DNA from: a bacterium
GTDB taxonomy: Bacteria; Patescibacteriota; Minisyncoccia; Moranbacterales; UBA2206
Direction: 5' to 3'
Length of the DNA stretch: 64,000 bases
NCBI GenBank assembly: GCA_021785125.1
Contig: JAJYGF010000004.1
Span: 3,124-67,123 of the forward strand
The notes below the pieces were generated by a model. The model was not told the origin of the DNA, made no database searches, and saw only the letters and a list, made by a program, of their open reading frames with translations. Below, piece by piece: positions 1 through 64,000 of this stretch (within the stretch, counting starts at the first letter, position 1; each line of letters opens with the position of its first letter). Position numbers and translations under genes: made by a program.

Positions 1-671
1 GCAGTTCCGATCTTTTCGCCGGCGCTAAGCTTGATGTCGACGCTTTTTCCGCATGATTCGAAAATTTCATCGCCGGCAGTCACATTATTGCAATAATCGA
101 AAGGGGAAACGAAAGAGTTGAGGAGCTTGTCGGACAAAGAAGTCAGATGATAAAAAAATCCTGAGATATCGGAGCAAGGAGAGAAGCTCAAAGTATAATC
201 CGTCCGTAGGAGATTTTTGCGGCTTTGATCCGAGAAATATCGGAATCTTTCTATCTTGAAAACAGTGATATCTCCCGGAGAAAAAACATCGGTCTTCAAT
301 GCGGTCCTCTGATCATCCAACGGCAGATACATATACAGATGGTTAATGGGAAAAACATGCCCGGTAGGATTCACGTGCCCCAACGGCTCGATGTAGGATA
401 TCGAAGACGGCTTGATCGGCGACACGGAAAATATGTCTTTCTTCGCGCCGCATGATGTCACATCCGCAGGAAAATCCATCCCATGATCCGCCGGTTTGGC
501 CGATGTAGCATCGTTTTGATTCTGTGCCGGGAGTGCCGTCTGAATGCTTTCCGGACGAAACAAAAACTTCTTGTCCGGCGGAGCCAAGAAAATATCCTGC
601 AGGACAAAAAGCATGGCTATGGCTAAGATGATGATGCCGGTTATTTTTATTTTTTTATGCTTTGCAAACAT
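1..671 (-). CDS. hypothetical exported/membrane-anchored protein (3' end truncated by window start)
   Basis: Reverse-strand ATG at 669-671 opens a frame that reads without stop to position 1 (MFAKHKKIKITGIIILAIAMLFVL..., N-terminal hydrophobic segment). Not in ORF track because it is open-ended. Overlapping + strand ORFs 225-455 and 544-819 judged spurious. Confidence 0.45.
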   Translation of the reverse strand, partial: MFAKHKKIKITGIIILAIAMLFVLQDIFLAPPDKKFLFRPESIQTALPAQNQNDATSAKPADHGMDFPADVTSCGAKKDIFSVSPIKPSSISYIEPLGHVNPTGHVFPINHLYMYLPLDDQRTALKTDVFSPGDITVFKIERFRYFSDQSRKNLLRTDYTLSFSPCSDISGFFYHLTSLSDKLLNSFVSPFDYCNNVTAGDEIFESCGKSVDIKLSAGEKIGT

Positions 672-961
672 ATTCCTAATTTTGTTTTATTATTTAGATC
701 CAGATATGTCAGACATGTCATGCATCTGCCGCTTATCATCATCGGCCAGATCTTCATCTAATTTCAATATGAAATCAAATCTTTGGTATTCATATTTCGT
801 GCTCATATTTAAATTGTAGCAGAAAAATAAAAACACCAGAACAAGTCTGGAGTTTTTATTTTTTGAGCTAGTTCATAGGTTAGAACCGAGTTTGCGCTGA
901 ATTATCAAAATAAAAAGGAGCTCGGTATTTAACCCAAACTCCCTGGAATCCTTTTGAAGGA

Positions 962-1306
962 CTATGCAATATTTACCACTTCGCAGTAAATTCCTTCGCC
1001 ACGCCCAACTAACTGCAGAGCGACATAAGGATTATTTTGCCAGTCGTTTTCTTTCTCCATCTTGAGAACTTGGAAATCGAATTGGCTAGAATGGTCCTTG
1101 TGACAGTGTGTCACTTTCGTAGAAACTCTTAGAATGCCCATCCTTAGCAAAATTTTAATGGCTCCTGGATAAATCAATTCGGGCCAAGTTTCCCGAATCA
1201 CTCGCTGGATCCGGTGAGGAATATAGTGCTCGTTACGGCAAAGGATCATATGCCTTTCTTTTTCTCCCACAAGAATATAAGTGAAGCCTGTATCGCACAT
1301 ATGCAA
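962..1306 (-). CDS. hypothetical protein (His/Cys-containing, weak resemblance to PTPS/QueD-like CxxHxxH region)
   Basis: 114-aa ORF from track; THCHKDHSSQF segment; no confident family assignment. Confidence 0.4.
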   Translation of the reverse strand: MHMCDTGFTYILVGEKERHMILCRNEHYIPHRIQRVIRETWPELIYPGAIKILLRMGILRVSTKVTHCHKDHSSQFDFQVLKMEKENDWQNNPYVALQLVGRGEGIYCEVVNIA

Positions 1307-1326
1307 ATCTCCTTTTCGTTCATTTG

Positions 1327-1665
1327 TTAAATGGACTGTCCAAATGCCTCCGCTATAAGTGCACTACATCCGATTGCATACTCGTTGAGAACTTCAGGAG
1401 TCATTTGCAGAACATTCTCTTCTCTGTCCCTGAGAGGACATCTTTCACATGAGAAACCATCATATCTTATGACTCTGTCAAACTTCACGATCTCTTCAAG
1501 GCAACGTTCCGCGAATTTGCATTCAGACCAGCGGCTATTCATAAGATAATCGATCATCTTTTCGGTATCCGCTTGCTGTGATCCGTTCTTCCTGATAGGA
1601 ACAATTACCGCGCCGTCTTCTAAGCGTATTTCTTCTTCCTTATGAAAACCCTTTGCTCTAGTCAT
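1327..1665 (-). CDS. hypothetical Cys-rich protein
   Basis: 112-aa ORF; CKFAERC ... CERCP cysteine pairs suggest metal binding; co-oriented with 962-1306. Confidence 0.4.
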   Translation of the reverse strand: MTRAKGFHKEEEIRLEDGAVIVPIRKNGSQQADTEKMIDYLMNSRWSECKFAERCLEEIVKFDRVIRYDGFSCERCPLRDREENVLQMTPEVLNEYAIGCSALIAEAFGQSI

Positions 1666-2038
1666 AGCACAACGCCTCCTTTTATAAGTTTTAAAGAGCT
1701 TCTATGGAAATCGTATTAGATTAACATTTAAGGCTAAAATGTCAATGGGGATATGATTTTGCGAAATTTACCTGCAATTCTTATTCTTTTTCCAAACAAT
1801 TTGTCATTTTTTAATATTTTCATCAGCAAAAAGACCTATGCCATGAATTAGAGATGTCTTTAATTTTGTTTTTACGAGAAGCATAATTTACGGTATTATT
1901 AATTTAATCATATCAAAAAAAGCCGCACGAGGCGACTTAAGTAAACTTAAACCACTCTTAATTTTTACTGGCAAGTTCATGCTTGAGCCGATTTCCGCTC
2001 CTCTTTCTCTTTTGCGGCAAATAAACCGGCGAGCCTAG

Positions 2039-2281
2039 CTATTTTTTGAAGTGTTCTTTTAATTTTCTTCTTCCGGCGCCGCTTTTCCAATATAATTCAC
2101 GCCTCTTTGCTTCAATTTCAGTTTCAAAATCTTCTTTAAAAAGTAATCTAAATGGCTTCCTGTGTTTTGTAGATTTAACTCTGCCTTGATTATGTTCTTG
2201 AAATCTCCTCTCAAAATCATTCGAATACCCAACGTAAGTTCTTAAATCTTTTAAACTTTGTAAAATATAAGTTGAATACAT
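2039..2281 (-). CDS. GIY-YIG nuclease family protein (UPF0213/YhbQ-like, catalytic domain only)
   Basis: YILQS...YVGYSNDFERRFQEHNQG matches GIY-YIG motif; 80 aa. Confidence 0.8.
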   Translation of the reverse strand: MYSTYILQSLKDLRTYVGYSNDFERRFQEHNQGRVKSTKHRKPFRLLFKEDFETEIEAKRRELYWKSGAGRRKLKEHFKK

Positions 2282-2375
2282 ATCTAAATTTTAATCTACT
2301 TTTTAAAAAATAAATAGCGTGAGCGGGCCGACTCGCTCATTTTTAAAATGAGCGGTCGAGCCTCGCTCAAATTTA

Positions 2376-2397
2376 AAAGACGCATAATGCGTCTTTT
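2376..2397. terminator. symmetric hairpin with flanking A/T tracts, likely bidirectional terminator ending the minus-strand tRNA operon
   Basis: aaaagacgcat aa tgcgtctttt perfect stem; two more GAGCG...CGCTC hairpins at 2297-2370. Confidence 0.5.
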
Positions 2398-2404
2398 AAA
2401 TTTG

Positions 2405-2476
2405 AGCGGGTAACGGGAGTCGGACCCGTATCTCTACCTTGGCAAGGTAATATAATAGCCGCTATACGATACCCGC
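2405..2476 (-). tRNA. tRNA-Gly (anticodon GCC)
   Basis: Reverse complement GCGGGTA..TTACC TTGCCAA GGTAG..ACGGG TCCGACT CCCGT TACCCGC T folds as cloverleaf; anticodon arm identical to E. coli tRNA-Gly(GCC) core ACCTTGCCAAGGT; T-loop is atypical (TCCGACT). No CCA encoded. Confidence 0.6.
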
Positions 2477-2530
2477 CTTCGCTATAGCTTCGGCGGGCAA
2501 GCCCGCTTAAACCTAGCATATTCATTTGTG

Positions 2531-2843
2531 TGCCTGGAGTCAGAATTGAACTGACGACACGAGGATTTTCCTCTATATTTGTCTTGGGTTTCCCACAAGG
2601 ATCGGACTATTTCTTCACCGCTCGGTAACCGAGTACGGTGTTAGGCGCTCACGCAAGATTATTGTTGGGACTCACTCGCTAGTCTCTACACCTTCTTCAG
2701 GATCAAGGCCCGCTGAAGCTTGGCTCGAGATTGCCATATCTGTGAAGATTTAGGCTTCCTCGAATTCACCTAATTTTTAAGACTGCATTACTGCAGAATG
2801 GACCGAAAACCAGTCCTCTGCTCTACCACTGAGCTATCCAGGC
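2531..2843 (-). tRNA. tRNA-Phe (anticodon GAA) interrupted by an intron in the anticodon loop; 5' exon 2812-2843, 3' exon 2531-2570
   Basis: Joined exons GCCTGGATAGCTCAGTGGTAGAGCAGAGGACT|GAAAATCCTCGTGTCGTCAGTTCAATTCTGACTCCAGGCA is near-identical to E. coli tRNA-Phe; exons separated by 241 nt. Confidence 0.75.
2571..2811 (-). ncRNA. group I self-splicing intron (ORF-less, ~241 nt) in tRNA-Phe anticodon loop
   Basis: 5' splice site after U33 with exon GGACU pairing to intron GGUCC (U.G wobble, P1); P2 hairpin CUGCA-GUAA-UGCAG (GNRA loop); R-like GUAGAGACUAGC and S-like AAAUAGUCCG elements forming P7 (GACUA/UAGUC); intron ends in G before exon GAAAAUCCUC. Boundaries +/-2 nt. Confidence 0.7.
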
Positions 2844-2864
2844 AATTCGTGACTCATTTATCTG

Positions 2865-2937
2865 TGCGCGCTGAGGGACTCGAACCCCCAACCCTCTCGG
2901 TGTAAACGAGATGCTCTAGCCATTGAGCTAAGCGCGC
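2865..2937 (-). tRNA. tRNA-Val (anticodon TAC)
   Basis: GCGCGCT TA GCTC AATGGCTA GAGC A TCTCG TTTACAC CGAGA .. GGGGG TTCGAGT CCCTC AGCGCGC A. Confidence 0.8.
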
Positions 2938-2954
2938 ATAATATTTTAAAATTG

Positions 2955-3038
2955 TGGGCGAAAGAGGACTCGAACCTCCAAGGGATTACTCCCACAAGCA
3001 CCTCAAGCTTGCGCGTATACCAGTTCCGCCATCCGCCC
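2955..3038 (-). tRNA. tRNA-Leu (anticodon GAG), long variable arm
   Basis: GGGCGGA..CAAGC TTGAGGT GCTTG + variable stem-loop GGGA-GTAA-TCCC + GGAGG TTCGAGT CCTCT TTCGCCC A. Confidence 0.8.
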
Positions 3039-3065
3039 ACATGAATGCGGTGAATATACCAATTC

Positions 3066-3097
3066 CCCGCCTCGACTCGCCGTCTCGGCGAGGCGGG
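3066..3097. other. GC-rich stem-loop immediately downstream of rplS (possible processing/termination structure; weak U-tract)
   Basis: cccgcctcgactcgccg tct cggcgag gcggg. Confidence 0.3.
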
Positions 3098-3116
3098 CAC
3101 CACGAAGGCGTGGAAA

Positions 3117-3563
3117 CTATTTTGTTTCTTCTATTTTTTCTTCTTTAGCTTCAGCGATAGCTTCTTCAGCAACCGGCTCAGCCGCAACCGGAGCTTCTTC
3201 CGGAACGATTGAAGCGGCTTCCTTATATTTCATGCGGCTCTTCTTGGCGGTCAAACCTCTCAAAAAATATAATTTTGCTCTTCGAACTTTGGCAGTTTTG
3301 ACCAGTTCAATCTTATCGATGCTTGGAGAATAGATCGGCAGGATCAGCTCGACTCCCACACCATTGGAAACTTTCCGCACAGTGATGGTTGGAGAAGAGC
3401 TCTGCTTTCCCTTAACGGCGATAATCAATCCCTCAAATACCTGAACCCTATCCTTCTCGCCTTCTTTGATCTTGCGATAAACTTTCACAACATCCCCAGA
3501 CTTGAAATCAGAGGCTTGTTTTGTCCTTTGTTCCTTGTTGAATTCGATAACTTTCTTTTGCAT
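3117..3563 (-). CDS. rplS: 50S ribosomal protein L19
   Basis: Full-length match to L19 pattern (GDVVKVYRKIKEGEKDRVQVFEGLIIAVKG...); acidic C-terminal tail. Confidence 0.9.
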   Translation of the reverse strand: MQKKVIEFNKEQRTKQASDFKSGDVVKVYRKIKEGEKDRVQVFEGLIIAVKGKQSSSPTITVRKVSNGVGVELILPIYSPSIDKIELVKTAKVRRAKLYFLRGLTAKKSRMKYKEAASIVPEEAPVAAEPVAEEAIAEAKEEKIEETK

Positions 3564-3675
3564 ATGGTTATTATACTACTGTCGCCGCCGTGCGGAAGAG
3601 AGTTTAAAATTAAAATAAACTCATCAATGAGTATTAGAAAAATTGTTAAATTTTTAGCTTTTTCATATTACCTTT

Positions 3676-4611
3676 TTATTCAATTTTAGTCAAGAATGAA
3701 GCGAAATCGGCCGGCAGTTCCGACTGAAAATCAAACTCTTCGCCCCAAAGCTTGAATTTCAGGCTTTTAGCGTGCAGGAGCTGCCTCATTGTCCCGGCCG
3801 GATTTTTGAGATATTTCCGGGCATATTTCTCATCGCCTACGATCGGATGGCCGAGCGAAGCGAAATGCACCCTGATCTGATGCATACGTCCGGTCTTGGG
3901 GCGCGCTTCTATCAGATCAAAATCACGAAACCTTTTCACGACTCCATATTCGGTTACGGCCGGCCGGGCAGTGCCCTTGATCTTTCCTTCGGCAATCTTC
4001 TGTTTTTTGAAGTTCGCCGCCCGCGCGATCGGCGCATCGATCACGCCTTCTGTGGAATCAAGATGGCCGTGCACCAGAGCGACATACTTCTTTTCAATTT
4101 CCCGATGCGCAAATTGCCTTTTCAATTCATTGAATGTTTTTTGATTCCGCGCGACCACCATGACGCCGCTCGTATCCTTGTCCAATCTATGCACGATGCC
4201 GGGACGCATCCAACCGAAAGTCGAATCGTCATGCACATCTTTCATTTTCGGAAATTCCGCGACCAATCCGTTCGCCAAAGTGTTTTCTTTTTCCACAGCG
4301 GAAGGATGGACCTGCAATCCGGCCGGTTTGTTTATTACGATTATGTTTTCGTCCTTGTAAACAATTTCCAGCTTTATTTTTGCATTTGAGGACAACTCCT
4401 CTTTTTTCTTTTCCAAATCTATCGAAATAACATCCTGGCCCCTCAACGAATAACTTGGCTTCACGACTTTTTCATTCACAGTTATTTTTCCGGCTTTAAT
4501 GGCACGGATTATTTCTCCGCGGGCCATATCCATATCCAAAAAAAATCCCTCCTTGAGGAACTTGTCTATTCTGACATTCGTTTGTTGGTCGCTGAAAATA
4601 ATTTTTTTCAT
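3676..4611 (-). CDS. RluA-family 23S rRNA pseudouridine synthase (RluD-like) with N-terminal S4 domain
   Basis: HRLDKDTSGVMVVA catalytic motif; S4-like N-terminus; 311 aa. Confidence 0.85.
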   Translation of the reverse strand: MKKIIFSDQQTNVRIDKFLKEGFFLDMDMARGEIIRAIKAGKITVNEKVVKPSYSLRGQDVISIDLEKKKEELSSNAKIKLEIVYKDENIIVINKPAGLQVHPSAVEKENTLANGLVAEFPKMKDVHDDSTFGWMRPGIVHRLDKDTSGVMVVARNQKTFNELKRQFAHREIEKKYVALVHGHLDSTEGVIDAPIARAANFKKQKIAEGKIKGTARPAVTEYGVVKRFRDFDLIEARPKTGRMHQIRVHFASLGHPIVGDEKYARKYLKNPAGTMRQLLHAKSLKFKLWGEEFDFQSELPADFASFLTKIE

Positions 4612-4612
4612 G

Positions 4613-4694
4613 TGGGGATGGAGAGACTCGAACTCTCACGGATCGCTCCACCAGTTCCTAAGACTGGCGTGTATACCAATTTCACCACATCCCC
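4613..4694 (-). tRNA. tRNA-Leu (anticodon TAG)
   Basis: GGGGATG..CCAGT CTTAGGA ACTGG + long variable arm + GAGAG TTCGAGT CTCTC CATCCCC A. Confidence 0.8.
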
Positions 4695-4713
4695 AATCTG
4701 CTTTACAGCATGT

Positions 4714-5010
4714 TTAACGCAAAATTTTCGCTAATCTTTCGACTTCGATTTTCAATGCTCCATCGTCTTCATATTCGCCATGATGGCGAGTACTGTCTCC
4801 ATATGTCTCTTTTTTCTGGTCGAGATGGATATTTACAAGCATGTCCGCGCCTGATAAAGATATGTACATGTGAAACCTGGGAAAACCCGCGCGCGCCAGA
4901 GGACGCACGAAGCTCATCTCGCCCTTTTCCGTCTTGTGTTGGAAGACATAACCCGCTCTTCGGAAAAGATTCACGGGATTAGCTGTAATATTTTTGATTT
5001 CCAGTTGCAT
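4714..5010 (-). CDS. hypothetical protein
   Basis: 98-aa ORF wedged between tRNA-Leu and tRNA-Pro on the same strand; no recognisable motif. Confidence 0.45.
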   Translation of the reverse strand: MQLEIKNITANPVNLFRRAGYVFQHKTEKGEMSFVRPLARAGFPRFHMYISLSGADMLVNIHLDQKKETYGDSTRHHGEYEDDGALKIEVERLAKILR

Positions 5011-5017
5011 AAGCTTG

Positions 5018-5088
5018 TCGGAGTGCTGGGAATTGAACCCAGGTTACACGAACCCGAATCGTGCGTAATACCGTTATACGACACTCCG
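5018..5088 (-). tRNA. tRNA-Pro (anticodon CGG)
   Basis: CGGAGTG..CACGA TTCGGGT TCGTG TAACC TGGG TTCAATT CCCAG CACTCCG A. Confidence 0.75.
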
Positions 5089-5112
5089 ATAAAGATTCAT
5101 TTTCAACAGATG

Positions 5113-5196
5113 TGCCTTGGGCGAGACTCGAACTCGCACAGTATTGCTACTACATGCACCTGAAGCATGCGTGTATACCAATTTCACCACCAAGGC
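5113..5196 (-). tRNA. tRNA-Leu (anticodon CAG)
   Basis: GCCTTGG..CATGC TTCAGGT GCATG + long variable arm + GCGAG TTCGAGT CTCGC CCAAGGC A. Confidence 0.8.
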
Positions 5197-5198
5197 TT

Positions 5199-5813
5199 TT
5201 ATATGATTTCCTGGTTCACTCTTTGCAAAATATCCTTAACTTTATCATTTCCACGCAATTTGTCCACTGCTTCGATAATCGCATCCGCATCAGCCGCTAA
5301 AGACGGCTGTTTGCTCAGAAAGATATGCATAGTTTTATCATTTGGCCTTTCTTCGAAATATCTTGCAATTATCGCGTACCACATTTCGAACGATTCTCTC
5401 GAAACATCCAGGCCTGTCCCGATCTCCGGAGGATTATTGAAAAATAAACGTACCTTCTCCCAGTTGTTATATGAATCATAAACCAGCTCGTCCTCCAGCA
5501 ATTTGGCCGCCAATCCGGCCATTTCCGCAGTGCCATCGATAGCATAGAAATTATACCGGTTTAATATCTCTTCCCGCTTCATATCGCAATACAGATGAAA
5601 TTTCCAGCCAGCTTCAAATGAAGACATATTTGAAAAATCCAGATCCAAACAATCATAGCACAGATGGGTATCTTTTCTTTTCACGGACTCGTCAATCCTC
5701 CGGATGTCTGGAAAACAACAGCCCAGCATAAACTGGTCCTTGTCGATCGTGTTCGACGGATATTTCTCGAAATATCTCTGAGCGTAAATTATATGTGAAA
5801 CTTGTGAAGCCAT
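5199..5813 (-). CDS. hypothetical protein (Cys/His-rich, possible metal-dependent hydrolase)
   Basis: 204-aa ORF; GCCFPD...HLCYDCLD...WKFHLYCD segments. Confidence 0.5.
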   Translation of the reverse strand: MASQVSHIIYAQRYFEKYPSNTIDKDQFMLGCCFPDIRRIDESVKRKDTHLCYDCLDLDFSNMSSFEAGWKFHLYCDMKREEILNRYNFYAIDGTAEMAGLAAKLLEDELVYDSYNNWEKVRLFFNNPPEIGTGLDVSRESFEMWYAIIARYFEERPNDKTMHIFLSKQPSLAADADAIIEAVDKLRGNDKVKDILQRVNQEII

Positions 5814-5827
5814 ATCTAATTATATCA

Positions 5828-7294
5828 TCATTTGACCCAGTGCTTTTCTTTTATCTCCTTGTCATCCTCTTCCTTCTTTTCTTCTATCTTTTCTTTCGCC
5901 ATCTCGCGGAGTTTTTCCAAATCTTTCTTATCCAATTCCTTTGCGCGCCTCAGAAGATATTCACGATCATTTTTTGAAGCGTCTTCGATGACTTCAGAAA
6001 GCAGGACATCCAGGATCGCCCCGATCTTCGGACCGGGCTTCAATCCCAATTCTTCCATCAGGTCCGAACCGTTGATCTTGAGCATCTTCACCGAAACGGC
6101 ATCGTGCGAAAGCTTGTCGATCATATATTCCAGATGTCGCAGCTTGTACGGCTTGGCTTTCGGCGTGCCGGATCCGAGACGGTCCGCGATTCGCACATTG
6201 ATCAGATCCTTCATATTTTCCAGCCCGACTTTTTTGATCAATCTTCTGACCGACGCATCGCCGACTTCCTCGGGATTGTAATAGAACATATGATTGTCGA
6301 CCAGAAGAGAAACTTTTCCGATAATTTCATTGGAAAAACGCAATCTTTCCAAGATTTTCCGAGCCACCCTGGCTCCGACATGGTCATGGTTGTAGAAAGT
6401 CGATAATTGGCCCTCTCCCCGTTTGGTCTGCGGCTTGGCAACGTCATGCAAAAGAGAGGCCAGGCGCACATCCAATTTTTTGGAAGGACAATATTTCAGC
6501 GCCAGGATGGAATGTTTGTAAATCGTATAGATATGATGCCGATTTTGCGCGACGCCCACGCCCTTCTCCAATTCGGGAATGATATGATCCAGAAGCCCCG
6601 CTTCATGCAGCATATCGATGCCTTCAGCCGGATTGTCGGATAGGATTATTTTGGCCAACTCGTCCCTGATCCTCTCTTGCGAAATATGCTTCATGTGTCC
6701 ATGATATTTTTTGATAGCTTCGAAAGTTTTTTCTTCGATGGAAAATCCCAATTCCGCATGGAAACGGATCGCGCGCATCATGCGGAGCGCGTCTTCATCG
6801 AAACGTTCGTGGGAATCTCCGACCGTCCTGATCATTTTATCCGCTATATCTTTCCGGCCGTGATACGGATCTATAATTTCAAAATCCGAATCATGGACGC
6901 GCAAGGCGACCGCATTCATCGCAAAGTCCCTCCTCGACAAATCCTCTTGCAAATTTTTAGCAAATTTAATTTCATCCGGCCTGCGCTTGTCGGAATATTT
7001 CGATTCGATACGAAATGTCGTTACTTCGATGACATCATATTCCCTTTCGGGATTGCCATTGGGTGCAAATTTTTCAACCTTCACTCCGACCGTTCCGAAT
7101 TCATTCTCATAGAAACTGTCCGGAAAGATCTTTTGGACCTCTTCCGGCTTGGCTGAAGTCGTGATATCCCAGTCTTTGGGAATCCGGTCCATAATCAAAT
7201 CACGCACACACCCTCCGACGATGTATGCTTCAAATCCGCCTCCTTCTATTTTTTTCAGGACGAGACGAACCTGCTTGGGGATTTTTTTGATCAT
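5828..7294 (-). CDS. cca: CCA-adding tRNA nucleotidyltransferase / poly(A) polymerase family with HD domain
   Basis: GGCVRDLIMDRIPKDWDITT head-domain motif; HDVAKP HD motif; located among tRNA genes that lack encoded CCA. Confidence 0.8.
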   Translation of the reverse strand: MIKKIPKQVRLVLKKIEGGGFEAYIVGGCVRDLIMDRIPKDWDITTSAKPEEVQKIFPDSFYENEFGTVGVKVEKFAPNGNPEREYDVIEVTTFRIESKYSDKRRPDEIKFAKNLQEDLSRRDFAMNAVALRVHDSDFEIIDPYHGRKDIADKMIRTVGDSHERFDEDALRMMRAIRFHAELGFSIEEKTFEAIKKYHGHMKHISQERIRDELAKIILSDNPAEGIDMLHEAGLLDHIIPELEKGVGVAQNRHHIYTIYKHSILALKYCPSKKLDVRLASLLHDVAKPQTKRGEGQLSTFYNHDHVGARVARKILERLRFSNEIIGKVSLLVDNHMFYYNPEEVGDASVRRLIKKVGLENMKDLINVRIADRLGSGTPKAKPYKLRHLEYMIDKLSHDAVSVKMLKINGSDLMEELGLKPGPKIGAILDVLLSEVIEDASKNDREYLLRRAKELDKKDLEKLREMAKEKIEEKKEEDDKEIKEKHWVK

Positions 7295-7305
7295 CGTTTT
7301 AGCGG

Positions 7306-7378
7306 TGCTCTCGGCAGGAATCGAACCTACGACGCCCGCCTTAGGACGGCGGCGCTCTATCCACTGAGCTACGAGAGC
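7306..7378 (-). tRNA. tRNA-Arg (anticodon CCT)
   Basis: GCTCTCG TA GCTC AGTGGATA GAGC G CCGCC GTCCTAA GGCGG .. GTAGG TTCGATT CCTGC CGAGAGC A. Confidence 0.75.
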
Positions 7379-7445
7379 AATACAATTATTGACGATTTAT
7401 ACTAGCACAAAGCTGCTGTTTATACAATACCATCACGTCCTAAGA

Positions 7446-7474
7446 TTGACAAAGCATTACTTTTTTATTAATAT
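7446..7474 (+). promoter_or_regulatory. sigma70-like promoter (TTGACA-17-TAATAT) for 7493-8182
   Basis: ttgaca aagcattacttttttat taatat. Confidence 0.45.
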
Positions 7475-7492
7475 CTGAGATAGTTTTTTAAA

Positions 7493-8182
7493 ATGTATGG
7501 GCACAATTTACAACTTGGAGGAAAACAAGCTATGCCAAGAACGAGAAAAAGCGGATGCCTGCCAGATAAGTTGACCCTAATCTCATTGGAGATATCAATA
7601 ATCGGTCTCCAGATTTCTTTACGAGAAACTCTTGGAAAAGAAAAGGCCTATAACTTATTTCTCGACAGGACTGAGGAAGGAAGAGATGTTTTTTCAGTAG
7701 TAATACCCAGCATGTTTTTTAAAAAGGTCTGGGATAAAATCAAGAAATGCCCTACTGTTGAAATAAGGCATAGGCGTTCTGGAGGAATCGCTGACGGTAA
7801 AATTGGCACCATGGAAAAGGGAAGGAGATTTGCCATTTTCAAAAGCGAGAGAACATTTACGACTGACATGCAAGGACTGGTCAATATCTTATATCCGAAA
7901 ATAATGGAGGTGATGGCTGATTATCAGCCATCCGACAAGATATTGATAAAAAATCTCCTGCTACTGAAGGCAGTGCGTGAGAAGCTCTATTGGCTTGGAT
8001 TAGAAAACTTTTTTTCGCTTGACATAGAAAATATATGTTTCACGCCAAATAAGGATTTTTATTTTTTTATTCTAAATAAATCGGCGAAAACATATATTTT
8101 TTTCAAGCTAAAAAACAGATATTCATCAACAGAGCTAAAAAAACAACTCAGGAGAAAGCTAAAAAAACCAAAGGGCGCCTAG
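7493..8182 (+). CDS. hypothetical protein
   Basis: 229-aa ORF with upstream promoter and downstream intrinsic terminator. Confidence 0.55.
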   Translation: MYGHNLQLGGKQAMPRTRKSGCLPDKLTLISLEISIIGLQISLRETLGKEKAYNLFLDRTEEGRDVFSVVIPSMFFKKVWDKIKKCPTVEIRHRRSGGIADGKIGTMEKGRRFAIFKSERTFTTDMQGLVNILYPKIMEVMADYQPSDKILIKNLLLLKAVREKLYWLGLENFFSLDIENICFTPNKDFYFFILNKSAKTYIFFKLKNRYSSTELKKQLRRKLKKPKGA

Positions 8183-8199
8183 CGCCCTTTTTTTATTTT
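8172..8199 (+). terminator. rho-independent terminator
   Basis: agggcgcc ta gcgccct + TTTTTTTATTTT. Confidence 0.7.
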
Positions 8200-8214
8200 T
8201 CACAATTTGTATCG

Positions 8215-8568
8215 CTAAATTTTATTTATCTCATCCATCATTTTATCATATTCATCCTTCGTGATTTCACCCTTGGCATATCTTTCCTTCAGAATTTCTT
8301 TGTATCTGCCTTCCGTCTTCCAGCCGTAACCCTGTCCCCCGTAATAATGGCCGCGCGGCCCGTGGATCAGTCCGCGGATCAGATAGATGACGCCCACGAT
8401 GATCAGGATCCAGACAACCAAAGTGATGATGCCGCCGAAAATTCCAAATCCCCAGCCTGCTCCGTTTCCGAATCCGCAAAACTCCGGGCTGCCTTGCGCA
8501 AAGGCCAGGACTGGATCCAGTGCAAGCACGGCTGGAATCGGAAACAGATACGCGAAAAATTTTTTCAT
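8215..8568 (-). CDS. SHOCT-domain membrane protein (signal peptide, Gly-rich TM, C-terminal SHOCT)
   Basis: Start set at MKKFFAYLFPIPAVLALDPVLAFAQ (the track ORF's first 23 codons overlap the upstream terminator); C-terminal LKERYAKGEITKDEYDKMMDEI = SHOCT motif. Confidence 0.6.
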   Translation of the reverse strand: MKKFFAYLFPIPAVLALDPVLAFAQGSPEFCGFGNGAGWGFGIFGGIITLVVWILIIVGVIYLIRGLIHGPRGHYYGGQGYGWKTEGRYKEILKERYAKGEITKDEYDKMMDEINKI

Positions 8569-8630
8569 ATGTTTGCTTATTCTATTCTTATGCCCATGCC
8601 CATAATACACTCGTTCAGAAACAAATATTG

Positions 8631-8660
8631 CAAACAAAAAACCGCGCGAGACGGTTTTTA
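8631..8660. terminator. bidirectional hairpin terminator
   Basis: aaaaccg cgcgaga cggttttt; T-tract on minus strand follows PAP2 gene stop. Confidence 0.55.
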
Positions 8661-8677
8661 ATTTCTGTTTATTCTGT

Positions 8678-9163
8678 TTATCCCAAAAATTTTTGATAAG
8701 CCGAGGATTTCTTGATCGCCGGCATCAGAAATTTGAAGACGGAATAAGCGACTGCCAATGAGATCAGGACGGCTCCAATAATATCGATGCTGTGATGCAC
8801 GCCGGCCAAGACGCGCGAAAACCCAATCAGAAGCGCCAGAAGCAACATACTCCATCCCACAATCCGATTGTAAAAAATCAGAATGAATGCGATAGCGCTG
8901 GACAAAAGCGCGTGATCAGACGGAAAACCGTTGTCCGGAGCGTGCGCGATAAGCGGCACGATATTTTCCGACACGAAAGGACGCGGATCATAATAAAACA
9001 CGCCTATGATCTTGGCCGCGATATAGATGATCGGCAGGGTGATAATGGCAAAAATTACAATCTCTTTCTGTCTTTTTCTGTCCTGTTTGAAAAAATAAAC
9101 GGCGGCGGCCAATACCACAAACAGAATCAGATACTGTGCCGAAAAAATTATGAGTATGTCCAT
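8678..9163 (-). CDS. PAP2-family phosphatase (undecaprenyl-diphosphatase/phosphatidate phosphatase-like)
   Basis: PSDHALLSSAIA and SRVLAGVHHSIDIIGA = PAP2 signature motifs; multi-TM. Confidence 0.8.
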   Translation of the reverse strand: MDILIIFSAQYLILFVVLAAAVYFFKQDRKRQKEIVIFAIITLPIIYIAAKIIGVFYYDPRPFVSENIVPLIAHAPDNGFPSDHALLSSAIAFILIFYNRIVGWSMLLLALLIGFSRVLAGVHHSIDIIGAVLISLAVAYSVFKFLMPAIKKSSAYQKFLG

Positions 9164-9176
9164 ATTGTTTCGTATT

Positions 9177-10280
9177 TTAGTTTCCGCAACTGGCCGAACC
9201 GGAACCGGACGATGACCCGGATCCGCCTCCGAAGCCCGGTGACGGAGATGTTGAAGACAATGTTTTGCTGCACGCGGCCGGTTGATTGTTGAACGCGCCG
9301 CAGATGGTTTTCAACAGACTTTCCGGATCGCGATTGGCTTGCGCTTGGACTCCGTTGATCACCAATGTTGGCGAACCCTGCACGCCATATTTTACATTAT
9401 CATCTTTATTGACATTGAATGGAGGAAATTGTCCGACCCAAGTACTTTGATCGTTCCAATCTTTGGTCACATCATATTGATTGTCGGTCTGGGCCGCACA
9501 GCTTGAAACTTGCGCGGCATTGATGCCGGCAGAAGCCATGCAACTCGCTTCGTTTCCTTGCCCTTTTTCCAAAAAGCACGCCAGATACGCATCCAGCTTC
9601 TGCGGCTGATTTTTTTCGATGCAGTATTGCCTAAGATTTTCGTCCAGCTCTTTGCGGTCGTTTTTGCTCTTGTCATTATGCATGGAGTAATCCACGAATT
9701 CCAAGGTAAATTTTATCTTGGAGCCCAACGCGTCCAAAACCGGAAGAAGGCCTTTCTCCATCTGCGTCCCGTAAGGGCAATAGCTCATGACGAATAATTT
9801 CACGTCCGGCACATCCGATTTCGGAACGGGCTGTTGGGCCTGCGCCGCCTGCTCTGGGTTGCTCTGATTTTGCGCCGCCGCCGCGATATCCATCGCATTC
9901 GGGAAGAATGTCTTGCCGTCCTGGGTTATGTAAGTGTCTATATCCTGTCCGCCGACCGTAATGGTTACTTTATACAGACTCCCCGCCTTGGATACGTTTT
10001 TCACGTCCACTTTCGTCCCGGGTTGGACCAGATTGCCGCTCACAAAATCAACCACATCTTTCTTGGCCGCCGCCGATCCGATGTCGATCGGTCTGTTTTT
10101 GATGTAATATGCCGCCGCACCCACGATAATCAGTGCGATGATAGCAATAATCAGTCCTCCCTTGCCGCTCCGCTTAAGCTCGAACCTCTTCTTTCTATGA
10201 TGATGAACTGCAGCAACTTTTTCAGGTTCTTCGACTTTTGCTCCGCCTTCGCTGATCGGAGTGTTTTTTTCTTCCGTCAT
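9177..10280 (-). CDS. membrane-anchored thioredoxin-fold (DsbA-like) protein
   Basis: N-terminal TM; VMSYCPYGTQ thioredoxin-like CxxC-type motif; Gly/Ser-rich C-terminus. Confidence 0.55.
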   Translation of the reverse strand: MTEEKNTPISEGGAKVEEPEKVAAVHHHRKKRFELKRSGKGGLIIAIIALIIVGAAAYYIKNRPIDIGSAAAKKDVVDFVSGNLVQPGTKVDVKNVSKAGSLYKVTITVGGQDIDTYITQDGKTFFPNAMDIAAAAQNQSNPEQAAQAQQPVPKSDVPDVKLFVMSYCPYGTQMEKGLLPVLDALGSKIKFTLEFVDYSMHNDKSKNDRKELDENLRQYCIEKNQPQKLDAYLACFLEKGQGNEASCMASAGINAAQVSSCAAQTDNQYDVTKDWNDQSTWVGQFPPFNVNKDDNVKYGVQGSPTLVINGVQAQANRDPESLLKTICGAFNNQPAACSKTLSSTSPSPGFGGGSGSSSGSGSASCGN

Positions 10281-10340
10281 ATTTTTTTAGAATTTATTTA
10301 CTCGTTCATTCTACACCTTCATCTTGTTTTATACAATCGA

Positions 10341-12302
10341 CTATCTTATTTGCAACTTTCGCAGCTCCGTTATTTCATCCCGAATGACGGCGGCCCGCTC
10401 GAATTGCATGGCCTTGGCCGCTTCTCTCATCTCCTTTTCTTTCTGTTTTATATAACCTCTGACATCTTCCAATGATTCCAGTTGTGAGAAATCTCGCGTA
10501 ATTTGAGGCTTGATTTCATGATCAACTATGGATTTTATGTTTTTGCGGATAGTTCGAGGCGTGATCCGATGCTTTCTGTTGTATTCCAACTGGATGGCGC
10601 GGCGGCGACCGGTCTCATCGATAGCTCGCTTCATTGATCCTGTCATATTATCCGCATAGAGGATGACCCGGCCGGAAACATTTCTGGCCGCCCGTCCGAT
10701 CGTTTGGATGAGCGACGTCTCACTACGCAGAAAACCTTCTTTGTCGGCGTCTAAAATAGCCACTAAAGAAACTTCCGGAAGATCCAATCCTTCCCGCAAA
10801 AGATTGACTCCTACTAAAACATCGACTTCGCCCTTGCGCAAATCCTCCAGTATGCTTATCCTATCCAAAGTTTCGACTTGCGAATGCAAATACTGTGCCT
10901 TTATTTTGTTTTCAAGCAGAAATTCAGTCAGGTCTTCGGCCATTTTTTTGGTCAGAGTCGTTATCAGGACTCTTTCTCCCTTGGCAATCACCACCTTAAT
11001 CTCTTCAATCACATCCTTAACCTGTCCTTTCGCCGATTTAACGATCAGCTCTGGATCGATCAATCCAGTCGGACGGATTATTTGTTCCGCGATCAATGTC
11101 GAATGTTTATTTTCATATTCCGCCGGCGTGGCAGAAGTAAAAATAAGCTGATTTATTTTTGATTCAAATTCCGGAAATTTCAGAGGCCGGTTGTCAAAAG
11201 CGCTCGGCAAGCGGAAACCGTTTTCAACCAAAGATTTCTTTCTGGAATAATCTCCGTTATACATTCCGTTCAATTGGGGGATGGTCACATGAGATTCATC
11301 GACAACCATCAAAAAATCGCCGGGGAAATAATCGATCAATGTGTACGGCGCTTCGCCCGGATTCCTTTCCGTCAGGTAGCGCGAGTAATTTTCTATGCCG
11401 TTGCAATAGCCGATTTCCCGCATCATTTCGATGTCCTGCCGCGTCCGCCGTTCCAGTCTTTCCGCCTCCAAAAGCTTTCCGCCATTTTTGAAATATCTGA
11501 TACGATCTTCTAATTCTGCTTCTATTTTTTTTAAAGCATTCTCCATGACCGGTTCGGGCACCATAAAATGCTTGGCTGGAAAAATCACAGTTTTGGAAAG
11601 CCGCTCCGATTCTTCGCCCGTCAAAAAATCATAATCGAATATTTTTTCGATTTTTTCTTTTTCCATCTCGACGCGCGTCACAATTTCTCTGGCCGGCGAC
11701 ATTATTTCGATCGTATCGCCGATCAGTCTGAATTTGCCGCGGGATAAAATGTCCGAACGCGCATATTGCATGTCGACCAATTTCCTCACGATTGAATCCC
11801 GATCGATTTTTTGACCGACGGACATTTCAAAAGTGATGTCGCGATAATAATCCGGCGAGCCTAAACCGTAAATGCAAGAAACCGAAGCCACAATGATAGT
11901 ATCGCGCCGCGCAAGCAGCGCAACAGTCGAAGCATGGCGCAACCGGTCGATTTCATCGTTTATCTGCGATTCTTTTTCAATGTAGGTGTCGCTGGAAGCG
12001 ATATAGGCTTCCGGCTGGTAATAATCGTAGTATGAAACGAAATATTCCACCGCGTTTTTCGGGAAAAATGTGCGGAACTCCTGCGCCAATTGCGCCGCCA
12101 AAGTCTTATTCGGTGCGATGACCAAAGTCGGCTTCTGCACTTTTTCGATGACATTCGCGATCGTAAATGTCTTGCCGCTGCCTGTCACGCCCAAAAGTGT
12201 CTGAAATTTGTTTCCCGCCTTGATGCCTTTCGCCAGTTTATCAATCGCCTGCGGCTGGTCGCCTTGCGGCTCATATTTTGAAGAAATTTTAAATTTGGCC
12301 AT
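10341..12302 (-). CDS. uvrB: excinuclease ABC subunit B
   Basis: GVTGSGKT Walker A, helicase motifs, C-terminal UVR domain ([13 protein letters not shown]). Confidence 0.95.
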
Positions 12303-12344
12303 ATTGATTACCCATATTACAACCGATATGTCGCTCTGTCCACT

Positions 12345-13424
12345 CTATAAGTAGCTGCTTCGCTCCTCTTCTCTCAATTTTTCCACGATTTTTTTAACGT
12401 CCGCCACCCTGTTTTTATCCGCGATCAGGATCGCCTTGTCTGTTTCCACAATAACTATATCCTTAAGTCCGACCGTGGCCACCAGCTTGTCCTTTCCGTA
12501 AACCAGACAATTCCGACTGCCCACATCGATATGGTTGCCTTGGACCACCATCGAATCCGTTCCGTTTTTAAAAAAATCGAATAACGCGCTCCAGTTTCCC
12601 ACATCCGACCAATCCAATTCGGATGGAACCACCAGCAATTTGTCTTTTTTCAATTTTTCCGCAATCGCGGTGTCGATAGGTTCGTCCACCGCCGCTTCAT
12701 ACAGTTTCCTGATCTCGTTTTCATCCGTAACGGCAGGGATTTTTTGCAAAATCGCATGTGTTTCCGGCATCAATTTCTTCACCATTTCAAGGAAGCCTGC
12801 CGCCGAAAAGCTGAAGTATCCGGCATTCCACAAATATTCCCATTCCAGCAGATATTTTTTCGCTTTTTCCAGATCAGGCTTTTCCACGAACGAATCGACA
12901 TAAAATATCCTCTTGCCGTCCAACTGTGCAAATTCGCTCCCCATCTTGATATAGCCGAAATTCGTATCCGGATAGGTCGGATTGATGCCGACCAGGACCA
13001 GCTTGTCCCGGTTGCTTCGGGCGGTTTTCAAGGCGGTTGAAACGGACAGAACAAACTCATCCACGTTTTTAACGACATGATCCGAAGCAACCGTCGCCAC
13101 GACAGCTTCTGGATTTTTACTGAAAATATTTTGTGCTACGAGCGCGATAGCCGGAGCCGTGCCTCTGGAACTGGGCTCGAGTATGAGCTGCGCATCACTA
13201 AGTTCCGGCAATTGTTCCAAAACGACACCCTTATAACGTTCGACGGTCGAAACCAAAATATTTTCTTTCGGTACGATACGCGCGACCCGGGCATAGGTTT
13301 CCTGGATCATGGTCATGGAAGAGGTCAGAGACTGAAACTGTTTCGGCTTATTTTTGTGACTCATTGGCCAAAGTCTGGTTCCGGCACCTCCGGCCATTAT
13401 CACGGCGTAGAAATTCTTATCCAT
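12345..13424 (-). CDS. mannose-1-phosphate guanylyltransferase (GDP-mannose pyrophosphorylase family nucleotidyltransferase)
   Basis: VIMAGGAGTRLWP N-terminal NTP-transferase motif; 359 aa. Confidence 0.75.
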   Translation of the reverse strand: MDKNFYAVIMAGGAGTRLWPMSHKNKPKQFQSLTSSMTMIQETYARVARIVPKENILVSTVERYKGVVLEQLPELSDAQLILEPSSRGTAPAIALVAQNIFSKNPEAVVATVASDHVVKNVDEFVLSVSTALKTARSNRDKLVLVGINPTYPDTNFGYIKMGSEFAQLDGKRIFYVDSFVEKPDLEKAKKYLLEWEYLWNAGYFSFSAAGFLEMVKKLMPETHAILQKIPAVTDENEIRKLYEAAVDEPIDTAIAEKLKKDKLLVVPSELDWSDVGNWSALFDFFKNGTDSMVVQGNHIDVGSRNCLVYGKDKLVATVGLKDIVIVETDKAILIADKNRVADVKKIVEKLREEERSSYL

Positions 13425-13631
13425 AGAGCGGTTGAATTATTAAAAATGATTTGTGATATAATTAAAACACAATGAAGAAAAAAGTTAAAGCCGAAAAACG
13501 CGAAGAAAAGAACAAGCCCAGGATGAAAATTTCAGGCAAAAGCGTTTTTGTGCTGAAGAAGATAATTCATAAGAAAGATAGCGATCGATATTGACCGAAA
13601 AAGGTCGGTGTGATAAGCTATCACAAGTTTT

Positions 13632-13994
13632 ATGAGGCTCCTAATACGAATTTTGGCCAATTGCGCCGCAATCATAATAGCCGCCAAATACGTGCCCGGA
13701 TTTTCCTTCAGAGGATCGATTTCGGAACTTTTGATGGCGGGAATCATTATCGGCCTGATAAATGCTTTGATAAAGCCGATAATAGAATTGATCGCATTGC
13801 CGGTCGTCTTTTTGACACTGGGCCTTTTCAACATAATAATCAATGTGGGACTGCTTCTTTTTGCAGCTAAATTCATTCCTCATTTGACAATCGACGGATT
13901 TTGGCCGGCTTTTTGGGGAGTGCTGATCATCAGTTTGATGAATCATCTCGTTTCCCGTCTTAGCCGCAACACCGGTAATTTGAATAACTTTTAA
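13632..13994 (+). CDS. DUF360/YvlD-like (phage holin family 4) membrane protein
   Basis: 4-TM profile IIAAKYVPGF...GLINALIKPIIELIALPVVFLTLGLF... typical of the family. Confidence 0.6.
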   Translation: MRLLIRILANCAAIIIAAKYVPGFSFRGSISELLMAGIIIGLINALIKPIIELIALPVVFLTLGLFNIIINVGLLLFAAKFIPHLTIDGFWPAFWGVLIISLMNHLVSRLSRNTGNLNNF

Positions 13995-13997
13995 AAA

Positions 13998-14222
13998 ATG
14001 TTAAAAATTATCAACATCAGTGAAATAATCGTCTCGATTTTGCTCATAACCTCGATATTGTTGCAAAATCGCGGAGCCGGGTTATCTTCAACATTCGGAG
14101 GGGATTTTGGAGGCTATTACAGCAAGCGCGGATTTGAGAAATTTCTAGTGATCTTCTCTTCTGTTTTAGCCGCTATCTTTATTATTCTGGCCGTCATAAA
14201 TCTGCTGATCTCCAACACATAA
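13998..14222 (+). CDS. secG: preprotein translocase subunit SecG
   Basis: LLQNRGAGLSSTFGG...RG.EK.L...T..LA..F pattern, 74 aa, two TM. Confidence 0.65.
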   Translation: MLKIINISEIIVSILLITSILLQNRGAGLSSTFGGDFGGYYSKRGFEKFLVIFSSVLAAIFIILAVINLLISNT

Positions 14223-14271
14223 ACCATAATTCAAGTCTATTCGTAATTTTCACAGCAAAAAATGGCCCTCT

Positions 14272-15948
14272 TTGCGCCAGTGGCCGAAAATAACCAGAGT
14301 CTTAAGTCTGAAAGAAAAAATTATTTTTTATTTTCTTTTATTGGTATTCATTGGATCCATCTTTAGCTGGGGAATCTTATTTTATCTCTCCAAAACAAAA
14401 GCCGTACCGACATACGGAGGCGAATATATCGAAGGCATAGTCGGCCAACCGATGTATATAAATCCTGTATTGTCGGCCTCCAACGACGCGGATGATGACC
14501 TAGTCAGGACCATTTACAGCAGCCTGTTCAAATATGATGGCCAAGGCCATCTGGAAAATGACCTGGTCGACACTTATTCTATTTCCAACGACAAAACCCA
14601 ATACACAATACATCTGAAAAAAAACGTGAAGTGGCATGACGACCAACCGCTTACGGCCGCCGACGTCTTATTTACCATCAATTTAATTTCCGATCCGGCC
14701 TACAAAAGTCCCTTGCGCTCAAATTGGCAAGGCATCCAAACATCTTCTTCAGATGATTACACTCTGACTTTTACCCTTCAAACTCCGTACGTTGGATTCT
14801 TGAACGATTTAACGTTCGGCATCCTGCCAAAACATATCTGGGGATCGATCGGGCCGGACAAATTTACCTTGACTGATCTTAATTTGGAACCGATCGGCAG
14901 CGGACCGTATAAATACAGCTCCTTCCAGAAAGATTCCAATGGAAACATACTGTCATACAAACTGATGGCCAACCCGAATTATTTTGACGGCAAGCCTTAT
15001 ATATCCAAACTGACTTTTGATTTTTACGCGGACGACGCTTCCGTTATCGATGCGTACAACAAGAAGGAAATAATGGGCATAAGCAGCATCTCGCCAAGCG
15101 AACTTCCGGGCATAAAATTGCCGCAAAGCACACAAGCTTACAAATTTGAAATTCCCAGATATTTTGCCATTTTTTTCAACCAAACCAAAAGCATACCGCT
15201 GGCGACCAATGAGGTCCGCCAAGCGTTAGCCTATGCCACCAATCGCCAGGAGATAATCGACAAAGTACTGGATAGCAACGGCAGTCCGGTCTACGCTCCT
15301 ATCCTGAAAGGCATGGTCGGATATGACGATTCGCTGAACAAATATGACTTCAACCTCGACAAAGCCAACCAAATCCTGGATAATGCCGGCTGGGCTCGCG
15401 GCACCGACGGGTTTCGAGGCAAAAATAACACGGCTTTGGCGATAAACCTGGTTACAACCGATTGGCCGGAACTCAAACAGACCGCCCAGATCATTCGGTC
15501 TCAATGGGAGAAAATCGGAGTCAAGGTCAACATAACCAATCTATCGATTTCCGATATTCAACAAAACTATATCCGGCCGAGAGAATATGAGGCCCTGCTT
15601 TTCGGACAAGTGCTTGGAGCCGATCCGGATCCGTATTCGTTTTGGGATTCGACGCAAAAACACGATCCCGGCCTCAATCTGTCGCTTTATGGAGACAGCA
15701 ACTCCGATCAGCTGATCACGAACGGAAGGGAAGAATTCGATCCAGCCAAAAGAGCTGCGATATATACGAATTTCCAAACACAGCTTGATTCGGAAATTCC
15801 AGCCATATTTCTCTACAGCCCCGATTATGTCTATCCGGTCAATAAAAGCGTGCACGGAATCAACATAACCGACCTGATTTCTCCCGCCCAGCGTTTTTCC
15901 GACATCACCAAATGGTATATCGACACCAGGCGAATCTGGAAAAAATAA
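14272..15948 (+). CDS. ABC transporter substrate-binding protein, family 5 (peptide/nickel type)
   Basis: 558 aa, N-terminal TM/signal, SBP_bac_5-like architecture. Confidence 0.75.
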   Translation: MRQWPKITRVLSLKEKIIFYFLLLVFIGSIFSWGILFYLSKTKAVPTYGGEYIEGIVGQPMYINPVLSASNDADDDLVRTIYSSLFKYDGQGHLENDLVDTYSISNDKTQYTIHLKKNVKWHDDQPLTAADVLFTINLISDPAYKSPLRSNWQGIQTSSSDDYTLTFTLQTPYVGFLNDLTFGILPKHIWGSIGPDKFTLTDLNLEPIGSGPYKYSSFQKDSNGNILSYKLMANPNYFDGKPYISKLTFDFYADDASVIDAYNKKEIMGISSISPSELPGIKLPQSTQAYKFEIPRYFAIFFNQTKSIPLATNEVRQALAYATNRQEIIDKVLDSNGSPVYAPILKGMVGYDDSLNKYDFNLDKANQILDNAGWARGTDGFRGKNNTALAINLVTTDWPELKQTAQIIRSQWEKIGVKVNITNLSISDIQQNYIRPREYEALLFGQVLGADPDPYSFWDSTQKHDPGLNLSLYGDSNSDQLITNGREEFDPAKRAAIYTNFQTQLDSEIPAIFLYSPDYVYPVNKSVHGINITDLISPAQRFSDITKWYIDTRRIWKK

Positions 15949-15965
15949 ATATTAATAACAAAACG

Positions 15966-16574
15966 ATGCCTATCGATTTCAAGAATGTTCCTAAACATTA
16001 TGCTTCCCGCAGCCACGAGAAGATGAAAGATGTTCTAATGGATCCGGACGGCCACGGGCCAGCCATCCATTATTACATGATTCGCGGCGGCGCCGACCAG
16101 AAAAATATCACCGTTTGGGAGCCGGGAACGGTCTCCGGAGAATACATAAAGACTTACGGACACTACCACGTCGGCGATTTGAGCGAAACCTATTGGATAA
16201 TTTACGGACAAGGCATCGCGTTGCTGCAAAAATTGGCCGAGGATGAAAACGGCCGAATGGTTCCCGATGAGGTTTCAGAATTCAAAGCTATTCCAGTCAA
16301 AGCGGGAGACGAGGTGTTTATGCCATCCAAATACGGACATCTGGTGGTTAACATTGGACAAACTTATTTCGCCACCGCCGATGACAGTCCAGTCGACTTT
16401 GAAGAGCGCGATCCGACCAGCTTTCCCGGCCATGCCGACTACGCGCTGGTACAACAAATGCGCGGATTCGCCTACTACGTCGTGGAACACGAAGGAAAGC
16501 CTGCACTGAAAAAGAATCATTTGTATAAAAACATCCGAAACGAAGATCTCGCCGGCCTGCCTGTAATAAATTGA
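15966..16574 (+). CDS. cupin-type glucose-6-phosphate isomerase (archaeal-type cPGI)
   Basis: TYGHYH and MPSKYGHLVVNIG plus ETYWIIYGQGIALLQ align with Pyrococcus cPGI motifs TKGHFH / PPYWAHRTVNIG / EVYVALKGKGGMLLQ. Start moved to MPIDF because the track ORF start overlaps the upstream gene. Confidence 0.7.
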   Translation: MPIDFKNVPKHYASRSHEKMKDVLMDPDGHGPAIHYYMIRGGADQKNITVWEPGTVSGEYIKTYGHYHVGDLSETYWIIYGQGIALLQKLAEDENGRMVPDEVSEFKAIPVKAGDEVFMPSKYGHLVVNIGQTYFATADDSPVDFEERDPTSFPGHADYALVQQMRGFAYYVVEHEGKPALKKNHLYKNIRNEDLAGLPVIN

Positions 16575-16576
16575 CT

Positions 16577-16605
16577 TGACTTTTTTCCGTGCTTAGTGTA
16601 TTATT
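16577..16605 (+). promoter_or_regulatory. sigma70-like promoter (TTGACT-17-TATTAT) ahead of RNase J leader
   Basis: ttgact tttttccgtgcttagtg tattat; ~200-nt leader precedes rnj. Confidence 0.4.
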
Positions 16606-16809
16606 AAAGCATCTAAGCTTTCTTCATTAATTATTCCGTTCCGGGCGCTTGAAACAATAAACGACTTTCGGCTTGCTTTGGTCAAAAGCGATCTTATTGT
16701 TTGCGGGACGGAAAATTCACTCGATTTTGAGCTTTACATCTTAAAATATTAAAAAAAATAATAATCCGTTTTCTTTGTAGAATCATAGACACAGACCGGA
16801 TAAAAAATT

Positions 16810-18531
16810 ATGATAAGAAGACCGAGTTCGCTTTCGAGCGAGCAAGCAAGACGCAATTATTCCAAAGACAATTTACGCATAATTCCTCTGGGCGGGCTAG
16901 AGGAGATCGGGAGAAACATGACCGTATTCGAATACGGCCAGGACATAATCATCGTCGACATGGGGCTTCAATTTCCCGATGAAGACATGCCGGGAATCGA
17001 TTACATTATTCCCGATGTCACCTACCTCCAAGGAAAAGAAAAAAAGATCCGCGGAGTATTGATCACTCACGGACATTACGACCACATCGGCGCCATCCCG
17101 CATCTCATGGAAAAATTGGGCAATCCGCCGATATATATGACCGAATTGACCCGCGGCATTGTCATCAAAAGACAGGAAGATTACAAAGACAAAGCGCCGC
17201 TCAATATCCATACGGTTAAAAAAATCGACAGGATCCGCCTAGGCGCTTTCAACATCGAATTTTTTCATGTCAATCACACCATTCCGGATGCCGTCGGCCT
17301 GGCTATCACGACGCCGGTCGGAACAATCGTGCATACTGGAGATTTCAAATTTGATCATTCGCCGATTTCCGATGCTCCGGCCGACGTAGCTAAAATCGCC
17401 AGATTAGGAAGCGAGGGGGTATTGGCCCTGATGTCAGATTCGACCGACTCGCAAACTCCGGGCTATTCGCTTTCGGAATCAAAAATCGCCGTAACACTGG
17501 ATGAGATATTTCAGAATACCCAAGGCAGGCTTATCATCGCCACATTCTCCGCCCTTATCAGCCGCATCCAGTCAGTCGTAGCCGCGGCGGAAAAACACGG
17601 CCGCAAACTAGCTGTGGACGGATATTCCATGCGCACCAATGTTGAGATTGCCAGAGCGTTAGGCTACTTGCAAACCAAAAAATCAACCTTTATTCCGATC
17701 AATAAAGTCAACGACTATCCGGACAATAAAGTGGCTATCATCTGCACCGGAGCGCAAGGCGAAGCCAATGCGGTTCTCATGCGGATCGTTTCCGGCGAAC
17801 ATCGGTTCGTAAAGGTCCACAAAGATGACACGTTTGTTCTGTCTTCGTCCGTCATTCCAGGCAATGAAAGAACCGTCCAAGCCATCATGGACACCATCTA
17901 CAGAAAAGATGCCAAGGTCATAAACTACAAAATGATGGACGTTCACGCCGGAGGACACGCCAGACAGGAGGATCTGAAAATGATGATCAATCTTCTGCGG
18001 CCCAAGCATCTTATCCCTATCCACGGAAATTATTACATGCTGAAACTACATGGGCAGCTGGGAATTTCCGTCGGCATGGATCCGAAAAACATATTGATAG
18101 GAGAAAACGGCAGAGTGATAGAATTCGATTACAGGGGCAATGGCAAAGTCACGGAAGAAAAGGTGCCAACCGAGCATATCATGGTGGACGGCTTGGGTGT
18201 CGGCGACATCGGACAAGTCGTCTTGCGCGACCGCCAAGTACTGGCCAAAGACGGCATGTTTACGATCATAGTGATTATCGATTCAAAGACCAAGAAAATC
18301 ATCGGCAAGCCGCAAGTGACTTCCCGAGGGTTCATTTTCGTCAAAGAAAATTTTGACCTGGTTAATGCCACAAAAAAGAAAGTCGAAGAGATTGTAGAAA
18401 AAACCACTTCGCCCGATACGGCCGTCAACTGGGATTACGTCAAAAACAATATTCGTGAAACGGTCGGATCATATCTCTATTCAAAGACCCAGAGACGTCC
18501 GATGGTCTTGCCGGTCGTGATCGAGGTATAA
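16810..18531 (+). CDS. rnj: ribonuclease J
   Basis: Metallo-beta-lactamase HGHYDHIG motif, beta-CASP region, 573 aa. Confidence 0.9.
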   Translation: MIRRPSSLSSEQARRNYSKDNLRIIPLGGLEEIGRNMTVFEYGQDIIIVDMGLQFPDEDMPGIDYIIPDVTYLQGKEKKIRGVLITHGHYDHIGAIPHLMEKLGNPPIYMTELTRGIVIKRQEDYKDKAPLNIHTVKKIDRIRLGAFNIEFFHVNHTIPDAVGLAITTPVGTIVHTGDFKFDHSPISDAPADVAKIARLGSEGVLALMSDSTDSQTPGYSLSESKIAVTLDEIFQNTQGRLIIATFSALISRIQSVVAAAEKHGRKLAVDGYSMRTNVEIARALGYLQTKKSTFIPINKVNDYPDNKVAIICTGAQGEANAVLMRIVSGEHRFVKVHKDDTFVLSSSVIPGNERTVQAIMDTIYRKDAKVINYKMMDVHAGGHARQEDLKMMINLLRPKHLIPIHGNYYMLKLHGQLGISVGMDPKNILIGENGRVIEFDYRGNGKVTEEKVPTEHIMVDGLGVGDIGQVVLRDRQVLAKDGMFTIIVIIDSKTKKIIGKPQVTSRGFIFVKENFDLVNATKKKVEEIVEKTTSPDTAVNWDYVKNNIRETVGSYLYSKTQRRPMVLPVVIEV

Positions 18532-18544
18532 AATAACCAAAGTA

Positions 18545-18567
18545 AAAACCGGTTAGCCGGTTTTTTT
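18545..18567. terminator. bidirectional intrinsic terminator
   Basis: aaaaaccgg tta gccggttttttt. Confidence 0.7.
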
Positions 18568-18580
18568 GTATGAATAAAAT

Positions 18581-19282
18581 TTACCTTCCCAAAACGATCA
18601 CAATGTTCGCGCTTTTTTGTTCGTCCGTCTGCGCCGGCCCCACCGTGGAAGAGACTCTTCTGCCGGTCAATAGTTGGTTTATTTTATTCGCTTCATCCTT
18701 AAATTTTTCGTCGGTATAATAGATAAAATTACCCGCCACACTTGAGATTTCGCCATTGCCCGCCTCCGCCTTAGCATAGCCCTGCGCCACCAAAACATTT
18801 TTTACCTTTCCGGCCAATCCGGATTGCGCCCCTTCATTCAAAATTCTCACCGCAATGTCGCTCGGTGAAATAACGGCAGAGGTCTTGGTTGGTGCTTGTG
18901 ACAACTGCCCTCCAATTGAAGCAACGGGAGATACGGACGACTGGAAATTTCCCGTCGCGATTTTTTGGTCCGCAATCGCAGACCTTATCGCGTCTGCCAT
19001 AGAAGCTTTGGAGTTGGTTGCCGGTCGCCTGCTTTTTTTGAAATGATAATAATAAATGGCACTGGAAACGACAAGCAAAATAACCAATAACAACAGAAAA
19101 ATCCAGATCGCCTTATTTCCGCCGGCCGGTGCTTGCTTCTTATTGTTTCGCCCAAATTTATCTATGGCGGCTCCATCGTTTTTTTTCGGATTTCTTTTTT
19201 GGCGCGGATTTTCCAAAACTGATGCTTCGGTCTTAGCGCTTAGAGCATCGGCTTTATTTTTTATTTTTTTAATTTCTTGCAT
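18581..19282 (-). CDS. membrane-anchored protein with LytR_C-like C-terminal domain
   Basis: N-terminal charged region + TM; C-terminal VKNVLVAQGY...IVIVLGR resembles LytR C-terminal domain. Confidence 0.5.
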   Translation of the reverse strand: MQEIKKIKNKADALSAKTEASVLENPRQKRNPKKNDGAAIDKFGRNNKKQAPAGGNKAIWIFLLLLVILLVVSSAIYYYHFKKSRRPATNSKASMADAIRSAIADQKIATGNFQSSVSPVASIGGQLSQAPTKTSAVISPSDIAVRILNEGAQSGLAGKVKNVLVAQGYAKAEAGNGEISSVAGNFIYYTDEKFKDEANKINQLLTGRRVSSTVGPAQTDEQKSANIVIVLGR

Positions 19283-19355
19283 TTCTTTTTATTTATTATA
19301 CCATATACAATCGCACATTTGCCAAAAGGCTTCGGATAGGCTAACCTATCACTAT

Positions 19356-20339
19356 ATGAAAAAACGAATCTTTTCCGGCGTACAGCCATCGGGAAACCTG
19401 CACTTAGGCAATTACTTGGGTGCCATCAAGAACTGGGTCAAGCTTCAGAATGAATATGAATCCATCTTTTGCGTGGTTGATCTGCACGCCATCACCGTTC
19501 CGCAAGATCCGGAAAAATTAAGAAAAAAAATTATCGAGGTTGCCAAAATTTATCTGGCCGCCGGCATTGATCCGCAAAAATCAACTATCTTTATCCAGTC
19601 TCACGTGCCGGAACACGCCGAACTGGCATGGATCTTGAACACCGTCGCCAAAATGGGCGAAATGGAACGCATGACCCAATTTAAAGACAAAAGCCAAAAA
19701 GAGGGACGCGAAAGTGCAAGCGTCGGACTTTTTGATTACCCGGTTTTGATGGCTGCCGACATTTTATTATACGACACGCAAGTTGTACCGGTTGGACAGG
19801 ATCAATTACAGCACATCGAGCTAACCAGAACATTAGCCAGAAGATTTAATAAAAGTTTCGGTGATACATTTATAATTCCTGAATATTTTATAAAAGAAGA
19901 GGGAAAATTAATCATGGGCTTAGATGATCCATCCAAGAAAATGAGCAAATCCGCTAAATCCGAATATAACTACATCGCCCTGTCCGATGACGAAGAAACA
20001 ATCCGCAAGAAAATAAAAAAAGCCATGACCGATTCCGGCAGCGAGATAGTTTATCGCGACGACAAACCGGCCCTAAAAAATTTGATCAATATTTACTCAT
20101 TATTGACCGACCGATCAACTGGTAACATTGAAAAAATGTATGCCGGCAAAGGTTACGCCGATTTCAAATCCGATCTGGCAGACGTAGTGATCGCATTTTT
20201 GCGACCTTTCCAAGAAAAAATGGCAAAAATTTCTGATGAAGAAGTTTTGGATATATTGAAAAAAGGCGCCGACAAAGTCAGGCCGATCGCTTCTAAAAAA
20301 CTTTCTGAAGTAAAAGATAAAATTGGTTTTATAATATAA
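19356..20339 (+). CDS. trpS: tryptophan--tRNA ligase
   Basis: SGVQPSGNLHLGNYLG (HIGH-type) and KMSKS motifs; start moved to internal Met because the track ORF's first 100 codons overlap the convergent upstream gene. Confidence 0.9.
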   Translation: MKKRIFSGVQPSGNLHLGNYLGAIKNWVKLQNEYESIFCVVDLHAITVPQDPEKLRKKIIEVAKIYLAAGIDPQKSTIFIQSHVPEHAELAWILNTVAKMGEMERMTQFKDKSQKEGRESASVGLFDYPVLMAADILLYDTQVVPVGQDQLQHIELTRTLARRFNKSFGDTFIIPEYFIKEEGKLIMGLDDPSKKMSKSAKSEYNYIALSDDEETIRKKIKKAMTDSGSEIVYRDDKPALKNLINIYSLLTDRSTGNIEKMYAGKGYADFKSDLADVVIAFLRPFQEKMAKISDEEVLDILKKGADKVRPIASKKLSEVKDKIGFII

Positions 20340-20397
20340 TTTCCTTAAACATTGAAAGGCGCCCGAGAGGACGCTTTTTTGTATTGCGTAAAAAATG

Positions 20398-20468
20398 TGG
20401 ACCTAGCGAGAATCGAACTCGCGTATCAGCAATGCGAATGCCACGTTTTACCACTAGACTATAGGCCC
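20398..20468 (-). tRNA. tRNA-Ala (anticodon CGC)
   Basis: GGGCCTA...TGGCA TTCGCAT TGCTG...GCGAG TTCGATT CTCGC TAGGTCC A; G3.U70 Ala identity pair. Confidence 0.6.
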
Positions 20469-20485
20469 GTAAAAAGCGAAGGGTG

Positions 20486-20558
20486 TGGACCTGAGGAGAC
20501 TCGAACTCCTGACCTCATCCATGCCATGGATGCGCTCTACCAACTAAGCTACAGGCCC
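20486..20558 (-). tRNA. tRNA-Ala (anticodon GGC)
   Basis: GGGCCTG TA GCTT AGTTGGTA GAGC G CATCC ATGGCAT GGATG AGGTC AGGAG TTCGAGT CTCCT CAGGTCC A; G3.U70. Confidence 0.75.
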
Positions 20559-20589
20559 GAACATATAAATAATAGCAATAAATCAGTCT

Positions 20590-20630
20590 AAGTCAATAAA
20601 AAGCGGCGGAGAACATAATCCCCGCCGTTT
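20590..20630 (-). terminator. intrinsic terminator after radical SAM gene
   Basis: minus-strand hairpin cggcgg...ccgccg followed by TTTTATTGAC. Confidence 0.5.
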
Positions 20631-20639
20631 AAAAACAAC

Positions 20640-22031
20640 CTATAAATAGAACTTTTTTAACATGCTCAGATACTCGGGTATTTCTTTTGCCACTTTTTTG
20701 ACAGCATTATGTCCGAATATCCCGATGAAAAAATAATCGAGATTCAGGCGTATCCCATGGCGCAAAACATAGCCCCAGGAGTAGAATTTTTCCAACGCGG
20801 CGATGACTGAATTCTGCATTTGCTCCGGAGTCATACTTGCTGGAAGAAACACGACATGCTGACCATCATAACTACCCCACCTCCTGTGCAAAATCATCCC
20901 TTCGTTGCTCATCTGCTTATAAAGCTGAGTACCGGGCAAGGGCGTAATCAGCATAATTTGGATCGACTGCAAGCGCTTGCGGGCAAACCGGGTAATTTCC
21001 AACGCCGTTTTTGCATCGTCGGTATTCGCGCCGACGATGAACATCCCATGGATATCAATCTTTCTTTTGCGTATTTCTTTAATCGCTGACTCGATGTCTT
21101 TCACGGTTTGCTTTTTGTTGTAGGCGTCCAGAGTTGCCTGACTTACCGACTCAAAGCCAATAAAAAGCGTCCGTACCCCTGATTGAGCCAAAAGATCCAG
21201 AAGTTCAGGATCCTTGGCAACATCTGCTCTGACCTGTGCAGAGAGACTTATGTTGAGGTTTTCTTCGATTATCCTCCTTGATAACCGAGCTGTCCGTTTT
21301 CGGTTCGCAGCATAGTTATCGTCGATGATGAAAAATTTCCTATAGCCCAGATCATATGCATACCTGAGCTCGGAAATAACAGCATCATCGGAGCGGAAAC
21401 GCATAGCCCGGCCAAACATCGCCGTCACCGAACAGAAGTTGCACTCAAATGGACATCCGCGTGAAGTAGCGATCGGATAATGCCTTATCTTTTGATAGCC
21501 CCTCACTAACGTAATATCCATCATAGGAATTTCATCAAGGTCCGGCGTCAGTTCGCGATCTTTGTTCCGATATGTTTCACCCCTATGTCGGAACGACAAA
21601 CCATCAATGGATTTAAGTTTTGCGTAAGCATCCTTAAACATGGACGGTGCCATAAAATACTCGACGAGCTCCATGATGGTCTTTTCTCCTTCTCCGCGTA
21701 CCACAAAATCACAATGAAGCAACGCTTCATCAGGCAGAAAAGTCACATGGGGTCCGCCCATAACCACGATCTTCCCTATACTTCGCAGTTGATCTGCGAG
21801 CGCATAAGCCCTTTCCGCCGTCGGAGTAATCGTTGAGATGCCGATGATATCAAAATCCATACGGTTAATGTCAATCGGCACCAAATCCTCGATAAAAACT
21901 TCTGTTTCCAACGCGTTCCCATGTTTCAATCGCAGCAAGGTTGCCATCTCGATTATCCCGCGCCTGGGAATGGGAAATTTCTTAAAGAAATGCACGCCTG
22001 GAGAGCTCGGTTCAACAAATGCAAACTTCAT
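20640..22031 (-). CDS. B12-binding domain radical SAM protein
   Basis: N-terminal cobalamin-binding-like domain; ATSRGCPFECNFCSV CxxxCxxC radical SAM motif. Confidence 0.85.
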   Translation of the reverse strand: MKFAFVEPSSPGVHFFKKFPIPRRGIIEMATLLRLKHGNALETEVFIEDLVPIDINRMDFDIIGISTITPTAERAYALADQLRSIGKIVVMGGPHVTFLPDEALLHCDFVVRGEGEKTIMELVEYFMAPSMFKDAYAKLKSIDGLSFRHRGETYRNKDRELTPDLDEIPMMDITLVRGYQKIRHYPIATSRGCPFECNFCSVTAMFGRAMRFRSDDAVISELRYAYDLGYRKFFIIDDNYAANRKRTARLSRRIIEENLNISLSAQVRADVAKDPELLDLLAQSGVRTLFIGFESVSQATLDAYNKKQTVKDIESAIKEIRKRKIDIHGMFIVGANTDDAKTALEITRFARKRLQSIQIMLITPLPGTQLYKQMSNEGMILHRRWGSYDGQHVVFLPASMTPEQMQNSVIAALEKFYSWGYVLRHGIRLNLDYFFIGIFGHNAVKKVAKEIPEYLSMLKKFYL

Positions 22032-22127
22032 CGTTTTATTCCTTTCAAAAGAGGGTTTATATTTTCAAGATTTGTTCATCATTTGATTTTTAAGCAGCTT
22101 ATACCAATTTCGCACCATATCCGCCCT

Positions 22128-23672
22128 ATGTCAATTAATGCTATAATAAAATCAATGAATAATCTGACAAAACTTTTAAAAAACTTCAAAACAAACCCGG
22201 ACATCTGGTTTTTTTATGGCTTTTTGGCAACCTTCACTCTTTCTATCCGGAAAGTCTTATTTTTTTACCCAATACACGGACAGTTCAATGAGTATTCCGG
22301 GATCTATCTTTATCTAAGCGATATATTTCTAATCTTAGCCTTCATAAGCCATTTTTTTAAATTATACAATAATAATTATAATTTGTCAATAAAAAAAGGG
22401 GGTCGGGTTACATTATCAAAATTGTTCCACGTGGAACAATTATTTTTTATGCTTATCATTTTAGCCTTTTTTTCCTTATTTTGGGCCTCAAACAAAAACG
22501 TCGCGGTTTTTGGATCATTAAAATTACTGGAATTGTTCTTACTTGTTCTTTATGTTTCACGTAGAATTGTTCCACGTGGAACAATTCTGAAAAATTCTTT
22601 CGGGCTGATAATTATTTTCGGATTGATTCAATCCATCATAGGCATCTGGCAATTTATCATCCAACATTCGATTGGATTTTTTTGGCTGAAAGAAAGCCTA
22701 ATCTCACCAAGCATCTCTGGAGTTGCCAAATTAGTCTTTGGGGGAAACAAAATGATCCGTGCCTACGGCTTGTTTCCACATCCCAATATTCTGGGCGGTT
22801 TTTTGTTGGTTTCCATAATTCTAACATTATCAAGCCAAAAAATGTTCTGCACCCATCCAGAAGGAAAAAAATGTTCCACGTGGAACATTTTTTCTTCCGC
22901 AAAGATGAATCAACGTGCGCTTTGGATCATTACTCTGATTCAAATAGTCGCGCTCCTTCTGACATTTTCAAAATCAGCCATGATGGGACTCATAGTTAGT
23001 TTGACATACATATTTGTTCCACGTGGAACAAATTGGCGAAATTTGACCAGGGTTGCAAAAAATGTTCCACGTGGAACACAAAAACAGCTCTTCTTGGCAG
23101 GACTGATTATTCTGGTACTGACATATTTATTCCATCCAAGCACTAATTCTTTCATAACCAAGTCGATCCAAGATCGTTTATTCTTAACAAATGTTTCACG
23201 TGGAACAATTTTGTCTAATCCAATATTTGGCTTAGGCATAGGACAATTCGTAATTGATATGCAAAGATACTATTCCAACAAACTTTTGGATTGGCAGTTT
23301 CAACCTGTCCATAACGTGTTTATCCTAATTTGGGCAGAATTAGGGCTGATCGGACTGCTAATTTTCATCATTCTACTGTGGAAAATGTTCCACGTGGAAC
23401 ACAAACTCGGAACAGACACAAAATGTTCCACGTGGAACATTCCTTTTGAAGCAGAGCATTTATCAATTCCAAATAACAAGACAAATGTTCCACGTGGAAC
23501 AATTCTCAACTCACAAGACATCCAAGTGGCCTTCAAAGGAATCTTGCTTGGATTTATCTTCATCATGCTTTTTGATCATTATTTCTGGGATATCCAGCAA
23601 GGAGAAATAATGTTTTGGCTTGTTATAAGTATTATTGTTGGACTAGAACCAAAAAGTACTATTGACAAATAA
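22128..23672 (+). CDS. O-antigen ligase/polymerase (Wzy_C)-like polytopic membrane protein carrying multiple in-frame palindromic insertions
   Basis: Many TM segments; LTFSKSAMMGLIVSL resembles Wzy_C core; start moved to MSINAI after the convergent radical SAM gene; peptide segments CSTWN / VPRGT / FHVEH are translations of the same 16-bp palindrome in three frames. Confidence 0.6.
   Translation: MSINAIIKSMNNLTKLLKNFKTNPDIWFFYGFLATFTLSIRKVLFFYPIHGQFNEYSGIYLYLSDIFLILAFISHFFKLYNNNYNLSIKKGGRVTLSKLFHVEQLFFMLIILAFFSLFWASNKNVAVFGSLKLLELFLLVLYVSRRIVPRGTILKNSFGLIIIFGLIQSIIGIWQFIIQHSIGFFWLKESLISPSISGVAKLVFGGNKMIRAYGLFPHPNILGGFLLVSIILTLSSQKMFCTHPEGKKCSTWNIFSSAKMNQRALWIITLIQIVALLLTFSKSAMMGLIVSLTYIFVPRGTNWRNLTRVAKNVPRGTQKQLFLAGLIILVLTYLFHPSTNSFITKSIQDRLFLTNVSRGTILSNPIFGLGIGQFVIDMQRYYSNKLLDWQFQPVHNVFILIWAELGLIGLLIFIILLWKMFHVEHKLGTDTKCSTWNIPFEAEHLSIPNNKTNVPRGTILNSQDIQVAFKGILLGFIFIMLFDHYFWDIQQGEIMFWLVISIIVGLEPKSTIDK
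22431..23501. repeat. cluster of 9 copies (plus one half-site) of perfect palindrome TGTTCCACGTGGAACA, often extended to AATGTTCCACGTGGAACATT
   Basis: Copies centred near 22440, 22576, 22880, 23022, 23070, 23200 (1 mismatch), 23394, 23432, 23494; irregular spacing; all inside one CDS. Confidence 0.9.
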
Positions 23673-23801
23673 TAAATTTATGTTTTAATTTGCGTTACCC
23701 AGAGGAAAGCCAAAGGCTATAGATCCCAAGCCTTGCAAAATCCGAAACGTAATAGACAAAATAAAAAACGAGCTTAATGCCCGTTTTTATTTTGTAAAGT
23801 T

Positions 23802-26234
23802 TTATAAGACCGTTGTTGCCGCTACCTTATCTCCGGATTGCGGCCTCATCACTCGCACTCCTTGAGTTGCGCGCCCCAAGACCGAAACACTCTTCAAAGG
23901 AATTCTGATTATCTGACCTTTCTGCGAACTCAAGATCAGATCTTCTTCGATCTCATCTGTATTCATAACATTCGCTCCTATGACATTTCCGGTTTTGGAC
24001 GTAACATTGGCAGTCTTAATTCCCGAACCTCCGCGCTTTTGAACCTTATATTGCTTGAGATCGGATCTCTTTCCATATCCATTTTCAGTTATAATCAAAA
24101 GTTGGTTTCCTTTTTGATTTTTAAATATGGCGTCCATGCCGACAACCTTATCATCTTTTCGTAATTTTATTCCGCGCACGCCAGCCGCGCTTCTTCCCAT
24201 CGGACGAACATCTTTTTCTTTGAAATGGATGGCCTGGCCCTTGGCTGTTGTAATAATGATTTCATCTTCTCCCGTGGTCGCCTCAACCCACCGTAACATA
24301 TCCCCAGCCATCAATTTGATTGCGATAAGACCAGACCTTCTGACGTTGCTGAAATCATCCATGGGGGTTTTCTTTACCGTTCCGATTTCGGTTGTCATAA
24401 AAAGATACTTGAAATTATCTTCTTTGCTGAATGGAATGATAGCCGTTACCGATTCTTCCTGGGATAACTGGAGAAAATTTACAATAGATTGGCCCTTGGC
24501 AACACGGGAAGAAACCGGAATTTCATAGGCCTTTGTTTGAAATACTTTTCCCGAATTGGTAAAAAACAGCAGATCATCATGCGTCATGACTGCCAAAACT
24601 TTCTTGATCGTATCTTCTTCCTTGGTTGTGGCACCGATCACCCCTTTGCCTCCGCGCTTCTGGACTTTATATACGGAAGGGTCCATCCGTTTAATATACC
24701 CTTGTTCCGTAATGGTTATGATAGCCTCCTCATTCGGAATCAAATCTTCCTGCTTGAACTCTCCGACGCCTGATTTTACTATCTTGGTCCTTCTTTCATC
24801 GCCATATTTTTCTTTTACGCGAACCAATTCGCTTTTGACTATACCTAGAATCATTTTTTCACTTTTCAAAATAGATTCGAGCTCTTTGATAAGCGCCACC
24901 TTTTCTTTCAATTCATCCTCGATCTTCTTTCTTTCCAAGCCTGCCAAGGTTTGCAGCCTCATCTCCAAAATTGCCGTGGCCTGTCTTTCGGAAAGTTTGA
25001 AATTTTTCATCAGGTTCGCATGAGCAATCTCTTTTGTCTGCGATTTTTTGATTGTTTCTATGATTGCATCTATATGGTCCAGGGCCTTTTTTAATCCTTC
25101 CAGGATATGAGCCCTGTCTTTGGCCTTGTCCAAATCGAATTGAGTTCGACGAGTAACGACGGATTTTCGATGGATGATGTAATATTCCAAGATGGATTTC
25201 AAATTCAAAACCGACGGCTCGATCCCATCTACAAGCGCCAGCATGTTTACGCCGAAATTTTTCTGCAGATCGGTCAATGAATATAACCTGTTCAGCACTT
25301 TTTGCGGATAAGCGTCCTTCTTCAAATCGATTACCAGACGCACGCCATCTTTGTCCGATTCATCACGTATATCTTTAATGCCGACAATTTTTCCTTCATG
25401 CACCAATTCCGCGATTTTTTCAATCAAAGCCGCTTTGTTGGTCGCATAGGTCATTTCAGTGATCATAATTTGAAAAGCGCCGGCTTTTGTTTCAACGATA
25501 TCCGCCTTGGCCCTGGTCAATATCTTGCCACGACCCGTTCTATAAGCTTCAATAATGTCATTTTTATTGTATATTACGCCTCCGGTCGGAAAGTCAGGTC
25601 CTTTTACAAACTCAACAAGATCTTCGATCGATGCTTCAGGGTTATCTATTAAATATGATATTCCGTCGATCAGCTCTCCCAGATTGTGCGGAGGAATGTT
25701 TGTCGCCATACCGACCGCGATTCCCATACTTCCGTTCAAAAGAAGCTGCGGCAAATTTGACGGCAAGACGGTCGGTTCTTTGTGTTGGCCGTCGAAATTA
25801 GGCACGAAATCAACAGTATTTTTTTCTATATCAATCAGCATTTCTTCCGCAATTGAAGAAAGCTTGGCTTCAGTATAACGATAAGCTGCCGCTCCGTCTC
25901 CATCCATCGAACCGAAATTTCCCTGTCCTTTGACCAGCGGGTAACGCAGAGAAAAGTCCTGCGCCATGCGTACCATGGAGTCATACACCGCCACATCTCC
26001 GTGCGGATGATATTTGCCAAGAACTTCTCCCACAACTGTCGCGGATTTTCTGAATTTTGCATTGGATCGCAAGCCGGTATTCCACATGGAATATAAGATT
26101 CGGCGATGAACCGGCTTCAATCCGTCGCGCACATCCGGCAGGGCGCGCGAAACAATGACGCTCATTGCGTAATCAAGATACGATTGAGCGATTTCTTGGG
26201 TTATTTCTTTTGAATTTATATTTCCTATTTCCAT
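23802..26234 (-). CDS. gyrA: DNA gyrase subunit A
   Basis: AAAYRYTEA active-site Tyr region; C-terminal beta-pinwheel with GyrA-box-like QKRGGKG. Confidence 0.9.
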
Positions 26235-26255
26235 AAAATATTTTAATTGGTTTAT

Positions 26256-26594
26256 TTATTGGCTCATTTGATTGCTTTGCATTTGGCCGGCTTGAATTTG
26301 AGCTTGCGGATTTTGAGCGTTTTGAGCTTGTTCCGCATTGTTGGCATTTTGACCCAGAGAATTTTCAGCATTATTCAGAATGCTTTGCAATGAATTTTTC
26401 TGCTGGTTGAATTCGCCGACAGTTCCGCTAAGATCCGGCATAGAACTCTGCTCCTGAATCATGTCGCTCTTAGCGGAAAAATACCAAATCGTCAACACTA
26501 AAATCATGCTTATGGCCACGAAAAACCATACGTAGCGCATGCGTACATGCTCCGGCCTTTTTCTTATTTCTTCGATTTTTTCACTAAGACCCAT
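26256..26594 (-). CDS. hypothetical membrane protein, Q/N-rich C-terminus
   Basis: Start placed at MGLSEKIEEI just after stop of upstream gene; single TM. Confidence 0.45.
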   Translation of the reverse strand: MGLSEKIEEIRKRPEHVRMRYVWFFVAISMILVLTIWYFSAKSDMIQEQSSMPDLSGTVGEFNQQKNSLQSILNNAENSLGQNANNAEQAQNAQNPQAQIQAGQMQSNQMSQ

Positions 26595-26596
26595 GT

Positions 26597-27256
26597 TTAA
26601 TCGATCGTCATGACCATGACTTCCATATTTTTCTCTTCCAGATCCTTCTTCTTTATGTTCAATTTGGAAGTCTTTATGTTTGAACAATTTCCGATTTCGT
26701 TGCAGAATTTTTTTTCATCATCGATATCGACGGTAGATCCGACCACTTTATAGTGCATAGGTATGATCAGCTTTGGTTCGATTTTTCGAATAATTTCAAT
26801 AGCTTTTTTATAATCGATCGTATACTTTCCACCAACGGGAATCATCAGAATATCCACGCCATCCAACTCTTCCAACTGTTTTTCAGTAAGATCGCCGCCC
26901 AAGTCTCCCGCATGACATATTTTTATATCTTCCGAATCAAGCATAAAAATCGTATTCAAGCCTCTTTCCTGGCCGTTTTGATTGTCATGATAAGTTCCGA
27001 TGCCGACTATATTTATGCCTTTGACCGAATATTCTCCGGGAATATCGATAATAGCCGGATTGCCTTTTAGTGCTTCGACATTATTGTGATCGCGGTGGTC
27101 GTGACTGACCAATACCAGATCAGCCTGGCCTTGAGGCGGTCTTAATCCGATGCTCTTTTCGAACGGATCTAAAAAGACATTTATATCTCCCTGGCCCCGG
27201 CCGGCTGGCTTGGTGGTTATCTTAAAGCAAGAATGGCCATAATACTGGATATTCAT
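26597..27256 (-). CDS. MBL-fold metal-dependent hydrolase (UPF0173-like)
   Basis: YYGHSCF and VSHDHRDH metallo-beta-lactamase motifs; start at MNIQYYGH. Confidence 0.8.
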   Translation of the reverse strand: MNIQYYGHSCFKITTKPAGRGQGDINVFLDPFEKSIGLRPPQGQADLVLVSHDHRDHNNVEALKGNPAIIDIPGEYSVKGINIVGIGTYHDNQNGQERGLNTIFMLDSEDIKICHAGDLGGDLTEKQLEELDGVDILMIPVGGKYTIDYKKAIEIIRKIEPKLIIPMHYKVVGSTVDIDDEKKFCNEIGNCSNIKTSKLNIKKKDLEEKNMEVMVMTID

Positions 27257-27528
27257 AAAAGAATTTGCATTATAATTACAAAAGTATTTTAGCACAGAAA
27301 AAGGGCTGTGTCGATTTTCCTCTTGTCAGAAATATGATTATACTATATACTTTCTTCAGGTTTAATTATTAAGAAAATTGAATATAGGGATGCCTCAATC
27401 CTTAAAAGCAAAATTCTTGATAATTTCCTTTTTTTGAAGGAAATTTTTAATTTTTCTGGCACGTCTAACAATTAACGCGATATGTGCCGATCGCAATCGT
27501 GGGCTCACTTAAGCCACATAATAATTAA

Positions 27529-28758
27529 ATGGCTGACATTTTAGACAAACTGGCGACTGAAGTCGATAAAATCGACGATTCCGCGCCAAAAGTGCAAAAA
27601 GGCACGAAAACAGAAGAAAAATCCGCATCTCCGATGGAAAATCTCCTGTCAGGAGTTGAAATAAGATTTCCCGAAATCAATGATGTCGTCGAAGGAACCG
27701 TGATCGAGGTCGGCTCGAACGCAATTTATCTGGACATAGCTCCTTTCGGCACCGGAATCGTTCTCGGCAGGGAAATAAAAGATGGCATGGGGGGTGGAAA
27801 ACTCAAAGAAGGCGACAAAGTGGCCGCAACTATCATCGATTTGGAAAATGAGGACGGATACATCGAACTTTCGGTACGCGAGGCTTCTTACGAAAAAGCT
27901 TGGGAAGACATCGAAAGCAAGCGTGATACTCAAGAAAAGATCTCGACCAAAGTTCTTAATGCCAACAAAGGCGGACTTCTGATTGAAGTCAATGGCATTT
28001 CCGGATTTCTGCCGGTTTCCCAACTCTCCGGCAAAAATTATCCGCGCGTCGACGACGGCGATAAGAACAAAATTCTTACTTTGCTTAAAAAATTAATCGG
28101 ACAGGAATTGGAAGTCCGCATACTGGATGCGGACCGTGATACGGAAAAGCTCATCGTAAGCGAAAAAGCCGCCCAAAGCGAAAAGGATCGCGAGATTATC
28201 TCCAATCTGAAAACAGGCGATGTGGTCGAAGGCGAGATCAGCGGCGTGGTTGATTTCGGAGCATTTGTAAAATTTTTCCCTAAAGACAAGGAAGAATTGT
28301 CAGAGGAAGATAAATTAGAAGGCTTGGTGCATATCTCTGAACTGGCCTGGCAACTGATCGAGAATCCGCGCGATATCGTAAAAGTCGGAGACAAAGTACA
28401 GGCGAAAATCATCGGCATCGACAATGACAAAATCTCTCTTTCCATGAGGGCCCTGCAAAAAGATCCATGGAGCGTTATTGAAGAAAAGTATAAAACGGGT
28501 GACATCGTCAAAGGTACGGTCAACAGAATCAATCCTTTCGGGGCTTTCGTATATCTCGACAAGGATATTCACGGCCTCGCCCATATAAGCGAGATGTCGG
28601 AAGCATTTCCCGGAAAAAGTATCGATGAGATTATCAAGGTCGGTGAAGAATATGATTGGAAAATCCTGTCCATCGAACCGAAAGAACACAGGATGGGATT
28701 AACCTTGGCTGAAAAAAGGGCCAAGAAAGCCGAAAAAGAAGAGAACGTGAAAAAGTAA
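27529..28758 (+). CDS. rpsA: 30S ribosomal protein S1 (four S1 domains)
   Basis: Repeated S1 domain pattern (G.V.G.V..I...GAFV); 409 aa. Confidence 0.9.
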   Translation: MADILDKLATEVDKIDDSAPKVQKGTKTEEKSASPMENLLSGVEIRFPEINDVVEGTVIEVGSNAIYLDIAPFGTGIVLGREIKDGMGGGKLKEGDKVAATIIDLENEDGYIELSVREASYEKAWEDIESKRDTQEKISTKVLNANKGGLLIEVNGISGFLPVSQLSGKNYPRVDDGDKNKILTLLKKLIGQELEVRILDADRDTEKLIVSEKAAQSEKDREIISNLKTGDVVEGEISGVVDFGAFVKFFPKDKEELSEEDKLEGLVHISELAWQLIENPRDIVKVGDKVQAKIIGIDNDKISLSMRALQKDPWSVIEEKYKTGDIVKGTVNRINPFGAFVYLDKDIHGLAHISEMSEAFPGKSIDEIIKVGEEYDWKILSIEPKEHRMGLTLAEKRAKKAEKEENVKK

Positions 28759-28773
28759 GTCTCGCAATAGCAA

Positions 28774-28798
28774 AAAGCCGCTAAAATAGCGGTTTTTT
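28774..28798 (+). terminator. rho-independent terminator after rpsA
   Basis: aaagccgct aaaat agcggtttttt. Confidence 0.7.
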
Positions 28799-28849
28799 GA
28801 TTTGTCCAGCCCTTGATTTTATCCTAAAATAAGCTTATAATAATTTATC

Positions 28850-29434
28850 TTGATTTATAATATGGCTAAAAGAAAAATCATTATTTCTTTCAATGGAGAT
28901 GAAGGAGCCGGCAAGAGCACTGTCGCCAAGATGGTCGCTGAAAAAATGTCCATTCCTCGCTTTTATATGGGACAAATCTTTCGAGACGCGGCAAAGAAAA
29001 AAGGTCTGCCCCTAGTAGTTTTTCTTGAAGGTTTGGAGAAAAATCCCGAATGGGAAAAAGAGATCGATGATCATGTGATAAATCTGCCCGAGAAAGAAGA
29101 TTCTTTTGTTATAGAAAGCCGAACTGCTTGGCACTTTATCCCTCAATCGATAAAGATATATCTTGAAGTTGACGCGCGAGAGGGGGCGCGCCGGATTTTC
29201 GAACATCTCAAATCAAAAAATCAGCGCAATGAAGGCGCCGATCTTGATTCGATAGAAAAAACGATGGCCAGTCTTGAAAGAAGAAGAAAAGATGATGATA
29301 AAAGATACATGTCTCTTTATGGTATCGACATAAGAAACAAAGATAATTATGATCTTATCATAAACACCACCGGAATCGGCATTGAAAAGGTTTATGACGA
29401 AATCATTCGATTCATTGATGAAAAATCTGCTTAA
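28850..29434 (+). CDS. P-loop NMP kinase, cytidylate kinase-like
   Basis: ISFNGDEGAGKSTVAK Walker A; 194 aa; adjacency to rpsA mirrors the conserved cmk-rpsA linkage. Confidence 0.55.
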   Translation: MIYNMAKRKIIISFNGDEGAGKSTVAKMVAEKMSIPRFYMGQIFRDAAKKKGLPLVVFLEGLEKNPEWEKEIDDHVINLPEKEDSFVIESRTAWHFIPQSIKIYLEVDAREGARRIFEHLKSKNQRNEGADLDSIEKTMASLERRRKDDDKRYMSLYGIDIRNKDNYDLIINTTGIGIEKVYDEIIRFIDEKSA

Positions 29435-30368
29435 AAAAATTCAAAACGCATCTTACGCATATGACCTCTGGAACAATGATTCAAAGATAATTTTGGGTGT
29501 ATCCGGCGGACCTGATTCAGCCTGTCTTTTGGATATTTTTTGCCGATTGAAGGAAAAATATCCCCTGGAATTGGCCATTGCCCACGTAAATTACGGACTG
29601 CGCGGCGCAGACAGCGAAAAAGATGAGGAATTCGTCCGAAAATTGGCGGAAAAATATGCGCTAAAAATCCACATATTAAAACCAGCTGTTCATTCGAAAA
29701 TCAACCTAGAAGAAAAGTTGCGGGAAATCCGTTATGATTTTTTCGAAAAGATGCGCCAAGAAAACGGTTTTGATCTGATCGCTGTCGCACACAATTCCGA
29801 CGATCAGACGGAAACATTTCTTATGAGAGTCTTGCGCGGTTCTGGTTTGGCGGGACTTGGCGCCATGCGGCACAAAAACGGAAAAATTATTCGCCCGTTA
29901 CTGTCAATTTCGCGACAAGAAATTTTGGAATATTTGAAAGAAAGAGACCTTCGGCACAGGACGGACAAAACGAACAAGACCGATCTTTTTCTTAGGAACA
30001 AAATCCGGAACAAACTGATCCCGTATCTGGAAAATAATTTCAATCCGAACATCCGAAAAACAATCTCCGACGCAACCATTTCCATCGCGGAAGATTATTC
30101 CTTGATCAGCGAAACGGCCGAGAAATTTTTTATGAAAAATAAAGATCTTTCCGTTAAAAAGTTATCCCGCCTGCATCCATCGCTGTTGAAGCAGGTGTTG
30201 TTGCGAGCGGCAAAAAGAATCGATCCGGACATGAAAGACATCGAGGCGGGATTCGTTGAGGAAATGACCAAGATTGTCCGCAGCACCAAGAACAAGCCGC
30301 AAATTGTAGTATCCAAAAGGTTGAAATTGACGAGAAAGGGTGATAAAGTTACAATCAGTAAGCCATAA
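29418..30368 (+). CDS. tilS: tRNA(Ile)-lysidine synthetase
   Basis: LGVSGGPDSACLL PP-loop motif; AHVNYGLRG; followed by ftsH as in the conserved tilS-(hpt)-ftsH arrangement. Confidence 0.85.
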   Translation: MKNLLKKIQNASYAYDLWNNDSKIILGVSGGPDSACLLDIFCRLKEKYPLELAIAHVNYGLRGADSEKDEEFVRKLAEKYALKIHILKPAVHSKINLEEKLREIRYDFFEKMRQENGFDLIAVAHNSDDQTETFLMRVLRGSGLAGLGAMRHKNGKIIRPLLSISRQEILEYLKERDLRHRTDKTNKTDLFLRNKIRNKLIPYLENNFNPNIRKTISDATISIAEDYSLISETAEKFFMKNKDLSVKKLSRLHPSLLKQVLLRAAKRIDPDMKDIEAGFVEEMTKIVRSTKNKPQIVVSKRLKLTRKGDKVTISKP

Positions 30369-30431
30369 TTTTTATTTTTATATCGTATTCGCATTCGCAT
30401 ACCATGCGGGTTCGCAATTCGAAAATATTGC

Positions 30432-32321
30432 ATGAAAAATCTAGCCAAAAACATAGGTCTGATACTCCTGGTTTTCCTGGTCATTTCAGGCTTGTTCGTT
30501 TTATACAGCAAGCCGCAGCCCAAACCGACCAACATCTCGCTAAGCACGCTGGTAACCCAGATCGATAATGGGCAAGTCAAACAGATAACGGTGGACGGCG
30601 ACAATCTAAACATTACGTTAAATAGCGGAGCAGTGGAAAATTCCACCAAAGAAAAGGAGGCCGGACTGACCGATTCATTGAAGAATTACGGCGTTGATCC
30701 GTCGAAGCTTGACGCGGTTAACATAAATATCAAAGATAATTCTTCTTCATCCTTATGGCTGAACACTATTCTGCCTTTTCTTCTGCCATTCGTCCTGATT
30801 GGAGGATTCATTTGGTTCATGCTGCGCCAAGCGCAAAAGGGCAATAGTCAGGCCCTGTCTTTCGGTTCGTCCCGCGCCCGCGTCATTGATCCGAAAGACA
30901 AAAGACATCGTGTCACATTCAAAGATGTCGCGGGAGCCAAGGAGGCCAAGGAAGAATTGGTGGAAATAGTGGAATTTTTGAAACATCCAGGGAAATTTCT
31001 GAAATTGGGCGCCAAAATTCCGAAAGGAGTACTGCTGTTGGGCCCTCCCGGCACCGGAAAAACTCTGATCTCAAAAGCGGTCGCGGGAGAGGCCAATGTT
31101 CCTTTTTTCAATATTTCCGGAAGTGAGTTCGTGGAAATGTTTGTCGGCGTCGGCGCCTCGCGCGTGAGAGATTTGTTCAAACAGGCCAAAAAAAGCGCTC
31201 CGGCAATAGTATTTATCGACGAGATTGATGCTGTTGGACGCCATCGCGGCGCCGGACTGGGCGGCGGACATGACGAACGCGAACAGACGCTCAACCAGAT
31301 CTTGGTGGAAATGGACGGATTCGACACCAATACCAATGTTATAGTGATAGCCGCCACAAACCGGCCGGATGTTTTGGATCCGGCTCTGCTCCGCCCGGGA
31401 CGCTTCGACCGCCGTGTCACGATGGATCTGCCTGATATCGAAGAAAGATTGGCTATCTTGAAGATTCATGCGAAGAATAAGCCACTGTCAAACAAAATAG
31501 ATCTGCGAGTGATTGCCGAAAGAACTTCCGGGTTTTCCGGAGCGGATCTGTCAAATCTCTTGAATGAAGCCGCCATCCTTTCCGCCAGAAGAGAAAAAAA
31601 AGAAATTGAAATGTTTGAATTGACCGAGGCCATAGAAAAAGTTATTCTCGGACCGGAAAGACGCAGCCGCATCATAGACAAGGAAGAAAAAAAGATAATC
31701 GCCTATCACGAAGCTGGCCATGCTTTGATCGGAGCAAGTTTGAAATACGCCGATCCGGTTCAGAAGATTTCAATCATATCTCGCGGACATGCCGGAGGAT
31801 ACACTTTAAGCGCGCCGACAAAAGACAAAAGATTATTGTCGAAAAATTATTTTATCGACGAGCTCTCCGTGCTTTTGGGCGGCTACGTCAGTGAAAAATT
31901 GTCTTTCGGAGATGTAACCACGGGAGCTTCCAACGACTTGGAAAGAGCGACCAGCATGGCCAGGAATCTGGTTACCAGATTCGGCATGAGCGAACTGGGC
32001 CCGCGGACTTTCGGACACAAAGAAGAGTTGGTGTTTTTAGGCAAAGAAATCCAAGAAGAAAAAAACTACTCGGAAAAGACAGCCGAAGATATTGACAAGC
32101 AGGTCACCAAATTCATCACATCGGCATATTCGGTGGCGGAAACGATCCTGACCGAGAAAAAAGAAACATTGGAAAAAATCGTCAATGTCCTTTTGGAAAA
32201 AGAGACGATGGAACAGGATGAATTCAACGCACTGGTAGGAATAAAGAAAAAAGTCCAGGAACCGATACCCTCAGAAAATATCGAGGAACCGGCAGCCTCG
32301 GAACCGGAACAAAATATCTAA
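30432..32321 (+). CDS. ftsH: ATP-dependent zinc metalloprotease FtsH
   Basis: GPPGTGKT Walker A, SRH region, HEAGHA zinc motif. Confidence 0.95.
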
Positions 32322-32330
32322 AATAAATAA

Positions 32331-33284
32331 ATGATGGCAGATCCGCAGAAAAAAATTCCTTATATGGAAATTCTGAAGCGCGCGCTCGGCTTGGCCACAG
32401 CTCGAAAAAACCGCTTTCTGTGGTGGTTCGGTTTTTTTGTCGCGCTATCAGGAATAACGGCATATTTCGATCCGCTCGGCGGAAAAAACTTGTTGCAAAA
32501 TATGCCGGCTCTTCCATATCCGCGTACGACACCGGGGCTGATGCTGTTTTTTGTAATCGCTCTTCTGTTGATCGCCATAGGGATTTTAGGCAGAGGAGCA
32601 CTGATCAGATCGCTCGACAATCTTGTCGAATCAAAAAAGACGGCCTTCAATGACGGCATTGACGGGGGGAAAAATAATTTTTGGAAAATATTCTTCATCA
32701 GCTTCAGCCTGAATTTGTTCAATGTCGCCATCCTCATGATCCTCGCATCGCCGGTAGCTTTTTTGTTCTATGGCAAAGCGTTTCTCATCGGAACGCTGTT
32801 GGGAATCATAGCCGCACTCATCCTTGTTCCGCTGCTTTTTTTAACATTCTTCCTTCGCACTTTCGGCTATCTTTACGCCGTTCTCGGACCATTATCCGTT
32901 TGGAACTCATTGGAAAACTCTTATGAATTATTGATCCGGAACTGGCGCTCCGCGATCATTATGTCGATCTTGTTCATTCCCATTTATATTGCCGCCTTAT
33001 CGATACTTGTAATATCGCTGGTTCCTTTGGCATTGATCTTTATCATGCTCGGATTCATATCTTTCCTAATCGTTGGCAATGCGGGTGCCGCAATAATTTC
33101 AACTTTGGGAATAATTCTTGTTTTCAGCATAGTCTTGGCGATCAAATCTGCGCTGGCCGTTTTCGCTCAAGCCGTCTGGCTGTTGTATTTCCGCGAGATT
33201 GCCGGAAATGACAGGAAAGAAGAAATGGAAGAGAAAGAAAGTGTGATCGAAACGCTTCCGGTCAATCCAATGGAAAACATCTAA
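32331..33284 (+). CDS. hypothetical polytopic membrane protein
   Basis: 317 aa, ~7 predicted TM segments; no motif recognised. Confidence 0.5.
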   Translation: MMADPQKKIPYMEILKRALGLATARKNRFLWWFGFFVALSGITAYFDPLGGKNLLQNMPALPYPRTTPGLMLFFVIALLLIAIGILGRGALIRSLDNLVESKKTAFNDGIDGGKNNFWKIFFISFSLNLFNVAILMILASPVAFLFYGKAFLIGTLLGIIAALILVPLLFLTFFLRTFGYLYAVLGPLSVWNSLENSYELLIRNWRSAIIMSILFIPIYIAALSILVISLVPLALIFIMLGFISFLIVGNAGAAIISTLGIILVFSIVLAIKSALAVFAQAVWLLYFREIAGNDRKEEMEEKESVIETLPVNPMENI

Positions 33285-33329
33285 ACGCCCGTCAAAAAAC
33301 TCCTCGCCAATACGCGAGGAGTTTTCTTG

Positions 33330-33401
33330 TGGGACCAGCTGGATTCGAACCAGCGACCAAGCGATTATGAGTCGCCTGCTCTACCGCTGAGCTATGGTCC
33401 C
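33330..33401 (-). tRNA. tRNA-Ile2 (anticodon CAT, lysidine-type)
   Basis: Anticodon arm/variable/T-stem GCAGGCGACTCATAATCGCTTGGTCGCTGGTTC is nearly identical to E. coli tRNA-Ile2(LAU); G1-C72 excludes initiator. Confidence 0.75.
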
Positions 33402-33423
33402 GATATCGTCATAAAAATATCGG

Positions 33424-33497
33424 TGGGTCTGGGCAGACTCGAACTGCAGACCTCTTCCATGTCAAGGAAGCGCTCTAACCAACTGAGCTACAGACCC
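33424..33497 (-). tRNA. tRNA-Val (anticodon GAC)
   Basis: GGGTCTG TA GCTC AGTTGGTTA GAGC G CTTCC TTGACAT GGAAG AGGTC TGCAG TTCGAGT CTGCC CAGACCC A. Confidence 0.8.
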
Positions 33498-33539
33498 GGA
33501 TACATAACTTATCTTATTTTAAAATAAACAGGGCGTCAA

Positions 33540-34496
33540 TCACTTCTTTCTCCTGCGACCATGAAAAGCCTGATGAATTTCTTTCAATTGACGATTAGTC
33601 ACATGGGTATAAATCTGGGTTGTCGTAATGGAAGAATGTCCCAGCATCGCTTGCACACTACGGATATCAGCTCCATTCATCAAAAGATCGGTTGCGAACG
33701 AATGGCGCAGAGTATGCGGATGGACATCCTTTATGATGCCGGCTTTCGCCGCGTAATATTTGACTATTCTTTGAATGCTGCGGGGAGTCAGGCGCAAACT
33801 TCCGGATTTTATTTTATTTTTGCCTACGCAAGGTTCGCTTTTGCCGGAAAATTTAATCGCAGCCAGCCTATCTCTGACAAAAAGCGCCGGATCCATATCG
33901 GTCCGTTTTTCCAAATATCTGGCCAGCGCCGCGGCCGCGCCGGCTGAAACAAACACGACTCGAACCTTATCTCCTTTGCCGCGCACGCTGAATTCACGTT
34001 TCTCGAGATCCAGCCTGTCCCGATCAACACCGGTAAGCTCTGAAACGCGCAATCCGGCCGAAAAGAGCAGCTCTAAAATCGCGCGGTCCCGCAATGATTT
34101 GAAATCGCCGCCGTTGGCAGCCGCAATAATTCTATCCACCTCGTCCGCTTCCAAAAATTCCACTTCTCTCGACGGATTTCTGCCTACCTCCACCTTTTCG
34201 GCCTGAAGTGCCTTGACATCTCTTTTGGCCAGATATTTCAAAAAGCTGCGGATAGAAATAATGTAATAATTCTGGGTATTTCTTTTCAAAGTACGTCCAG
34301 CCACACCTTCCGTCCGATTAAGATAGACTCGAAAATTACGTATCAAATCATCGGTAATTTGCCCGGGATCGGAAATTTTGGCCCAATTTAAAAACTTGTC
34401 CAGATAACGGTTGTAATTTTCTATCGTTTTGAGCGACCGGCTTTTTTCTATTTCCAAATATTCCAAAAATTGACTTTTAAGCGTTTTTATGTCCAT
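33540..34496 (-). CDS. xerD: tyrosine recombinase XerC/XerD family
   Basis: ARGTE-type N-terminal core-binding region; C-terminal HTLRHSFAT...Y catalytic motifs. Confidence 0.8.
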   Translation of the reverse strand: MDIKTLKSQFLEYLEIEKSRSLKTIENYNRYLDKFLNWAKISDPGQITDDLIRNFRVYLNRTEGVAGRTLKRNTQNYYIISIRSFLKYLAKRDVKALQAEKVEVGRNPSREVEFLEADEVDRIIAAANGGDFKSLRDRAILELLFSAGLRVSELTGVDRDRLDLEKREFSVRGKGDKVRVVFVSAGAAAALARYLEKRTDMDPALFVRDRLAAIKFSGKSEPCVGKNKIKSGSLRLTPRSIQRIVKYYAAKAGIIKDVHPHTLRHSFATDLLMNGADIRSVQAMLGHSSITTTQIYTHVTNRQLKEIHQAFHGRRRKK

Positions 34497-34627
34497 ATGT
34501 TTTTATTTTCCCACTGTTTTGCGACATGCACAGTATAATTTTACCCCAAAACAAAGGAAAATAAAACACCCGCCAAAATCGCGCATCAATTCAAAAATAA
34601 CTTTCGAAATATTATCTTAGCGCCCAT

Positions 34628-34656
34628 TTGACACCATAACCATGTCCTTATATACT
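34628..34656 (+). promoter_or_regulatory. sigma70-like promoter (TTGACA-17-TATACT) with >=120-nt structured leader
   Basis: ttgaca ccataaccatgtcctta tatact; leader contains GGCUUCGGAGCC (UUCG tetraloop) hairpin. Confidence 0.45.
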
Positions 34657-34784
34657 GGTTATGATAAAAATTAGGGCTTCGGAGCCGATGGCAAAATGTC
34701 TCTCGACATCACGTCTTAAGGCCGAAACCAAAAAGAAAGATCAATGTCATTAGTAAACTAATTATCGCCACGTTTCGAGATTTA

Positions 34785-35927
34785 TTGGGCCGTGACAACC
34801 GCAGAAGTCTTTCAATCAAGATACACCTCGGCCAAAAAAATATTATAAACTTCATAAAAGAGCGCCGGACCGTCAAATTGCTTCATCTTTTTAGAGGCTA
34901 TTCGGCTTTAATTGTGGTCATTTCGAGTGCGCTCTTGGTGTCTTCCACCAATTTAGCCGCCGGAAAGGAATCCAGCGGATTTTTATTTGGATCATTCGGA
35001 GGAAACAGCGACAACTATTCCAATCCGCTGGAAAACAAAATGATTTTAGCGGCATCAATCGCCAAAAAAGACTTGGCCTTGGCGCCTTTGGCCCAGGCTA
35101 GTACTGCTCCTGATCCTAATGCCGCACCAAACAACAGTTCTGATTTCACCGCTCTGCAGGGTCAGGCCTTGGTGGCCAGCACCAGTCCGGTTAGGCCAGA
35201 TCCTAAAGAAGACGGTGGCGTAAGCATCTACACTGTCCAGTCCGGAGATACGATCAGCTCAATTGCGGCCAGCCATAATATCACCGTTAACACCATCTTG
35301 TGGGCAAACGCTTTGGATGACGTCAATTCGATCAAACCGGGCGATAAGATATTCATCCTGCCGACCGACGGAGTTTCATATACGGTAAAATCGGGAGACA
35401 GCATAGATTATATCACTCAAAAATTCAAGGCCGATAAAAGCAAGATCATCGCTTTTAATGATCTTCCAGCTACCGGAAAACTGACCGATGGAGAAACTAT
35501 CATCATTCCTGACGGCCAAAAAGAAATTCCGCAATCCGCAGCCAGCACCGGAATTGCCGCCCGCCAATACGCGCCTTTTGCGAGTACGCCAGGTAAATTC
35601 GTAACATCGTCCGGAGCCGGAGAAGGACATCAGTTTCCAACCGGTTACTGTACTTGGTGGGTAGCTCAAAACCGCTATATCCCATGGTCAGGAAATGCCG
35701 GTACTTGGCTATTCCATGCTAAAACCATGGGCTACGCGACCGGAAGGACGCCTAGGGTCGGAGCCATCATGGTTGAAGATGTTTATCCTTACGGGCACGT
35801 GGCCCTGGTCAGAAGCGTCAGCGGCAACTCATTCCAAGTTTCCGAAATGAATTTCGTCCACTTTGATCATGTCGACTACAGAGATGTCAGCACTCATGAT
35901 CCTTCCGTGATAGGATTTATTTACTAA
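34785..35927 (+). CDS. cell-wall hydrolase with two LysM domains and C-terminal CHAP domain
   Basis: YTVQSGDTISSIA and YTVKSGDSIDYIT LysM motifs; C-terminal GYCTWWV...YGHVALV CHAP Cys/His. Confidence 0.75.
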   Translation: MGRDNRRSLSIKIHLGQKNIINFIKERRTVKLLHLFRGYSALIVVISSALLVSSTNLAAGKESSGFLFGSFGGNSDNYSNPLENKMILAASIAKKDLALAPLAQASTAPDPNAAPNNSSDFTALQGQALVASTSPVRPDPKEDGGVSIYTVQSGDTISSIAASHNITVNTILWANALDDVNSIKPGDKIFILPTDGVSYTVKSGDSIDYITQKFKADKSKIIAFNDLPATGKLTDGETIIIPDGQKEIPQSAASTGIAARQYAPFASTPGKFVTSSGAGEGHQFPTGYCTWWVAQNRYIPWSGNAGTWLFHAKTMGYATGRTPRVGAIMVEDVYPYGHVALVRSVSGNSFQVSEMNFVHFDHVDYRDVSTHDPSVIGFIY

Positions 35928-35947
35928 ATATCCTGCTGCTTTTGCCA

Positions 35948-38245
35948 CTAGCCGATTTTTTTGAGCGGAGCGATGGAGGCAGAAAGTTTTTTAAGACCGG
36001 CTTTGGAAAAAGCGACGGTCAGAATGTCTCCTTGTGCCGCAATGACCAAACCATCGCCAAAAGTTTCATGATGAATGCGATCACCGTCTTTGAACGAATT
36101 CTTAAAGTTGAGCTTTTGAGTACCATTTTCGGATTTCTTAAAGCTCGCCTTTTGAGCCGTTATTTTTCCAGGGCTTAGCTCATGATAATCCTCGAGAAGA
36201 TGCTTCGGTATGTCATCGATGAATCTGGAATGCGCATTTATCTGCAAAGATCCGAATATATTCCTTTCGCGAGTGAACAAAAGATAAACTTTTTCTTTGG
36301 CGCGCGTTATGCCGACATACATCAGCCGCCTCTCTTCCTCCATTTCATTGTGATTGATCAAGCTGCGCGAATGGGGCAAGATTCCTTCTTCAAGCCCGAC
36401 AATGAACACGACTTTGAATTCCAGGCCCTTGGCGCTGTGCAAGGTCATCAAATGTACCGCCTCGGATGATTGATCAACATTGTCCGTGTCCGCAATCAGC
36501 GCCACTTCTTCCAAGAACAAGTTCAGCCCTTCTTCGCCGGAATATTCATCATATTTTTTTGATACGGTCAAAAGTTCTTTCACATTTTCATATCTCATCT
36601 GACCCTCATCCGTTCCGTCCAGTAAATATTTTTCATATCCGCTTTCCGTAAAAACAAATTCCATAAATTCAGTAACTGATATTTTTTTCAATTTATCTTT
36701 AGCCCTGACTATAAAATCAGAAAATCTGACAATATTATCCGCTCTCTGTTTTGAAATTTGAGAATTGGAAATTGAGATTTGATTGGAAATTGGAAATTGG
36801 AAATTGGAAATTTGGAGACCTGATGTTATTAAATCTATTTTATTATGCCTTGCAAACGAAATCCATTTTGATAATGTTGCTTCCCCTATATTCCTTTTTG
36901 GCTCGTTTATGATCCTTTCCAGGGCCGCTTCGTCATTGAAGTTGTTGACCAACCTTGCATAAGCGATGATATCCTTGACTTCTTTTCTTTGATAGAACTT
37001 CAAACCGCCGATTATGCGATAGGGGGTCGAATTGCGAAGCATCGCCTCTTCCACCATGCGAGATTGGGCGTTGGTGCGATAAAGAACCACAAAGTCGGAA
37101 AGCTTCAATCCGTTTCGCCTTTCAGACATCGGATGTTCGACAGATCTGGCAGACGAGAAATGCCCGATATCTTGGCCAAGCAACTTATTTATCTCACTAA
37201 TTATAAATTCTGCTTCATCTCTTTCATCCTGCGCTTCATATGAACTCAAGAGATTTCCACCCTTATTTTGGGTCCAAATTTTCTTGTCTTTGCGGTTCAC
37301 ATTTTTGGAAATCACGCCGTAAGCCGCATCCAAGATATTCTGCGACGACCTATAGTTCTGCTCCAGCTTGACGACTTTGGCGTTCGGATAATCCTTTTCG
37401 AAATCCAGAATGTTTTGAATGTTGGCTCCGCGCCACGAATAGATGCCCTGCCAATCGTCGCCCACCACGCAGATGTTGCCCCACTTTTCAGCCAGAAGCC
37501 GCACCAAGACATATTGGGCATGATTAGTATCCTGATATTCATCTACCATGACATACCTGAAAAGGTTCTGGTATTTTTCCAAAATTTCGGGATTTTTTTG
37601 GAACAGTTTGACGATCAGCATCAAAATGTCGTCGAAATCCAATGCGTCCTGCTCTTTCAGCCTTTTCTGATAGGTCGAATATATTTTCGACACTATCTCT
37701 TCATAGTATCCTCCGACCTGTTTGTGGAAATCTTCCGCGTCAATCAGTTCATTCTTGGCCCTGGAAATTGTTCCCAGCATCGCCTTCGGTTTGAACTGAT
37801 CGATGTTTATTTCCAATTCCTTCATAATCTTTTTCATGAGCATTTCTTGATCTTGGGTGTCGAATATATTGAATTTTTTGGAATAGCCGAGCTTTTCGAT
37901 CTCGTGGCGCAAGATCCTGGCACAAATAGCATGAAATGTTCCAACCAGAGGCATCTCGAGGCTCAATCTCGAACTATCCGTAGGCCTATAGGAGGTTGAG
38001 ATTCCCACTAGCAAATTTTTAATCCTTTCTTTCATCTCTTGCGCGGCCTTATTGGTGAAAGTGACGGCCAAAATATTTCGTGGCGCCACTTTTTTTTCGC
38101 GGATTAGATACGCTGCCCGATGCGTCAAAGCCTTGGTTTTACCGCTTCCGGCACCGGCAATGATCAAAACCGCCCCTTCGGTCGTTTCCACCGCCTCTCT
38201 TTGAGCCGGATTTAAATTTTTCAAAATATCTTCCATAAAATTCAT
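35948..38245 (-). CDS. pcrA: ATP-dependent DNA helicase PcrA/UvrD
   Basis: AGAGSGKT, DEYQDTN, helicase motifs; start moved to MNFMEDILKNLNPAQ; contains low-complexity insert encoded by heptamer repeat. Confidence 0.9.
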   Translation of the reverse strand: MNFMEDILKNLNPAQREAVETTEGAVLIIAGAGSGKTKALTHRAAYLIREKKVAPRNILAVTFTNKAAQEMKERIKNLLVGISTSYRPTDSSRLSLEMPLVGTFHAICARILRHEIEKLGYSKKFNIFDTQDQEMLMKKIMKELEINIDQFKPKAMLGTISRAKNELIDAEDFHKQVGGYYEEIVSKIYSTYQKRLKEQDALDFDDILMLIVKLFQKNPEILEKYQNLFRYVMVDEYQDTNHAQYVLVRLLAEKWGNICVVGDDWQGIYSWRGANIQNILDFEKDYPNAKVVKLEQNYRSSQNILDAAYGVISKNVNRKDKKIWTQNKGGNLLSSYEAQDERDEAEFIISEINKLLGQDIGHFSSARSVEHPMSERRNGLKLSDFVVLYRTNAQSRMVEEAMLRNSTPYRIIGGLKFYQRKEVKDIIAYARLVNNFNDEAALERIINEPKRNIGEATLSKWISFARHNKIDLITSGLQISNFQFPISNQISISNSQISKQRADNIVRFSDFIVRAKDKLKKISVTEFMEFVFTESGYEKYLLDGTDEGQMRYENVKELLTVSKKYDEYSGEEGLNLFLEEVALIADTDNVDQSSEAVHLMTLHSAKGLEFKVVFIVGLEEGILPHSRSLINHNEMEEERRLMYVGITRAKEKVYLLFTRERNIFGSLQINAHSRFIDDIPKHLLEDYHELSPGKITAQKASFKKSENGTQKLNFKNSFKDGDRIHHETFGDGLVIAAQGDILTVAFSKAGLKKLSASIAPLKKIG
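36763..36815. repeat. heptanucleotide tandem repeat (TGGAAAT)n, 4 perfect + flanking degenerate units, inside pcrA CDS
   Basis: ttggaaattgagatttga ttggaaat tggaaat tggaaat tggaaat ttggag; encodes QISNFQFPISNQISISN. Confidence 0.85.
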
Positions 38246-38430
38246 TTTAGCATATTTCTGCCCATTAAAGACATCGGATGTCCAACAGACGCGCAAGGCA
38301 AGAGACATCCGATGTCCAACTATTCGAATGCTGGACAAAACCTTTTATCTGTGCTAAAATAGAAAGGTAATAAATTATTAGCTGACATTAGTTGTCGCAT
38401 GGACGCAACGAATGTTATGCCGAAAAAACT

Positions 38431-38700
38431 ATGGCACTGACCCATAAACAGAAGGAAAAAGTCACGCTCGACGTGAAAAGACACGAAAAAGATACTGGTT
38501 CTCCGGAATATCAAATCGCTCTCTTCACAGAGAAAATCAAGAAGTTGACCGCTCACCTCAAAAAGAACGCGAAGGATTTCCATTCAAGAAGAGGTCTGCT
38601 GAAGATGGTGTCCAAAAGAAAAAGACTGATGACATACTTGCAGAAGGTCAATGAAAAATCCTACAAAGCGCTTATCAAAAAGCTTGATATAAAAGGATAA
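38431..38700 (+). CDS. rpsO: 30S ribosomal protein S15
   Basis: MALTHKQKEKV...GLLKMVSKRKRLMTYL S15 pattern; start at internal Met of track ORF. Confidence 0.9.
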   Translation: MALTHKQKEKVTLDVKRHEKDTGSPEYQIALFTEKIKKLTAHLKKNAKDFHSRRGLLKMVSKRKRLMTYLQKVNEKSYKALIKKLDIKG

Positions 38701-38715
38701 CATATTTAAAAACGG

Positions 38716-38743
38716 GTGATAAATGCCCGTTTTTAATTTAAAA
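38716..38743 (+). terminator. rho-independent terminator after rpsO
   Basis: aaaacggg tgataaat gcccgttttt. Confidence 0.6.
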
Positions 38744-38771
38744 TTATAAATTTAAAATTTAAAATTATTGT

Positions 38772-39269
38772 ATGAGCATATTCAAAGAACAACGCGTGGG
38801 AGTTTTGGTTGATATCCAAAACCTCTATTACTCAGCCCGAGTCCTTCATAAGAAGAAGGTCAATTTCGGCGCGCTTCTCAAAGAAAGCGTCGGTGACAGA
38901 AAGCTGATCCGAGCCATGGCCTATGGCATCAAGACCGTGGAGGGCTTGGAGGAGAAATTTTTCGATGCGCTTGGAAAGCAAGGTTTTGAGGTCAAAACCA
39001 AGGATCTACAAATATTTCCAGGAGGAGCCAAAAAAGGCGATTGGGATGTCGGAATCGCAGTGGACGCGATCAAGATGAGCAAGAATCTGGATGCCATCAT
39101 CCTAATGAGCGGAGACGGAGACTATCTGCCGCTCATGGAATATCTCCAAGGCACCACCGGATGTCGCGTCGAAATCGTCGCATTTGTCGAATCGACCAAC
39201 AAAAAACTGATGGAAACCGCCGACAATTTCATAAACATCAGCGAAAACAAAAAGAAATTTTTAATATAA
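38772..39269 (+). CDS. NYN-domain (LabA-like, PIN-fold) protein
   Basis: VGVLVDIQNLYYS ... MSGDGDY motifs typical of NYN/LabA. Confidence 0.7.
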   Translation: MSIFKEQRVGVLVDIQNLYYSARVLHKKKVNFGALLKESVGDRKLIRAMAYGIKTVEGLEEKFFDALGKQGFEVKTKDLQIFPGGAKKGDWDVGIAVDAIKMSKNLDAIILMSGDGDYLPLMEYLQGTTGCRVEIVAFVESTNKKLMETADNFINISENKKKFLI

Positions 39270-39486
39270 TCATAAAGCCCGCCAAAAGCGGGTTTTTATA
39301 TATGTAAAACGCGTAACGGCCAGTGTGTTAAAAAAATTGACAAAACGCACTAAATAAGCTAGAGTTATAAGCGTTAACAACCTAATTTTGGCCTTAGTTG
39401 ATGCGTAAAAGGCACAATAATGCGTTCAAAATCTTGAACCCAATATCGTGTTTATAACGTCATTAGCTGAAGGCTAGTACGTTCTT

Positions 39487-41595
39487 ATGGAACAAAAAAA
39501 ATGGTCCCTCCAGATCGGAGGAAGAGTCCTTGAAATTGAAACGGGACTTCTGGCCGGCCAAGCCAATGGAAGCGTGACTGCCAGATATGGCGACACGGTC
39601 GTTTTGGCGACTGCTACGATGAGCAAAGGCGCTTCAAGGATCACCGGATACTTTCCGTTGATGGTGGATTTTGAAGAAAGATATTATGCGGCCGGAAAAA
39701 TCAAAGGCTCCCGATTCATCAAGCGCGAAGGCAGACCGTCTGACGAAGCGATTTTGACCGGAAGAGTGGTAGACAGAACGATCCGCCCGCTTTTCAACGG
39801 CCGGATGAGAAATGAAGTGCAAGTTATTGTGACTGTTTTGTCGATCGACGGCGAAAACGATCCGGACACAGTGTCTGTCATCGCCGCTTCCGCTGCCCTG
39901 GCAATTTCCGACATTCCTTGGAATGGTCCGGTAGCCGCTGTCAGAGTCGGACAAGTTAATAGCGAATTGGTTCTAAATCCGGTTAACGGTGAATTGGCAG
40001 AAAGCAAGCTAGATCTCGTGATTTCCGGAACCAAAGACAAGATCAACATGTTGGAAGCCGGCGCCAAAGAAGTGCCGGAGGAAGAAGTGATCAAAGCATT
40101 CGCATTCGGAAAAGAAGCCATCACCAAAATTGCTACTTTCATCGAAGATATCGCCAAAGAAGTCGGCAAAGAAAAGGCTGAGCCGGCACTTTTGCAAGGT
40201 ACGCCTGAGTTTGAAGCCAAGGTCAAAGAAATCCTGCTGGAAAACGGCTTGGCTGGAGCTTTATATGACCCGAGCAAGAAAGTCATCGAAGAAAAGACCA
40301 AAGCTATTAAGGAAAAAGTTTCTAAATATATCAAGGCTAATTTTTCTGCTGAAGAAATTTCCCGACAAGAAGAGATCGCCGAGCAAGTTTTCGAAGAAGC
40401 TTCCGATGAGATCGTCCATCAAAATATTCTTGAAAAAGGACAGCGTCCTGATGGAAGAAAGACGGATGAAATCAGAAAAATTACTTGCCAAGTCGGAATT
40501 CTGCCAAGAACTCATGGCACCGGACTATTCACCCGTGGTGAGACCCAGGCCCTGACTGTGACTACCCTCGGATCTCCCGGCGATGAGCAGATTATAGACA
40601 CGATGGAGGTTGACATGAAGAAAAGATATATCCATCACTATAATTTCCCGCCATACTCAGTCGGTGAAGTCCGTCCGATGCGCGGACCGGGAAGAAGGGA
40701 AGTCGGACACGGCGCTTTGGCTGAAAAAGCTTTGGTTCCGGTTCTTCCTTCCAAAGAAGAGTTCCCATACACTATTCTTTTGGTTTCAGAAGTGCTTTCC
40801 TCCAACGGTTCTTCTTCCATGGCTTCGACTTGCGGCTCAACCCTATCCTTGATGGATGCCGGCGTACCAATCAAACGTCCGGTTTCCGGAATCGCGATGG
40901 GAATCATCGTCGGAAGCGACACGAATTTCAAAGTTTTGACGGATATTCAAGGCCTGGAAGATCATTATGGCGATATGGATTTCAAGGCGGCCGGAACAGA
41001 GCTTGGAATCACCGCCCTTCAAATGGATGTGAAAGTCAATGGAGTGACTCTTGAGATGTTGGAAGCGGTTCTTATGCAATCTAAAGGCAACCGAATGGAG
41101 ATCATGCAGAAAATCATCGGCACGATTGCCGCACCGAGAGCCGAGATGAGCCAATACGCGCCGAGAATCGTCATTATGCATATCAATCCGGACAAGATTA
41201 GAAATGTTATCGGAACGGGCGGCAAGATTATCAATGAAATTATCGATGAAACCGGCGTTCAAATCGACATTGAAGATGATGGATCGATCTTCATCACTTC
41301 TCCGGATGCCGTGGCGGCTGAAAAAGCGAAGCAATGGATCGACAATCTGACCCATGAAGTCAAAGCCGGAGAAAAATTCAATGCCAAAATAACCAGAATT
41401 ATGAATTTCGGGGCATTCGCCGAGATCCTGCCGGGACAGGAGGGATTGATACATATTTCGGAGTTTTCGGAAAAACGGATCGCACGGGTCGAAGACGTAG
41501 TCAAAGTGGGCGACATCGTTCCGGTCAAAGTCAAAGAGATCGACAGCCAAGGACGGATCAATCTTTCCGTCAAAGCTGTGGCTAAACTCCTGTAG
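39487..41595 (+). CDS. pnp: polyribonucleotide nucleotidyltransferase (PNPase)
   Basis: Two RNase PH domains, KH and C-terminal S1; classic rpsO-pnp linkage. Confidence 0.95.
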   Translation: MEQKKWSLQIGGRVLEIETGLLAGQANGSVTARYGDTVVLATATMSKGASRITGYFPLMVDFEERYYAAGKIKGSRFIKREGRPSDEAILTGRVVDRTIRPLFNGRMRNEVQVIVTVLSIDGENDPDTVSVIAASAALAISDIPWNGPVAAVRVGQVNSELVLNPVNGELAESKLDLVISGTKDKINMLEAGAKEVPEEEVIKAFAFGKEAITKIATFIEDIAKEVGKEKAEPALLQGTPEFEAKVKEILLENGLAGALYDPSKKVIEEKTKAIKEKVSKYIKANFSAEEISRQEEIAEQVFEEASDEIVHQNILEKGQRPDGRKTDEIRKITCQVGILPRTHGTGLFTRGETQALTVTTLGSPGDEQIIDTMEVDMKKRYIHHYNFPPYSVGEVRPMRGPGRREVGHGALAEKALVPVLPSKEEFPYTILLVSEVLSSNGSSSMASTCGSTLSLMDAGVPIKRPVSGIAMGIIVGSDTNFKVLTDIQGLEDHYGDMDFKAAGTELGITALQMDVKVNGVTLEMLEAVLMQSKGNRMEIMQKIIGTIAAPRAEMSQYAPRIVIMHINPDKIRNVIGTGGKIINEIIDETGVQIDIEDDGSIFITSPDAVAAEKAKQWIDNLTHEVKAGEKFNAKITRIMNFGAFAEILPGQEGLIHISEFSEKRIARVEDVVKVGDIVPVKVKEIDSQGRINLSVKAVAKLL

Positions 41596-41622
41596 TCAAA
41601 ATAAAAAACTTATTGTAAAATA

Positions 41623-41655
41623 AAAGCAAGTCAAACTTGCTTTTATTTATTTTTA
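41623..41655 (+). terminator. rho-independent terminator after pnp
   Basis: aaagcaagt caaa cttgcttt + TATTTATTTTT. Confidence 0.65.
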
Positions 41656-41665
41656 AAATACGCAG

Positions 41666-42841
41666 ATGTTTCAAAACCAAAACAAAGAAAAGGCGACTAT
41701 GATGCGAGACTTGAGCCAGAGCAAAGATCTTAAAATTGATGATATTCCCATCCACACTATGGCGAAAGATTTGGAAGAAATAAAAAATCCGACAAAATTC
41801 AGATCCGAAGAGAAAAAACATGAAACCAAATCGAGCGCGTCTGAAAATTTAACCGAAAAACAAAAGACCAGTCCTTTCCTGATGCCCGTCGAAGAACCCG
41901 TCAAACAGCCGTCAACGCCGGAAAAAACGGCGCACCTTGAAAAAAAGAAGACGATTGCCGATAAAAAAATCAAATCCGCACCGATTGACAAGCCTGGCGA
42001 AACCGGTAGCAATAAATCATTGAAAATAGTTTCGGCCACCGTTATTGTTCTGGTCATTTTGATCATAGGAACAGGCGGGTATTATTTTTTCGCCGGGAAA
42101 AAATATTCTTCGCCTGCGCCACCACAGACAAACGAACCGAACAAACAGGGTACTTCTACGGCTTCCGAACAGCATCAGGCTGCCGACAAGCCGGCCAAAA
42201 CCGCACTGTCTTCCGAAAATCCCAACTATCTTCCGATCGATACCACATCCGATCAGACCGGCATTAAAAAAACTATCCGTAATTACGCCGACAAAGTGAA
42301 ATCTTCCGGAATATCCGCTCCGGTCGAGTTTGTCATAACCGACCAGCAGAACAATCCTCTTGATTTTTCCGTCTTCGCCTCTCTGGCCGGCATAAGCCTG
42401 TCAAAAACGACGCTATCGGATCTGAACAAAACATTCAGCCTGTTTATATATAATGACAACTCCAATATGGGAGTCGGTTTGGCTGTTAATACTAAAAACG
42501 CGACCAAACTCCGGGCGGATCTTTTGGGAGAAGAAGCGAACTTGAACAAGGAATTACAAGCCATACTTCTGCCTGACAACTACGTTTTGCCAAGTATTCC
42601 TTTTCAGAAAAGCCTTTACAAAAACTCCATTATCCGCTATCAAAACATAATTTCTAAATACGCCTTATCCATAGACTATACCGTAACCGACAGCCAATTT
42701 TTGATCGGAACCACTGAAGCAACCCTGGAAGCCATGATCGACAAGCTTTCCGACAGCAAAACAAACACCCAGACTCCTGCGACACAATCAACATCTGCCG
42801 CGCAACCGTCCGCGCAAACGGCACCTGTTGGCCTAAAATAG
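41666..42841 (+). CDS. hypothetical membrane-anchored low-complexity protein
   Basis: Charged N-terminus, single TM (IVSATVIVLVILIIGTGGYYFF), S/T/Q-rich exterior. Confidence 0.5.
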   Translation: MFQNQNKEKATMMRDLSQSKDLKIDDIPIHTMAKDLEEIKNPTKFRSEEKKHETKSSASENLTEKQKTSPFLMPVEEPVKQPSTPEKTAHLEKKKTIADKKIKSAPIDKPGETGSNKSLKIVSATVIVLVILIIGTGGYYFFAGKKYSSPAPPQTNEPNKQGTSTASEQHQAADKPAKTALSSENPNYLPIDTTSDQTGIKKTIRNYADKVKSSGISAPVEFVITDQQNNPLDFSVFASLAGISLSKTTLSDLNKTFSLFIYNDNSNMGVGLAVNTKNATKLRADLLGEEANLNKELQAILLPDNYVLPSIPFQKSLYKNSIIRYQNIISKYALSIDYTVTDSQFLIGTTEATLEAMIDKLSDSKTNTQTPATQSTSAAQPSAQTAPVGLK

Positions 42842-42849
42842 CATAACCT

Positions 42850-43580
42850 GTGGATAACTTGTTGATTTAGTGGATTATTTGCTTAAAAACCTATCGAAAA
42901 ATAAAAAGAAAATTACTTTTTGAAATTTCTTTTTCGTTTATTTTTTGTCAAAAACATCCGTCGAGATCATTCTGTCGATTTTTACTGGAAAAAACAAGGA
43001 TGGATCGACACAACATTGACTTTAGCTATTTTTTTTGATATAATAGATGCATAGTGATCGTTAAAAATCGAATTCGGATGACGGTAGAGGAGTTTCAATC
43101 GCAATTTCCCCCTATTTGCGATTGAAACCTCTCTACTGTTCAAGCGTAGAGATTAACATATCTTTGCCGCCTGCGATTTCTGACCGCAGGACCCTAAAAC
43201 AAAAACAAAAAGCGGGACCTACCCGGAGCAATCAATTCAAGTACTCGAGATTGATGATTGCGGGTAGGATCCTGCAAAATTTTTATCAAACAAAAACAAA
43301 AAACAATAAAAATTTGTTCTTTCAAATTCAAAGGCAAAATGCCAGAGAATGGTAGTGAGTAAAAGTACTTAAAATAAAGTCAGAAAAGTACAAAAAGCAT
43401 GTAAATAAAATACATGTACATCATAACTTTTGATGTTTTTCACCCGAAACTAGAAAGTTTCCGTGTTACATGTTATTACATGACGAACACCCTAAGGGTG
43501 CCGTCAATAGCCAAATATATTTTTTATTGGGTTTTTATTAGATGACACCCTTGGGTTTCATATCATATGACGCCGCGAGG
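42850..43580. other. ~700-bp ORF-free, highly structured region (long hairpin 43090-43140 plus many short palindromes); candidate ncRNA/regulatory region
   Basis: gtagagg-agtttcaatcgcaa...ttgcgattgaaac-ctctctac long stem; cctgcg...cgcagg; ctacccg...cgggtag; cacccTAAgggtg; gaaactAGAaagtttc. Confidence 0.3.
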
Positions 43581-43639
43581 TGTTTTTTGTTTTTCAAAGC
43601 CAAAATGTTAGAATAGGATGGATAGGGCTAACAAGACTT

Positions 43640-44020
43640 ATGGTTATGCAAAAATCACAAACGGGAAAAACCGGCGAACAAATCGCGGCCAACTATCTGA
43701 AAAATAAGGGTTATTCGATCATCGAAATGAATTTCAAGAATGATTCCGGCCGACGGATAGGAGAAATCGACATTATCGCTCGAGACGGAGACGAGATTGT
43801 CTTTGTTGAGGTGAAGACTCGAGAACATAAGTACGGCCATACTTTGCCGGAAGAAAATATCAGCTATGCCAAATTGCGCAAATTGGCCAAAATTGCCCAG
43901 ATCTATCTTCGTCAGAAAAAATCGGAAGACAGTCCGTATCGCTTCGACGCCATTTCGATCTGGCTGGATAATGACGCGAGAATGGCCAAGATAAAGCATA
44001 TCCCCAGCATATTTTTATAG
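43640..44020 (+). CDS. YraN-family endonuclease (UPF0102)
   Basis: GEQIAANYLKNKGYSIIEMNFK...GEIDIIARDGDEIVFVEVKTR motif. Confidence 0.75.
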   Translation: MVMQKSQTGKTGEQIAANYLKNKGYSIIEMNFKNDSGRRIGEIDIIARDGDEIVFVEVKTREHKYGHTLPEENISYAKLRKLAKIAQIYLRQKKSEDSPYRFDAISIWLDNDARMAKIKHIPSIFL

Positions 44021-44084
44021 ACATCCCGCCGATAATCTGATAAAATAATTTCAGAAAACAGTAATTTTTTAAGCAACAAAAAAC

Positions 44085-44441
44085 ATGGCAATCGATCAAA
44101 ACGTCTTGGCTGAATTAAAAGACAGGCTTCTGGCAGAAAAGAAAGAATTGGAAGACAACCTGAACCGGATCGCCCATCCGGTGGACATCGAGGCGGGCGA
44201 TTATGAAACATCTTTCGACGATATCGGAAGCGATAGGGAAGACAACACGACCGAAGTCGAAGAGTATGCCGACAACTTGCCGGTCGAAGTGACCTTGGAA
44301 AAGAAACTGCAAGACGTCATCGCGGCACTGGACAGGATGGAAAAAGGCACTTATGGCATTTGCGAGAACTGCAACCAAGAGATCGACATTGAACGGCTGA
44401 AAGCCAACCCGGCGGCTAAAACCTGCATACGATGCAATTAG
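44085..44441 (+). CDS. DksA/TraR-family C4 zinc-finger protein
   Basis: Coiled-coil N-terminus, C-terminal CENCNQEI...CIRC CxxC-x17-CxxC. Confidence 0.7.
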   Translation: MAIDQNVLAELKDRLLAEKKELEDNLNRIAHPVDIEAGDYETSFDDIGSDREDNTTEVEEYADNLPVEVTLEKKLQDVIAALDRMEKGTYGICENCNQEIDIERLKANPAAKTCIRCN

Positions 44442-44875
44442 TTAAATTTTATCTTACAGTTCTTTTTTTGACACTTTTGGATCAAGTGTCCAAGTATATC
44501 ATCCGCCATTCCGGCGGGTTTTATATTTGCAACGGAGGGATAGCATTCGGCTTGAATATGCCCGGTTATGTTTTTTGGTTTATATGGCTGGCTATAATTA
44601 TTTTTATCAATCTTATAATTTTCAATTTTCAATTTTCAATTTTCAATGAATCCGCAATTTCTAAATTTTTAATTTCTAAACCCGTCTATTTCGGATTGAT
44701 TCTGATTCTGGCAGGAGCTTTTTCCAATATGATAGACAGGATTTCGTATGGATGCGTAATAGATTTTATAAATCTTAGCTTCTGGCCGATCTTCAATCCG
44801 GCTGATATTTTTATAGCATTAGGTGTTATACTATTGATATTGCCTAATATCAAACAAGAACATAAACAAAAATAA
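44432..44875 (+). CDS. lspA: lipoprotein signal peptidase (signal peptidase II)
   Basis: LDQVSK, NGGIAFG, FSNMIDR, FNPADIFI motifs; contains (TTCAATT)x4 heptamer repeat at 44621-44648. Confidence 0.8.
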   Translation: MQLVKFYLTVLFLTLLDQVSKYIIRHSGGFYICNGGIAFGLNMPGYVFWFIWLAIIIFINLIIFNFQFSIFNESAISKFLISKPVYFGLILILAGAFSNMIDRISYGCVIDFINLSFWPIFNPADIFIALGVILLILPNIKQEHKQK

Positions 44876-44946
44876 AATTTTCCCTTTTAAAATTTAACCA
44901 TTGGAAATTGATTTAAATTTAGAATTGGAAATTTGAAATTCGACAT

Positions 44947-46473
44947 ATGTCATCAAAAATTTTGTCGACCGCGACCGTCGGATTGGAAAGCGAACCGGTG
45001 GAAATCGAAGTTGATACCATGGCCGCCGGACTGCATCAATTCAACATAGTCGGCTTGCCGGACGCGGCCATCAAGGAATCCAGAGATAGGGTGGCAGCCG
45101 CCATCCGTAACAGCAAATTCAGACCACCGCATCAATCCGGACGAGTCACAGTCAATCTGGCGCCGGCCGATCTGAAAAAAGAAGGGCCGATTTACGACCT
45201 GCCGATCGCCTTAGGATTTCTTTTGGCCACCAAACAGATCGAGTTCGATCATAAGAGCAAGTTTTTCATAGGAGAATTATCGCTCGACGGAAAGATAAGG
45301 CCGGTCAAAGGCGTTTTGCCGATGGCTATTTTGGCCAAGAAGCTTGCTATTCAAGAAATATATGTGCCAAGAGAAAATGCGGCCGAAGCCTCGGTAATTT
45401 CCGGCATAGATATTTATCCGACCGAGAATTTGCCGGACTTGGTGGCTCATTTGACCGATTTGAAAAAAATAGCAACTTTTCCGCCCGCAGATCTGGAAAG
45501 TATTTTCGTGGAAGAAGATCATTCGCATGATATGGCACACATCAAAGGACAGGAATATGCCAAACGCGCCTTGGAAATCGCCGCGGCCGGCGGACACAAT
45601 GTGATTTTAAACGGCCCTCCCGGATCAGGAAAAACTCTTCTGGCTAAAGCCATGCCTTCAATTCTTCCCAGACTTACCGTGCCAGAAGCGCTGGAAATAA
45701 CCAAAATATTTTCCGTATCCGGACAACTGCCGAAAGAAACAGCCCTGATAACCAAACGGCAGTTCCGTTCTCCGCATCACAGCGCCAGCGCTGTTTCACT
45801 GGTCGGAGGCGGAACCTACCCCAAGCCGGGAGAAATAAGCTTGAGCCATCGCGGCGTGCTTTTCTTGGATGAATTTCCGGAATTTTCCCGCAGCGTGTTG
45901 GAAAATTTGCGACAGCCATTGGAAGACGGGGTAATTACCGTTTCACGTGCCCAAGGCACCTTGGAGTTTCCCGCTCGCTTCACCTTGGTCGCCGCCATGA
46001 ACCCTTGTCCTTGCGGAAACGCCACCGATCCGGAAAAGGCCTGCTCGTGCAGTCCGGCCCAGATCATAAAATACCAAAGGAAAATTTCGGGACCGATCAT
46101 GGATCGGATTGATCTGCACGTGGAAGTGCCGCGCATCAAATTCGAAAAATTGGCGGAAAATAACACCGGAGAAAGTTCAAGCTCGATTCGTGCCCGGGTT
46201 GAAAAGGCGCGTAAGACACAAACAGCGCGCTTCGCGGGTTCGCGAATAGTCACCAACAGCGAAATGGGCAGCCAGGAAATAAAAAATTTTTGCCAGCTGG
46301 ACGAAAGCTGCGTCGAGCTGATGAAAAACGCCGTTAATCGCCTGCATTTGAGTGCCCGCGCCTACTATCGGATCATAAAAGTGGCCCGAACTATCGCCGA
46401 TCTGGCCGGAAATCCCGACATCCGACCCGCCCATATCGCCGAAGCTCTGCAGTATCGCTTCAAAGCCGAATAA
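44947..46473 (+). CDS. comM: YifB/ComM-family Mg-chelatase-like AAA ATPase
   Basis: N-terminal Lon-like domain, GPPGSGKT Walker A, C-terminal ChlI-like region. Confidence 0.85.
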   Translation: MSSKILSTATVGLESEPVEIEVDTMAAGLHQFNIVGLPDAAIKESRDRVAAAIRNSKFRPPHQSGRVTVNLAPADLKKEGPIYDLPIALGFLLATKQIEFDHKSKFFIGELSLDGKIRPVKGVLPMAILAKKLAIQEIYVPRENAAEASVISGIDIYPTENLPDLVAHLTDLKKIATFPPADLESIFVEEDHSHDMAHIKGQEYAKRALEIAAAGGHNVILNGPPGSGKTLLAKAMPSILPRLTVPEALEITKIFSVSGQLPKETALITKRQFRSPHHSASAVSLVGGGTYPKPGEISLSHRGVLFLDEFPEFSRSVLENLRQPLEDGVITVSRAQGTLEFPARFTLVAAMNPCPCGNATDPEKACSCSPAQIIKYQRKISGPIMDRIDLHVEVPRIKFEKLAENNTGESSSSIRARVEKARKTQTARFAGSRIVTNSEMGSQEIKNFCQLDESCVELMKNAVNRLHLSARAYYRIIKVARTIADLAGNPDIRPAHIAEALQYRFKAE

Positions 46474-46535
46474 CAATCTCCGGAAGCCCAACTCTTTAAT
46501 CTTAAGCGCCTAAAAAATCGACCTCTTGCGAGCTT

Positions 46536-47528
46536 TTGAAAAGTTATGGCATATCTGCTAGAATGATGGGACTTATGGCACCCAAAAAAACCAAAACAAA
46601 AGAAGCCTTTATCATAGCGGGCTTTTTAATTTTGGCAGGCGGCTTTTTGTCCCTGCGCCGCCATCCGGCCGAAGCCGATCTGAATTTCAGCAAAAAGCCC
46701 GTCGTCATAGACGATAACGGGCTGGATTTTTATGCTGAAGTTTCAGCCTCCACAGTAGGCGACGCGCTGGCGGAAGAAAAAATTTCTTTGAATGACCATG
46801 ACACGGTCACGCCGGACAAAACATCACCTGTCTTTCCCGGCAGTCGGATCGATATCGCCCGAGCCGTCAAAATAAAAATTTTGGCGGATGGAAAAACCAT
46901 CGAAAATTATTCCACTGAAAAGACCGTGGGCGGAATATTGGCAGAAAACCACATCATCCTGAATCAGCTGGACAAAGTCGTGCCGGATGTCAATCTGGCG
47001 CCGCAACCGGATTCCACCATCGTCGTTACCCGCATAAATGTCGAGGATGTCACCGACACGGAAAACATCCCGTACCCGACGACCTACAAAGAAGACCAGA
47101 CATTGGGATGGCAAGAAACCCGGACCGACCAAGCCGGACGAGACGGGCAGCAGGAAGTAAAATATCGCATTTCATACAAAGACGGCAAGGAAGTCTCGCG
47201 CGTTGTGCTTGAAAAAACCGTTATCCAAGAACCGACTCCCGCCATCGTGACCAAAGGGACGTACATGCAGTTGGGCAAAGCAAACAAGGGGCAAGGCACA
47301 TGGTATTCCTATATGGGCGGCATGTTTGCAGCCAGCACTTCCCTTCCAAAGGGATCTTATGCCAAAGTGACTAATCTGGCCAGTGGCAAATCAATCGTGG
47401 TCCAGATAAACGATTACGGCCCGCAAGGCAAAGGCCGCATAATAGACCTGGACAAGGTAGCCTTCGCAAAAATTGCGCCTTTGGGAGCCGGAATCATCGG
47501 AGTCAAAGTCGAACCGATTCTGAATTAA
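46536..47528 (+). CDS. RlpA-like double-psi beta-barrel (DPBB) domain protein with upstream G5-like domain
   Basis: C-terminal GTWYSYMGG...VVQINDYGPQGKGRIIDLDKVAFAKI typical of RlpA DPBB. Confidence 0.6.
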   Translation: MKSYGISARMMGLMAPKKTKTKEAFIIAGFLILAGGFLSLRRHPAEADLNFSKKPVVIDDNGLDFYAEVSASTVGDALAEEKISLNDHDTVTPDKTSPVFPGSRIDIARAVKIKILADGKTIENYSTEKTVGGILAENHIILNQLDKVVPDVNLAPQPDSTIVVTRINVEDVTDTENIPYPTTYKEDQTLGWQETRTDQAGRDGQQEVKYRISYKDGKEVSRVVLEKTVIQEPTPAIVTKGTYMQLGKANKGQGTWYSYMGGMFAASTSLPKGSYAKVTNLASGKSIVVQINDYGPQGKGRIIDLDKVAFAKIAPLGAGIIGVKVEPILN

Positions 47529-47647
47529 TAATTTTTATAATTTTTAATTTTGTAATTTTATAAATAAATCTAAATTTTTAATGTTTAAACATTTAGAAAT
47601 TAGAAAATTATTTAAAAATTAAAAATTGGAAATTAAAAATTTAAACT

Positions 47648-48433
47648 ATGCCTACAAAACTCGGACAAAATTTTTTGCAAGACAAGGAAATAATCAAAAA
47701 AATAATCGCTTCTTCTGATCTAAAAGAAGATGATTTTGTAATTGAAATCGGACCAGGTGAAGGCGCCTTGACTGAACAATTATCAAAATACGCCAAAAAG
47801 GTGATCGCGATTGAGCTGGATGATAAATTGATTCCGCTACTTGAAAAAAAATTTTCAGACACAAAGAAAATCGAGATTATCCATGAGGACATCCTAAAAA
47901 TAAATCTGCCGGAATTGCTCGGGCACTTCGTGTCCAAAGAAAAAAATTATAAAGTCATCGCCAACATCCCCTACTACATCACTTCTCCGATCATCCGTTT
48001 GTTTTTGGAACAAGACATCCAGCCGGAAGAAATTATCCTGATGGTCCAAAAGGAAGTGGCCGAACGGATCATTGCCCGGCCGGGGGAAACCAGCATCTTG
48101 TCCGTTTCCGTGCAATATTACGCTTCGGCCGAATTGCTCTTTGAAGTTGGGCGCGATTCTTTCTCTCCCGCGCCGAAAGTCGACAGCGCCGTAATTAAAA
48201 TTGTCCCGCGCAGAAAATTCGACAAAGAAGCGGATAAAAAATTCTTCCGCATCGTCAGAAGCGGATTTTCCGCCAAAAGAAAAACTTTGCTCAACAACCT
48301 TTCTGCCAGCCTGCGAATGGAAAAATCGTCCGTGGAAGAAAAACTGAAAACGGCCGGAATTGGTCCGACCGTCCGAGCACAGGAACTATCGCTTGAGAAT
48401 TGGAAAAAATTAGCAAGCTTATTTCAGAAATAA
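47648..48433 (+). CDS. rsmA: 16S rRNA (adenine1518/1519-N6)-dimethyltransferase
   Basis: LGQNFLQD and EIGPGEGALT motifs. Confidence 0.85.
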   Translation: MPTKLGQNFLQDKEIIKKIIASSDLKEDDFVIEIGPGEGALTEQLSKYAKKVIAIELDDKLIPLLEKKFSDTKKIEIIHEDILKINLPELLGHFVSKEKNYKVIANIPYYITSPIIRLFLEQDIQPEEIILMVQKEVAERIIARPGETSILSVSVQYYASAELLFEVGRDSFSPAPKVDSAVIKIVPRRKFDKEADKKFFRIVRSGFSAKRKTLLNNLSASLRMEKSSVEEKLKTAGIGPTVRAQELSLENWKKLASLFQK

Positions 48434-50062
48434 AGTTTTCACAATAACGAATCCGTAAACCGTTACGAAGCCCAGCATCCACCAAAACAATCGGCGCGAT
48501 TTTGTGGTTTTGCGCGTAATTATCAGATATGCTCCGCCTCCGAATAGCAAGGCCCACCAAAAAAGTCCGAATTCATTCAAGAAAAACGGGCTGGACAGAA
48601 ACGAAATAAAGACTCCGACAGCCACGATCGTCCGGCCAAAATCATCGCCAAACATGACAGGTATTGTCCATACGCCGTCTTTCCTGTCGCCTTCGATATC
48701 CTTAAAATCCTTGATCGGCAGAGATAAGGTGAAAACAAACAGGAACATGATGATCAATCGCCATGAAAGATGCGCAATATTATCCGCGCCGGAAAAAAGG
48801 CTGAAGCCGATGATCAAAACCATCACCGAAGCCAGAGCGCTCACAAAAGTGGCGACTGCCGGAAATCTTTTGAGCCGATACGGTTCGGCCGAATAGAACC
48901 AGGCGATGATCTGATATATGAGAAGCAGTGCGGCGAATTTCAGTCCGATCACCAATCCGCCGATGAGCGAAAGCAGAAAAAGAACCATTCCCAGATCCCG
49001 ATATCCGTTTTTTGAAAAGATGTGCTGCGGCAAAGGGCGCATCCGGTTCGTCACCTCATCGATCTTGCAATCATAAAGATCATTGACCACGACTGAGGCG
49101 TTCCATGCCAGCCAAATGCTCGAGAGCAGAACCAGAACCGCCATCGATGAAAAGATATTCAGGTTGAAATTTTGCGGATAGGCCAGCCATCCCAGCCCCA
49201 TGCCGATGAAAAACAGCCCGGCATGATAGATCATTTGCGGCAACCGGACATTCTTCAGCACGGCCCAAAATTTTCTCCGATCGGCTATGAAAAACAGCAG
49301 ACCCGCAAAAAATAACAAGAGCAAAAAGTAAACGATATTCAAATTATAAGTGAAGGAAAATTTCAGATTGAAATCCGTCAGTCCGAAAATCGGATATGGC
49401 CGCCCGAAAAACTGCACCGCATCGATCTCATTGACTTGCGTGATCTTTTTCGATCCTTGGAAAAAATAATAGGCGATCGTCAGCCACGATGGCAAGGTGC
49501 CGAGAAAAAATATTATGACATACGTCGCCAATGCTCCCAGGAGCATTTTAAAAACATTTCTGGTCCTGATCAGGATCAATCCCGCGACAAAAATTATGGC
49601 CAGGACAAACCCTATCTTAGCCCCGAAATACATGATTCCGGAAGGCAGATCGCCGAAGAGCGTGATGAACTGCTTCCACAGCTCGGACAGGCTGCCCAAG
49701 GCATAAAAACTCCAAAACACGCCGCCTCCGGTTTTGATCATGTCCAGGACAGGCGGCAGAAGCACCAACCAGAAAGACCACAGGATGACGCCGGACAGCT
49801 TGGAAATCCTTATTTCCAAGACAAAGCTCAGAAGAAGCCAAATGATCAGAAAAAGAATTATGAAAAAGAAGAAATTATACAAAAAGCCATTAATAACTCC
49901 GCCCACGTCCGTCTGATTGGAAGCAAAAAAGCGCTCTTCAAGGACGCGCAGGAAAGTGATTCCCAAAAAGCTGGATGCCCAAAGGGCCATGGACACCTCT
50001 TGATCCAGCAGGGCGCCTATCAAACCTTCGATTTTCTGCAAAAATTTTCTTATTATATCCAT
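48419..50062 (-). CDS. polytopic membrane protein with C-terminal UbiA-family prenyltransferase domain (N-terminal ~300 aa membrane domain of unknown function)
   Basis: VVNDLYDCKIDEVTNR = NDxxDxxxD UbiA motif in second half; >12 TM segments. Confidence 0.5.
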   Translation of the reverse strand: MDIIRKFLQKIEGLIGALLDQEVSMALWASSFLGITFLRVLEERFFASNQTDVGGVINGFLYNFFFFIILFLIIWLLLSFVLEIRISKLSGVILWSFWLVLLPPVLDMIKTGGGVFWSFYALGSLSELWKQFITLFGDLPSGIMYFGAKIGFVLAIIFVAGLILIRTRNVFKMLLGALATYVIIFFLGTLPSWLTIAYYFFQGSKKITQVNEIDAVQFFGRPYPIFGLTDFNLKFSFTYNLNIVYFLLLLFFAGLLFFIADRRKFWAVLKNVRLPQMIYHAGLFFIGMGLGWLAYPQNFNLNIFSSMAVLVLLSSIWLAWNASVVVNDLYDCKIDEVTNRMRPLPQHIFSKNGYRDLGMVLFLLSLIGGLVIGLKFAALLLIYQIIAWFYSAEPYRLKRFPAVATFVSALASVMVLIIGFSLFSGADNIAHLSWRLIIMFLFVFTLSLPIKDFKDIEGDRKDGVWTIPVMFGDDFGRTIVAVGVFISFLSSPFFLNEFGLFWWALLFGGGAYLIITRKTTKSRRLFWWMLGFVTVYGFVIVKTLFLK

Positions 50063-50120
50063 AATATCAATTTATCAGCATAGTCCGATCGGTGCAAATG
50101 ATTTATGCACAAGAAAGATA

Positions 50121-50147
50121 TTCACAACGCTTGCATTTGTGGTATAA
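50121..50147 (+). promoter_or_regulatory. sigma70-like promoter with extended -10 (TTCACA-16-TGgTATAAT)
   Basis: ttcaca acgcttgcatttgtgg tataat; transcript would include the 20-bp inverted-repeat pair 50160-50179 / 50264-50283. Confidence 0.45.
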
Positions 50148-50159
50148 TCCAAGTGATGA

Positions 50160-50283
50160 ATCCCGCACTAACTTTGGATAGCAATAAAATTTATACCACA
50201 TCGAAAGGGCGGGAATCTATAAAAAATAAATAGCCTTGGTTTTTATTGGAGAAATTTAATAAAATCCAAAGTTAGTGCGGGAT
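50160..50283 (+). promoter_or_regulatory. perfect 20-bp inverted repeat pair (ATCCCGCACTAACTTTGGAT / ATCCAAAGTTAGTGCGGGAT) forming a ~124-nt hairpin whose right arm contains the start codon of 50282-51193
   Basis: Left arm 50160-50179, right arm 50264-50283; ATG at 50282-50284. Confidence 0.7.
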
Positions 50284-51193
50284 GAAAATAAAAAAATCGA
50301 CACATCTTTTGATTTTGACGATGCTGGCTTTCGGAAGCTTCGCTTTTTACGTGACCGCACAGGAACAAGGATCAGATCCATTGACCTCGACTCCCACAAC
50401 CGGTGATTCTTCGCTTTTGACCAACGCCGATGCGATTGGCGCCGCTGCCGGAACGACCCCAGCGGCAACTCCTGCCGATCCGAACAATCTGACCCAACAA
50501 GTGTCCCAACAAATTTCCACCGCCATGAACGCGGCCAGCCAGAGCAACCAAGATATCAGTCTGGACCAGATAAAAAGCATCGTCAGCCAATCGCTGAACG
50601 CGACCGTAAAAGATTCCGACTTACCGCAGATTCCCGCAAGCGACATCAAAGTCAAGACGGAAAACTACGGCAATCTGCCGGCCGACAAGGCCGCCGAAAA
50701 GAAAAAGGAAGATGTGGCTGATTATCTGGTCAGCATGGCCTATATCCTATCCAGCAACTCTCCGACTCCGATCACTTCTTCGGATGATACGACAAGCTTG
50801 GAGAATAGCATAACCGGACAATTATCCACCGCCCTAACTACCCAGAATCCGGCCGCTCTCAAAGATTTGAGCGACAGTGGTGCGAAAGTTTTGGGCCAGA
50901 TGAAAAACGTGGAGGTGCCGCAAGATTTGGTCGACATCCACAAAAAAGGCTTGCAACTGGCGGAATATGCCATGCAGCTGCAGAACAAGATCAGTCCGAA
51001 TAGCGCGGATCCGCTGTCCGACATCGCCAACTATGCCAAAATGGAAGCTTTGATCGGAGTCACCGCCAATTATGCCAGCGATGCGGCCGGCAAATTGGAC
51101 CAATACGGCCTGACGATCGGAGACGTGCAGAATAAATTGAACACCTACGGCATCAATATTCCGTCCGACTTGTCGCAAAAACTGTCGCAATAA
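50282..51193 (+). CDS. hypothetical secreted protein (signal peptide, A/S/T/Q-rich)
   Basis: MKIKKSTHLLILTMLAFGSFAFYVTAQEQG signal-like N-terminus. Confidence 0.5.
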   Translation: MKIKKSTHLLILTMLAFGSFAFYVTAQEQGSDPLTSTPTTGDSSLLTNADAIGAAAGTTPAATPADPNNLTQQVSQQISTAMNAASQSNQDISLDQIKSIVSQSLNATVKDSDLPQIPASDIKVKTENYGNLPADKAAEKKKEDVADYLVSMAYILSSNSPTPITSSDDTTSLENSITGQLSTALTTQNPAALKDLSDSGAKVLGQMKNVEVPQDLVDIHKKGLQLAEYAMQLQNKISPNSADPLSDIANYAKMEALIGVTANYASDAAGKLDQYGLTIGDVQNKLNTYGINIPSDLSQKLSQ

Positions 51194-51215
51194 AATTTTA
51201 AACTCAAGAAGGAAT

Positions 51216-51262
51216 CCTAAAACTCAGTTTTATGGATTTCCTAAAACTGAGTTTTAGGAAAA
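51216..51262. terminator. two adjacent near-identical hairpins (TCCTAAAACTSAGTTTTAGGA) in opposite orientation
   Basis: aatcctaaaactcagttttatgga + tttcctaaaactgagttttaggaa between two secreted-protein genes. Confidence 0.4.
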
Positions 51263-51263
51263 A

Positions 51264-52364
51264 ATGTTAAAAAACAAGAGATTCGCAATCAAAAAACTTT
51301 TTTTCGTCTGCTTTTTGGCAGTTACGCTCATATTCGCTCCCGTCCAAACGCATCAAGCCGACGCCCTGTGGGGAGAAGTGCTGAACGCCAGCCTGACAAC
51401 CATCCTGAACTACATCCAAAACATGATCCAAGGCATGATGATGGGCATGATGAAACAGATGGCCACCCAGATGCTTAACCAGGACATGGGCAATATGATC
51501 GGCGGTTCTTCAACTTCAAACGCCAAATTCATCACCAACTGGCAGGATTTCATGTTCACGCAGCCCAAGCAAGAAGCAGACAAATACATGAACGATTACT
51601 TGAGCCAATTGACCAAAGGCCGCGGCTCGATCACCGGCTACATTCCCAACAACAATCTTGGATCTTCCAAATTGCTTTCCGACAACTACGAAGGCGTGGG
51701 CGACGGCTCGTTCAATTACGGCATGGCGCAGAACGATCCGGAATACGCCAGCTTGATCGCGACCGCAGAGGCCAAGGGCATTAATTTAGGCGGGGTGAAC
51801 ACCGGCAACGCGGGAAACTATATGCAACAACTGGTGCAAGGAGCAAAAAGTTTGATATCGGATTCAACGATGCCGACACCGACCTATCAAGGCAACCCGG
51901 CCCAAAATTTATTTTCCGACGGAACTTTCAAAAATCTGAACACCTACCTTTCTGGTATCAACAACCCTTGGGCTTTCAACATGAACGCCGAACAAAAATA
52001 TCAAGAACAATTGACGCAAAATCAGCAGGCCGCCCAGGCCCAAGCAGTCGCATACCAGGGTTTCAAGGGTACGTCTTCGGGCGGCACCATCACCAATCCC
52101 GGCTCGCTCATCAAAGAAAACATGGCCAACGTCCAGGACATGGGCAACAAAGTCTTGGCCAGCGCCAACAGCATGCCGGAAATCATCACTTCCGTCATCC
52201 AGCAGATCGTCACCCAATCCATCCAGAGCGGCATCGGCAATGCCGCGGCCAACGCCCAACGGGAAGTCCAGAACGTCCAAAATCAAACCGCCCAGCAAGT
52301 CCAGCAGCAAGTCCAACAGAACGGACCGGGAGCGATGTTCGGAAACGGCTCGACAGGACAATAA
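51264..52364 (+). CDS. hypothetical secreted Q/N/M-rich protein
   Basis: Signal-like N-terminus; low-complexity Q/N/G-rich body. Confidence 0.5.
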   Translation: MLKNKRFAIKKLFFVCFLAVTLIFAPVQTHQADALWGEVLNASLTTILNYIQNMIQGMMMGMMKQMATQMLNQDMGNMIGGSSTSNAKFITNWQDFMFTQPKQEADKYMNDYLSQLTKGRGSITGYIPNNNLGSSKLLSDNYEGVGDGSFNYGMAQNDPEYASLIATAEAKGINLGGVNTGNAGNYMQQLVQGAKSLISDSTMPTPTYQGNPAQNLFSDGTFKNLNTYLSGINNPWAFNMNAEQKYQEQLTQNQQAAQAQAVAYQGFKGTSSGGTITNPGSLIKENMANVQDMGNKVLASANSMPEIITSVIQQIVTQSIQSGIGNAAANAQREVQNVQNQTAQQVQQQVQQNGPGAMFGNGSTGQ

Positions 52365-52379
52365 CCAGCCCGACATTCA

Positions 52380-52456
52380 CAAACAGCCTGAATTTGTCGA
52401 GGCTGTTTTTTTGTATTATCTTATAGCGATAAACCTTCGGCGGATGTTGATTTTAT
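52380..52456 (+). repeat. direct repeat copy 1 (77 bp identical): intrinsic terminator + promoter -35 cassette
   Basis: aaacagcct gaatttgtcg aggctgttttttt + gtattatcttatagcgataaaccttcggcggatgTTGATTttat; followed 17 bp later by TAAAAT abutting ATG 52476/52482. Confidence 0.85.
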
Positions 52457-52475
52457 CCCTGTTTTATGCTAAAAT

Positions 52476-52793
52476 ATGAATATGAATAAATCCAAAATAA
52501 TCGCAAACAAGCTCTTCTGGTTCTTAAGAAGAAACGGGGTTGCTTTGGAACCGTCCAGGGATCGCCATCTCATTATCAACCAAACATTGGCCATGGGATC
52601 CATGGATGACATACAGAAGCTTTTTCATGAATATGACAAAGAAACCATCCGCGAAGAGTTTCGAAAGCCTGCGGCAGGCCTGTATGCGCCTGCGGTTTTG
52701 CATTTTTTTGAATACATTCTCGATGTTCAATTGAATAATAGCGAACAATATATAAAAAAAATACATGGAAAGCCTACACCTGGACATTCTTGA
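52476..52793 (+). CDS. hypothetical protein, possible antitoxin partner of downstream nucleotidyltransferase
   Basis: 105 aa; overlaps next ORF by 29 nt; apparently leaderless. Confidence 0.4.
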   Translation: MNMNKSKIIANKLFWFLRRNGVALEPSRDRHLIINQTLAMGSMDDIQKLFHEYDKETIREEFRKPAAGLYAPAVLHFFEYILDVQLNNSEQYIKKIHGKPTPGHS

Positions 52794-53418
52794 TCAAGAA
52801 CGAAAAGATTTGTTCCAAAAATTATCAGCATTTCACTCTCTTGGTTATTTATCCGGTGGAACATCGCTGGCATTGCAATTAGGACATCGCATATCCTATG
52901 ATTTTGATATTTTCTGCCCGAAGGAAATTTCAGAATCGTTTGCGGCCAAGGTTCAAAAGGAGATTCCCGTGAAGGAAGTGCTTATAAACAACAGTGATGA
53001 ATTCACATTTCTTACCGGACAAGACATCAAAATATCTTTTATTTTTTATCCCTTTGATTTGAGGGAATATCTGCTTGAATTTTCAGGAGCTCCTTTGCTC
53101 TTTGCTTCTCCCATAGGCGTGGCATTGACAAAAGCGTATGCCCTGAACAGAAGAAATGCCTGGCGGGATTATGTCGATTTATATACGATATTAAAAAAGG
53201 GCATCGTAAAACTTGAGGAAATTATACAAAAATCGCAAGAAGTTTATGGAAATTTGTTCAATGAAAAGCTTTTTCTGGCCCAGCTTGTGTATACGAAAGA
53301 CATCTCTGAAGCGGAAATCGCCGGCACGCAGATGATCAAACCGACAACGCTTCAGGAAGTCGCCGCATTTTTTGAAAAAGAAGTCACGGCTTACGTGGAA
53401 AGAAAATTGGGCCAATAA
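52765..53418 (+). CDS. nucleotidyltransferase, AbiEii/AbiGii-like (DUF1814-like) toxin family
   Basis: YLSGGTSLALQLGHRISYDFDIF resembles the GGTAL...RxSxDxD motif of AbiEii. Confidence 0.45.
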   Translation: MESLHLDILDQERKDLFQKLSAFHSLGYLSGGTSLALQLGHRISYDFDIFCPKEISESFAAKVQKEIPVKEVLINNSDEFTFLTGQDIKISFIFYPFDLREYLLEFSGAPLLFASPIGVALTKAYALNRRNAWRDYVDLYTILKKGIVKLEEIIQKSQEVYGNLFNEKLFLAQLVYTKDISEAEIAGTQMIKPTTLQEVAAFFEKEVTAYVERKLGQ

Positions 53419-53438
53419 CATTATTAAAATGATTCCGC

Positions 53439-53515
53439 CAAACAGCCTGAATTTGTCGAGGCTGTTTTTTTGTATTATCTTATAGCGATAAACCTTCGGC
53501 GGATGTTGATTTTAT
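53439..53515 (+). repeat. direct repeat copy 2 (identical 77 bp): terminator + promoter -35 cassette
   Basis: Same sequence as 52380-52456; TTGATT-17-TAAAAT then ATG 53541 six nt after -10. Confidence 0.85.
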
Positions 53516-53540
53516 GCCCGATTAGTACTAAAATAAACTC

Positions 53541-53831
53541 ATGAGCAAGCAAGAAATAAAGCAAAAAATCAACAAACAGCTTCCATTCTTGAAAGCCAGA
53601 TACCATATCAAGCGTATCGGCATTTTTGGTTCATTCGTACGCAACGAACAAAAAAAGGGGAGCGACTTGGACATTCTGGTGGAATTTGAAACACCCATCG
53701 GTTTTTTCGAGTTTATCCGACTGGAAAATGAATTGAGCCGCACCTTGCGCCACAAAGTGGACCTGGTTTCCAAAAATGCCGTTAAACCGGCGGTGAAGAA
53801 AGAAATTTTAAAAGAAATTCAATATGTCTAG
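53541..53831 (+). CDS. minimal nucleotidyltransferase (MNT/MntA-like antitoxin)
   Basis: GIFGSFVRNEQKKGSDLDILVEF = GSxxRGxxxxxSDxDxxV polymerase-beta NTase motif. Confidence 0.75.
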   Translation: MSKQEIKQKINKQLPFLKARYHIKRIGIFGSFVRNEQKKGSDLDILVEFETPIGFFEFIRLENELSRTLRHKVDLVSKNAVKPAVKKEILKEIQYV

Positions 53832-54183
53832 GCGAGGAATAAGGCTTTATCTGGAGGATATCCGCACATCCATCCGAAGGATAGAACAATACACGCGCGG
53901 AGTAAGTTTTGACGAATTTTATCGCAATCATCTGATGATTGACGCAGTTGTAAGAAATCTTACGATTATCGGCGAAGCAGTCAAAAATATTCCGACTGAA
54001 TTGAAGTCCAAAAATCCTGAAGTCGCATGGAAAGAAATCAAGGGCATGCGAAACAAAGTTATACATGAATATTTTGGAACTGACGAAGAAATTTTATGGA
54101 AGACCGTTCAGGATGACATTCCGGTTTTCAAAAAACAAATTGCCAAACTTTTGAAAGATAGCAAGCAAAAGGACTTAAAATAG
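53824..54183 (+). CDS. HEPN/DUF86 (HepT-like toxin) protein
   Basis: RNKVIHEY = Rx4-6H HEPN motif; overlaps MNT gene by 8 nt. Confidence 0.75.
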   Translation: MSRRGIRLYLEDIRTSIRRIEQYTRGVSFDEFYRNHLMIDAVVRNLTIIGEAVKNIPTELKSKNPEVAWKEIKGMRNKVIHEYFGTDEEILWKTVQDDIPVFKKQIAKLLKDSKQKDLK

Positions 54184-54256
54184 ACGCCCCAATGGCTATT
54201 TTTATTTTCCCCGGTTGATTTTTGCCTTATTTCAGGCAAAATCAGACATACCCTTG

Positions 54257-54544
54257 CCCAGCACTAACTTTCACTCCGTCGTATGCATTATGTATATATT
54301 ATAAAAAATGAAATTGATGAACTGTATTATGGATGCACAAACAACCTAAAGAAAAGATTTTTTGAGCATAATAGCGGCGAATCTTTTTCTACCAAGAATC
54401 ATGAATGGAAATTAGCCTATTATGAGGCTTATTTAAGGGAAGAAGATGCCTGGAATCGTGAAAAACAACTAAAAAGGCATGGACAAGCTTTGGCTCAACT
54501 AAAGCGCAGAATCAAAAAATCTTTAAGTGAAAGTTAGTGCTGGG
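54257..54544 (+). mobile_element. 288-bp unit: GIY-YIG gene bracketed by perfect 19-bp inverted repeats (CCCAGCACTAACTTTCACT / AGTGAAAGTTAGTGCTGGG)
   Basis: Left arm 54257-54275 ends 7 nt before ATG 54283; right arm 54526-54544 contains the stop codon; arm core GCACTAACTTT is shared with the 50160/50264 inverted-repeat pair. Confidence 0.5.
54283..54537 (+). CDS. GIY-YIG nuclease family protein (second paralog)
   Basis: VYIIKNEIDELYYGCTNNLKKRFFEHNSG GIY-YIG motif. Confidence 0.8.
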   Translation: MHYVYIIKNEIDELYYGCTNNLKKRFFEHNSGESFSTKNHEWKLAYYEAYLREEDAWNREKQLKRHGQALAQLKRRIKKSLSES

Positions 54545-54545
54545 T

Positions 54546-54574
54546 TGACTTTTTCTGCCAGATGTGCTAGTATA
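54546..54574 (+). promoter_or_regulatory. sigma70-like promoter (TTGACT-17-TAGTAT) with strong RBS (AAAGGAGGAG) before 54676
   Basis: ttgact ttttctgccagatgtgc tagtat; aaaggaggagag atg. Confidence 0.5.
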
Positions 54575-54675
54575 TACAGTTACGCTAGTAAAGTGCGGTT
54601 ATTTTAAAACCGAATATCAATCAACAATCATTTTCGCCCGGAAGGCGAAGGCTCAATTGAGCCAAAGGAGGAGAG

Positions 54676-55092
54676 ATGAAAGACTTCGTATTGGCAATAA
54701 TAGCCGCGGCTATAGTAACCACCGTTGCATTTGTCATTGTTTTTTCGACTCATCACAACACAACCCCTATCATGCCCAAATATCCTAACCTGTCTCCGGA
54801 AGGACAGCAACGGATGGCTATGATCAAATCGGCGATAGCAAAATATCTGCCCAACATGTTACCCGACATGTTACCCGACATATCAAATCAAAAAGTGTCC
54901 CCGAGCTTTAAACTAGTGGACGTTTCCGAAAAACCGAAAGATGGTTGGCACTACCATGGATACATCCAGCTGTCGGACGGGAGACGTATTTTATTCCAGG
55001 CAAATTATTGGAACATAAGCAATGGCCAGGTGCAAGTTTGGCTGTCCACGGCCACGAAGACATACGGCCTGCTTGATTACCCTAACGGGTAG
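54676..55092 (+). CDS. hypothetical membrane-anchored protein
   Basis: N-terminal TM; contains tandem MLPD repeat. Confidence 0.5.
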   Translation: MKDFVLAIIAAAIVTTVAFVIVFSTHHNTTPIMPKYPNLSPEGQQRMAMIKSAIAKYLPNMLPDMLPDISNQKVSPSFKLVDVSEKPKDGWHYHGYIQLSDGRRILFQANYWNISNGQVQVWLSTATKTYGLLDYPNG

Positions 55093-55189
55093 GAAATCTC
55101 GAGAGAGAATTGAGAGAGCTTGGCAAAACAGCCTGGCTCTCTTTTTTTTTATTTTTATGGTATAATAAAAACATCTAAAAATAGAAGTT

Positions 55190-57031
55190 TTGAATCTAAA
55201 ACAAAAATCGATCCGGAAATTTTTTTTCGCAGCAGTTATTGTTACGATGATTGCTAATTTTTTATTTGTGCCTTTGACAACAATGGCACAAAATATGGAT
55301 CCGGCACATTTTGTCGGATCAGGCGGCGATCTGGGTGTGGCCGTAAGCGAAGCCAATCCCAACCCGCCTCCGGCAACCGAATCCTGCAATTTTTTTTGGA
55401 ACCCTATCAGCTGTTCTTTATTGGCCGTATTAAAAGTAGGCGGCTGGTTGATTGACGCATCCGATCAGATTTTCCAATACAGCATCAGCCCCAGCATTTT
55501 CAGCCAGGTTGCCGGTAATGGCAATAGGGCTATCTATGATACTTGGGCAGAAGTGCGCGATTTTCTAAACGTCGCTTTCATCCTCGTGCTGCTTTTTTCC
55601 GCTTTCGCCACTATCTTTCAAGTGGAGAAGTACAGTTATAAGAAAATTCTCTTATGGCTGATAATCATGGCTTTGTTGGTGAACTTCAGCTTCCCCATAA
55701 CCAGATTCATTATTGATATTTCAAACTCATTGATGTACACACTGCTAAGCCGTTTAAGTTTTGGCGGCGATCCTTCACACATTATCACCAACATCACCCA
55801 GGACAGCAACATAAAAGATATCATCGTGCCTCAAAACGGCACGAAAGCTTCTGTCGCCCTCTTGCTCGCTTCCGTTATTTTCATTTTTATTCTCGCTATC
55901 ACTTTTTTAGCGCTGGGAATATTGCTGGTCATAAGAATGATCGCTTTGGCCATACTTATAATTTTTTCTCCGGTGGCTTTTGTCGGATCCATCATCGGAA
56001 AGGGCAAACAATGGTGGGACTATTTGTTCAAATACGCCTTTTTCGGTCCGATAATGATCTTCATGTTAAGTGTGGCCATGGCCGTTTTGAAAAACTCTAT
56101 AAAAATACAGTTCACAATGCAAGGCGTCAACAACAAAATAGACAATCCCATAAACCAACATCTCACCGGCGCTATGGCGGCATATTCAATTCCGATCGTG
56201 ATTCTTTGGATCGGCATGGGCGTCGCTCAGAAAATGGGCATCGCCGGCGCGGCGGCAGTCACTGGACAGGCGCAGAAATTCGCCAAATGGGTTCCAAATG
56301 CGATATTCAAGGCCACCGGCGTTCCGGGCGGAGTCAAAAAAGCCGCAGATTATTATGGCAAGAAGGGCGCTCCGCTCGGCCTTAACCGAATTCCTGGATT
56401 GCGAGGATCTGAGAAGACAGAGGCTACTGAAGCTTGGTGGGCTTCGAAGCTAGGAGTTAAGGGCGCAAAAGATCAGGACATGAAAAAGAGAGCGGAAGAA
56501 TACAAGAAAGAAAATGCGGATACTGGAATGCTTAAGGACAGATGCTCCAAAGGAGATGCAGCCGCTTGTTATCGATTGGCTGATGATGGATTTTTGGATT
56601 CTAAGGAATATAACGATTTCTCAGCAAAAAATAAAGACGCTGGCCTGCAAAAAACCCTTAATTCTAAAGTTAAGAAAAATAGAGTGGACCTATTGATAAA
56701 TTACAGAATGAACAGCAAAAAAGAATTGGATGAAGTCAAAAAGAACAATAAAAACATAAATACGGATGAGGAAGCACGAGAATTCATCGCCAAGGATGAG
56801 ATTGGCAAATTAAATCCTGAGAAGTGGGGAGAGCAATATTGGAAAGACATAATGAAGGACCCATCACCTGAAATCAAAAAGGCCGTCGAGGAAAGCTATA
56901 GCGCTTTGGCAGAATCCGCTCAAGAAGATATCAAGAAACGCCTCAATCCGAACAATGCTGCCGCCCTGAGAGAGGTTATGACTGGCCAAAAAACCAGCGG
57001 AACAAAAAGACCCGTAGGATTCAACCGTTAA
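55190..57031 (+). CDS. polytopic membrane protein, VirB6/TrbL(PrgH/TcpH)-like candidate T4SS channel component
   Basis: Signal-like N-terminus, ~6 TM segments in the middle, long charged C-terminal tail; position upstream of VirB3/VirB4-like genes. Confidence 0.4.
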   Translation: MNLKQKSIRKFFFAAVIVTMIANFLFVPLTTMAQNMDPAHFVGSGGDLGVAVSEANPNPPPATESCNFFWNPISCSLLAVLKVGGWLIDASDQIFQYSISPSIFSQVAGNGNRAIYDTWAEVRDFLNVAFILVLLFSAFATIFQVEKYSYKKILLWLIIMALLVNFSFPITRFIIDISNSLMYTLLSRLSFGGDPSHIITNITQDSNIKDIIVPQNGTKASVALLLASVIFIFILAITFLALGILLVIRMIALAILIIFSPVAFVGSIIGKGKQWWDYLFKYAFFGPIMIFMLSVAMAVLKNSIKIQFTMQGVNNKIDNPINQHLTGAMAAYSIPIVILWIGMGVAQKMGIAGAAAVTGQAQKFAKWVPNAIFKATGVPGGVKKAADYYGKKGAPLGLNRIPGLRGSEKTEATEAWWASKLGVKGAKDQDMKKRAEEYKKENADTGMLKDRCSKGDAAACYRLADDGFLDSKEYNDFSAKNKDAGLQKTLNSKVKKNRVDLLINYRMNSKKELDEVKKNNKNINTDEEAREFIAKDEIGKLNPEKWGEQYWKDIMKDPSPEIKKAVEESYSALAESAQEDIKKRLNPNNAAALREVMTGQKTSGTKRPVGFNR

Positions 57032-57035
57032 TAAA

Positions 57036-58049
57036 ATGCCCGAACTAAATCAAAACACAGAAATCAAAATAGATAGGTATATTATTCCTTGGGATGTTTC
57101 TATTACCAAAAATCCGGATGATGAAACATTTGAAATAATCGCAGAATTCCAAAAAAAATTCCTATCCTTGCCTGGATCTGTTCAGGATAAGCTAGTTTCA
57201 AAAAAAACCGGTGAAAAAATCCAAAGCATCGGCATGAACTTTGGTTTAAGCATGCCTCAAATAGCCAATATTGCCCGCGCTGTCAGAAGCTATTATTTCG
57301 GCGAATTAAAATTGGAAGACCTGCCGTTTTATTTGGCCAAAGAAATCCCCATCGACTTATCTAAAGCTCAAGAAATTTCAAGAATGGTTATTGAAAAAAT
57401 CATCAATGACCGGTCCATTGAGCAAGCCCGCCAGGCCGAATTAGAAAGTACAACGCTTTCTGACGCATTGAAAAAATATCCGGAAATCGGCGAACAGCTC
57501 ATCACTTCCGATCGAATCAACATCAAAAGCTTTCCTGAGCCAGCAAGACCATCGATCAAGAATTGGCTGGCGGACTACACTTTCGTCCTCGGATACGGCA
57601 CCCATGACGCCATCGCCAGGGCCAATTATATGTTCCAAGGCACCAATGCCAGAAACCTGGCTTCCACTGATCGGGAAAGATTGGCCTATATCTTGAAATC
57701 ATATGATGAAAACACATTGGTCACCGTGGATAAGAATGAGAAAAAGATTGTTTTTCCGACATCCGACAAGAGACAAGAACCGCCAAGGTCGGACCTTGGC
57801 CAGGCAAATGACAACTCGAAGGTCCGACCTTTGAACATTCCCCAAGCGCCATCAAGGTCGGACCTTGAAACCGCTTCGACCACCAAAATCAGCTATTCTT
57901 CGCCGCAGAAATTGCCGTATGAAAAAATGAGAACACAGCAACAGCCGTACCGCATAACGCCGATATATGGACAACAGAAAAAAGAAGAGCCGAAGAAAGA
58001 CGAGAGAATCCTGAATAAAAATGTCGTAGACCTGAGAGATAGTATGTAA
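57036..58049 (+). CDS. hypothetical protein (T4SS-like cluster)
   Basis: 337 aa, soluble, repeated PPRSDLGQA / PSRSDLETA motif. Confidence 0.45.
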   Translation: MPELNQNTEIKIDRYIIPWDVSITKNPDDETFEIIAEFQKKFLSLPGSVQDKLVSKKTGEKIQSIGMNFGLSMPQIANIARAVRSYYFGELKLEDLPFYLAKEIPIDLSKAQEISRMVIEKIINDRSIEQARQAELESTTLSDALKKYPEIGEQLITSDRINIKSFPEPARPSIKNWLADYTFVLGYGTHDAIARANYMFQGTNARNLASTDRERLAYILKSYDENTLVTVDKNEKKIVFPTSDKRQEPPRSDLGQANDNSKVRPLNIPQAPSRSDLETASTTKISYSSPQKLPYEKMRTQQQPYRITPIYGQQKKEEPKKDERILNKNVVDLRDSM

Positions 58050-58095
58050 TTTTAAATTTGAAATTTAAAATTTTGAATCAATTTTCAATTTATAA

Positions 58096-58461
58096 ATGAC
58101 TGAATATTCCGAAAAATACGACTTGGAAACAAGAACGTCAAAATTCAGCGGTGAAATAATATTATTTATTAAAAGTTTAAATAAAGATATAATAAACGCG
58201 CCCTTAATAAGCCAGTTGATCAGATCCGCGACTAGTATTGGCGCGAATTACTGCGAAGCAAATGGAGCCAGTTCGAAAAAAGATTTTCACAATAAAATAT
58301 ACATTTGTAAAAAAGAATGCAAGGAAACAAAATACTGGCTAGAACTACTTGCAAAAGCAAACCAAGACAAAAAAGACAAATGCAGAGAGCTTTGGAAAGA
58401 AGCTCAGGAACTGACCCTGATATTTTCTAAAATTGCATTAACATTAAAAAACAAGAAGTGA
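58096..58461 (+). CDS. four-helix-bundle protein (23S rRNA intervening-sequence protein family)
   Basis: SATSIGANYCEAN...SKKDFHNKIYICKKECKETKYWLELL matches the family pattern; flanked both sides by AATTTAAAATTT-type repeats. Confidence 0.65.
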   Translation: MTEYSEKYDLETRTSKFSGEIILFIKSLNKDIINAPLISQLIRSATSIGANYCEANGASSKKDFHNKIYICKKECKETKYWLELLAKANQDKKDKCRELWKEAQELTLIFSKIALTLKNKK

Positions 58462-58523
58462 TTTAAAATTTAGTAATTTGAATTTCATTTTAAATTTTAA
58501 ATTTAAAATTTCAAATTTGATCC

Positions 58524-58937
58524 ATGGCTCTGTTCAACATTCCACAATTCATCGACATCGAAGACAAGATCGTCGGGCCGCTGACCGCCAAGCAATTGGG
58601 CTGGCTGGCGGCCGGAGGAGTCGTCCTGCTCGTCCTTTGGAGCATGCTGGACATGTCCGCTTTCATCATGGCGGCGCTCATCGTCGGATTCATCTTCGGG
58701 ATGCTGGCTTTTTACCGCCCCAATAACCAATCATTGCTGGTCTATATCCTTTCGGTCTTTTCTTTTTTTACCAAACCGAAAATGTATGTCTGGATACGGG
58801 TTCCCGAGATTGAAAAAGCCAAGAAGAAAGCCGTTGTCAAGAAGATGCAGGCCGCAACAGCCGCACCAAAAGGGATAAATGAGAATAAGATAGAAGAAAT
58901 AACCGATTTGCTCAGCAAATCGAATTTAAAATTTTAA
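58524..58937 (+). CDS. PrgI/VirB3-like small membrane protein
   Basis: FIDIEDKIVGPLTAKQLGWLAAGGVVLLVLW two-TM pattern typical of PrgI family upstream of VirB4. Confidence 0.45.
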   Translation: MALFNIPQFIDIEDKIVGPLTAKQLGWLAAGGVVLLVLWSMLDMSAFIMAALIVGFIFGMLAFYRPNNQSLLVYILSVFSFFTKPKMYVWIRVPEIEKAKKKAVVKKMQAATAAPKGINENKIEEITDLLSKSNLKF

Positions 58938-58960
58938 ATTTATAATTTTAAATTTCCCGA

Positions 58961-59647
58961 ATGGAAACATTGCATTCGAAAAAAATAACCAAACCGACCA
59001 CAACTGCCGCCTCGCAGCAGTTTTTGGATGTGGCCGAGATCAAGGAAGATGTGGTCGTTCTGAAAAGCGGATCGTTCCGTTCGATCCTGGCGGTTTCCGC
59101 CATCAATTTCGACCTGAAATCTTCCGACGAACAGGAGGCGATCATCAATCAATACCAAAATTTTCTCAATTCCTTGGATTTTCCAATCCAAGTCTTGGTC
59201 AGTTCGCGCAAACTGAACATCGACAAATACCTCGAATTCATCGAAGAAAAAGAAAAGCAGCAGAACAACGAGCTCTTGAAGCTCCAGGTTTCCGAATACA
59301 AGAATTTTATCGGGCAGCTGGTGGAAGTTTCCAACATCATGGACAAAAATTTCTACATCGTCGTCCCGTTCTCTCCGGTGGAAAACAAAGAGAAAGGGTT
59401 TTTTTCCAATATCCTGAGCACGTTCAATCCGAAAAAAAACATCCTCGAGAAACGAGAAAATTTCGAAACCTACAAAAGCCAGCTTTTCCAGCGCATCGAC
59501 CACATCACCGCTTCGCTTTCCGGCATCGGCTTGCGCATCGCTCCGCTCAAGACCCAAGAACTGATCGAATTGATATATAACTCATACAATCCGAACCTGT
59601 ATCTGGATACGCAGTTGGGGGATGTGGAGAAATTGGAATTAAAATAA
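58961..59647 (+). CDS. hypothetical protein (T4SS-like cluster)
   Basis: 228 aa; segment VVVLKSGSFRSILAVSAINFDLKSSDEQEAI loosely resembles VirB4 N-terminal region. Confidence 0.4.
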   Translation: METLHSKKITKPTTTAASQQFLDVAEIKEDVVVLKSGSFRSILAVSAINFDLKSSDEQEAIINQYQNFLNSLDFPIQVLVSSRKLNIDKYLEFIEEKEKQQNNELLKLQVSEYKNFIGQLVEVSNIMDKNFYIVVPFSPVENKEKGFFSNILSTFNPKKNILEKRENFETYKSQLFQRIDHITASLSGIGLRIAPLKTQELIELIYNSYNPNLYLDTQLGDVEKLELK

Positions 59648-59769
59648 TTTTAAATTATAAATTTAAAATTTTAAGTCAATTTTAACTGACCAAATTAATA
59701 AATTTTAAAATTTAAATATTCGGATTTCATTTTAAATTTAAAATTGAAAAATTTAAAATTTTAGTTACT

Positions 59770-61620
59770 ATGTTTGATTTTCTAAACAAAAATAAAAATG
59801 CGGCGGCTCCGGCCAAAAAAGCGCCTGCGGACAAAGAGGCTCAGGATGAGATTTTGCAGTCGGAAAAATATTACCAGGAAGGCGTGGCCAAGCTGCAAGA
59901 CCTGATCGCGCCGGCCGCCATCCAAGTCGCGCCGAAATATATCCGCGTCGGAGAAACTTTGGCACAGACCATTTTTGTCGTCACATATCCTCGCTATCTG
60001 CACAGCAATTGGTTCTCGCCGATCATCAACATCGACATGCCGATCGACATTTCCATGTTTATCCATCCGATCGACACTTATGACATCCTGAAAACCTTGA
60101 AAAAAAGCGCGACCCAGGTCCAATCCAGATCGCACATGGAGGAAGAAAAAGGCATGATCCGCGATCCGTCCCTCGAAACCGCCATCCAGGATATCGAAGA
60201 TCTTCGCGACAAGCTCCAGCAAGGGACTGAAAAATTTTTCCGCTTCGGTTTGTATATCACCGTATATGGACAGGACGAAAAAGAACTCTATAAATCCGCC
60301 AAAAGCATCGAGTCAATTTTGGAAGCGCAATTGGTCTATGTAAAGCCGTCCATCTTCAAAACGGAGCAAGGATTCAATTCGACCATACCTCTTGCGAACG
60401 ATGAGCTGGATATCGGGACCAGCATGAATTCCGCGCCGCTTTCCACCACTTTTCCTTTCGTTTCGTCTTCACTTTCCAACGACGAAGGCATCTTGTACGG
60501 CATCAACCGCCACAACAACAGCCTGATCCTGTTCGACCGGTTCAAGATGGAAAACGCCAACATGGTCGTCTTCGCCAAATCCGGCGCCGGAAAAAGCTAC
60601 ACGGTCAAACTGGAAGTCCTGCGCTCAATGATGGTCGGAACGGACGTCATCATCATCGATCCGGAAAATGAATACAAGCATCTTTGCGAAACGGTCGGCG
60701 GCACATTTTTGAAAATATCTCTGAATTCGGACAACCACCTGAATCCTTTCGACCTGCCGAAAGTCCAGGAAGACGAGGATCCGGAAGACATCCTGCGCAA
60801 CAATATCGCCAATCTCTTGGGTCTTTTGCACATCATGCTGGGCGGCATCACGCCGGAAGAAGATGCTATTTTGGACCGGGCCGTGCATGAGACATACGCT
60901 ATCCGCGACATTACGCCGCAGGCCAATTTCAACGCCCTGTCCAAAGAATCTTTTCCGACCATGTCCGACCTATATCAAGTTTTGCGCAACATGGAAGGCG
61001 GGGAAGACCTGGCCACCCGCATGGAAAAATACACCGAGGGCGTCTTTTCGGGATTTTTGAATCACACGACCAACATCAAAGCTGACAACCAGCTGGTGGT
61101 CTTCAACATCCGCGACATGGAGGAAGAATTGCGCCCGATCGCCATGTACATCGTCCTGCAGTTCATTTGGAACGAGATGCGCACCAATCTGAAGAGGCGG
61201 TTGGTCCTGGCCGATGAAGCCTGGGTGATGATGAAATATGACGATGCCGCGTCCTTTCTCTTCGGAATTGCGAAACGATGCCGAAAATATTATACTGGAC
61301 TTACGACCATCACACAGGACGTCAATGACTTCTTGTCCTCCCGCTACGGAAAACCGATCGTGACCAACTCTTCCATCCAGCTCCTCCTGAAACAGTCGCC
61401 GGCCGCGATTGATGTGATTGCTGAAACATTTTATCTGACTGATCAGGAAAAATTCTTATTATTGGAAAGCAATGTGGGCGAGGGCATCTTCTTTGCCGGC
61501 ACCAAGCATGTGGCCATCAAAGTCATCGCCTCATACAGCGAAGACCAGATCATCACGACCGATCCGGCCCAGCTTCTGGAAATCGAAAAAGCCAAAAAAG
61601 AATTTTCTGATGAAGAATAG
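59770..61620 (+). CDS. VirB4/TrbE/PrgJ-like T4SS ATPase
   Basis: N-terminal VirB4-type domain (YIRVGETLAQTIFVVTYPRYL), Walker A FAKSGAGKSYTVK, Walker B RLVLADEAW. Confidence 0.8.
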   Translation: MFDFLNKNKNAAAPAKKAPADKEAQDEILQSEKYYQEGVAKLQDLIAPAAIQVAPKYIRVGETLAQTIFVVTYPRYLHSNWFSPIINIDMPIDISMFIHPIDTYDILKTLKKSATQVQSRSHMEEEKGMIRDPSLETAIQDIEDLRDKLQQGTEKFFRFGLYITVYGQDEKELYKSAKSIESILEAQLVYVKPSIFKTEQGFNSTIPLANDELDIGTSMNSAPLSTTFPFVSSSLSNDEGILYGINRHNNSLILFDRFKMENANMVVFAKSGAGKSYTVKLEVLRSMMVGTDVIIIDPENEYKHLCETVGGTFLKISLNSDNHLNPFDLPKVQEDEDPEDILRNNIANLLGLLHIMLGGITPEEDAILDRAVHETYAIRDITPQANFNALSKESFPTMSDLYQVLRNMEGGEDLATRMEKYTEGVFSGFLNHTTNIKADNQLVVFNIRDMEEELRPIAMYIVLQFIWNEMRTNLKRRLVLADEAWVMMKYDDAASFLFGIAKRCRKYYTGLTTITQDVNDFLSSRYGKPIVTNSSIQLLLKQSPAAIDVIAETFYLTDQEKFLLLESNVGEGIFFAGTKHVAIKVIASYSEDQIITTDPAQLLEIEKAKKEFSDEE

Positions 61621-61636
61621 TTTTATATAAAAATAT

Positions 61637-62155
61637 ATGGCCTCTCCCGAACAACATGCCAGCAATTTGAAAGCCGCGCGTGCCATAGGCAGCATTAGGA
61701 ACGCAAAAAATACCGCAAAGAATGCGAAGAAAAACATCAAGGCGGCTGTGAATATCGGCGCACTGATGACATACATCGATCCGTTCATGGATTGGCTGTT
61801 CGGCATCGCCCTGGTTTTCGCCATCATCAAAGACGTTCTAAATTATGTTCTCACTGCATTGATCGCAGCTGGTGGAATAGGCGAACTTTTAATCATCCTA
61901 TTTACCATAATATGTTCAATAGCCATAGGATTCATTATGCTACTGACTGGATCAAATGGAAAAACCAAATCCGCCAAGGCATTATCAAGATTTTTAGTTT
62001 TACTGTTTGGCAGCTTTTTAGAAACCATTCCCGGAGTGGATTTATTCCCATTTGAAACATTTTCTGTTATTATCATCGTTTGGATGACGCTGGTTGAAAG
62101 AAAAAGAGCGGCGGAAGAAGGCGGCGGGATGGAGCCCGAGCCGGCCGTTGCCTAG
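61637..62155 (+). CDS. hypothetical membrane protein (3-4 TM), basic N-terminus
   Basis: 172 aa; directly downstream of VirB4-like gene. Confidence 0.45.
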   Translation: MASPEQHASNLKAARAIGSIRNAKNTAKNAKKNIKAAVNIGALMTYIDPFMDWLFGIALVFAIIKDVLNYVLTALIAAGGIGELLIILFTIICSIAIGFIMLLTGSNGKTKSAKALSRFLVLLFGSFLETIPGVDLFPFETFSVIIIVWMTLVERKRAAEEGGGMEPEPAVA

Positions 62156-62161
62156 ACAAAA

Positions 62162-62821
62162 ATGCGAAAAATAAAAACCCTACAACTTATTCTGCCTTGG
62201 AAAACGGAAGTTATCAGCTCCGCGGTCATCTTTTTGAGCCTGTTTTTGGTTTATCTGTTTCCGGTCGCCGACATTTTCCAGAATTTCAACCGCAGCCTGT
62301 TTTTCATGGCCATCCTGCCTTTTTTATATATCAAATTCGTCCTGAAAAAAAACTTGTCCGATTACGGCTTCAATTTGGATAACAAAAAAACAGGTTTCTT
62401 CTGGGCGGCCGCCATGTTCGCGGTTTCCTTCGGAACAGTCCTCGTGTTGATCCAATTCGCCGGTTTCGACAAAAAATACACCATTCCGTCCTATATCGCC
62501 GACAATTTTTGGATCTTTTTGGTCTATGAATTGCTCCTTATCAATTTCCAGATATTTATCAATGAATTTTTTTTCCGCGGATTCTTACTTTTCAGCTTTA
62601 TGGAAAAAATCGGATATTGGTCGATCGCCATTCAGGCTTTGGTCTACATTCTCTTTGCCGCAAGCGCCATAGGTTTTTCTTGGAACATCACGCCATTTAT
62701 CATAATGTCTGTTACCGGCGGGATCGTCGCCTACAGAAGCAGAAGCTTCCTGTATTCATATTTCATGAGCCTGTTTTTCATGATCATCCTGGATGCGTAC
62801 ATAATCCATTTATATAAATAA
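62162..62821 (+). CDS. CPBP-family intramembrane metalloprotease (CAAX protease/Abi-like)
   Basis: NEFFFRGFLLFSF = EExxxR-type motif 1 region; polytopic. Confidence 0.6.
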   Translation: MRKIKTLQLILPWKTEVISSAVIFLSLFLVYLFPVADIFQNFNRSLFFMAILPFLYIKFVLKKNLSDYGFNLDNKKTGFFWAAAMFAVSFGTVLVLIQFAGFDKKYTIPSYIADNFWIFLVYELLLINFQIFINEFFFRGFLLFSFMEKIGYWSIAIQALVYILFAASAIGFSWNITPFIIMSVTGGIVAYRSRSFLYSYFMSLFFMIILDAYIIHLYK

Positions 62822-62827
62822 TCCGCT

Positions 62828-64000
62828 ATGAAAATTTTCAAAAAAATATTCGCCGTGAGCTTGGTCGCCGCACTCCTGGTCATGAACGTGCGTTCGGCTT
62901 ACGCTGACGCCCTATCCGATCCGAAAGCGGCCGCCCAACAAGCCATGCAGGGCATCATGCAGATGTTCGGCACCAACCAAGCCGAGGTGCAGAACCTCGT
63001 CCAAACTGCCAATGTTTATTCCCAGAAAGGCACGCCGCCGCAAGTCGCGTTGACCTTCACCCCGGACAATCCAACACCGGGCGAAAAGGTGACCGCCACT
63101 GCCGCGCCGTCTTATTTCTACAACGACGCGTCAAGATTGTATTATACCTGGTACATAAAACATAACAATGGAGATGGCATAAAAAGCGAGTATGATCCAT
63201 TTTTTGGAAAAAATATTGATTGTGATGGCAAAGGTAACTGCGATCTTAATAATGACGGTCAAATAGATATTGAGGATTACAAGATCGAAGCCATGCGCAC
63301 CATGGTCAACGGCGGATTCGATTGGAATACGGTTTTGGGCACAGACAGTCCGAATTGCTCAACAAGTTCCGCCAACAATCCGTCCTACTGCACGCAGAAT
63401 GACATGTATAACAGCAGCAATAATTCCAATTTTGATGAAAAAAAAGCAGGTTACCAAGCCGCCTGGGGCGGTGACGACCAGCGCGGAAAAAACGCCCACT
63501 GCTTCGTCCAAAATGTCCAGACCGGAAATCAATATGAGATAAACTGCGACCAACATCTGTTTCCAAGCGCCCCGAAAGATACGACCGGCGACGGACATTT
63601 CACGCTCAATGAAGAAAAATTCTGGCACACGGATCCTTCGGCTTCCGACACGTCCGGCGCCGGTACGGTTGATGAGGCCACGGTTGCCGGATTGGGCAAG
63701 AACGCTTTTTCGTGGAACTATCAGCCGGGCGACCAAGTGGGCGTCGTAGTTGAAGGCGTTTCACCGGCCGCCACTCAAAACGCCGATTCTTCATATCGGA
63801 CCATGTTTGCCATGCCGAACGGCGTTTGCACGGATTCCGGAGGAAATAATCTGGTCGATAATGTCCCTTTGACAGGAAAAAGTACGAACACCAGCGAGAC
63901 GATCGACCCGCTTTCGGGCGAAAGGATAGACGCCGTCGCCACAACCAACCTGTTCAAACAGTCCGACACCGAATATCTGCAAAAAACCGGTGTGCTTTTC
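62828..64000 (+). CDS. large secreted protein (5' complete, 3' end beyond window)
   Basis: ATG 62828, signal peptide MKIFKKIFAVSLVAALLVMNVRSAYA, frame open for 391 codons to the window end; absent from ORF track because no stop is reached. Confidence 0.5.
   Translation, partial: MKIFKKIFAVSLVAALLVMNVRSAYADALSDPKAAAQQAMQGIMQMFGTNQAEVQNLVQTANVYSQKGTPPQVALTFTPDNPTPGEKVTATAAPSYFYNDASRLYYTWYIKHNNGDGIKSEYDPFFGKNIDCDGKGNCDLNNDGQIDIEDYKIEAMRTMVNGGFDWNTVLGTDSPNCSTSSANNPSYCTQNDMYNSSNNSNFDEKKAGYQAAWGGDDQRGKNAHCFVQNVQTGNQYEINCDQHLFPSAPKDTTGDGHFTLNEEKFWHTDPSASDTSGAGTVDEATVAGLGKNAFSWNYQPGDQVGVVVEGVSPAATQNADSSYRTMFAMPNGVCTDSGGNNLVDNVPLTGKSTNTSETIDPLSGERIDAVATTNLFKQSDTEYLQKTGVLF

What the first reader, a model, noticed from the sequence alone, without database searches (positions are those of the whole stretch)
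55190..62160. Compact VirB4 / VirB6-like / VirB3(PrgI)-like type-IV-secretion-type cluster with atypical neighbours
A clear VirB4-family ATPase (Walker A GAGKSYT, Walker B DEAW) is preceded by a PrgI/VirB3-like two-TM protein and a 613-aa polytopic TrbL/VirB6-like protein. This is the minimal Gram-positive-style conjugation/T4SS core. No relaxase, coupling protein (VirD4) or VirB11 is visible in the window. Instead the cluster is followed by a CPBP intramembrane protease and a large secreted protein, and is preceded by two secreted low-complexity proteins (50282-52364). This suggests a dedicated protein-export or cell-cell-contact apparatus rather than a plasmid transfer system. Every spacer inside it is built from AATTTAAAATTT-type repeats. 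A four-helix-bundle (23S-IVS family) gene bounded by those repeats is inserted between core genes.
Basis: partly seen in the sequence, partly recalled or inferred. Interest (0 to 1): 0.65.

Follow-up and report, generated by a model that had tools for sequence, protein, structure and literature searches.

The report
Patescibacterial type IV secretion locus
This is the chromosomal, non-conjugative type IV secretion locus already described for ultrasmall Patescibacteria (here a Moranbacteria genome), so it is ordinary for this group; the less expected feature is that its gene spacers hold mobile hairpin elements like those that interrupt 23S rRNA.

Summary
The genes are real: a VirB4 ATPase (59770-61620; NCBIfam CD1110 family, 381 bits, above the cut-off), a PrgI/VirB3 protein (58524-58937) and a VirB6/TrbL-fold protein (55190-57031).

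The source is a Candidatus Moranbacteria (Patescibacteria) chromosome. In 80 related species the order ksgA, ubiA, sec303, sec366, virB6, orf337, prgI, trsD, virB4, tm172, CPBP-like, sec1103, pilin-SLT, orf384 recurs. The "atypical neighbours" are therefore conserved parts of a locus of about 18.6 kb. It runs past the window end and includes a VirB2-like pilin.

No relaxase or coupling protein lies within 55 kb upstream or 11 kb downstream. This matches the published Patescibacteria T4SS (Wang 2023; Quinonero-Coronel 2025), so it is a new member of a known kind.

The AATTTAA repeats are real: 43 matches against 4.8 expected, in four of the six spacers. They form inverted-repeat arms. The four-helix-bundle gene sits in the loop of such a hairpin, as in 23S rRNA intervening sequences. 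Related species carry the same hairpins without the gene, and a strain about 99% identical over the flanking DNA has one spacer replaced.

The parts
50282..51193 (+). sec303: a signal-peptide protein with low-complexity stretches and the first gene of the conserved locus. Its 5' leader (about 50160-50283) forms a long-range hairpin whose 3' arm ends at the AUG.
   Evidence: Found at the same relative position in 49 loci, median identity 36%. No Pfam hit. Leader fold z -6.5. Promoter-like site at 50121-50148, 11 of 12 matches with TG.
51215..51259 (+). Hairpin of about 20 bp between sec303 and sec366.
   Evidence: MFE -26.7 kcal/mol, z -8.0, 0 of 200 shuffles as good.
51264..52364 (+). sec366: a secreted or anchored, mostly helical, Gln/Asn-rich protein. 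It lies directly upstream of virB6 in species without the insertion. Its role is unknown; the VirB5-like idea could not be tested.
   Evidence: 49 loci, median identity 32%. No PDB profile hit. Model pLDDT 57. No fold matches. A terminator-like hairpin plus U-run follows at 52366-52412.
52476..55092 (+). Insertion specific to this genome, not part of the T4SS. It holds DUF6922/AbiEii, MNT/HepT, GIY-YIG and a 138-aa membrane orphan. It splits the conserved locus into two transcription units.
   Evidence: Pfam hits. 0 of 80 related loci carry these genes here. Terminator hairpin at 55112-55150, z -4.2.
55158..55166 (+). Extended -10-like element TGgTATAAT, 24 nt upstream of the virB6-like start. 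It is the likely promoter of the core operon in this genome (inferred).
   Evidence: Read directly from the sequence. It follows the terminator at 55112-55150.
55190..57031 (+). VirB6/TrbL-like polytopic membrane protein, 613 aa. It has a confidently modelled helical domain of about 240 aa at its C-terminus, as in 'extended VirB6' proteins.
   Evidence: Precomputed PF19590 TrbL_3. NCBIfam Mbov_0396 ICE TM protein, E 0.0024. 19 of 60 relatives hit PF04610. pLDDT 82.9. Foldseek top hits 7o3v_J/F, 8rtd_L and 8rt9_F (7o3v_G at rank 7) are TrwI/VirB6, prob 0.92-1.0, target TM 0.41-0.51. Present in 64 of 80 loci.
57036..58049 (+). orf337: a conserved protein with no signal peptide or TM segment visible in its sequence, of unknown function. 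Its conserved core is residues about 120-250 (motif PSIKNWLxDY).
   Evidence: 61 of 80 loci, always between virB6 and prgI. No Pfam hit in 41 orthologues. 838 representative clusters at E<=0.001.
58045..58513 (+). IVS-like cassette: a 5' arm (58045-58071) and a 3' arm (58487-58513) made of AATTTAA-type heptamers, which pair and enclose the four-helix-bundle (S23p/Avd-family) ORF at 58096-58461.
   Evidence: PF05635 6.4e-19 and TIGR02436 8.6e-25. The arms pair in both the MFE and the centroid fold of 58040-58530. Arm duplex -19.6 kcal/mol, z -5.0, 0 of 300 shuffles as good. Empty sites in L041, L034, L025 and L020 keep both arms without the ORF.
58524..58937 (+). PrgI/VirB3-like protein with two TM segments, 137 aa. 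Its last five codons (SNLKF) lie inside the heptamer repeat.
   Evidence: PF12666 38.8 bits, cut-off 27. 75 of 80 loci. Repeat at 58923-58955.
58961..59647 (+). TrsD-like protein, 228 aa. It is the N-terminal VirB4 module encoded as a separate ORF.
   Evidence: Residues 19-136 match positions 2-120 of the 752-position CD1110 VirB4 profile. NF041427 TrsD/TraD 1.7e-7. Precomputed PF26593 TraC-like. 77 of 80 loci, median identity 68%. Always a separate ORF, median gap to virB4 23 nt.
59645..59769 (+). trsD-virB4 spacer of 122 nt made of AATTTAA-type heptamer repeats.
   Evidence: In this window the fold is not better than dinucleotide shuffles (z -0.4). Across species 64% of the 40-160-nt spacers at this position have z below -3.
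59770..61620 (+). VirB4 ATPase body, 616 aa, intact.
   Evidence: NF045971 380.8 bits (cut-off 325), matching profile positions 184-734. Walker A and B invariant. 80-100% identity to more than 100 Moranbacteria/Parcubacteria proteins.
61637..62155 (+). tm172: a conserved polytopic membrane protein of unknown function.
   Evidence: 56 of 80 loci, directly after virB4. No consistent Pfam hit. Not related to the pilin family (hhalign probability 1.5%).
62162..62821 (+). CPBP/Rce1-like membrane protein that lacks the canonical histidine motifs. It is probably not a conventional protease.
   Evidence: NF040590 MrtA 6.3e-7, far below the cut-off. 21 of 44 orthologues hit PF02517. No conserved His; only E123, the FF.GF block and D211 are conserved.
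62828..64000 (+). N-terminal 391 codons of sec1103, an 1103-aa surface protein with a signal peptide and a C-terminal membrane anchor. It is an adhesin candidate and runs off the window end.
   Evidence: Full ORF at L001 10667-13978. 56 of 80 loci. No Pfam domain. It is followed outside the window by the pilin-SLT gene (L001 14047-14865), orf237 and the beta-propeller orf384.

Best explanation
The region is the chromosomal type IV secretion locus of a Candidatus Moranbacteria (Patescibacteria/CPR) bacterium. It belongs to the Patescibacteria T4SS clade, which descends from monoderm (MPF-FATA) conjugation machinery.

Shown here:
- The membrane core is a VirB6/TrbL-like channel protein, a PrgI/VirB3 protein, and a VirB4 ATPase split into a TrsD-like N-terminal ORF and a 616-aa ATPase ORF.
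- Just past the window end lies a VirB2-like pilin. In most orthologues it is fused to an SLT (VirB1-like) cell-wall hydrolase domain.
- Lineage-specific conserved genes complete the locus: sec303, sec366, orf337, tm172, a histidine-less CPBP-like protein, the anchored 1103-aa surface protein and a beta-propeller protein.
- The locus is inherited in a fixed chromosomal place next to ksgA and ubiA and has no relaxase or coupling protein nearby.

Inferred:
- VirB4/TrsD powers assembly of a VirB6-PrgI channel and a pilin-based conduit through the wall.
- The fast-evolving surface proteins mediate contact with a host cell.
- The machine moves macromolecules between epibiont and host (effector export or nutrient/nucleic-acid uptake) rather than conjugating DNA.

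The AATTTAA-type repeats are the arms of intercistronic inverted-repeat hairpins. These belong to a dispersed, rapidly turning-over family of elements. One of them carries the four-helix-bundle (S23p) ORF in its loop, the same architecture as 23S rRNA intervening sequences. I infer that they are RNase III-type processing or stability sites in the operon mRNA.
For: Identity of the parts:
- VirB4 is above the curated NCBIfam cut-off.
- PrgI is above the Pfam cut-off.
- VirB6 is supported by fold and by family hits.
- TrsD and VirB4 match complementary, non-overlapping segments of full-length VirB4 profiles.
- In the pilin family 38 of 43 members hit T4SS_pilin, 18 hit SLT and 8 hit SLT_3.

Organism: the VirB4 relatives at 80% identity or more are named Moranbacteria, Parcubacteria or Patescibacteria.

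Chromosomal and vertical inheritance:
- The order ksgA, ubiA(-), sec303, sec366, virB6, orf337, prgI, trsD, virB4, tm172, CPBP, sec1103, pilin, orf384, wzy(-) recurs in most of the 80 species loci.
- Only housekeeping genes surround it.
- Median identity is 81% for VirB4 against 60% for KsgA. It is 32-39% for VirB6, tm172 and the secreted proteins sec303, sec366 and sec1103.

Literature:
- The same component set, the absence of relaxase and the ksgA proximity are described for Patescibacteria (PMC12102498).
- The system is essential in Southlakia epibionticum (PMC12857230).
- Its role is stated to be unknown (PMC11665869).

Hairpins:
- The cassette arms pair.
- 40% of 169 spacers in the 80 loci fold with z below -3, against 2% of coding controls.
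- A lag of 7 or 14 gives the best autocorrelation in 52 of 169 spacers, against 17 of 169 shuffled spacers.
- Empty sites exist in related species.
- In L002, which is 98.3-99.6% identical over the flanking DNA, the prgI-trsD spacer is replaced by a different 113-nt hairpin. That hairpin is related to the element upstream of ksgA at 47533-47621 and to elements in L038 and L067.
- The Coxiella IVS has a 28-bp terminal stem, an S23p ORF and variable heptameric repeats, and is cut by RNase III (PMC4990558).
Against: - No function was tested in any Moranbacteria. The direction and cargo of transport are unknown.
- A T4CP or a relaxase could lie elsewhere in the genome. The paper finds T4CP homologues in most Patescibacteria genomes, mostly far from virB4.
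- No VirB8-like component was identified.
- The Foldseek E-values for VirB6 are weak (0.14-0.96), and the protein's own sequence misses Pfam TrbL in my copy.
- This genome's pilin copy scores 26.4 bits against a cut-off of 26.6. Its SLT-like domain is not detected by Pfam, and the ES/GLMQ motifs are altered.
- For the hairpins, AU-only stems are weak. The window's own trsD-virB4 spacer is not better than dinucleotide shuffles.
- No RNase III gene or cleavage data are available.
- The repeats could simply be slippage-prone AT-rich DNA.
Confidence: 0.85

Rival explanations
1. The cluster is the mating-pair-formation module of an ordinary or decaying integrative conjugative element. Its relaxase and coupling protein would lie outside the region examined.
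For: VirB4, PrgI and TrsD are most similar to conjugation proteins of Firmicutes elements. The same PrgI / TrsD-like / VirB4 order is found on a Geobacillus plasmid. A tyrosine recombinase lies next to tRNA genes 21 kb upstream, at 33540-34496. Toxin-antitoxin and GIY-YIG genes sit inside the locus.
Against: The locus occupies the same chromosomal site between ubiA/ksgA and wzy in most of the 80 species, with housekeeping flanks. VirB4 is more conserved than KsgA. No relaxase or T4CP domain occurs in 55 kb upstream or 10.6 kb downstream. The TA/GIY-YIG island is specific to this genome (0 of 80). Relaxases are rare in Patescibacteria: 109 in 3,035 genomes.
Confidence: 0.05
2. The system is mainly an uptake device for DNA, RNA or nucleotides taken from the host. 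It would be analogous to the T4CP-less ComB system of Helicobacter or the archaeal Ced system, and would feed an organism that cannot make nucleotides.
For: There is no coupling protein at the locus. VirB4 weakly matches the Ced import ATPase profile (CedB 9.1e-14). Uptake is proposed in the literature for Saccharibacteria. A 2026 preprint links host-RNA feeding, tubular T4SS-like structures and the VirB4 clade. PNPase lies about 18 kb upstream.
Against: The CedB match is far below its cut-off (51 bits against 700) and reflects general VirB4 homology. No ComEC-like or nuclease partner is in the locus. Nothing in the sequence gives a direction of transport.
Confidence: 0.25
3. The AATTTAA-type repeats are not RNA structures but DNA-level elements. 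They would be AT-rich promoter/UP elements, or simple-sequence contingency tracts whose heptamer slippage tunes or switches expression of prgI, trsD and virB4.
For: The repeats end 5-8 nt before the start codons of prgI, trsD and virB4, and no Shine-Dalgarno motif is present there. Many -10/-35-like matches fall in the repeats. Heptamer slippage does occur in this population: a sister assembly lacks one 7-nt unit in the (GAAATTG)n tract inside uvrD/pcrA, which splits that gene. An H. influenzae study links simple-sequence-repeat phase variation to RNase III-targeted 5' UTR structure (title and abstract only).
Against: Arm complementarity is kept even where arm sequences differ completely between species (CAATGAACAA type, CATGCAG type, GC-containing hairpins). 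This points to selection on pairing. Among five assemblies that are nearly identical (99.97-100%), the T4SS spacers show no copy-number differences. The two readings are not mutually exclusive.
Confidence: 0.3

Closest known systems
Patescibacteria-clade T4SS (Southlakia epibionticum ML1, Wang et al. 2023 Cell; survey by Quinonero-Coronel et al. 2025, PMC12102498)
   Same: VirB4 with an adjacent TrsD-like ORF, PrgI/VirB3, VirB6 and a VirB2-like pilin nearby. No relaxase nearby. Chromosomal location, with ksgA among the common neighbours. Monoderm-type system with no VirB7/9/10.
   Different: A different lineage (Moranbacteria/Paceibacteria, not Saccharimonadia). One pilin was identified, usually fused to an SLT domain, rather than the six-pilin array of Se ML1. 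Conserved lineage-specific partners (sec303, sec366, orf337, tm172, histidine-less CPBP-like protein, 1103-aa anchored protein) are not mentioned in the paper's main text. The spacers are occupied by hairpin/IVS-like elements.
MPF-FATA conjugation systems of Firmicutes: pGO1/pSK41 trsC-trsD-trsE, pCF10 PrgH/PrgI/PrgJ, C. difficile CD1110-family elements, Geobacillus plasmid pGspE55-1
   Same: The order PrgI / TrsD-like ORF / VirB4 is seen directly on pGspE55-1. VirB4 passes the CD1110-family cut-off. The envelope architecture is monoderm.
   Different: Those systems are carried on plasmids or ICEs with a relaxase and a coupling protein and transfer DNA. According to PMC12102498 they lack VirB2-like pilins, and TrsD and VirB6 do not co-occur in the pGO1 subclass. 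TrsD identity to the plasmid proteins is only 25-30%.
R388 TrwI/VirB6 (PDB 7o3v, 8rt9, 8rtd)
   Same: It is the best structural match of the 613-aa protein's membrane domain (prob 0.92-1.0, about 290 aligned columns).
   Different: Sequence identity is 11-13% and the TM-score only 0.41-0.51. The window protein adds a signal-like N-terminus, a disordered linker and a helical C-terminal domain of about 240 aa. No VirB5 partner was identified.
23S rRNA intervening sequences carrying an S23p ORF (Coxiella burnetii, Leptospira; PMC4990558)
   Same: A four-helix-bundle (PF05635) ORF of about 120 aa. Terminal inverted repeats that form a stem of about 26-28 bp. Tandem heptameric repeats next to the ORF. 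Total size 469 nt against 428-444 nt.
   Different: It sits in an intercistronic spacer of a protein-coding operon, not in helix 25/45 of 23S rRNA. The arms are almost pure A/T. RNase III cleavage is untested here. ORF-less versions fill neighbouring spacers.
T4SSs that work without a coupling protein (Bordetella Ptl, Brucella VirB, Helicobacter ComB)
   Same: No T4CP is encoded with the machine. Sec-signal proteins are encoded in the locus.
   Different: Those are diderm systems with a VirB7/9/10 outer-membrane core. There is no specific sequence relationship beyond VirB4 and VirB6.

Membership tests
Type IV secretion system (any class) | A VirB4-family ATPase with intact Walker A and B motifs | tested here: met
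   NF045971 380.8 bits against a cut-off of 325. GAGKSYT and DEAW are invariant in orthologues.
Patescibacteria-clade T4SS (MPF-FATA-derived) | A TrsD-like ORF adjacent to virB4 | tested here: met
   58961-59647: NF041427 1.7e-7 and a match to positions 2-120 of the CD1110 VirB4 profile. Precomputed PF26593. Adjacent in 76 loci.
Patescibacteria-clade T4SS (MPF-FATA-derived) | A PrgI/VirB3 homologue near virB4 | tested here: met
   PF12666 38.8 bits against a cut-off of 27.
Patescibacteria-clade T4SS (MPF-FATA-derived) | A VirB6/TrbL homologue near virB4 | tested here: met
   Fold match to TrwI/VirB6. 19 of 60 relatives hit PF04610. Precomputed PF19590. The protein's own sequence is below threshold in my Pfam copy.
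Patescibacteria-clade T4SS (MPF-FATA-derived) | A VirB2-like pilin near virB4 | tested here: met
   L001 14047-14865, about 4.6 kb beyond VirB4 and outside the window. 38 of 43 orthologues hit PF18895. This genome's copy scores 26.4 bits against a cut-off of 26.6.
Patescibacteria-clade T4SS (MPF-FATA-derived) | VirB4 falls in the monophyletic Patescibacteria clade | not tested
   No tree was built. Indirect support: of the 120 best hits (80-100% identity), those that carry an informative organism name are Moranbacteria, Parcubacteria or Patescibacteria, as are most of the 80 loci.
Patescibacteria-clade T4SS (MPF-FATA-derived) | Chromosomal location without an associated relaxase | tested here: met
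   Housekeeping flanks and no relaxase domain in 55 kb upstream or 10.6 kb downstream. Synteny is conserved.
Conjugative element (plasmid or ICE) | A MOB relaxase | tested here: not met
   None among the precomputed Pfam hits of all called genes in the window and the downstream flank. The rest of the genome was not examined.
Conjugative element (plasmid or ICE) | A VirD4/TcpA coupling protein | tested here: not met
   None in the same range. The rest of the genome cannot be examined with these tools.
Conjugative element (plasmid or ICE) | Variable presence or location among related genomes, with integration hallmarks at the borders | tested here: not met
   The neighbours and the gene order are the same across most of the 80 species loci.
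CPBP/Rce1-like intramembrane proteases | Sequence membership in PF02517 | tested here: inconclusive
   The window protein has no Pfam hit and only a weak MrtA hit (29.8 bits against a cut-off of 200). 21 of 44 orthologues hit PF02517, best 5.2e-8.
CPBP/Rce1-like intramembrane proteases | Catalytic motifs EExxxR, FxxxH and HxxxN/D (defining motifs recalled from knowledge of the family) | tested here: not met
   No histidine is conserved in 44-58 orthologues. Only a single Glu in the '.EFFF.GF' block and D211 are conserved.
23S rRNA intervening sequence (IVS) elements | An S23p/four-helix-bundle ORF enclosed by terminal inverted repeats that form a long stem | tested here: met
   PF05635/TIGR02436. 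The arms 58045-58071 and 58487-58513 pair in both the MFE and the centroid fold. Duplex z -5.0 here, and -5.9 to -8.1 in L015, L019, L023 and L063 (L026 weaker, -2.6).
23S rRNA intervening sequence (IVS) elements | Location inside a 23S rRNA gene | tested here: not met
   It lies between two protein-coding genes. There is no rRNA in the window (Rfam).
23S rRNA intervening sequence (IVS) elements | Excision by RNase III | not testable with these tools
   This needs transcript-end mapping or an in vitro cleavage assay.

The most novel reading that the evidence does not exclude
The intercistronic spacers of the Moranbacteria T4SS operon are colonised by a mobile family of AT-rich hairpin elements with heptamer periodicity. 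These are the mRNA-borne counterparts of 23S rRNA intervening sequences, and some carry S23p/four-helix-bundle or GxxExxY-type ORFs in the loop. They would be cut by RNase III, so that prgI, trsD and virB4 are expressed from processed, Shine-Dalgarno-less short-leader mRNAs. Their turnover and heptamer slippage would tune the stoichiometry of the secretion machine.
Probability: 0.3. Interest if true: 0.6.

Novelty: new member of a known kind. Interest (0 to 1): 0.35.

Why it matters
The T4SS of Patescibacteria is one of the few systems shown to be essential for their epibiotic life, and its role is still unknown.

This locus adds a well-resolved Moranbacteria example. It lists which genes travel with the core across about 80 species: a pilin-lysozyme fusion, a histidine-less CPBP-like protein, a 1103-aa anchored surface protein and three orphan proteins. 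These are concrete candidates for the host-contact parts.

It also shows that VirB4 is under tighter constraint than a ribosomal RNA methyltransferase, while the surface parts evolve fast.

The hairpin/IVS-like elements, if processed, would be an unrecognised layer of operon regulation. They would also link rRNA intervening sequences to mRNA. This is a side result that still needs experiments.

Tried and rejected
- The four-helix-bundle gene as the Avd of a diversity-generating retroelement. No reverse transcriptase appears among the Pfam hits of any called gene, and the window holds only one such gene. Template and variable repeats were not searched for. Dropped.
- sec366 as a VirB5-like stalk or tip protein. 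No PDB profile hit. The model is poor (pLDDT 57), so the empty fold search means nothing either way.
- tm172 as a second VirB2-like pilin. One of 44 orthologues hit T4SS_pilin weakly, but the profile-profile comparison with the pilin family gave a probability of 1.5%. Rejected.
- A sequence-profile search of the VirB6-like family against PDB sequences found nothing. Only the fold search worked.
- Rfam found nothing in the T4SS region at gathering thresholds.
- The source assemblies (GCA_027428275, GCA_027428215, GCA_027338925) are not in the two held supplementary files of PMC12102498. The published T4CP and relaxase calls for this genome could therefore not be read off.
- The promoter scan in the AT-rich repeats gives many hits on both strands and is uninformative.
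It was rerun with fewer shuffles.
- The representative search with orf337 showed a large family (838 clusters) but gave no clue to function.

Full report
**1. What is in the sequence**

The interval 55190-62160 holds seven co-directional ORFs on the + strand.

- The 616-aa product of 59770-61620 is a VirB4 ATPase.
  - It hits Pfam P-loop_TraG (8.7e-29), AAA_10 and DUF87.
  - It passes the curated cut-off of NCBIfam NF045971, 'VirB4-like conjugal transfer ATPase, CD1110 family' (380.8 bits against 325).
  - The Walker A (GAGKSYT) and Walker B (DEAW) residues are invariant in 23 orthologues.
- The 137-aa product of 58524-58937 passes the Pfam cut-off for PrgI (38.8 bits against 27).
- The 121-aa product of 58096-58461 is a four-helix-bundle protein of the 23S-rRNA-IVS family (PF05635 6.4e-19; TIGR02436 8.6e-25).
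- The 613-aa product of 55190-57031 gave no hit in my Pfam copy, but three lines of evidence assign it to VirB6/TrbL.
  - A precomputed PF19590 TrbL_3 hit is on record for the identical protein.
  - 19 of 60 relatives hit PF04610 TrbL/VirB6, best 1.3e-8.
  - Its AlphaFold model (mean pLDDT 82.9) has chains of R388 TrwI/VirB6 as its four best Foldseek matches in the PDB (7o3v_J, 8rtd_L, 8rt9_F, 7o3v_F; 7o3v_G is seventh). These score probability 0.92-1.00 and target-normalised TM 0.41-0.51 over about 290 columns, although the E-values are weak at 0.14-0.96.
- The model also shows a confidently folded helical C-terminal domain (residues about 420-600).

**2.

The 228-aa ORF at 58961-59647 is TrsD-like.
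- Its residues 19-136 match positions 2-120 of the 752-position CD1110 VirB4 profile.
- The 616-aa ORF matches positions 184-734 of the same profile.
- The same complementary pattern appears with the Mycoplasma VirB4 profile (91-262 against 292-893).

VirB4 is therefore encoded in two pieces. This is not damage. The two ORFs are separate in all 76 related loci where both could be delimited (median gap 23 nt). TrsD is 68% identical across species. A Geobacillus plasmid has the same order: PrgI, TrsD-like ORF, VirB4.

**3. Source and context**

The identical proteins occur on contigs of several MAGs (GCA_027428275.1, GCA_027428215.1, GCA_027338925.1). VirB4 relatives with 80% identity or more are named Candidatus Moranbacteria, Parcubacteria or Patescibacteria. 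The lineage is given.

The precomputed Pfam hits for every called gene in the window show housekeeping functions. Examples are uvrB, RNase J, gyrA, ftsH, PNPase, ksgA and ubiA; the window also holds eleven tRNA genes. They show no relaxase, no VirD4/TcpA-type coupling protein and no VirB11.

The 10.6 kb beyond VirB4 (locus L001) encode the following:
- an 1103-aa protein with a signal peptide and a C-terminal anchor;
- a 272-aa protein;
- a 237-aa anchored protein;
- a 384-aa beta-propeller protein;
- then Wzy-like and glycosyltransferase genes on the other strand.

**4. Synteny**

I used a VirB4 alignment to fetch 80 loci, one per species, mostly Moraniibacteriota. I then searched them with the window's proteins. 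The following order recurs in most loci that have enough flanking DNA:

ksgA, ubiA(-), sec303, sec366, virB6-like, orf337, prgI, trsD, virB4, tm172, CPBP-like, sec1103, orf272, orf384, wzy(-)

Three conclusions follow.
- The two 'low-complexity secreted proteins' (50282-52364), the CPBP-like gene and the large secreted protein are conserved members of the locus, not atypical neighbours.
- The conserved locus is about 18.6 kb. It starts at 50282 and runs about 4.9 kb past the window end.
- The block 52476-55092 is absent from all 80 loci, so it is an accessory insertion in this genome. It holds DUF6922/AbiEii, MNT/HepT, GIY-YIG and a 138-aa orphan. It is bracketed by two terminator-like hairpins with U-runs (52366-52412 and 55112-55150) and is followed by an extended -10-like TGgTATAAT at 55158-55166.

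Conservation is uneven:

| Protein | Median identity |
|---|---|
| VirB4 | 81% |
| TrsD | 68% |
| KsgA | 60% |
| PrgI | 50% |
| VirB6-like, sec303, sec366, sec1103, tm172 | 32-39% |

This means a tightly constrained motor with fast-evolving membrane and surface parts.

**5. Other parts**

- **orf272 family.** 38 of 43 members hit T4SS_pilin (PF18895), 18 hit SLT and 8 hit SLT_3. It is therefore a VirB2-like pilin fused to a VirB1-like lytic transglycosylase.
  - The copy in this genome reaches 26.4 bits against a pilin cut-off of 26.6.
  - Its C-terminal domain has diverged (GEG and GYSQ where most orthologues have ES and G.MQ).
- **CPBP-like protein.** Its orthologues belong to the Rce1-like family (21 of 44 hit PF02517). 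No histidine is conserved, and only one Glu of the EExxxR block is kept. I do not accept it as a demonstrated protease.
- **orf337.** It has no recognisable domain in 41 orthologues, although it has 838 representative relatives.
- **tm172.** It has no consistent family and is unrelated to the pilin.
- **sec366.** It could not be modelled well (pLDDT 57). The idea that it is VirB5-like remains untested.

**6. Comparison with what is known**

Quinonero-Coronel et al. 2025 (PMC12102498) surveyed 3,035 Patescibacteria genomes. Their findings match this locus closely.
- VirB4 is present in 2,417 genomes, mostly in one clade nested in MPF-FATA.
- TrsD is the commonest companion, and PrgI/VirB3, VirB6 and VirB2-like pilins lie near virB4.
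- T4CP homologues are mostly encoded far from virB4.
- Relaxases are found in only 103 genomes.
- ksgA is among the frequent neighbours.

A 2025 review (PMC12857230) notes that the Southlakia epibionticum T4SS is essential for growth on its host and unusual in having pilins. A 2024 perspective states that the role is 'completely unknown', with effector delivery or nucleotide uptake proposed (PMC11665869).

The main text of the survey does not mention a pilin-SLT fusion, a CPBP/Rce1-like gene or 23S-IVS-type genes.

**7. The repeats**

AATTTAAAATTT (up to 1 mismatch) occurs 43 times against 4.8 expected, and 29 of the matches lie in 58047-59761. TRF reports them as period-7 arrays. They fill the four spacers longer than 20 nt but not the 4-nt and 16-nt spacers. 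They also run into the last five codons of prgI.

The repeats form inverted-repeat arms.
- In a fold of 58040-58530, positions 58045-58071 pair with 58487-58513 in both the MFE and the centroid structure. The pairing encloses the whole four-helix-bundle ORF.
- The arm duplex is -19.6 kcal/mol against -7.3 +/- 2.5 for shuffles (z -5.0).
- The same holds for four-helix-bundle cassettes in L015, L019, L023 and L063 and for a GxxExxY-type cassette in L016 (z -5.9 to -8.1). L026 is weaker (z -2.6), and an ORF6N insert in L028 shows no arm pairing (z +0.6). The arm sequences in some of these loci are quite different.
- Related species have 'empty' spacers that consist of the two arms alone (L041, L034, L025, L020).

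The pattern extends across the 80 loci.
- 40% of 169 spacers of 40-160 nt fold with z below -3, against 2% of length-matched coding controls.
- The highest fractions are upstream of prgI, trsD, virB4 and the CPBP-like gene, at 50-64%.
- A lag of 7 or 14 is the best autocorrelation lag in 52 of 169 spacers. The figure is 17 of 169 for shuffled spacers and 14 of 168 for coding controls.

The elements turn over quickly.
- L002 is 98.3-99.6% identical over the flanking DNA. Its prgI 3' end and prgI-trsD spacer are replaced by a different 113-nt hairpin (z -3.5).
- That hairpin is related to the hairpin upstream of ksgA in the window (47533-47621) and to elements in L038 and L067.

Hairpins also occupy the sec303 leader (z -6.5), the sec303-sec366 spacer (z -8.0) and the ksgA upstream region (z -4.0). 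The feature is therefore genome-wide, not specific to the T4SS.

The architecture matches the Coxiella burnetii 23S rRNA intervening sequence. That element is 428-444 nt long, has a 28-bp terminal stem and an S23p ORF, carries tandem heptameric repeats whose number varies between strains, and is excised by RNase III (PMC4990558).

I infer, but have not shown, that these are mobile IVS-like elements acting as RNA processing or stability sites in the operon transcript. A DNA-level role as promoter or slippage tracts remains possible and may coexist with the RNA role. The window's own trsD-virB4 spacer does not beat dinucleotide shuffles (z -0.4).

**8. Verdict**

It is not novel.
- Mechanism. 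*Shown:* the parts list, the chromosomal fixation and the absence of nearby conjugation genes. *Inferred:* a VirB4/TrsD-powered VirB6-PrgI channel with a pilin conduit, used for contact-dependent exchange with a host cell. Direction and cargo are unknown.

Noticed in passing
window 36753-36812 (inside the uvrD/pcrA ORF 35948-38338, - strand); L009 about 1802-1854: An in-frame tract of about nine GAAATTG heptamers lies inside the UvrD/PcrA helicase gene (encoding ...QISNFQFPISNQISISNSQIS...). A sister assembly, 99.7% identical over this 2.5-kb gene region, lacks exactly one 7-nt unit. The loss shifts the frame and splits the gene into 238-aa and 530-aa ORFs. This may be a slippage (phase-variable) tract in a DNA-repair gene, or population heterogeneity.
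   Followed up: partly
window 2582-2821 (- strand), flanks about 2545-2581 and 2822-2858: Rfam finds a group I intron (66.8 bits, gathering score 50) between tRNA-Gly and tRNA-Val. When the two flanks are joined in silico, ARAGORN finds a tRNA across the junction, so the intron probably interrupts a tRNA gene. The anticodon depends on the exact splice site and was not resolved.
   Followed up: partly
window 52476-55092: An accessory island is inserted in the middle of the conserved T4SS locus. It holds a DUF6922/AbiEii pair, an MNT/HepT pair, a GIY-YIG protein and a 138-aa membrane orphan. It is absent from all 80 related species loci but present in all near-identical assemblies.
   Followed up: yes
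L002 826-943, compared with window 58901-58936: L002 is 98.3-99.6% identical over the flanking DNA. Even so, the 3' end of prgI and the prgI-trsD spacer are replaced by an unrelated 113-nt AT-rich hairpin. PrgI becomes 135 aa with a different C-terminus. The new hairpin resembles the element at window 47533-47621 and elements in L038 and L067.
   Followed up: yes
L016 8122-8517; L038 4477-4860; L063 4239-4622; L074 11919-12305; L028 8263-8787; L085 9671-9985; L013 2986-4515: In other Moranbacteria the spacers of the same T4SS locus hold other small co-oriented genes. By the look of their sequences these are GxxExxY-type, ORF6N/KilA-N-type, GIY-YIG and MNT/HEPN pairs; they were not run through profile searches. 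The operon spacers seem to be a preferred landing site for small selfish genes.
   Followed up: partly
L001 14047-14865 (about 2.0 kb beyond the window end): A VirB2-like T4SS pilin domain is fused to a C-terminal Cys-rich lytic-transglycosylase (SLT) domain in most orthologues (38 of 43 hit the pilin family, 18 hit SLT and 8 hit SLT_3). The SLT part of this genome's copy has diverged. The fusion is not mentioned in the main text of the published survey.
   Followed up: partly
The sec303 leader has a 3' arm that ends exactly at the AUG (z -6.5). There is a stem of about 20 bp between sec303 and sec366 (z -8.0) and a long AU hairpin upstream of ksgA (z -4.0). Several genes here, including prgI, trsD and virB4, have no Shine-Dalgarno motif.
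   Followed up: partly
window 33329-35927: A XerC/D-like tyrosine recombinase (33540-34496, - strand) lies next to tRNA-Met and tRNA-Val and is followed by a LysM-CHAP cell-wall hydrolase (34785-35927). They lie 19-22 kb upstream of the virB6-like gene, with no evident link to the T4SS. I did not check whether they mark an integrated element.
   Followed up: no
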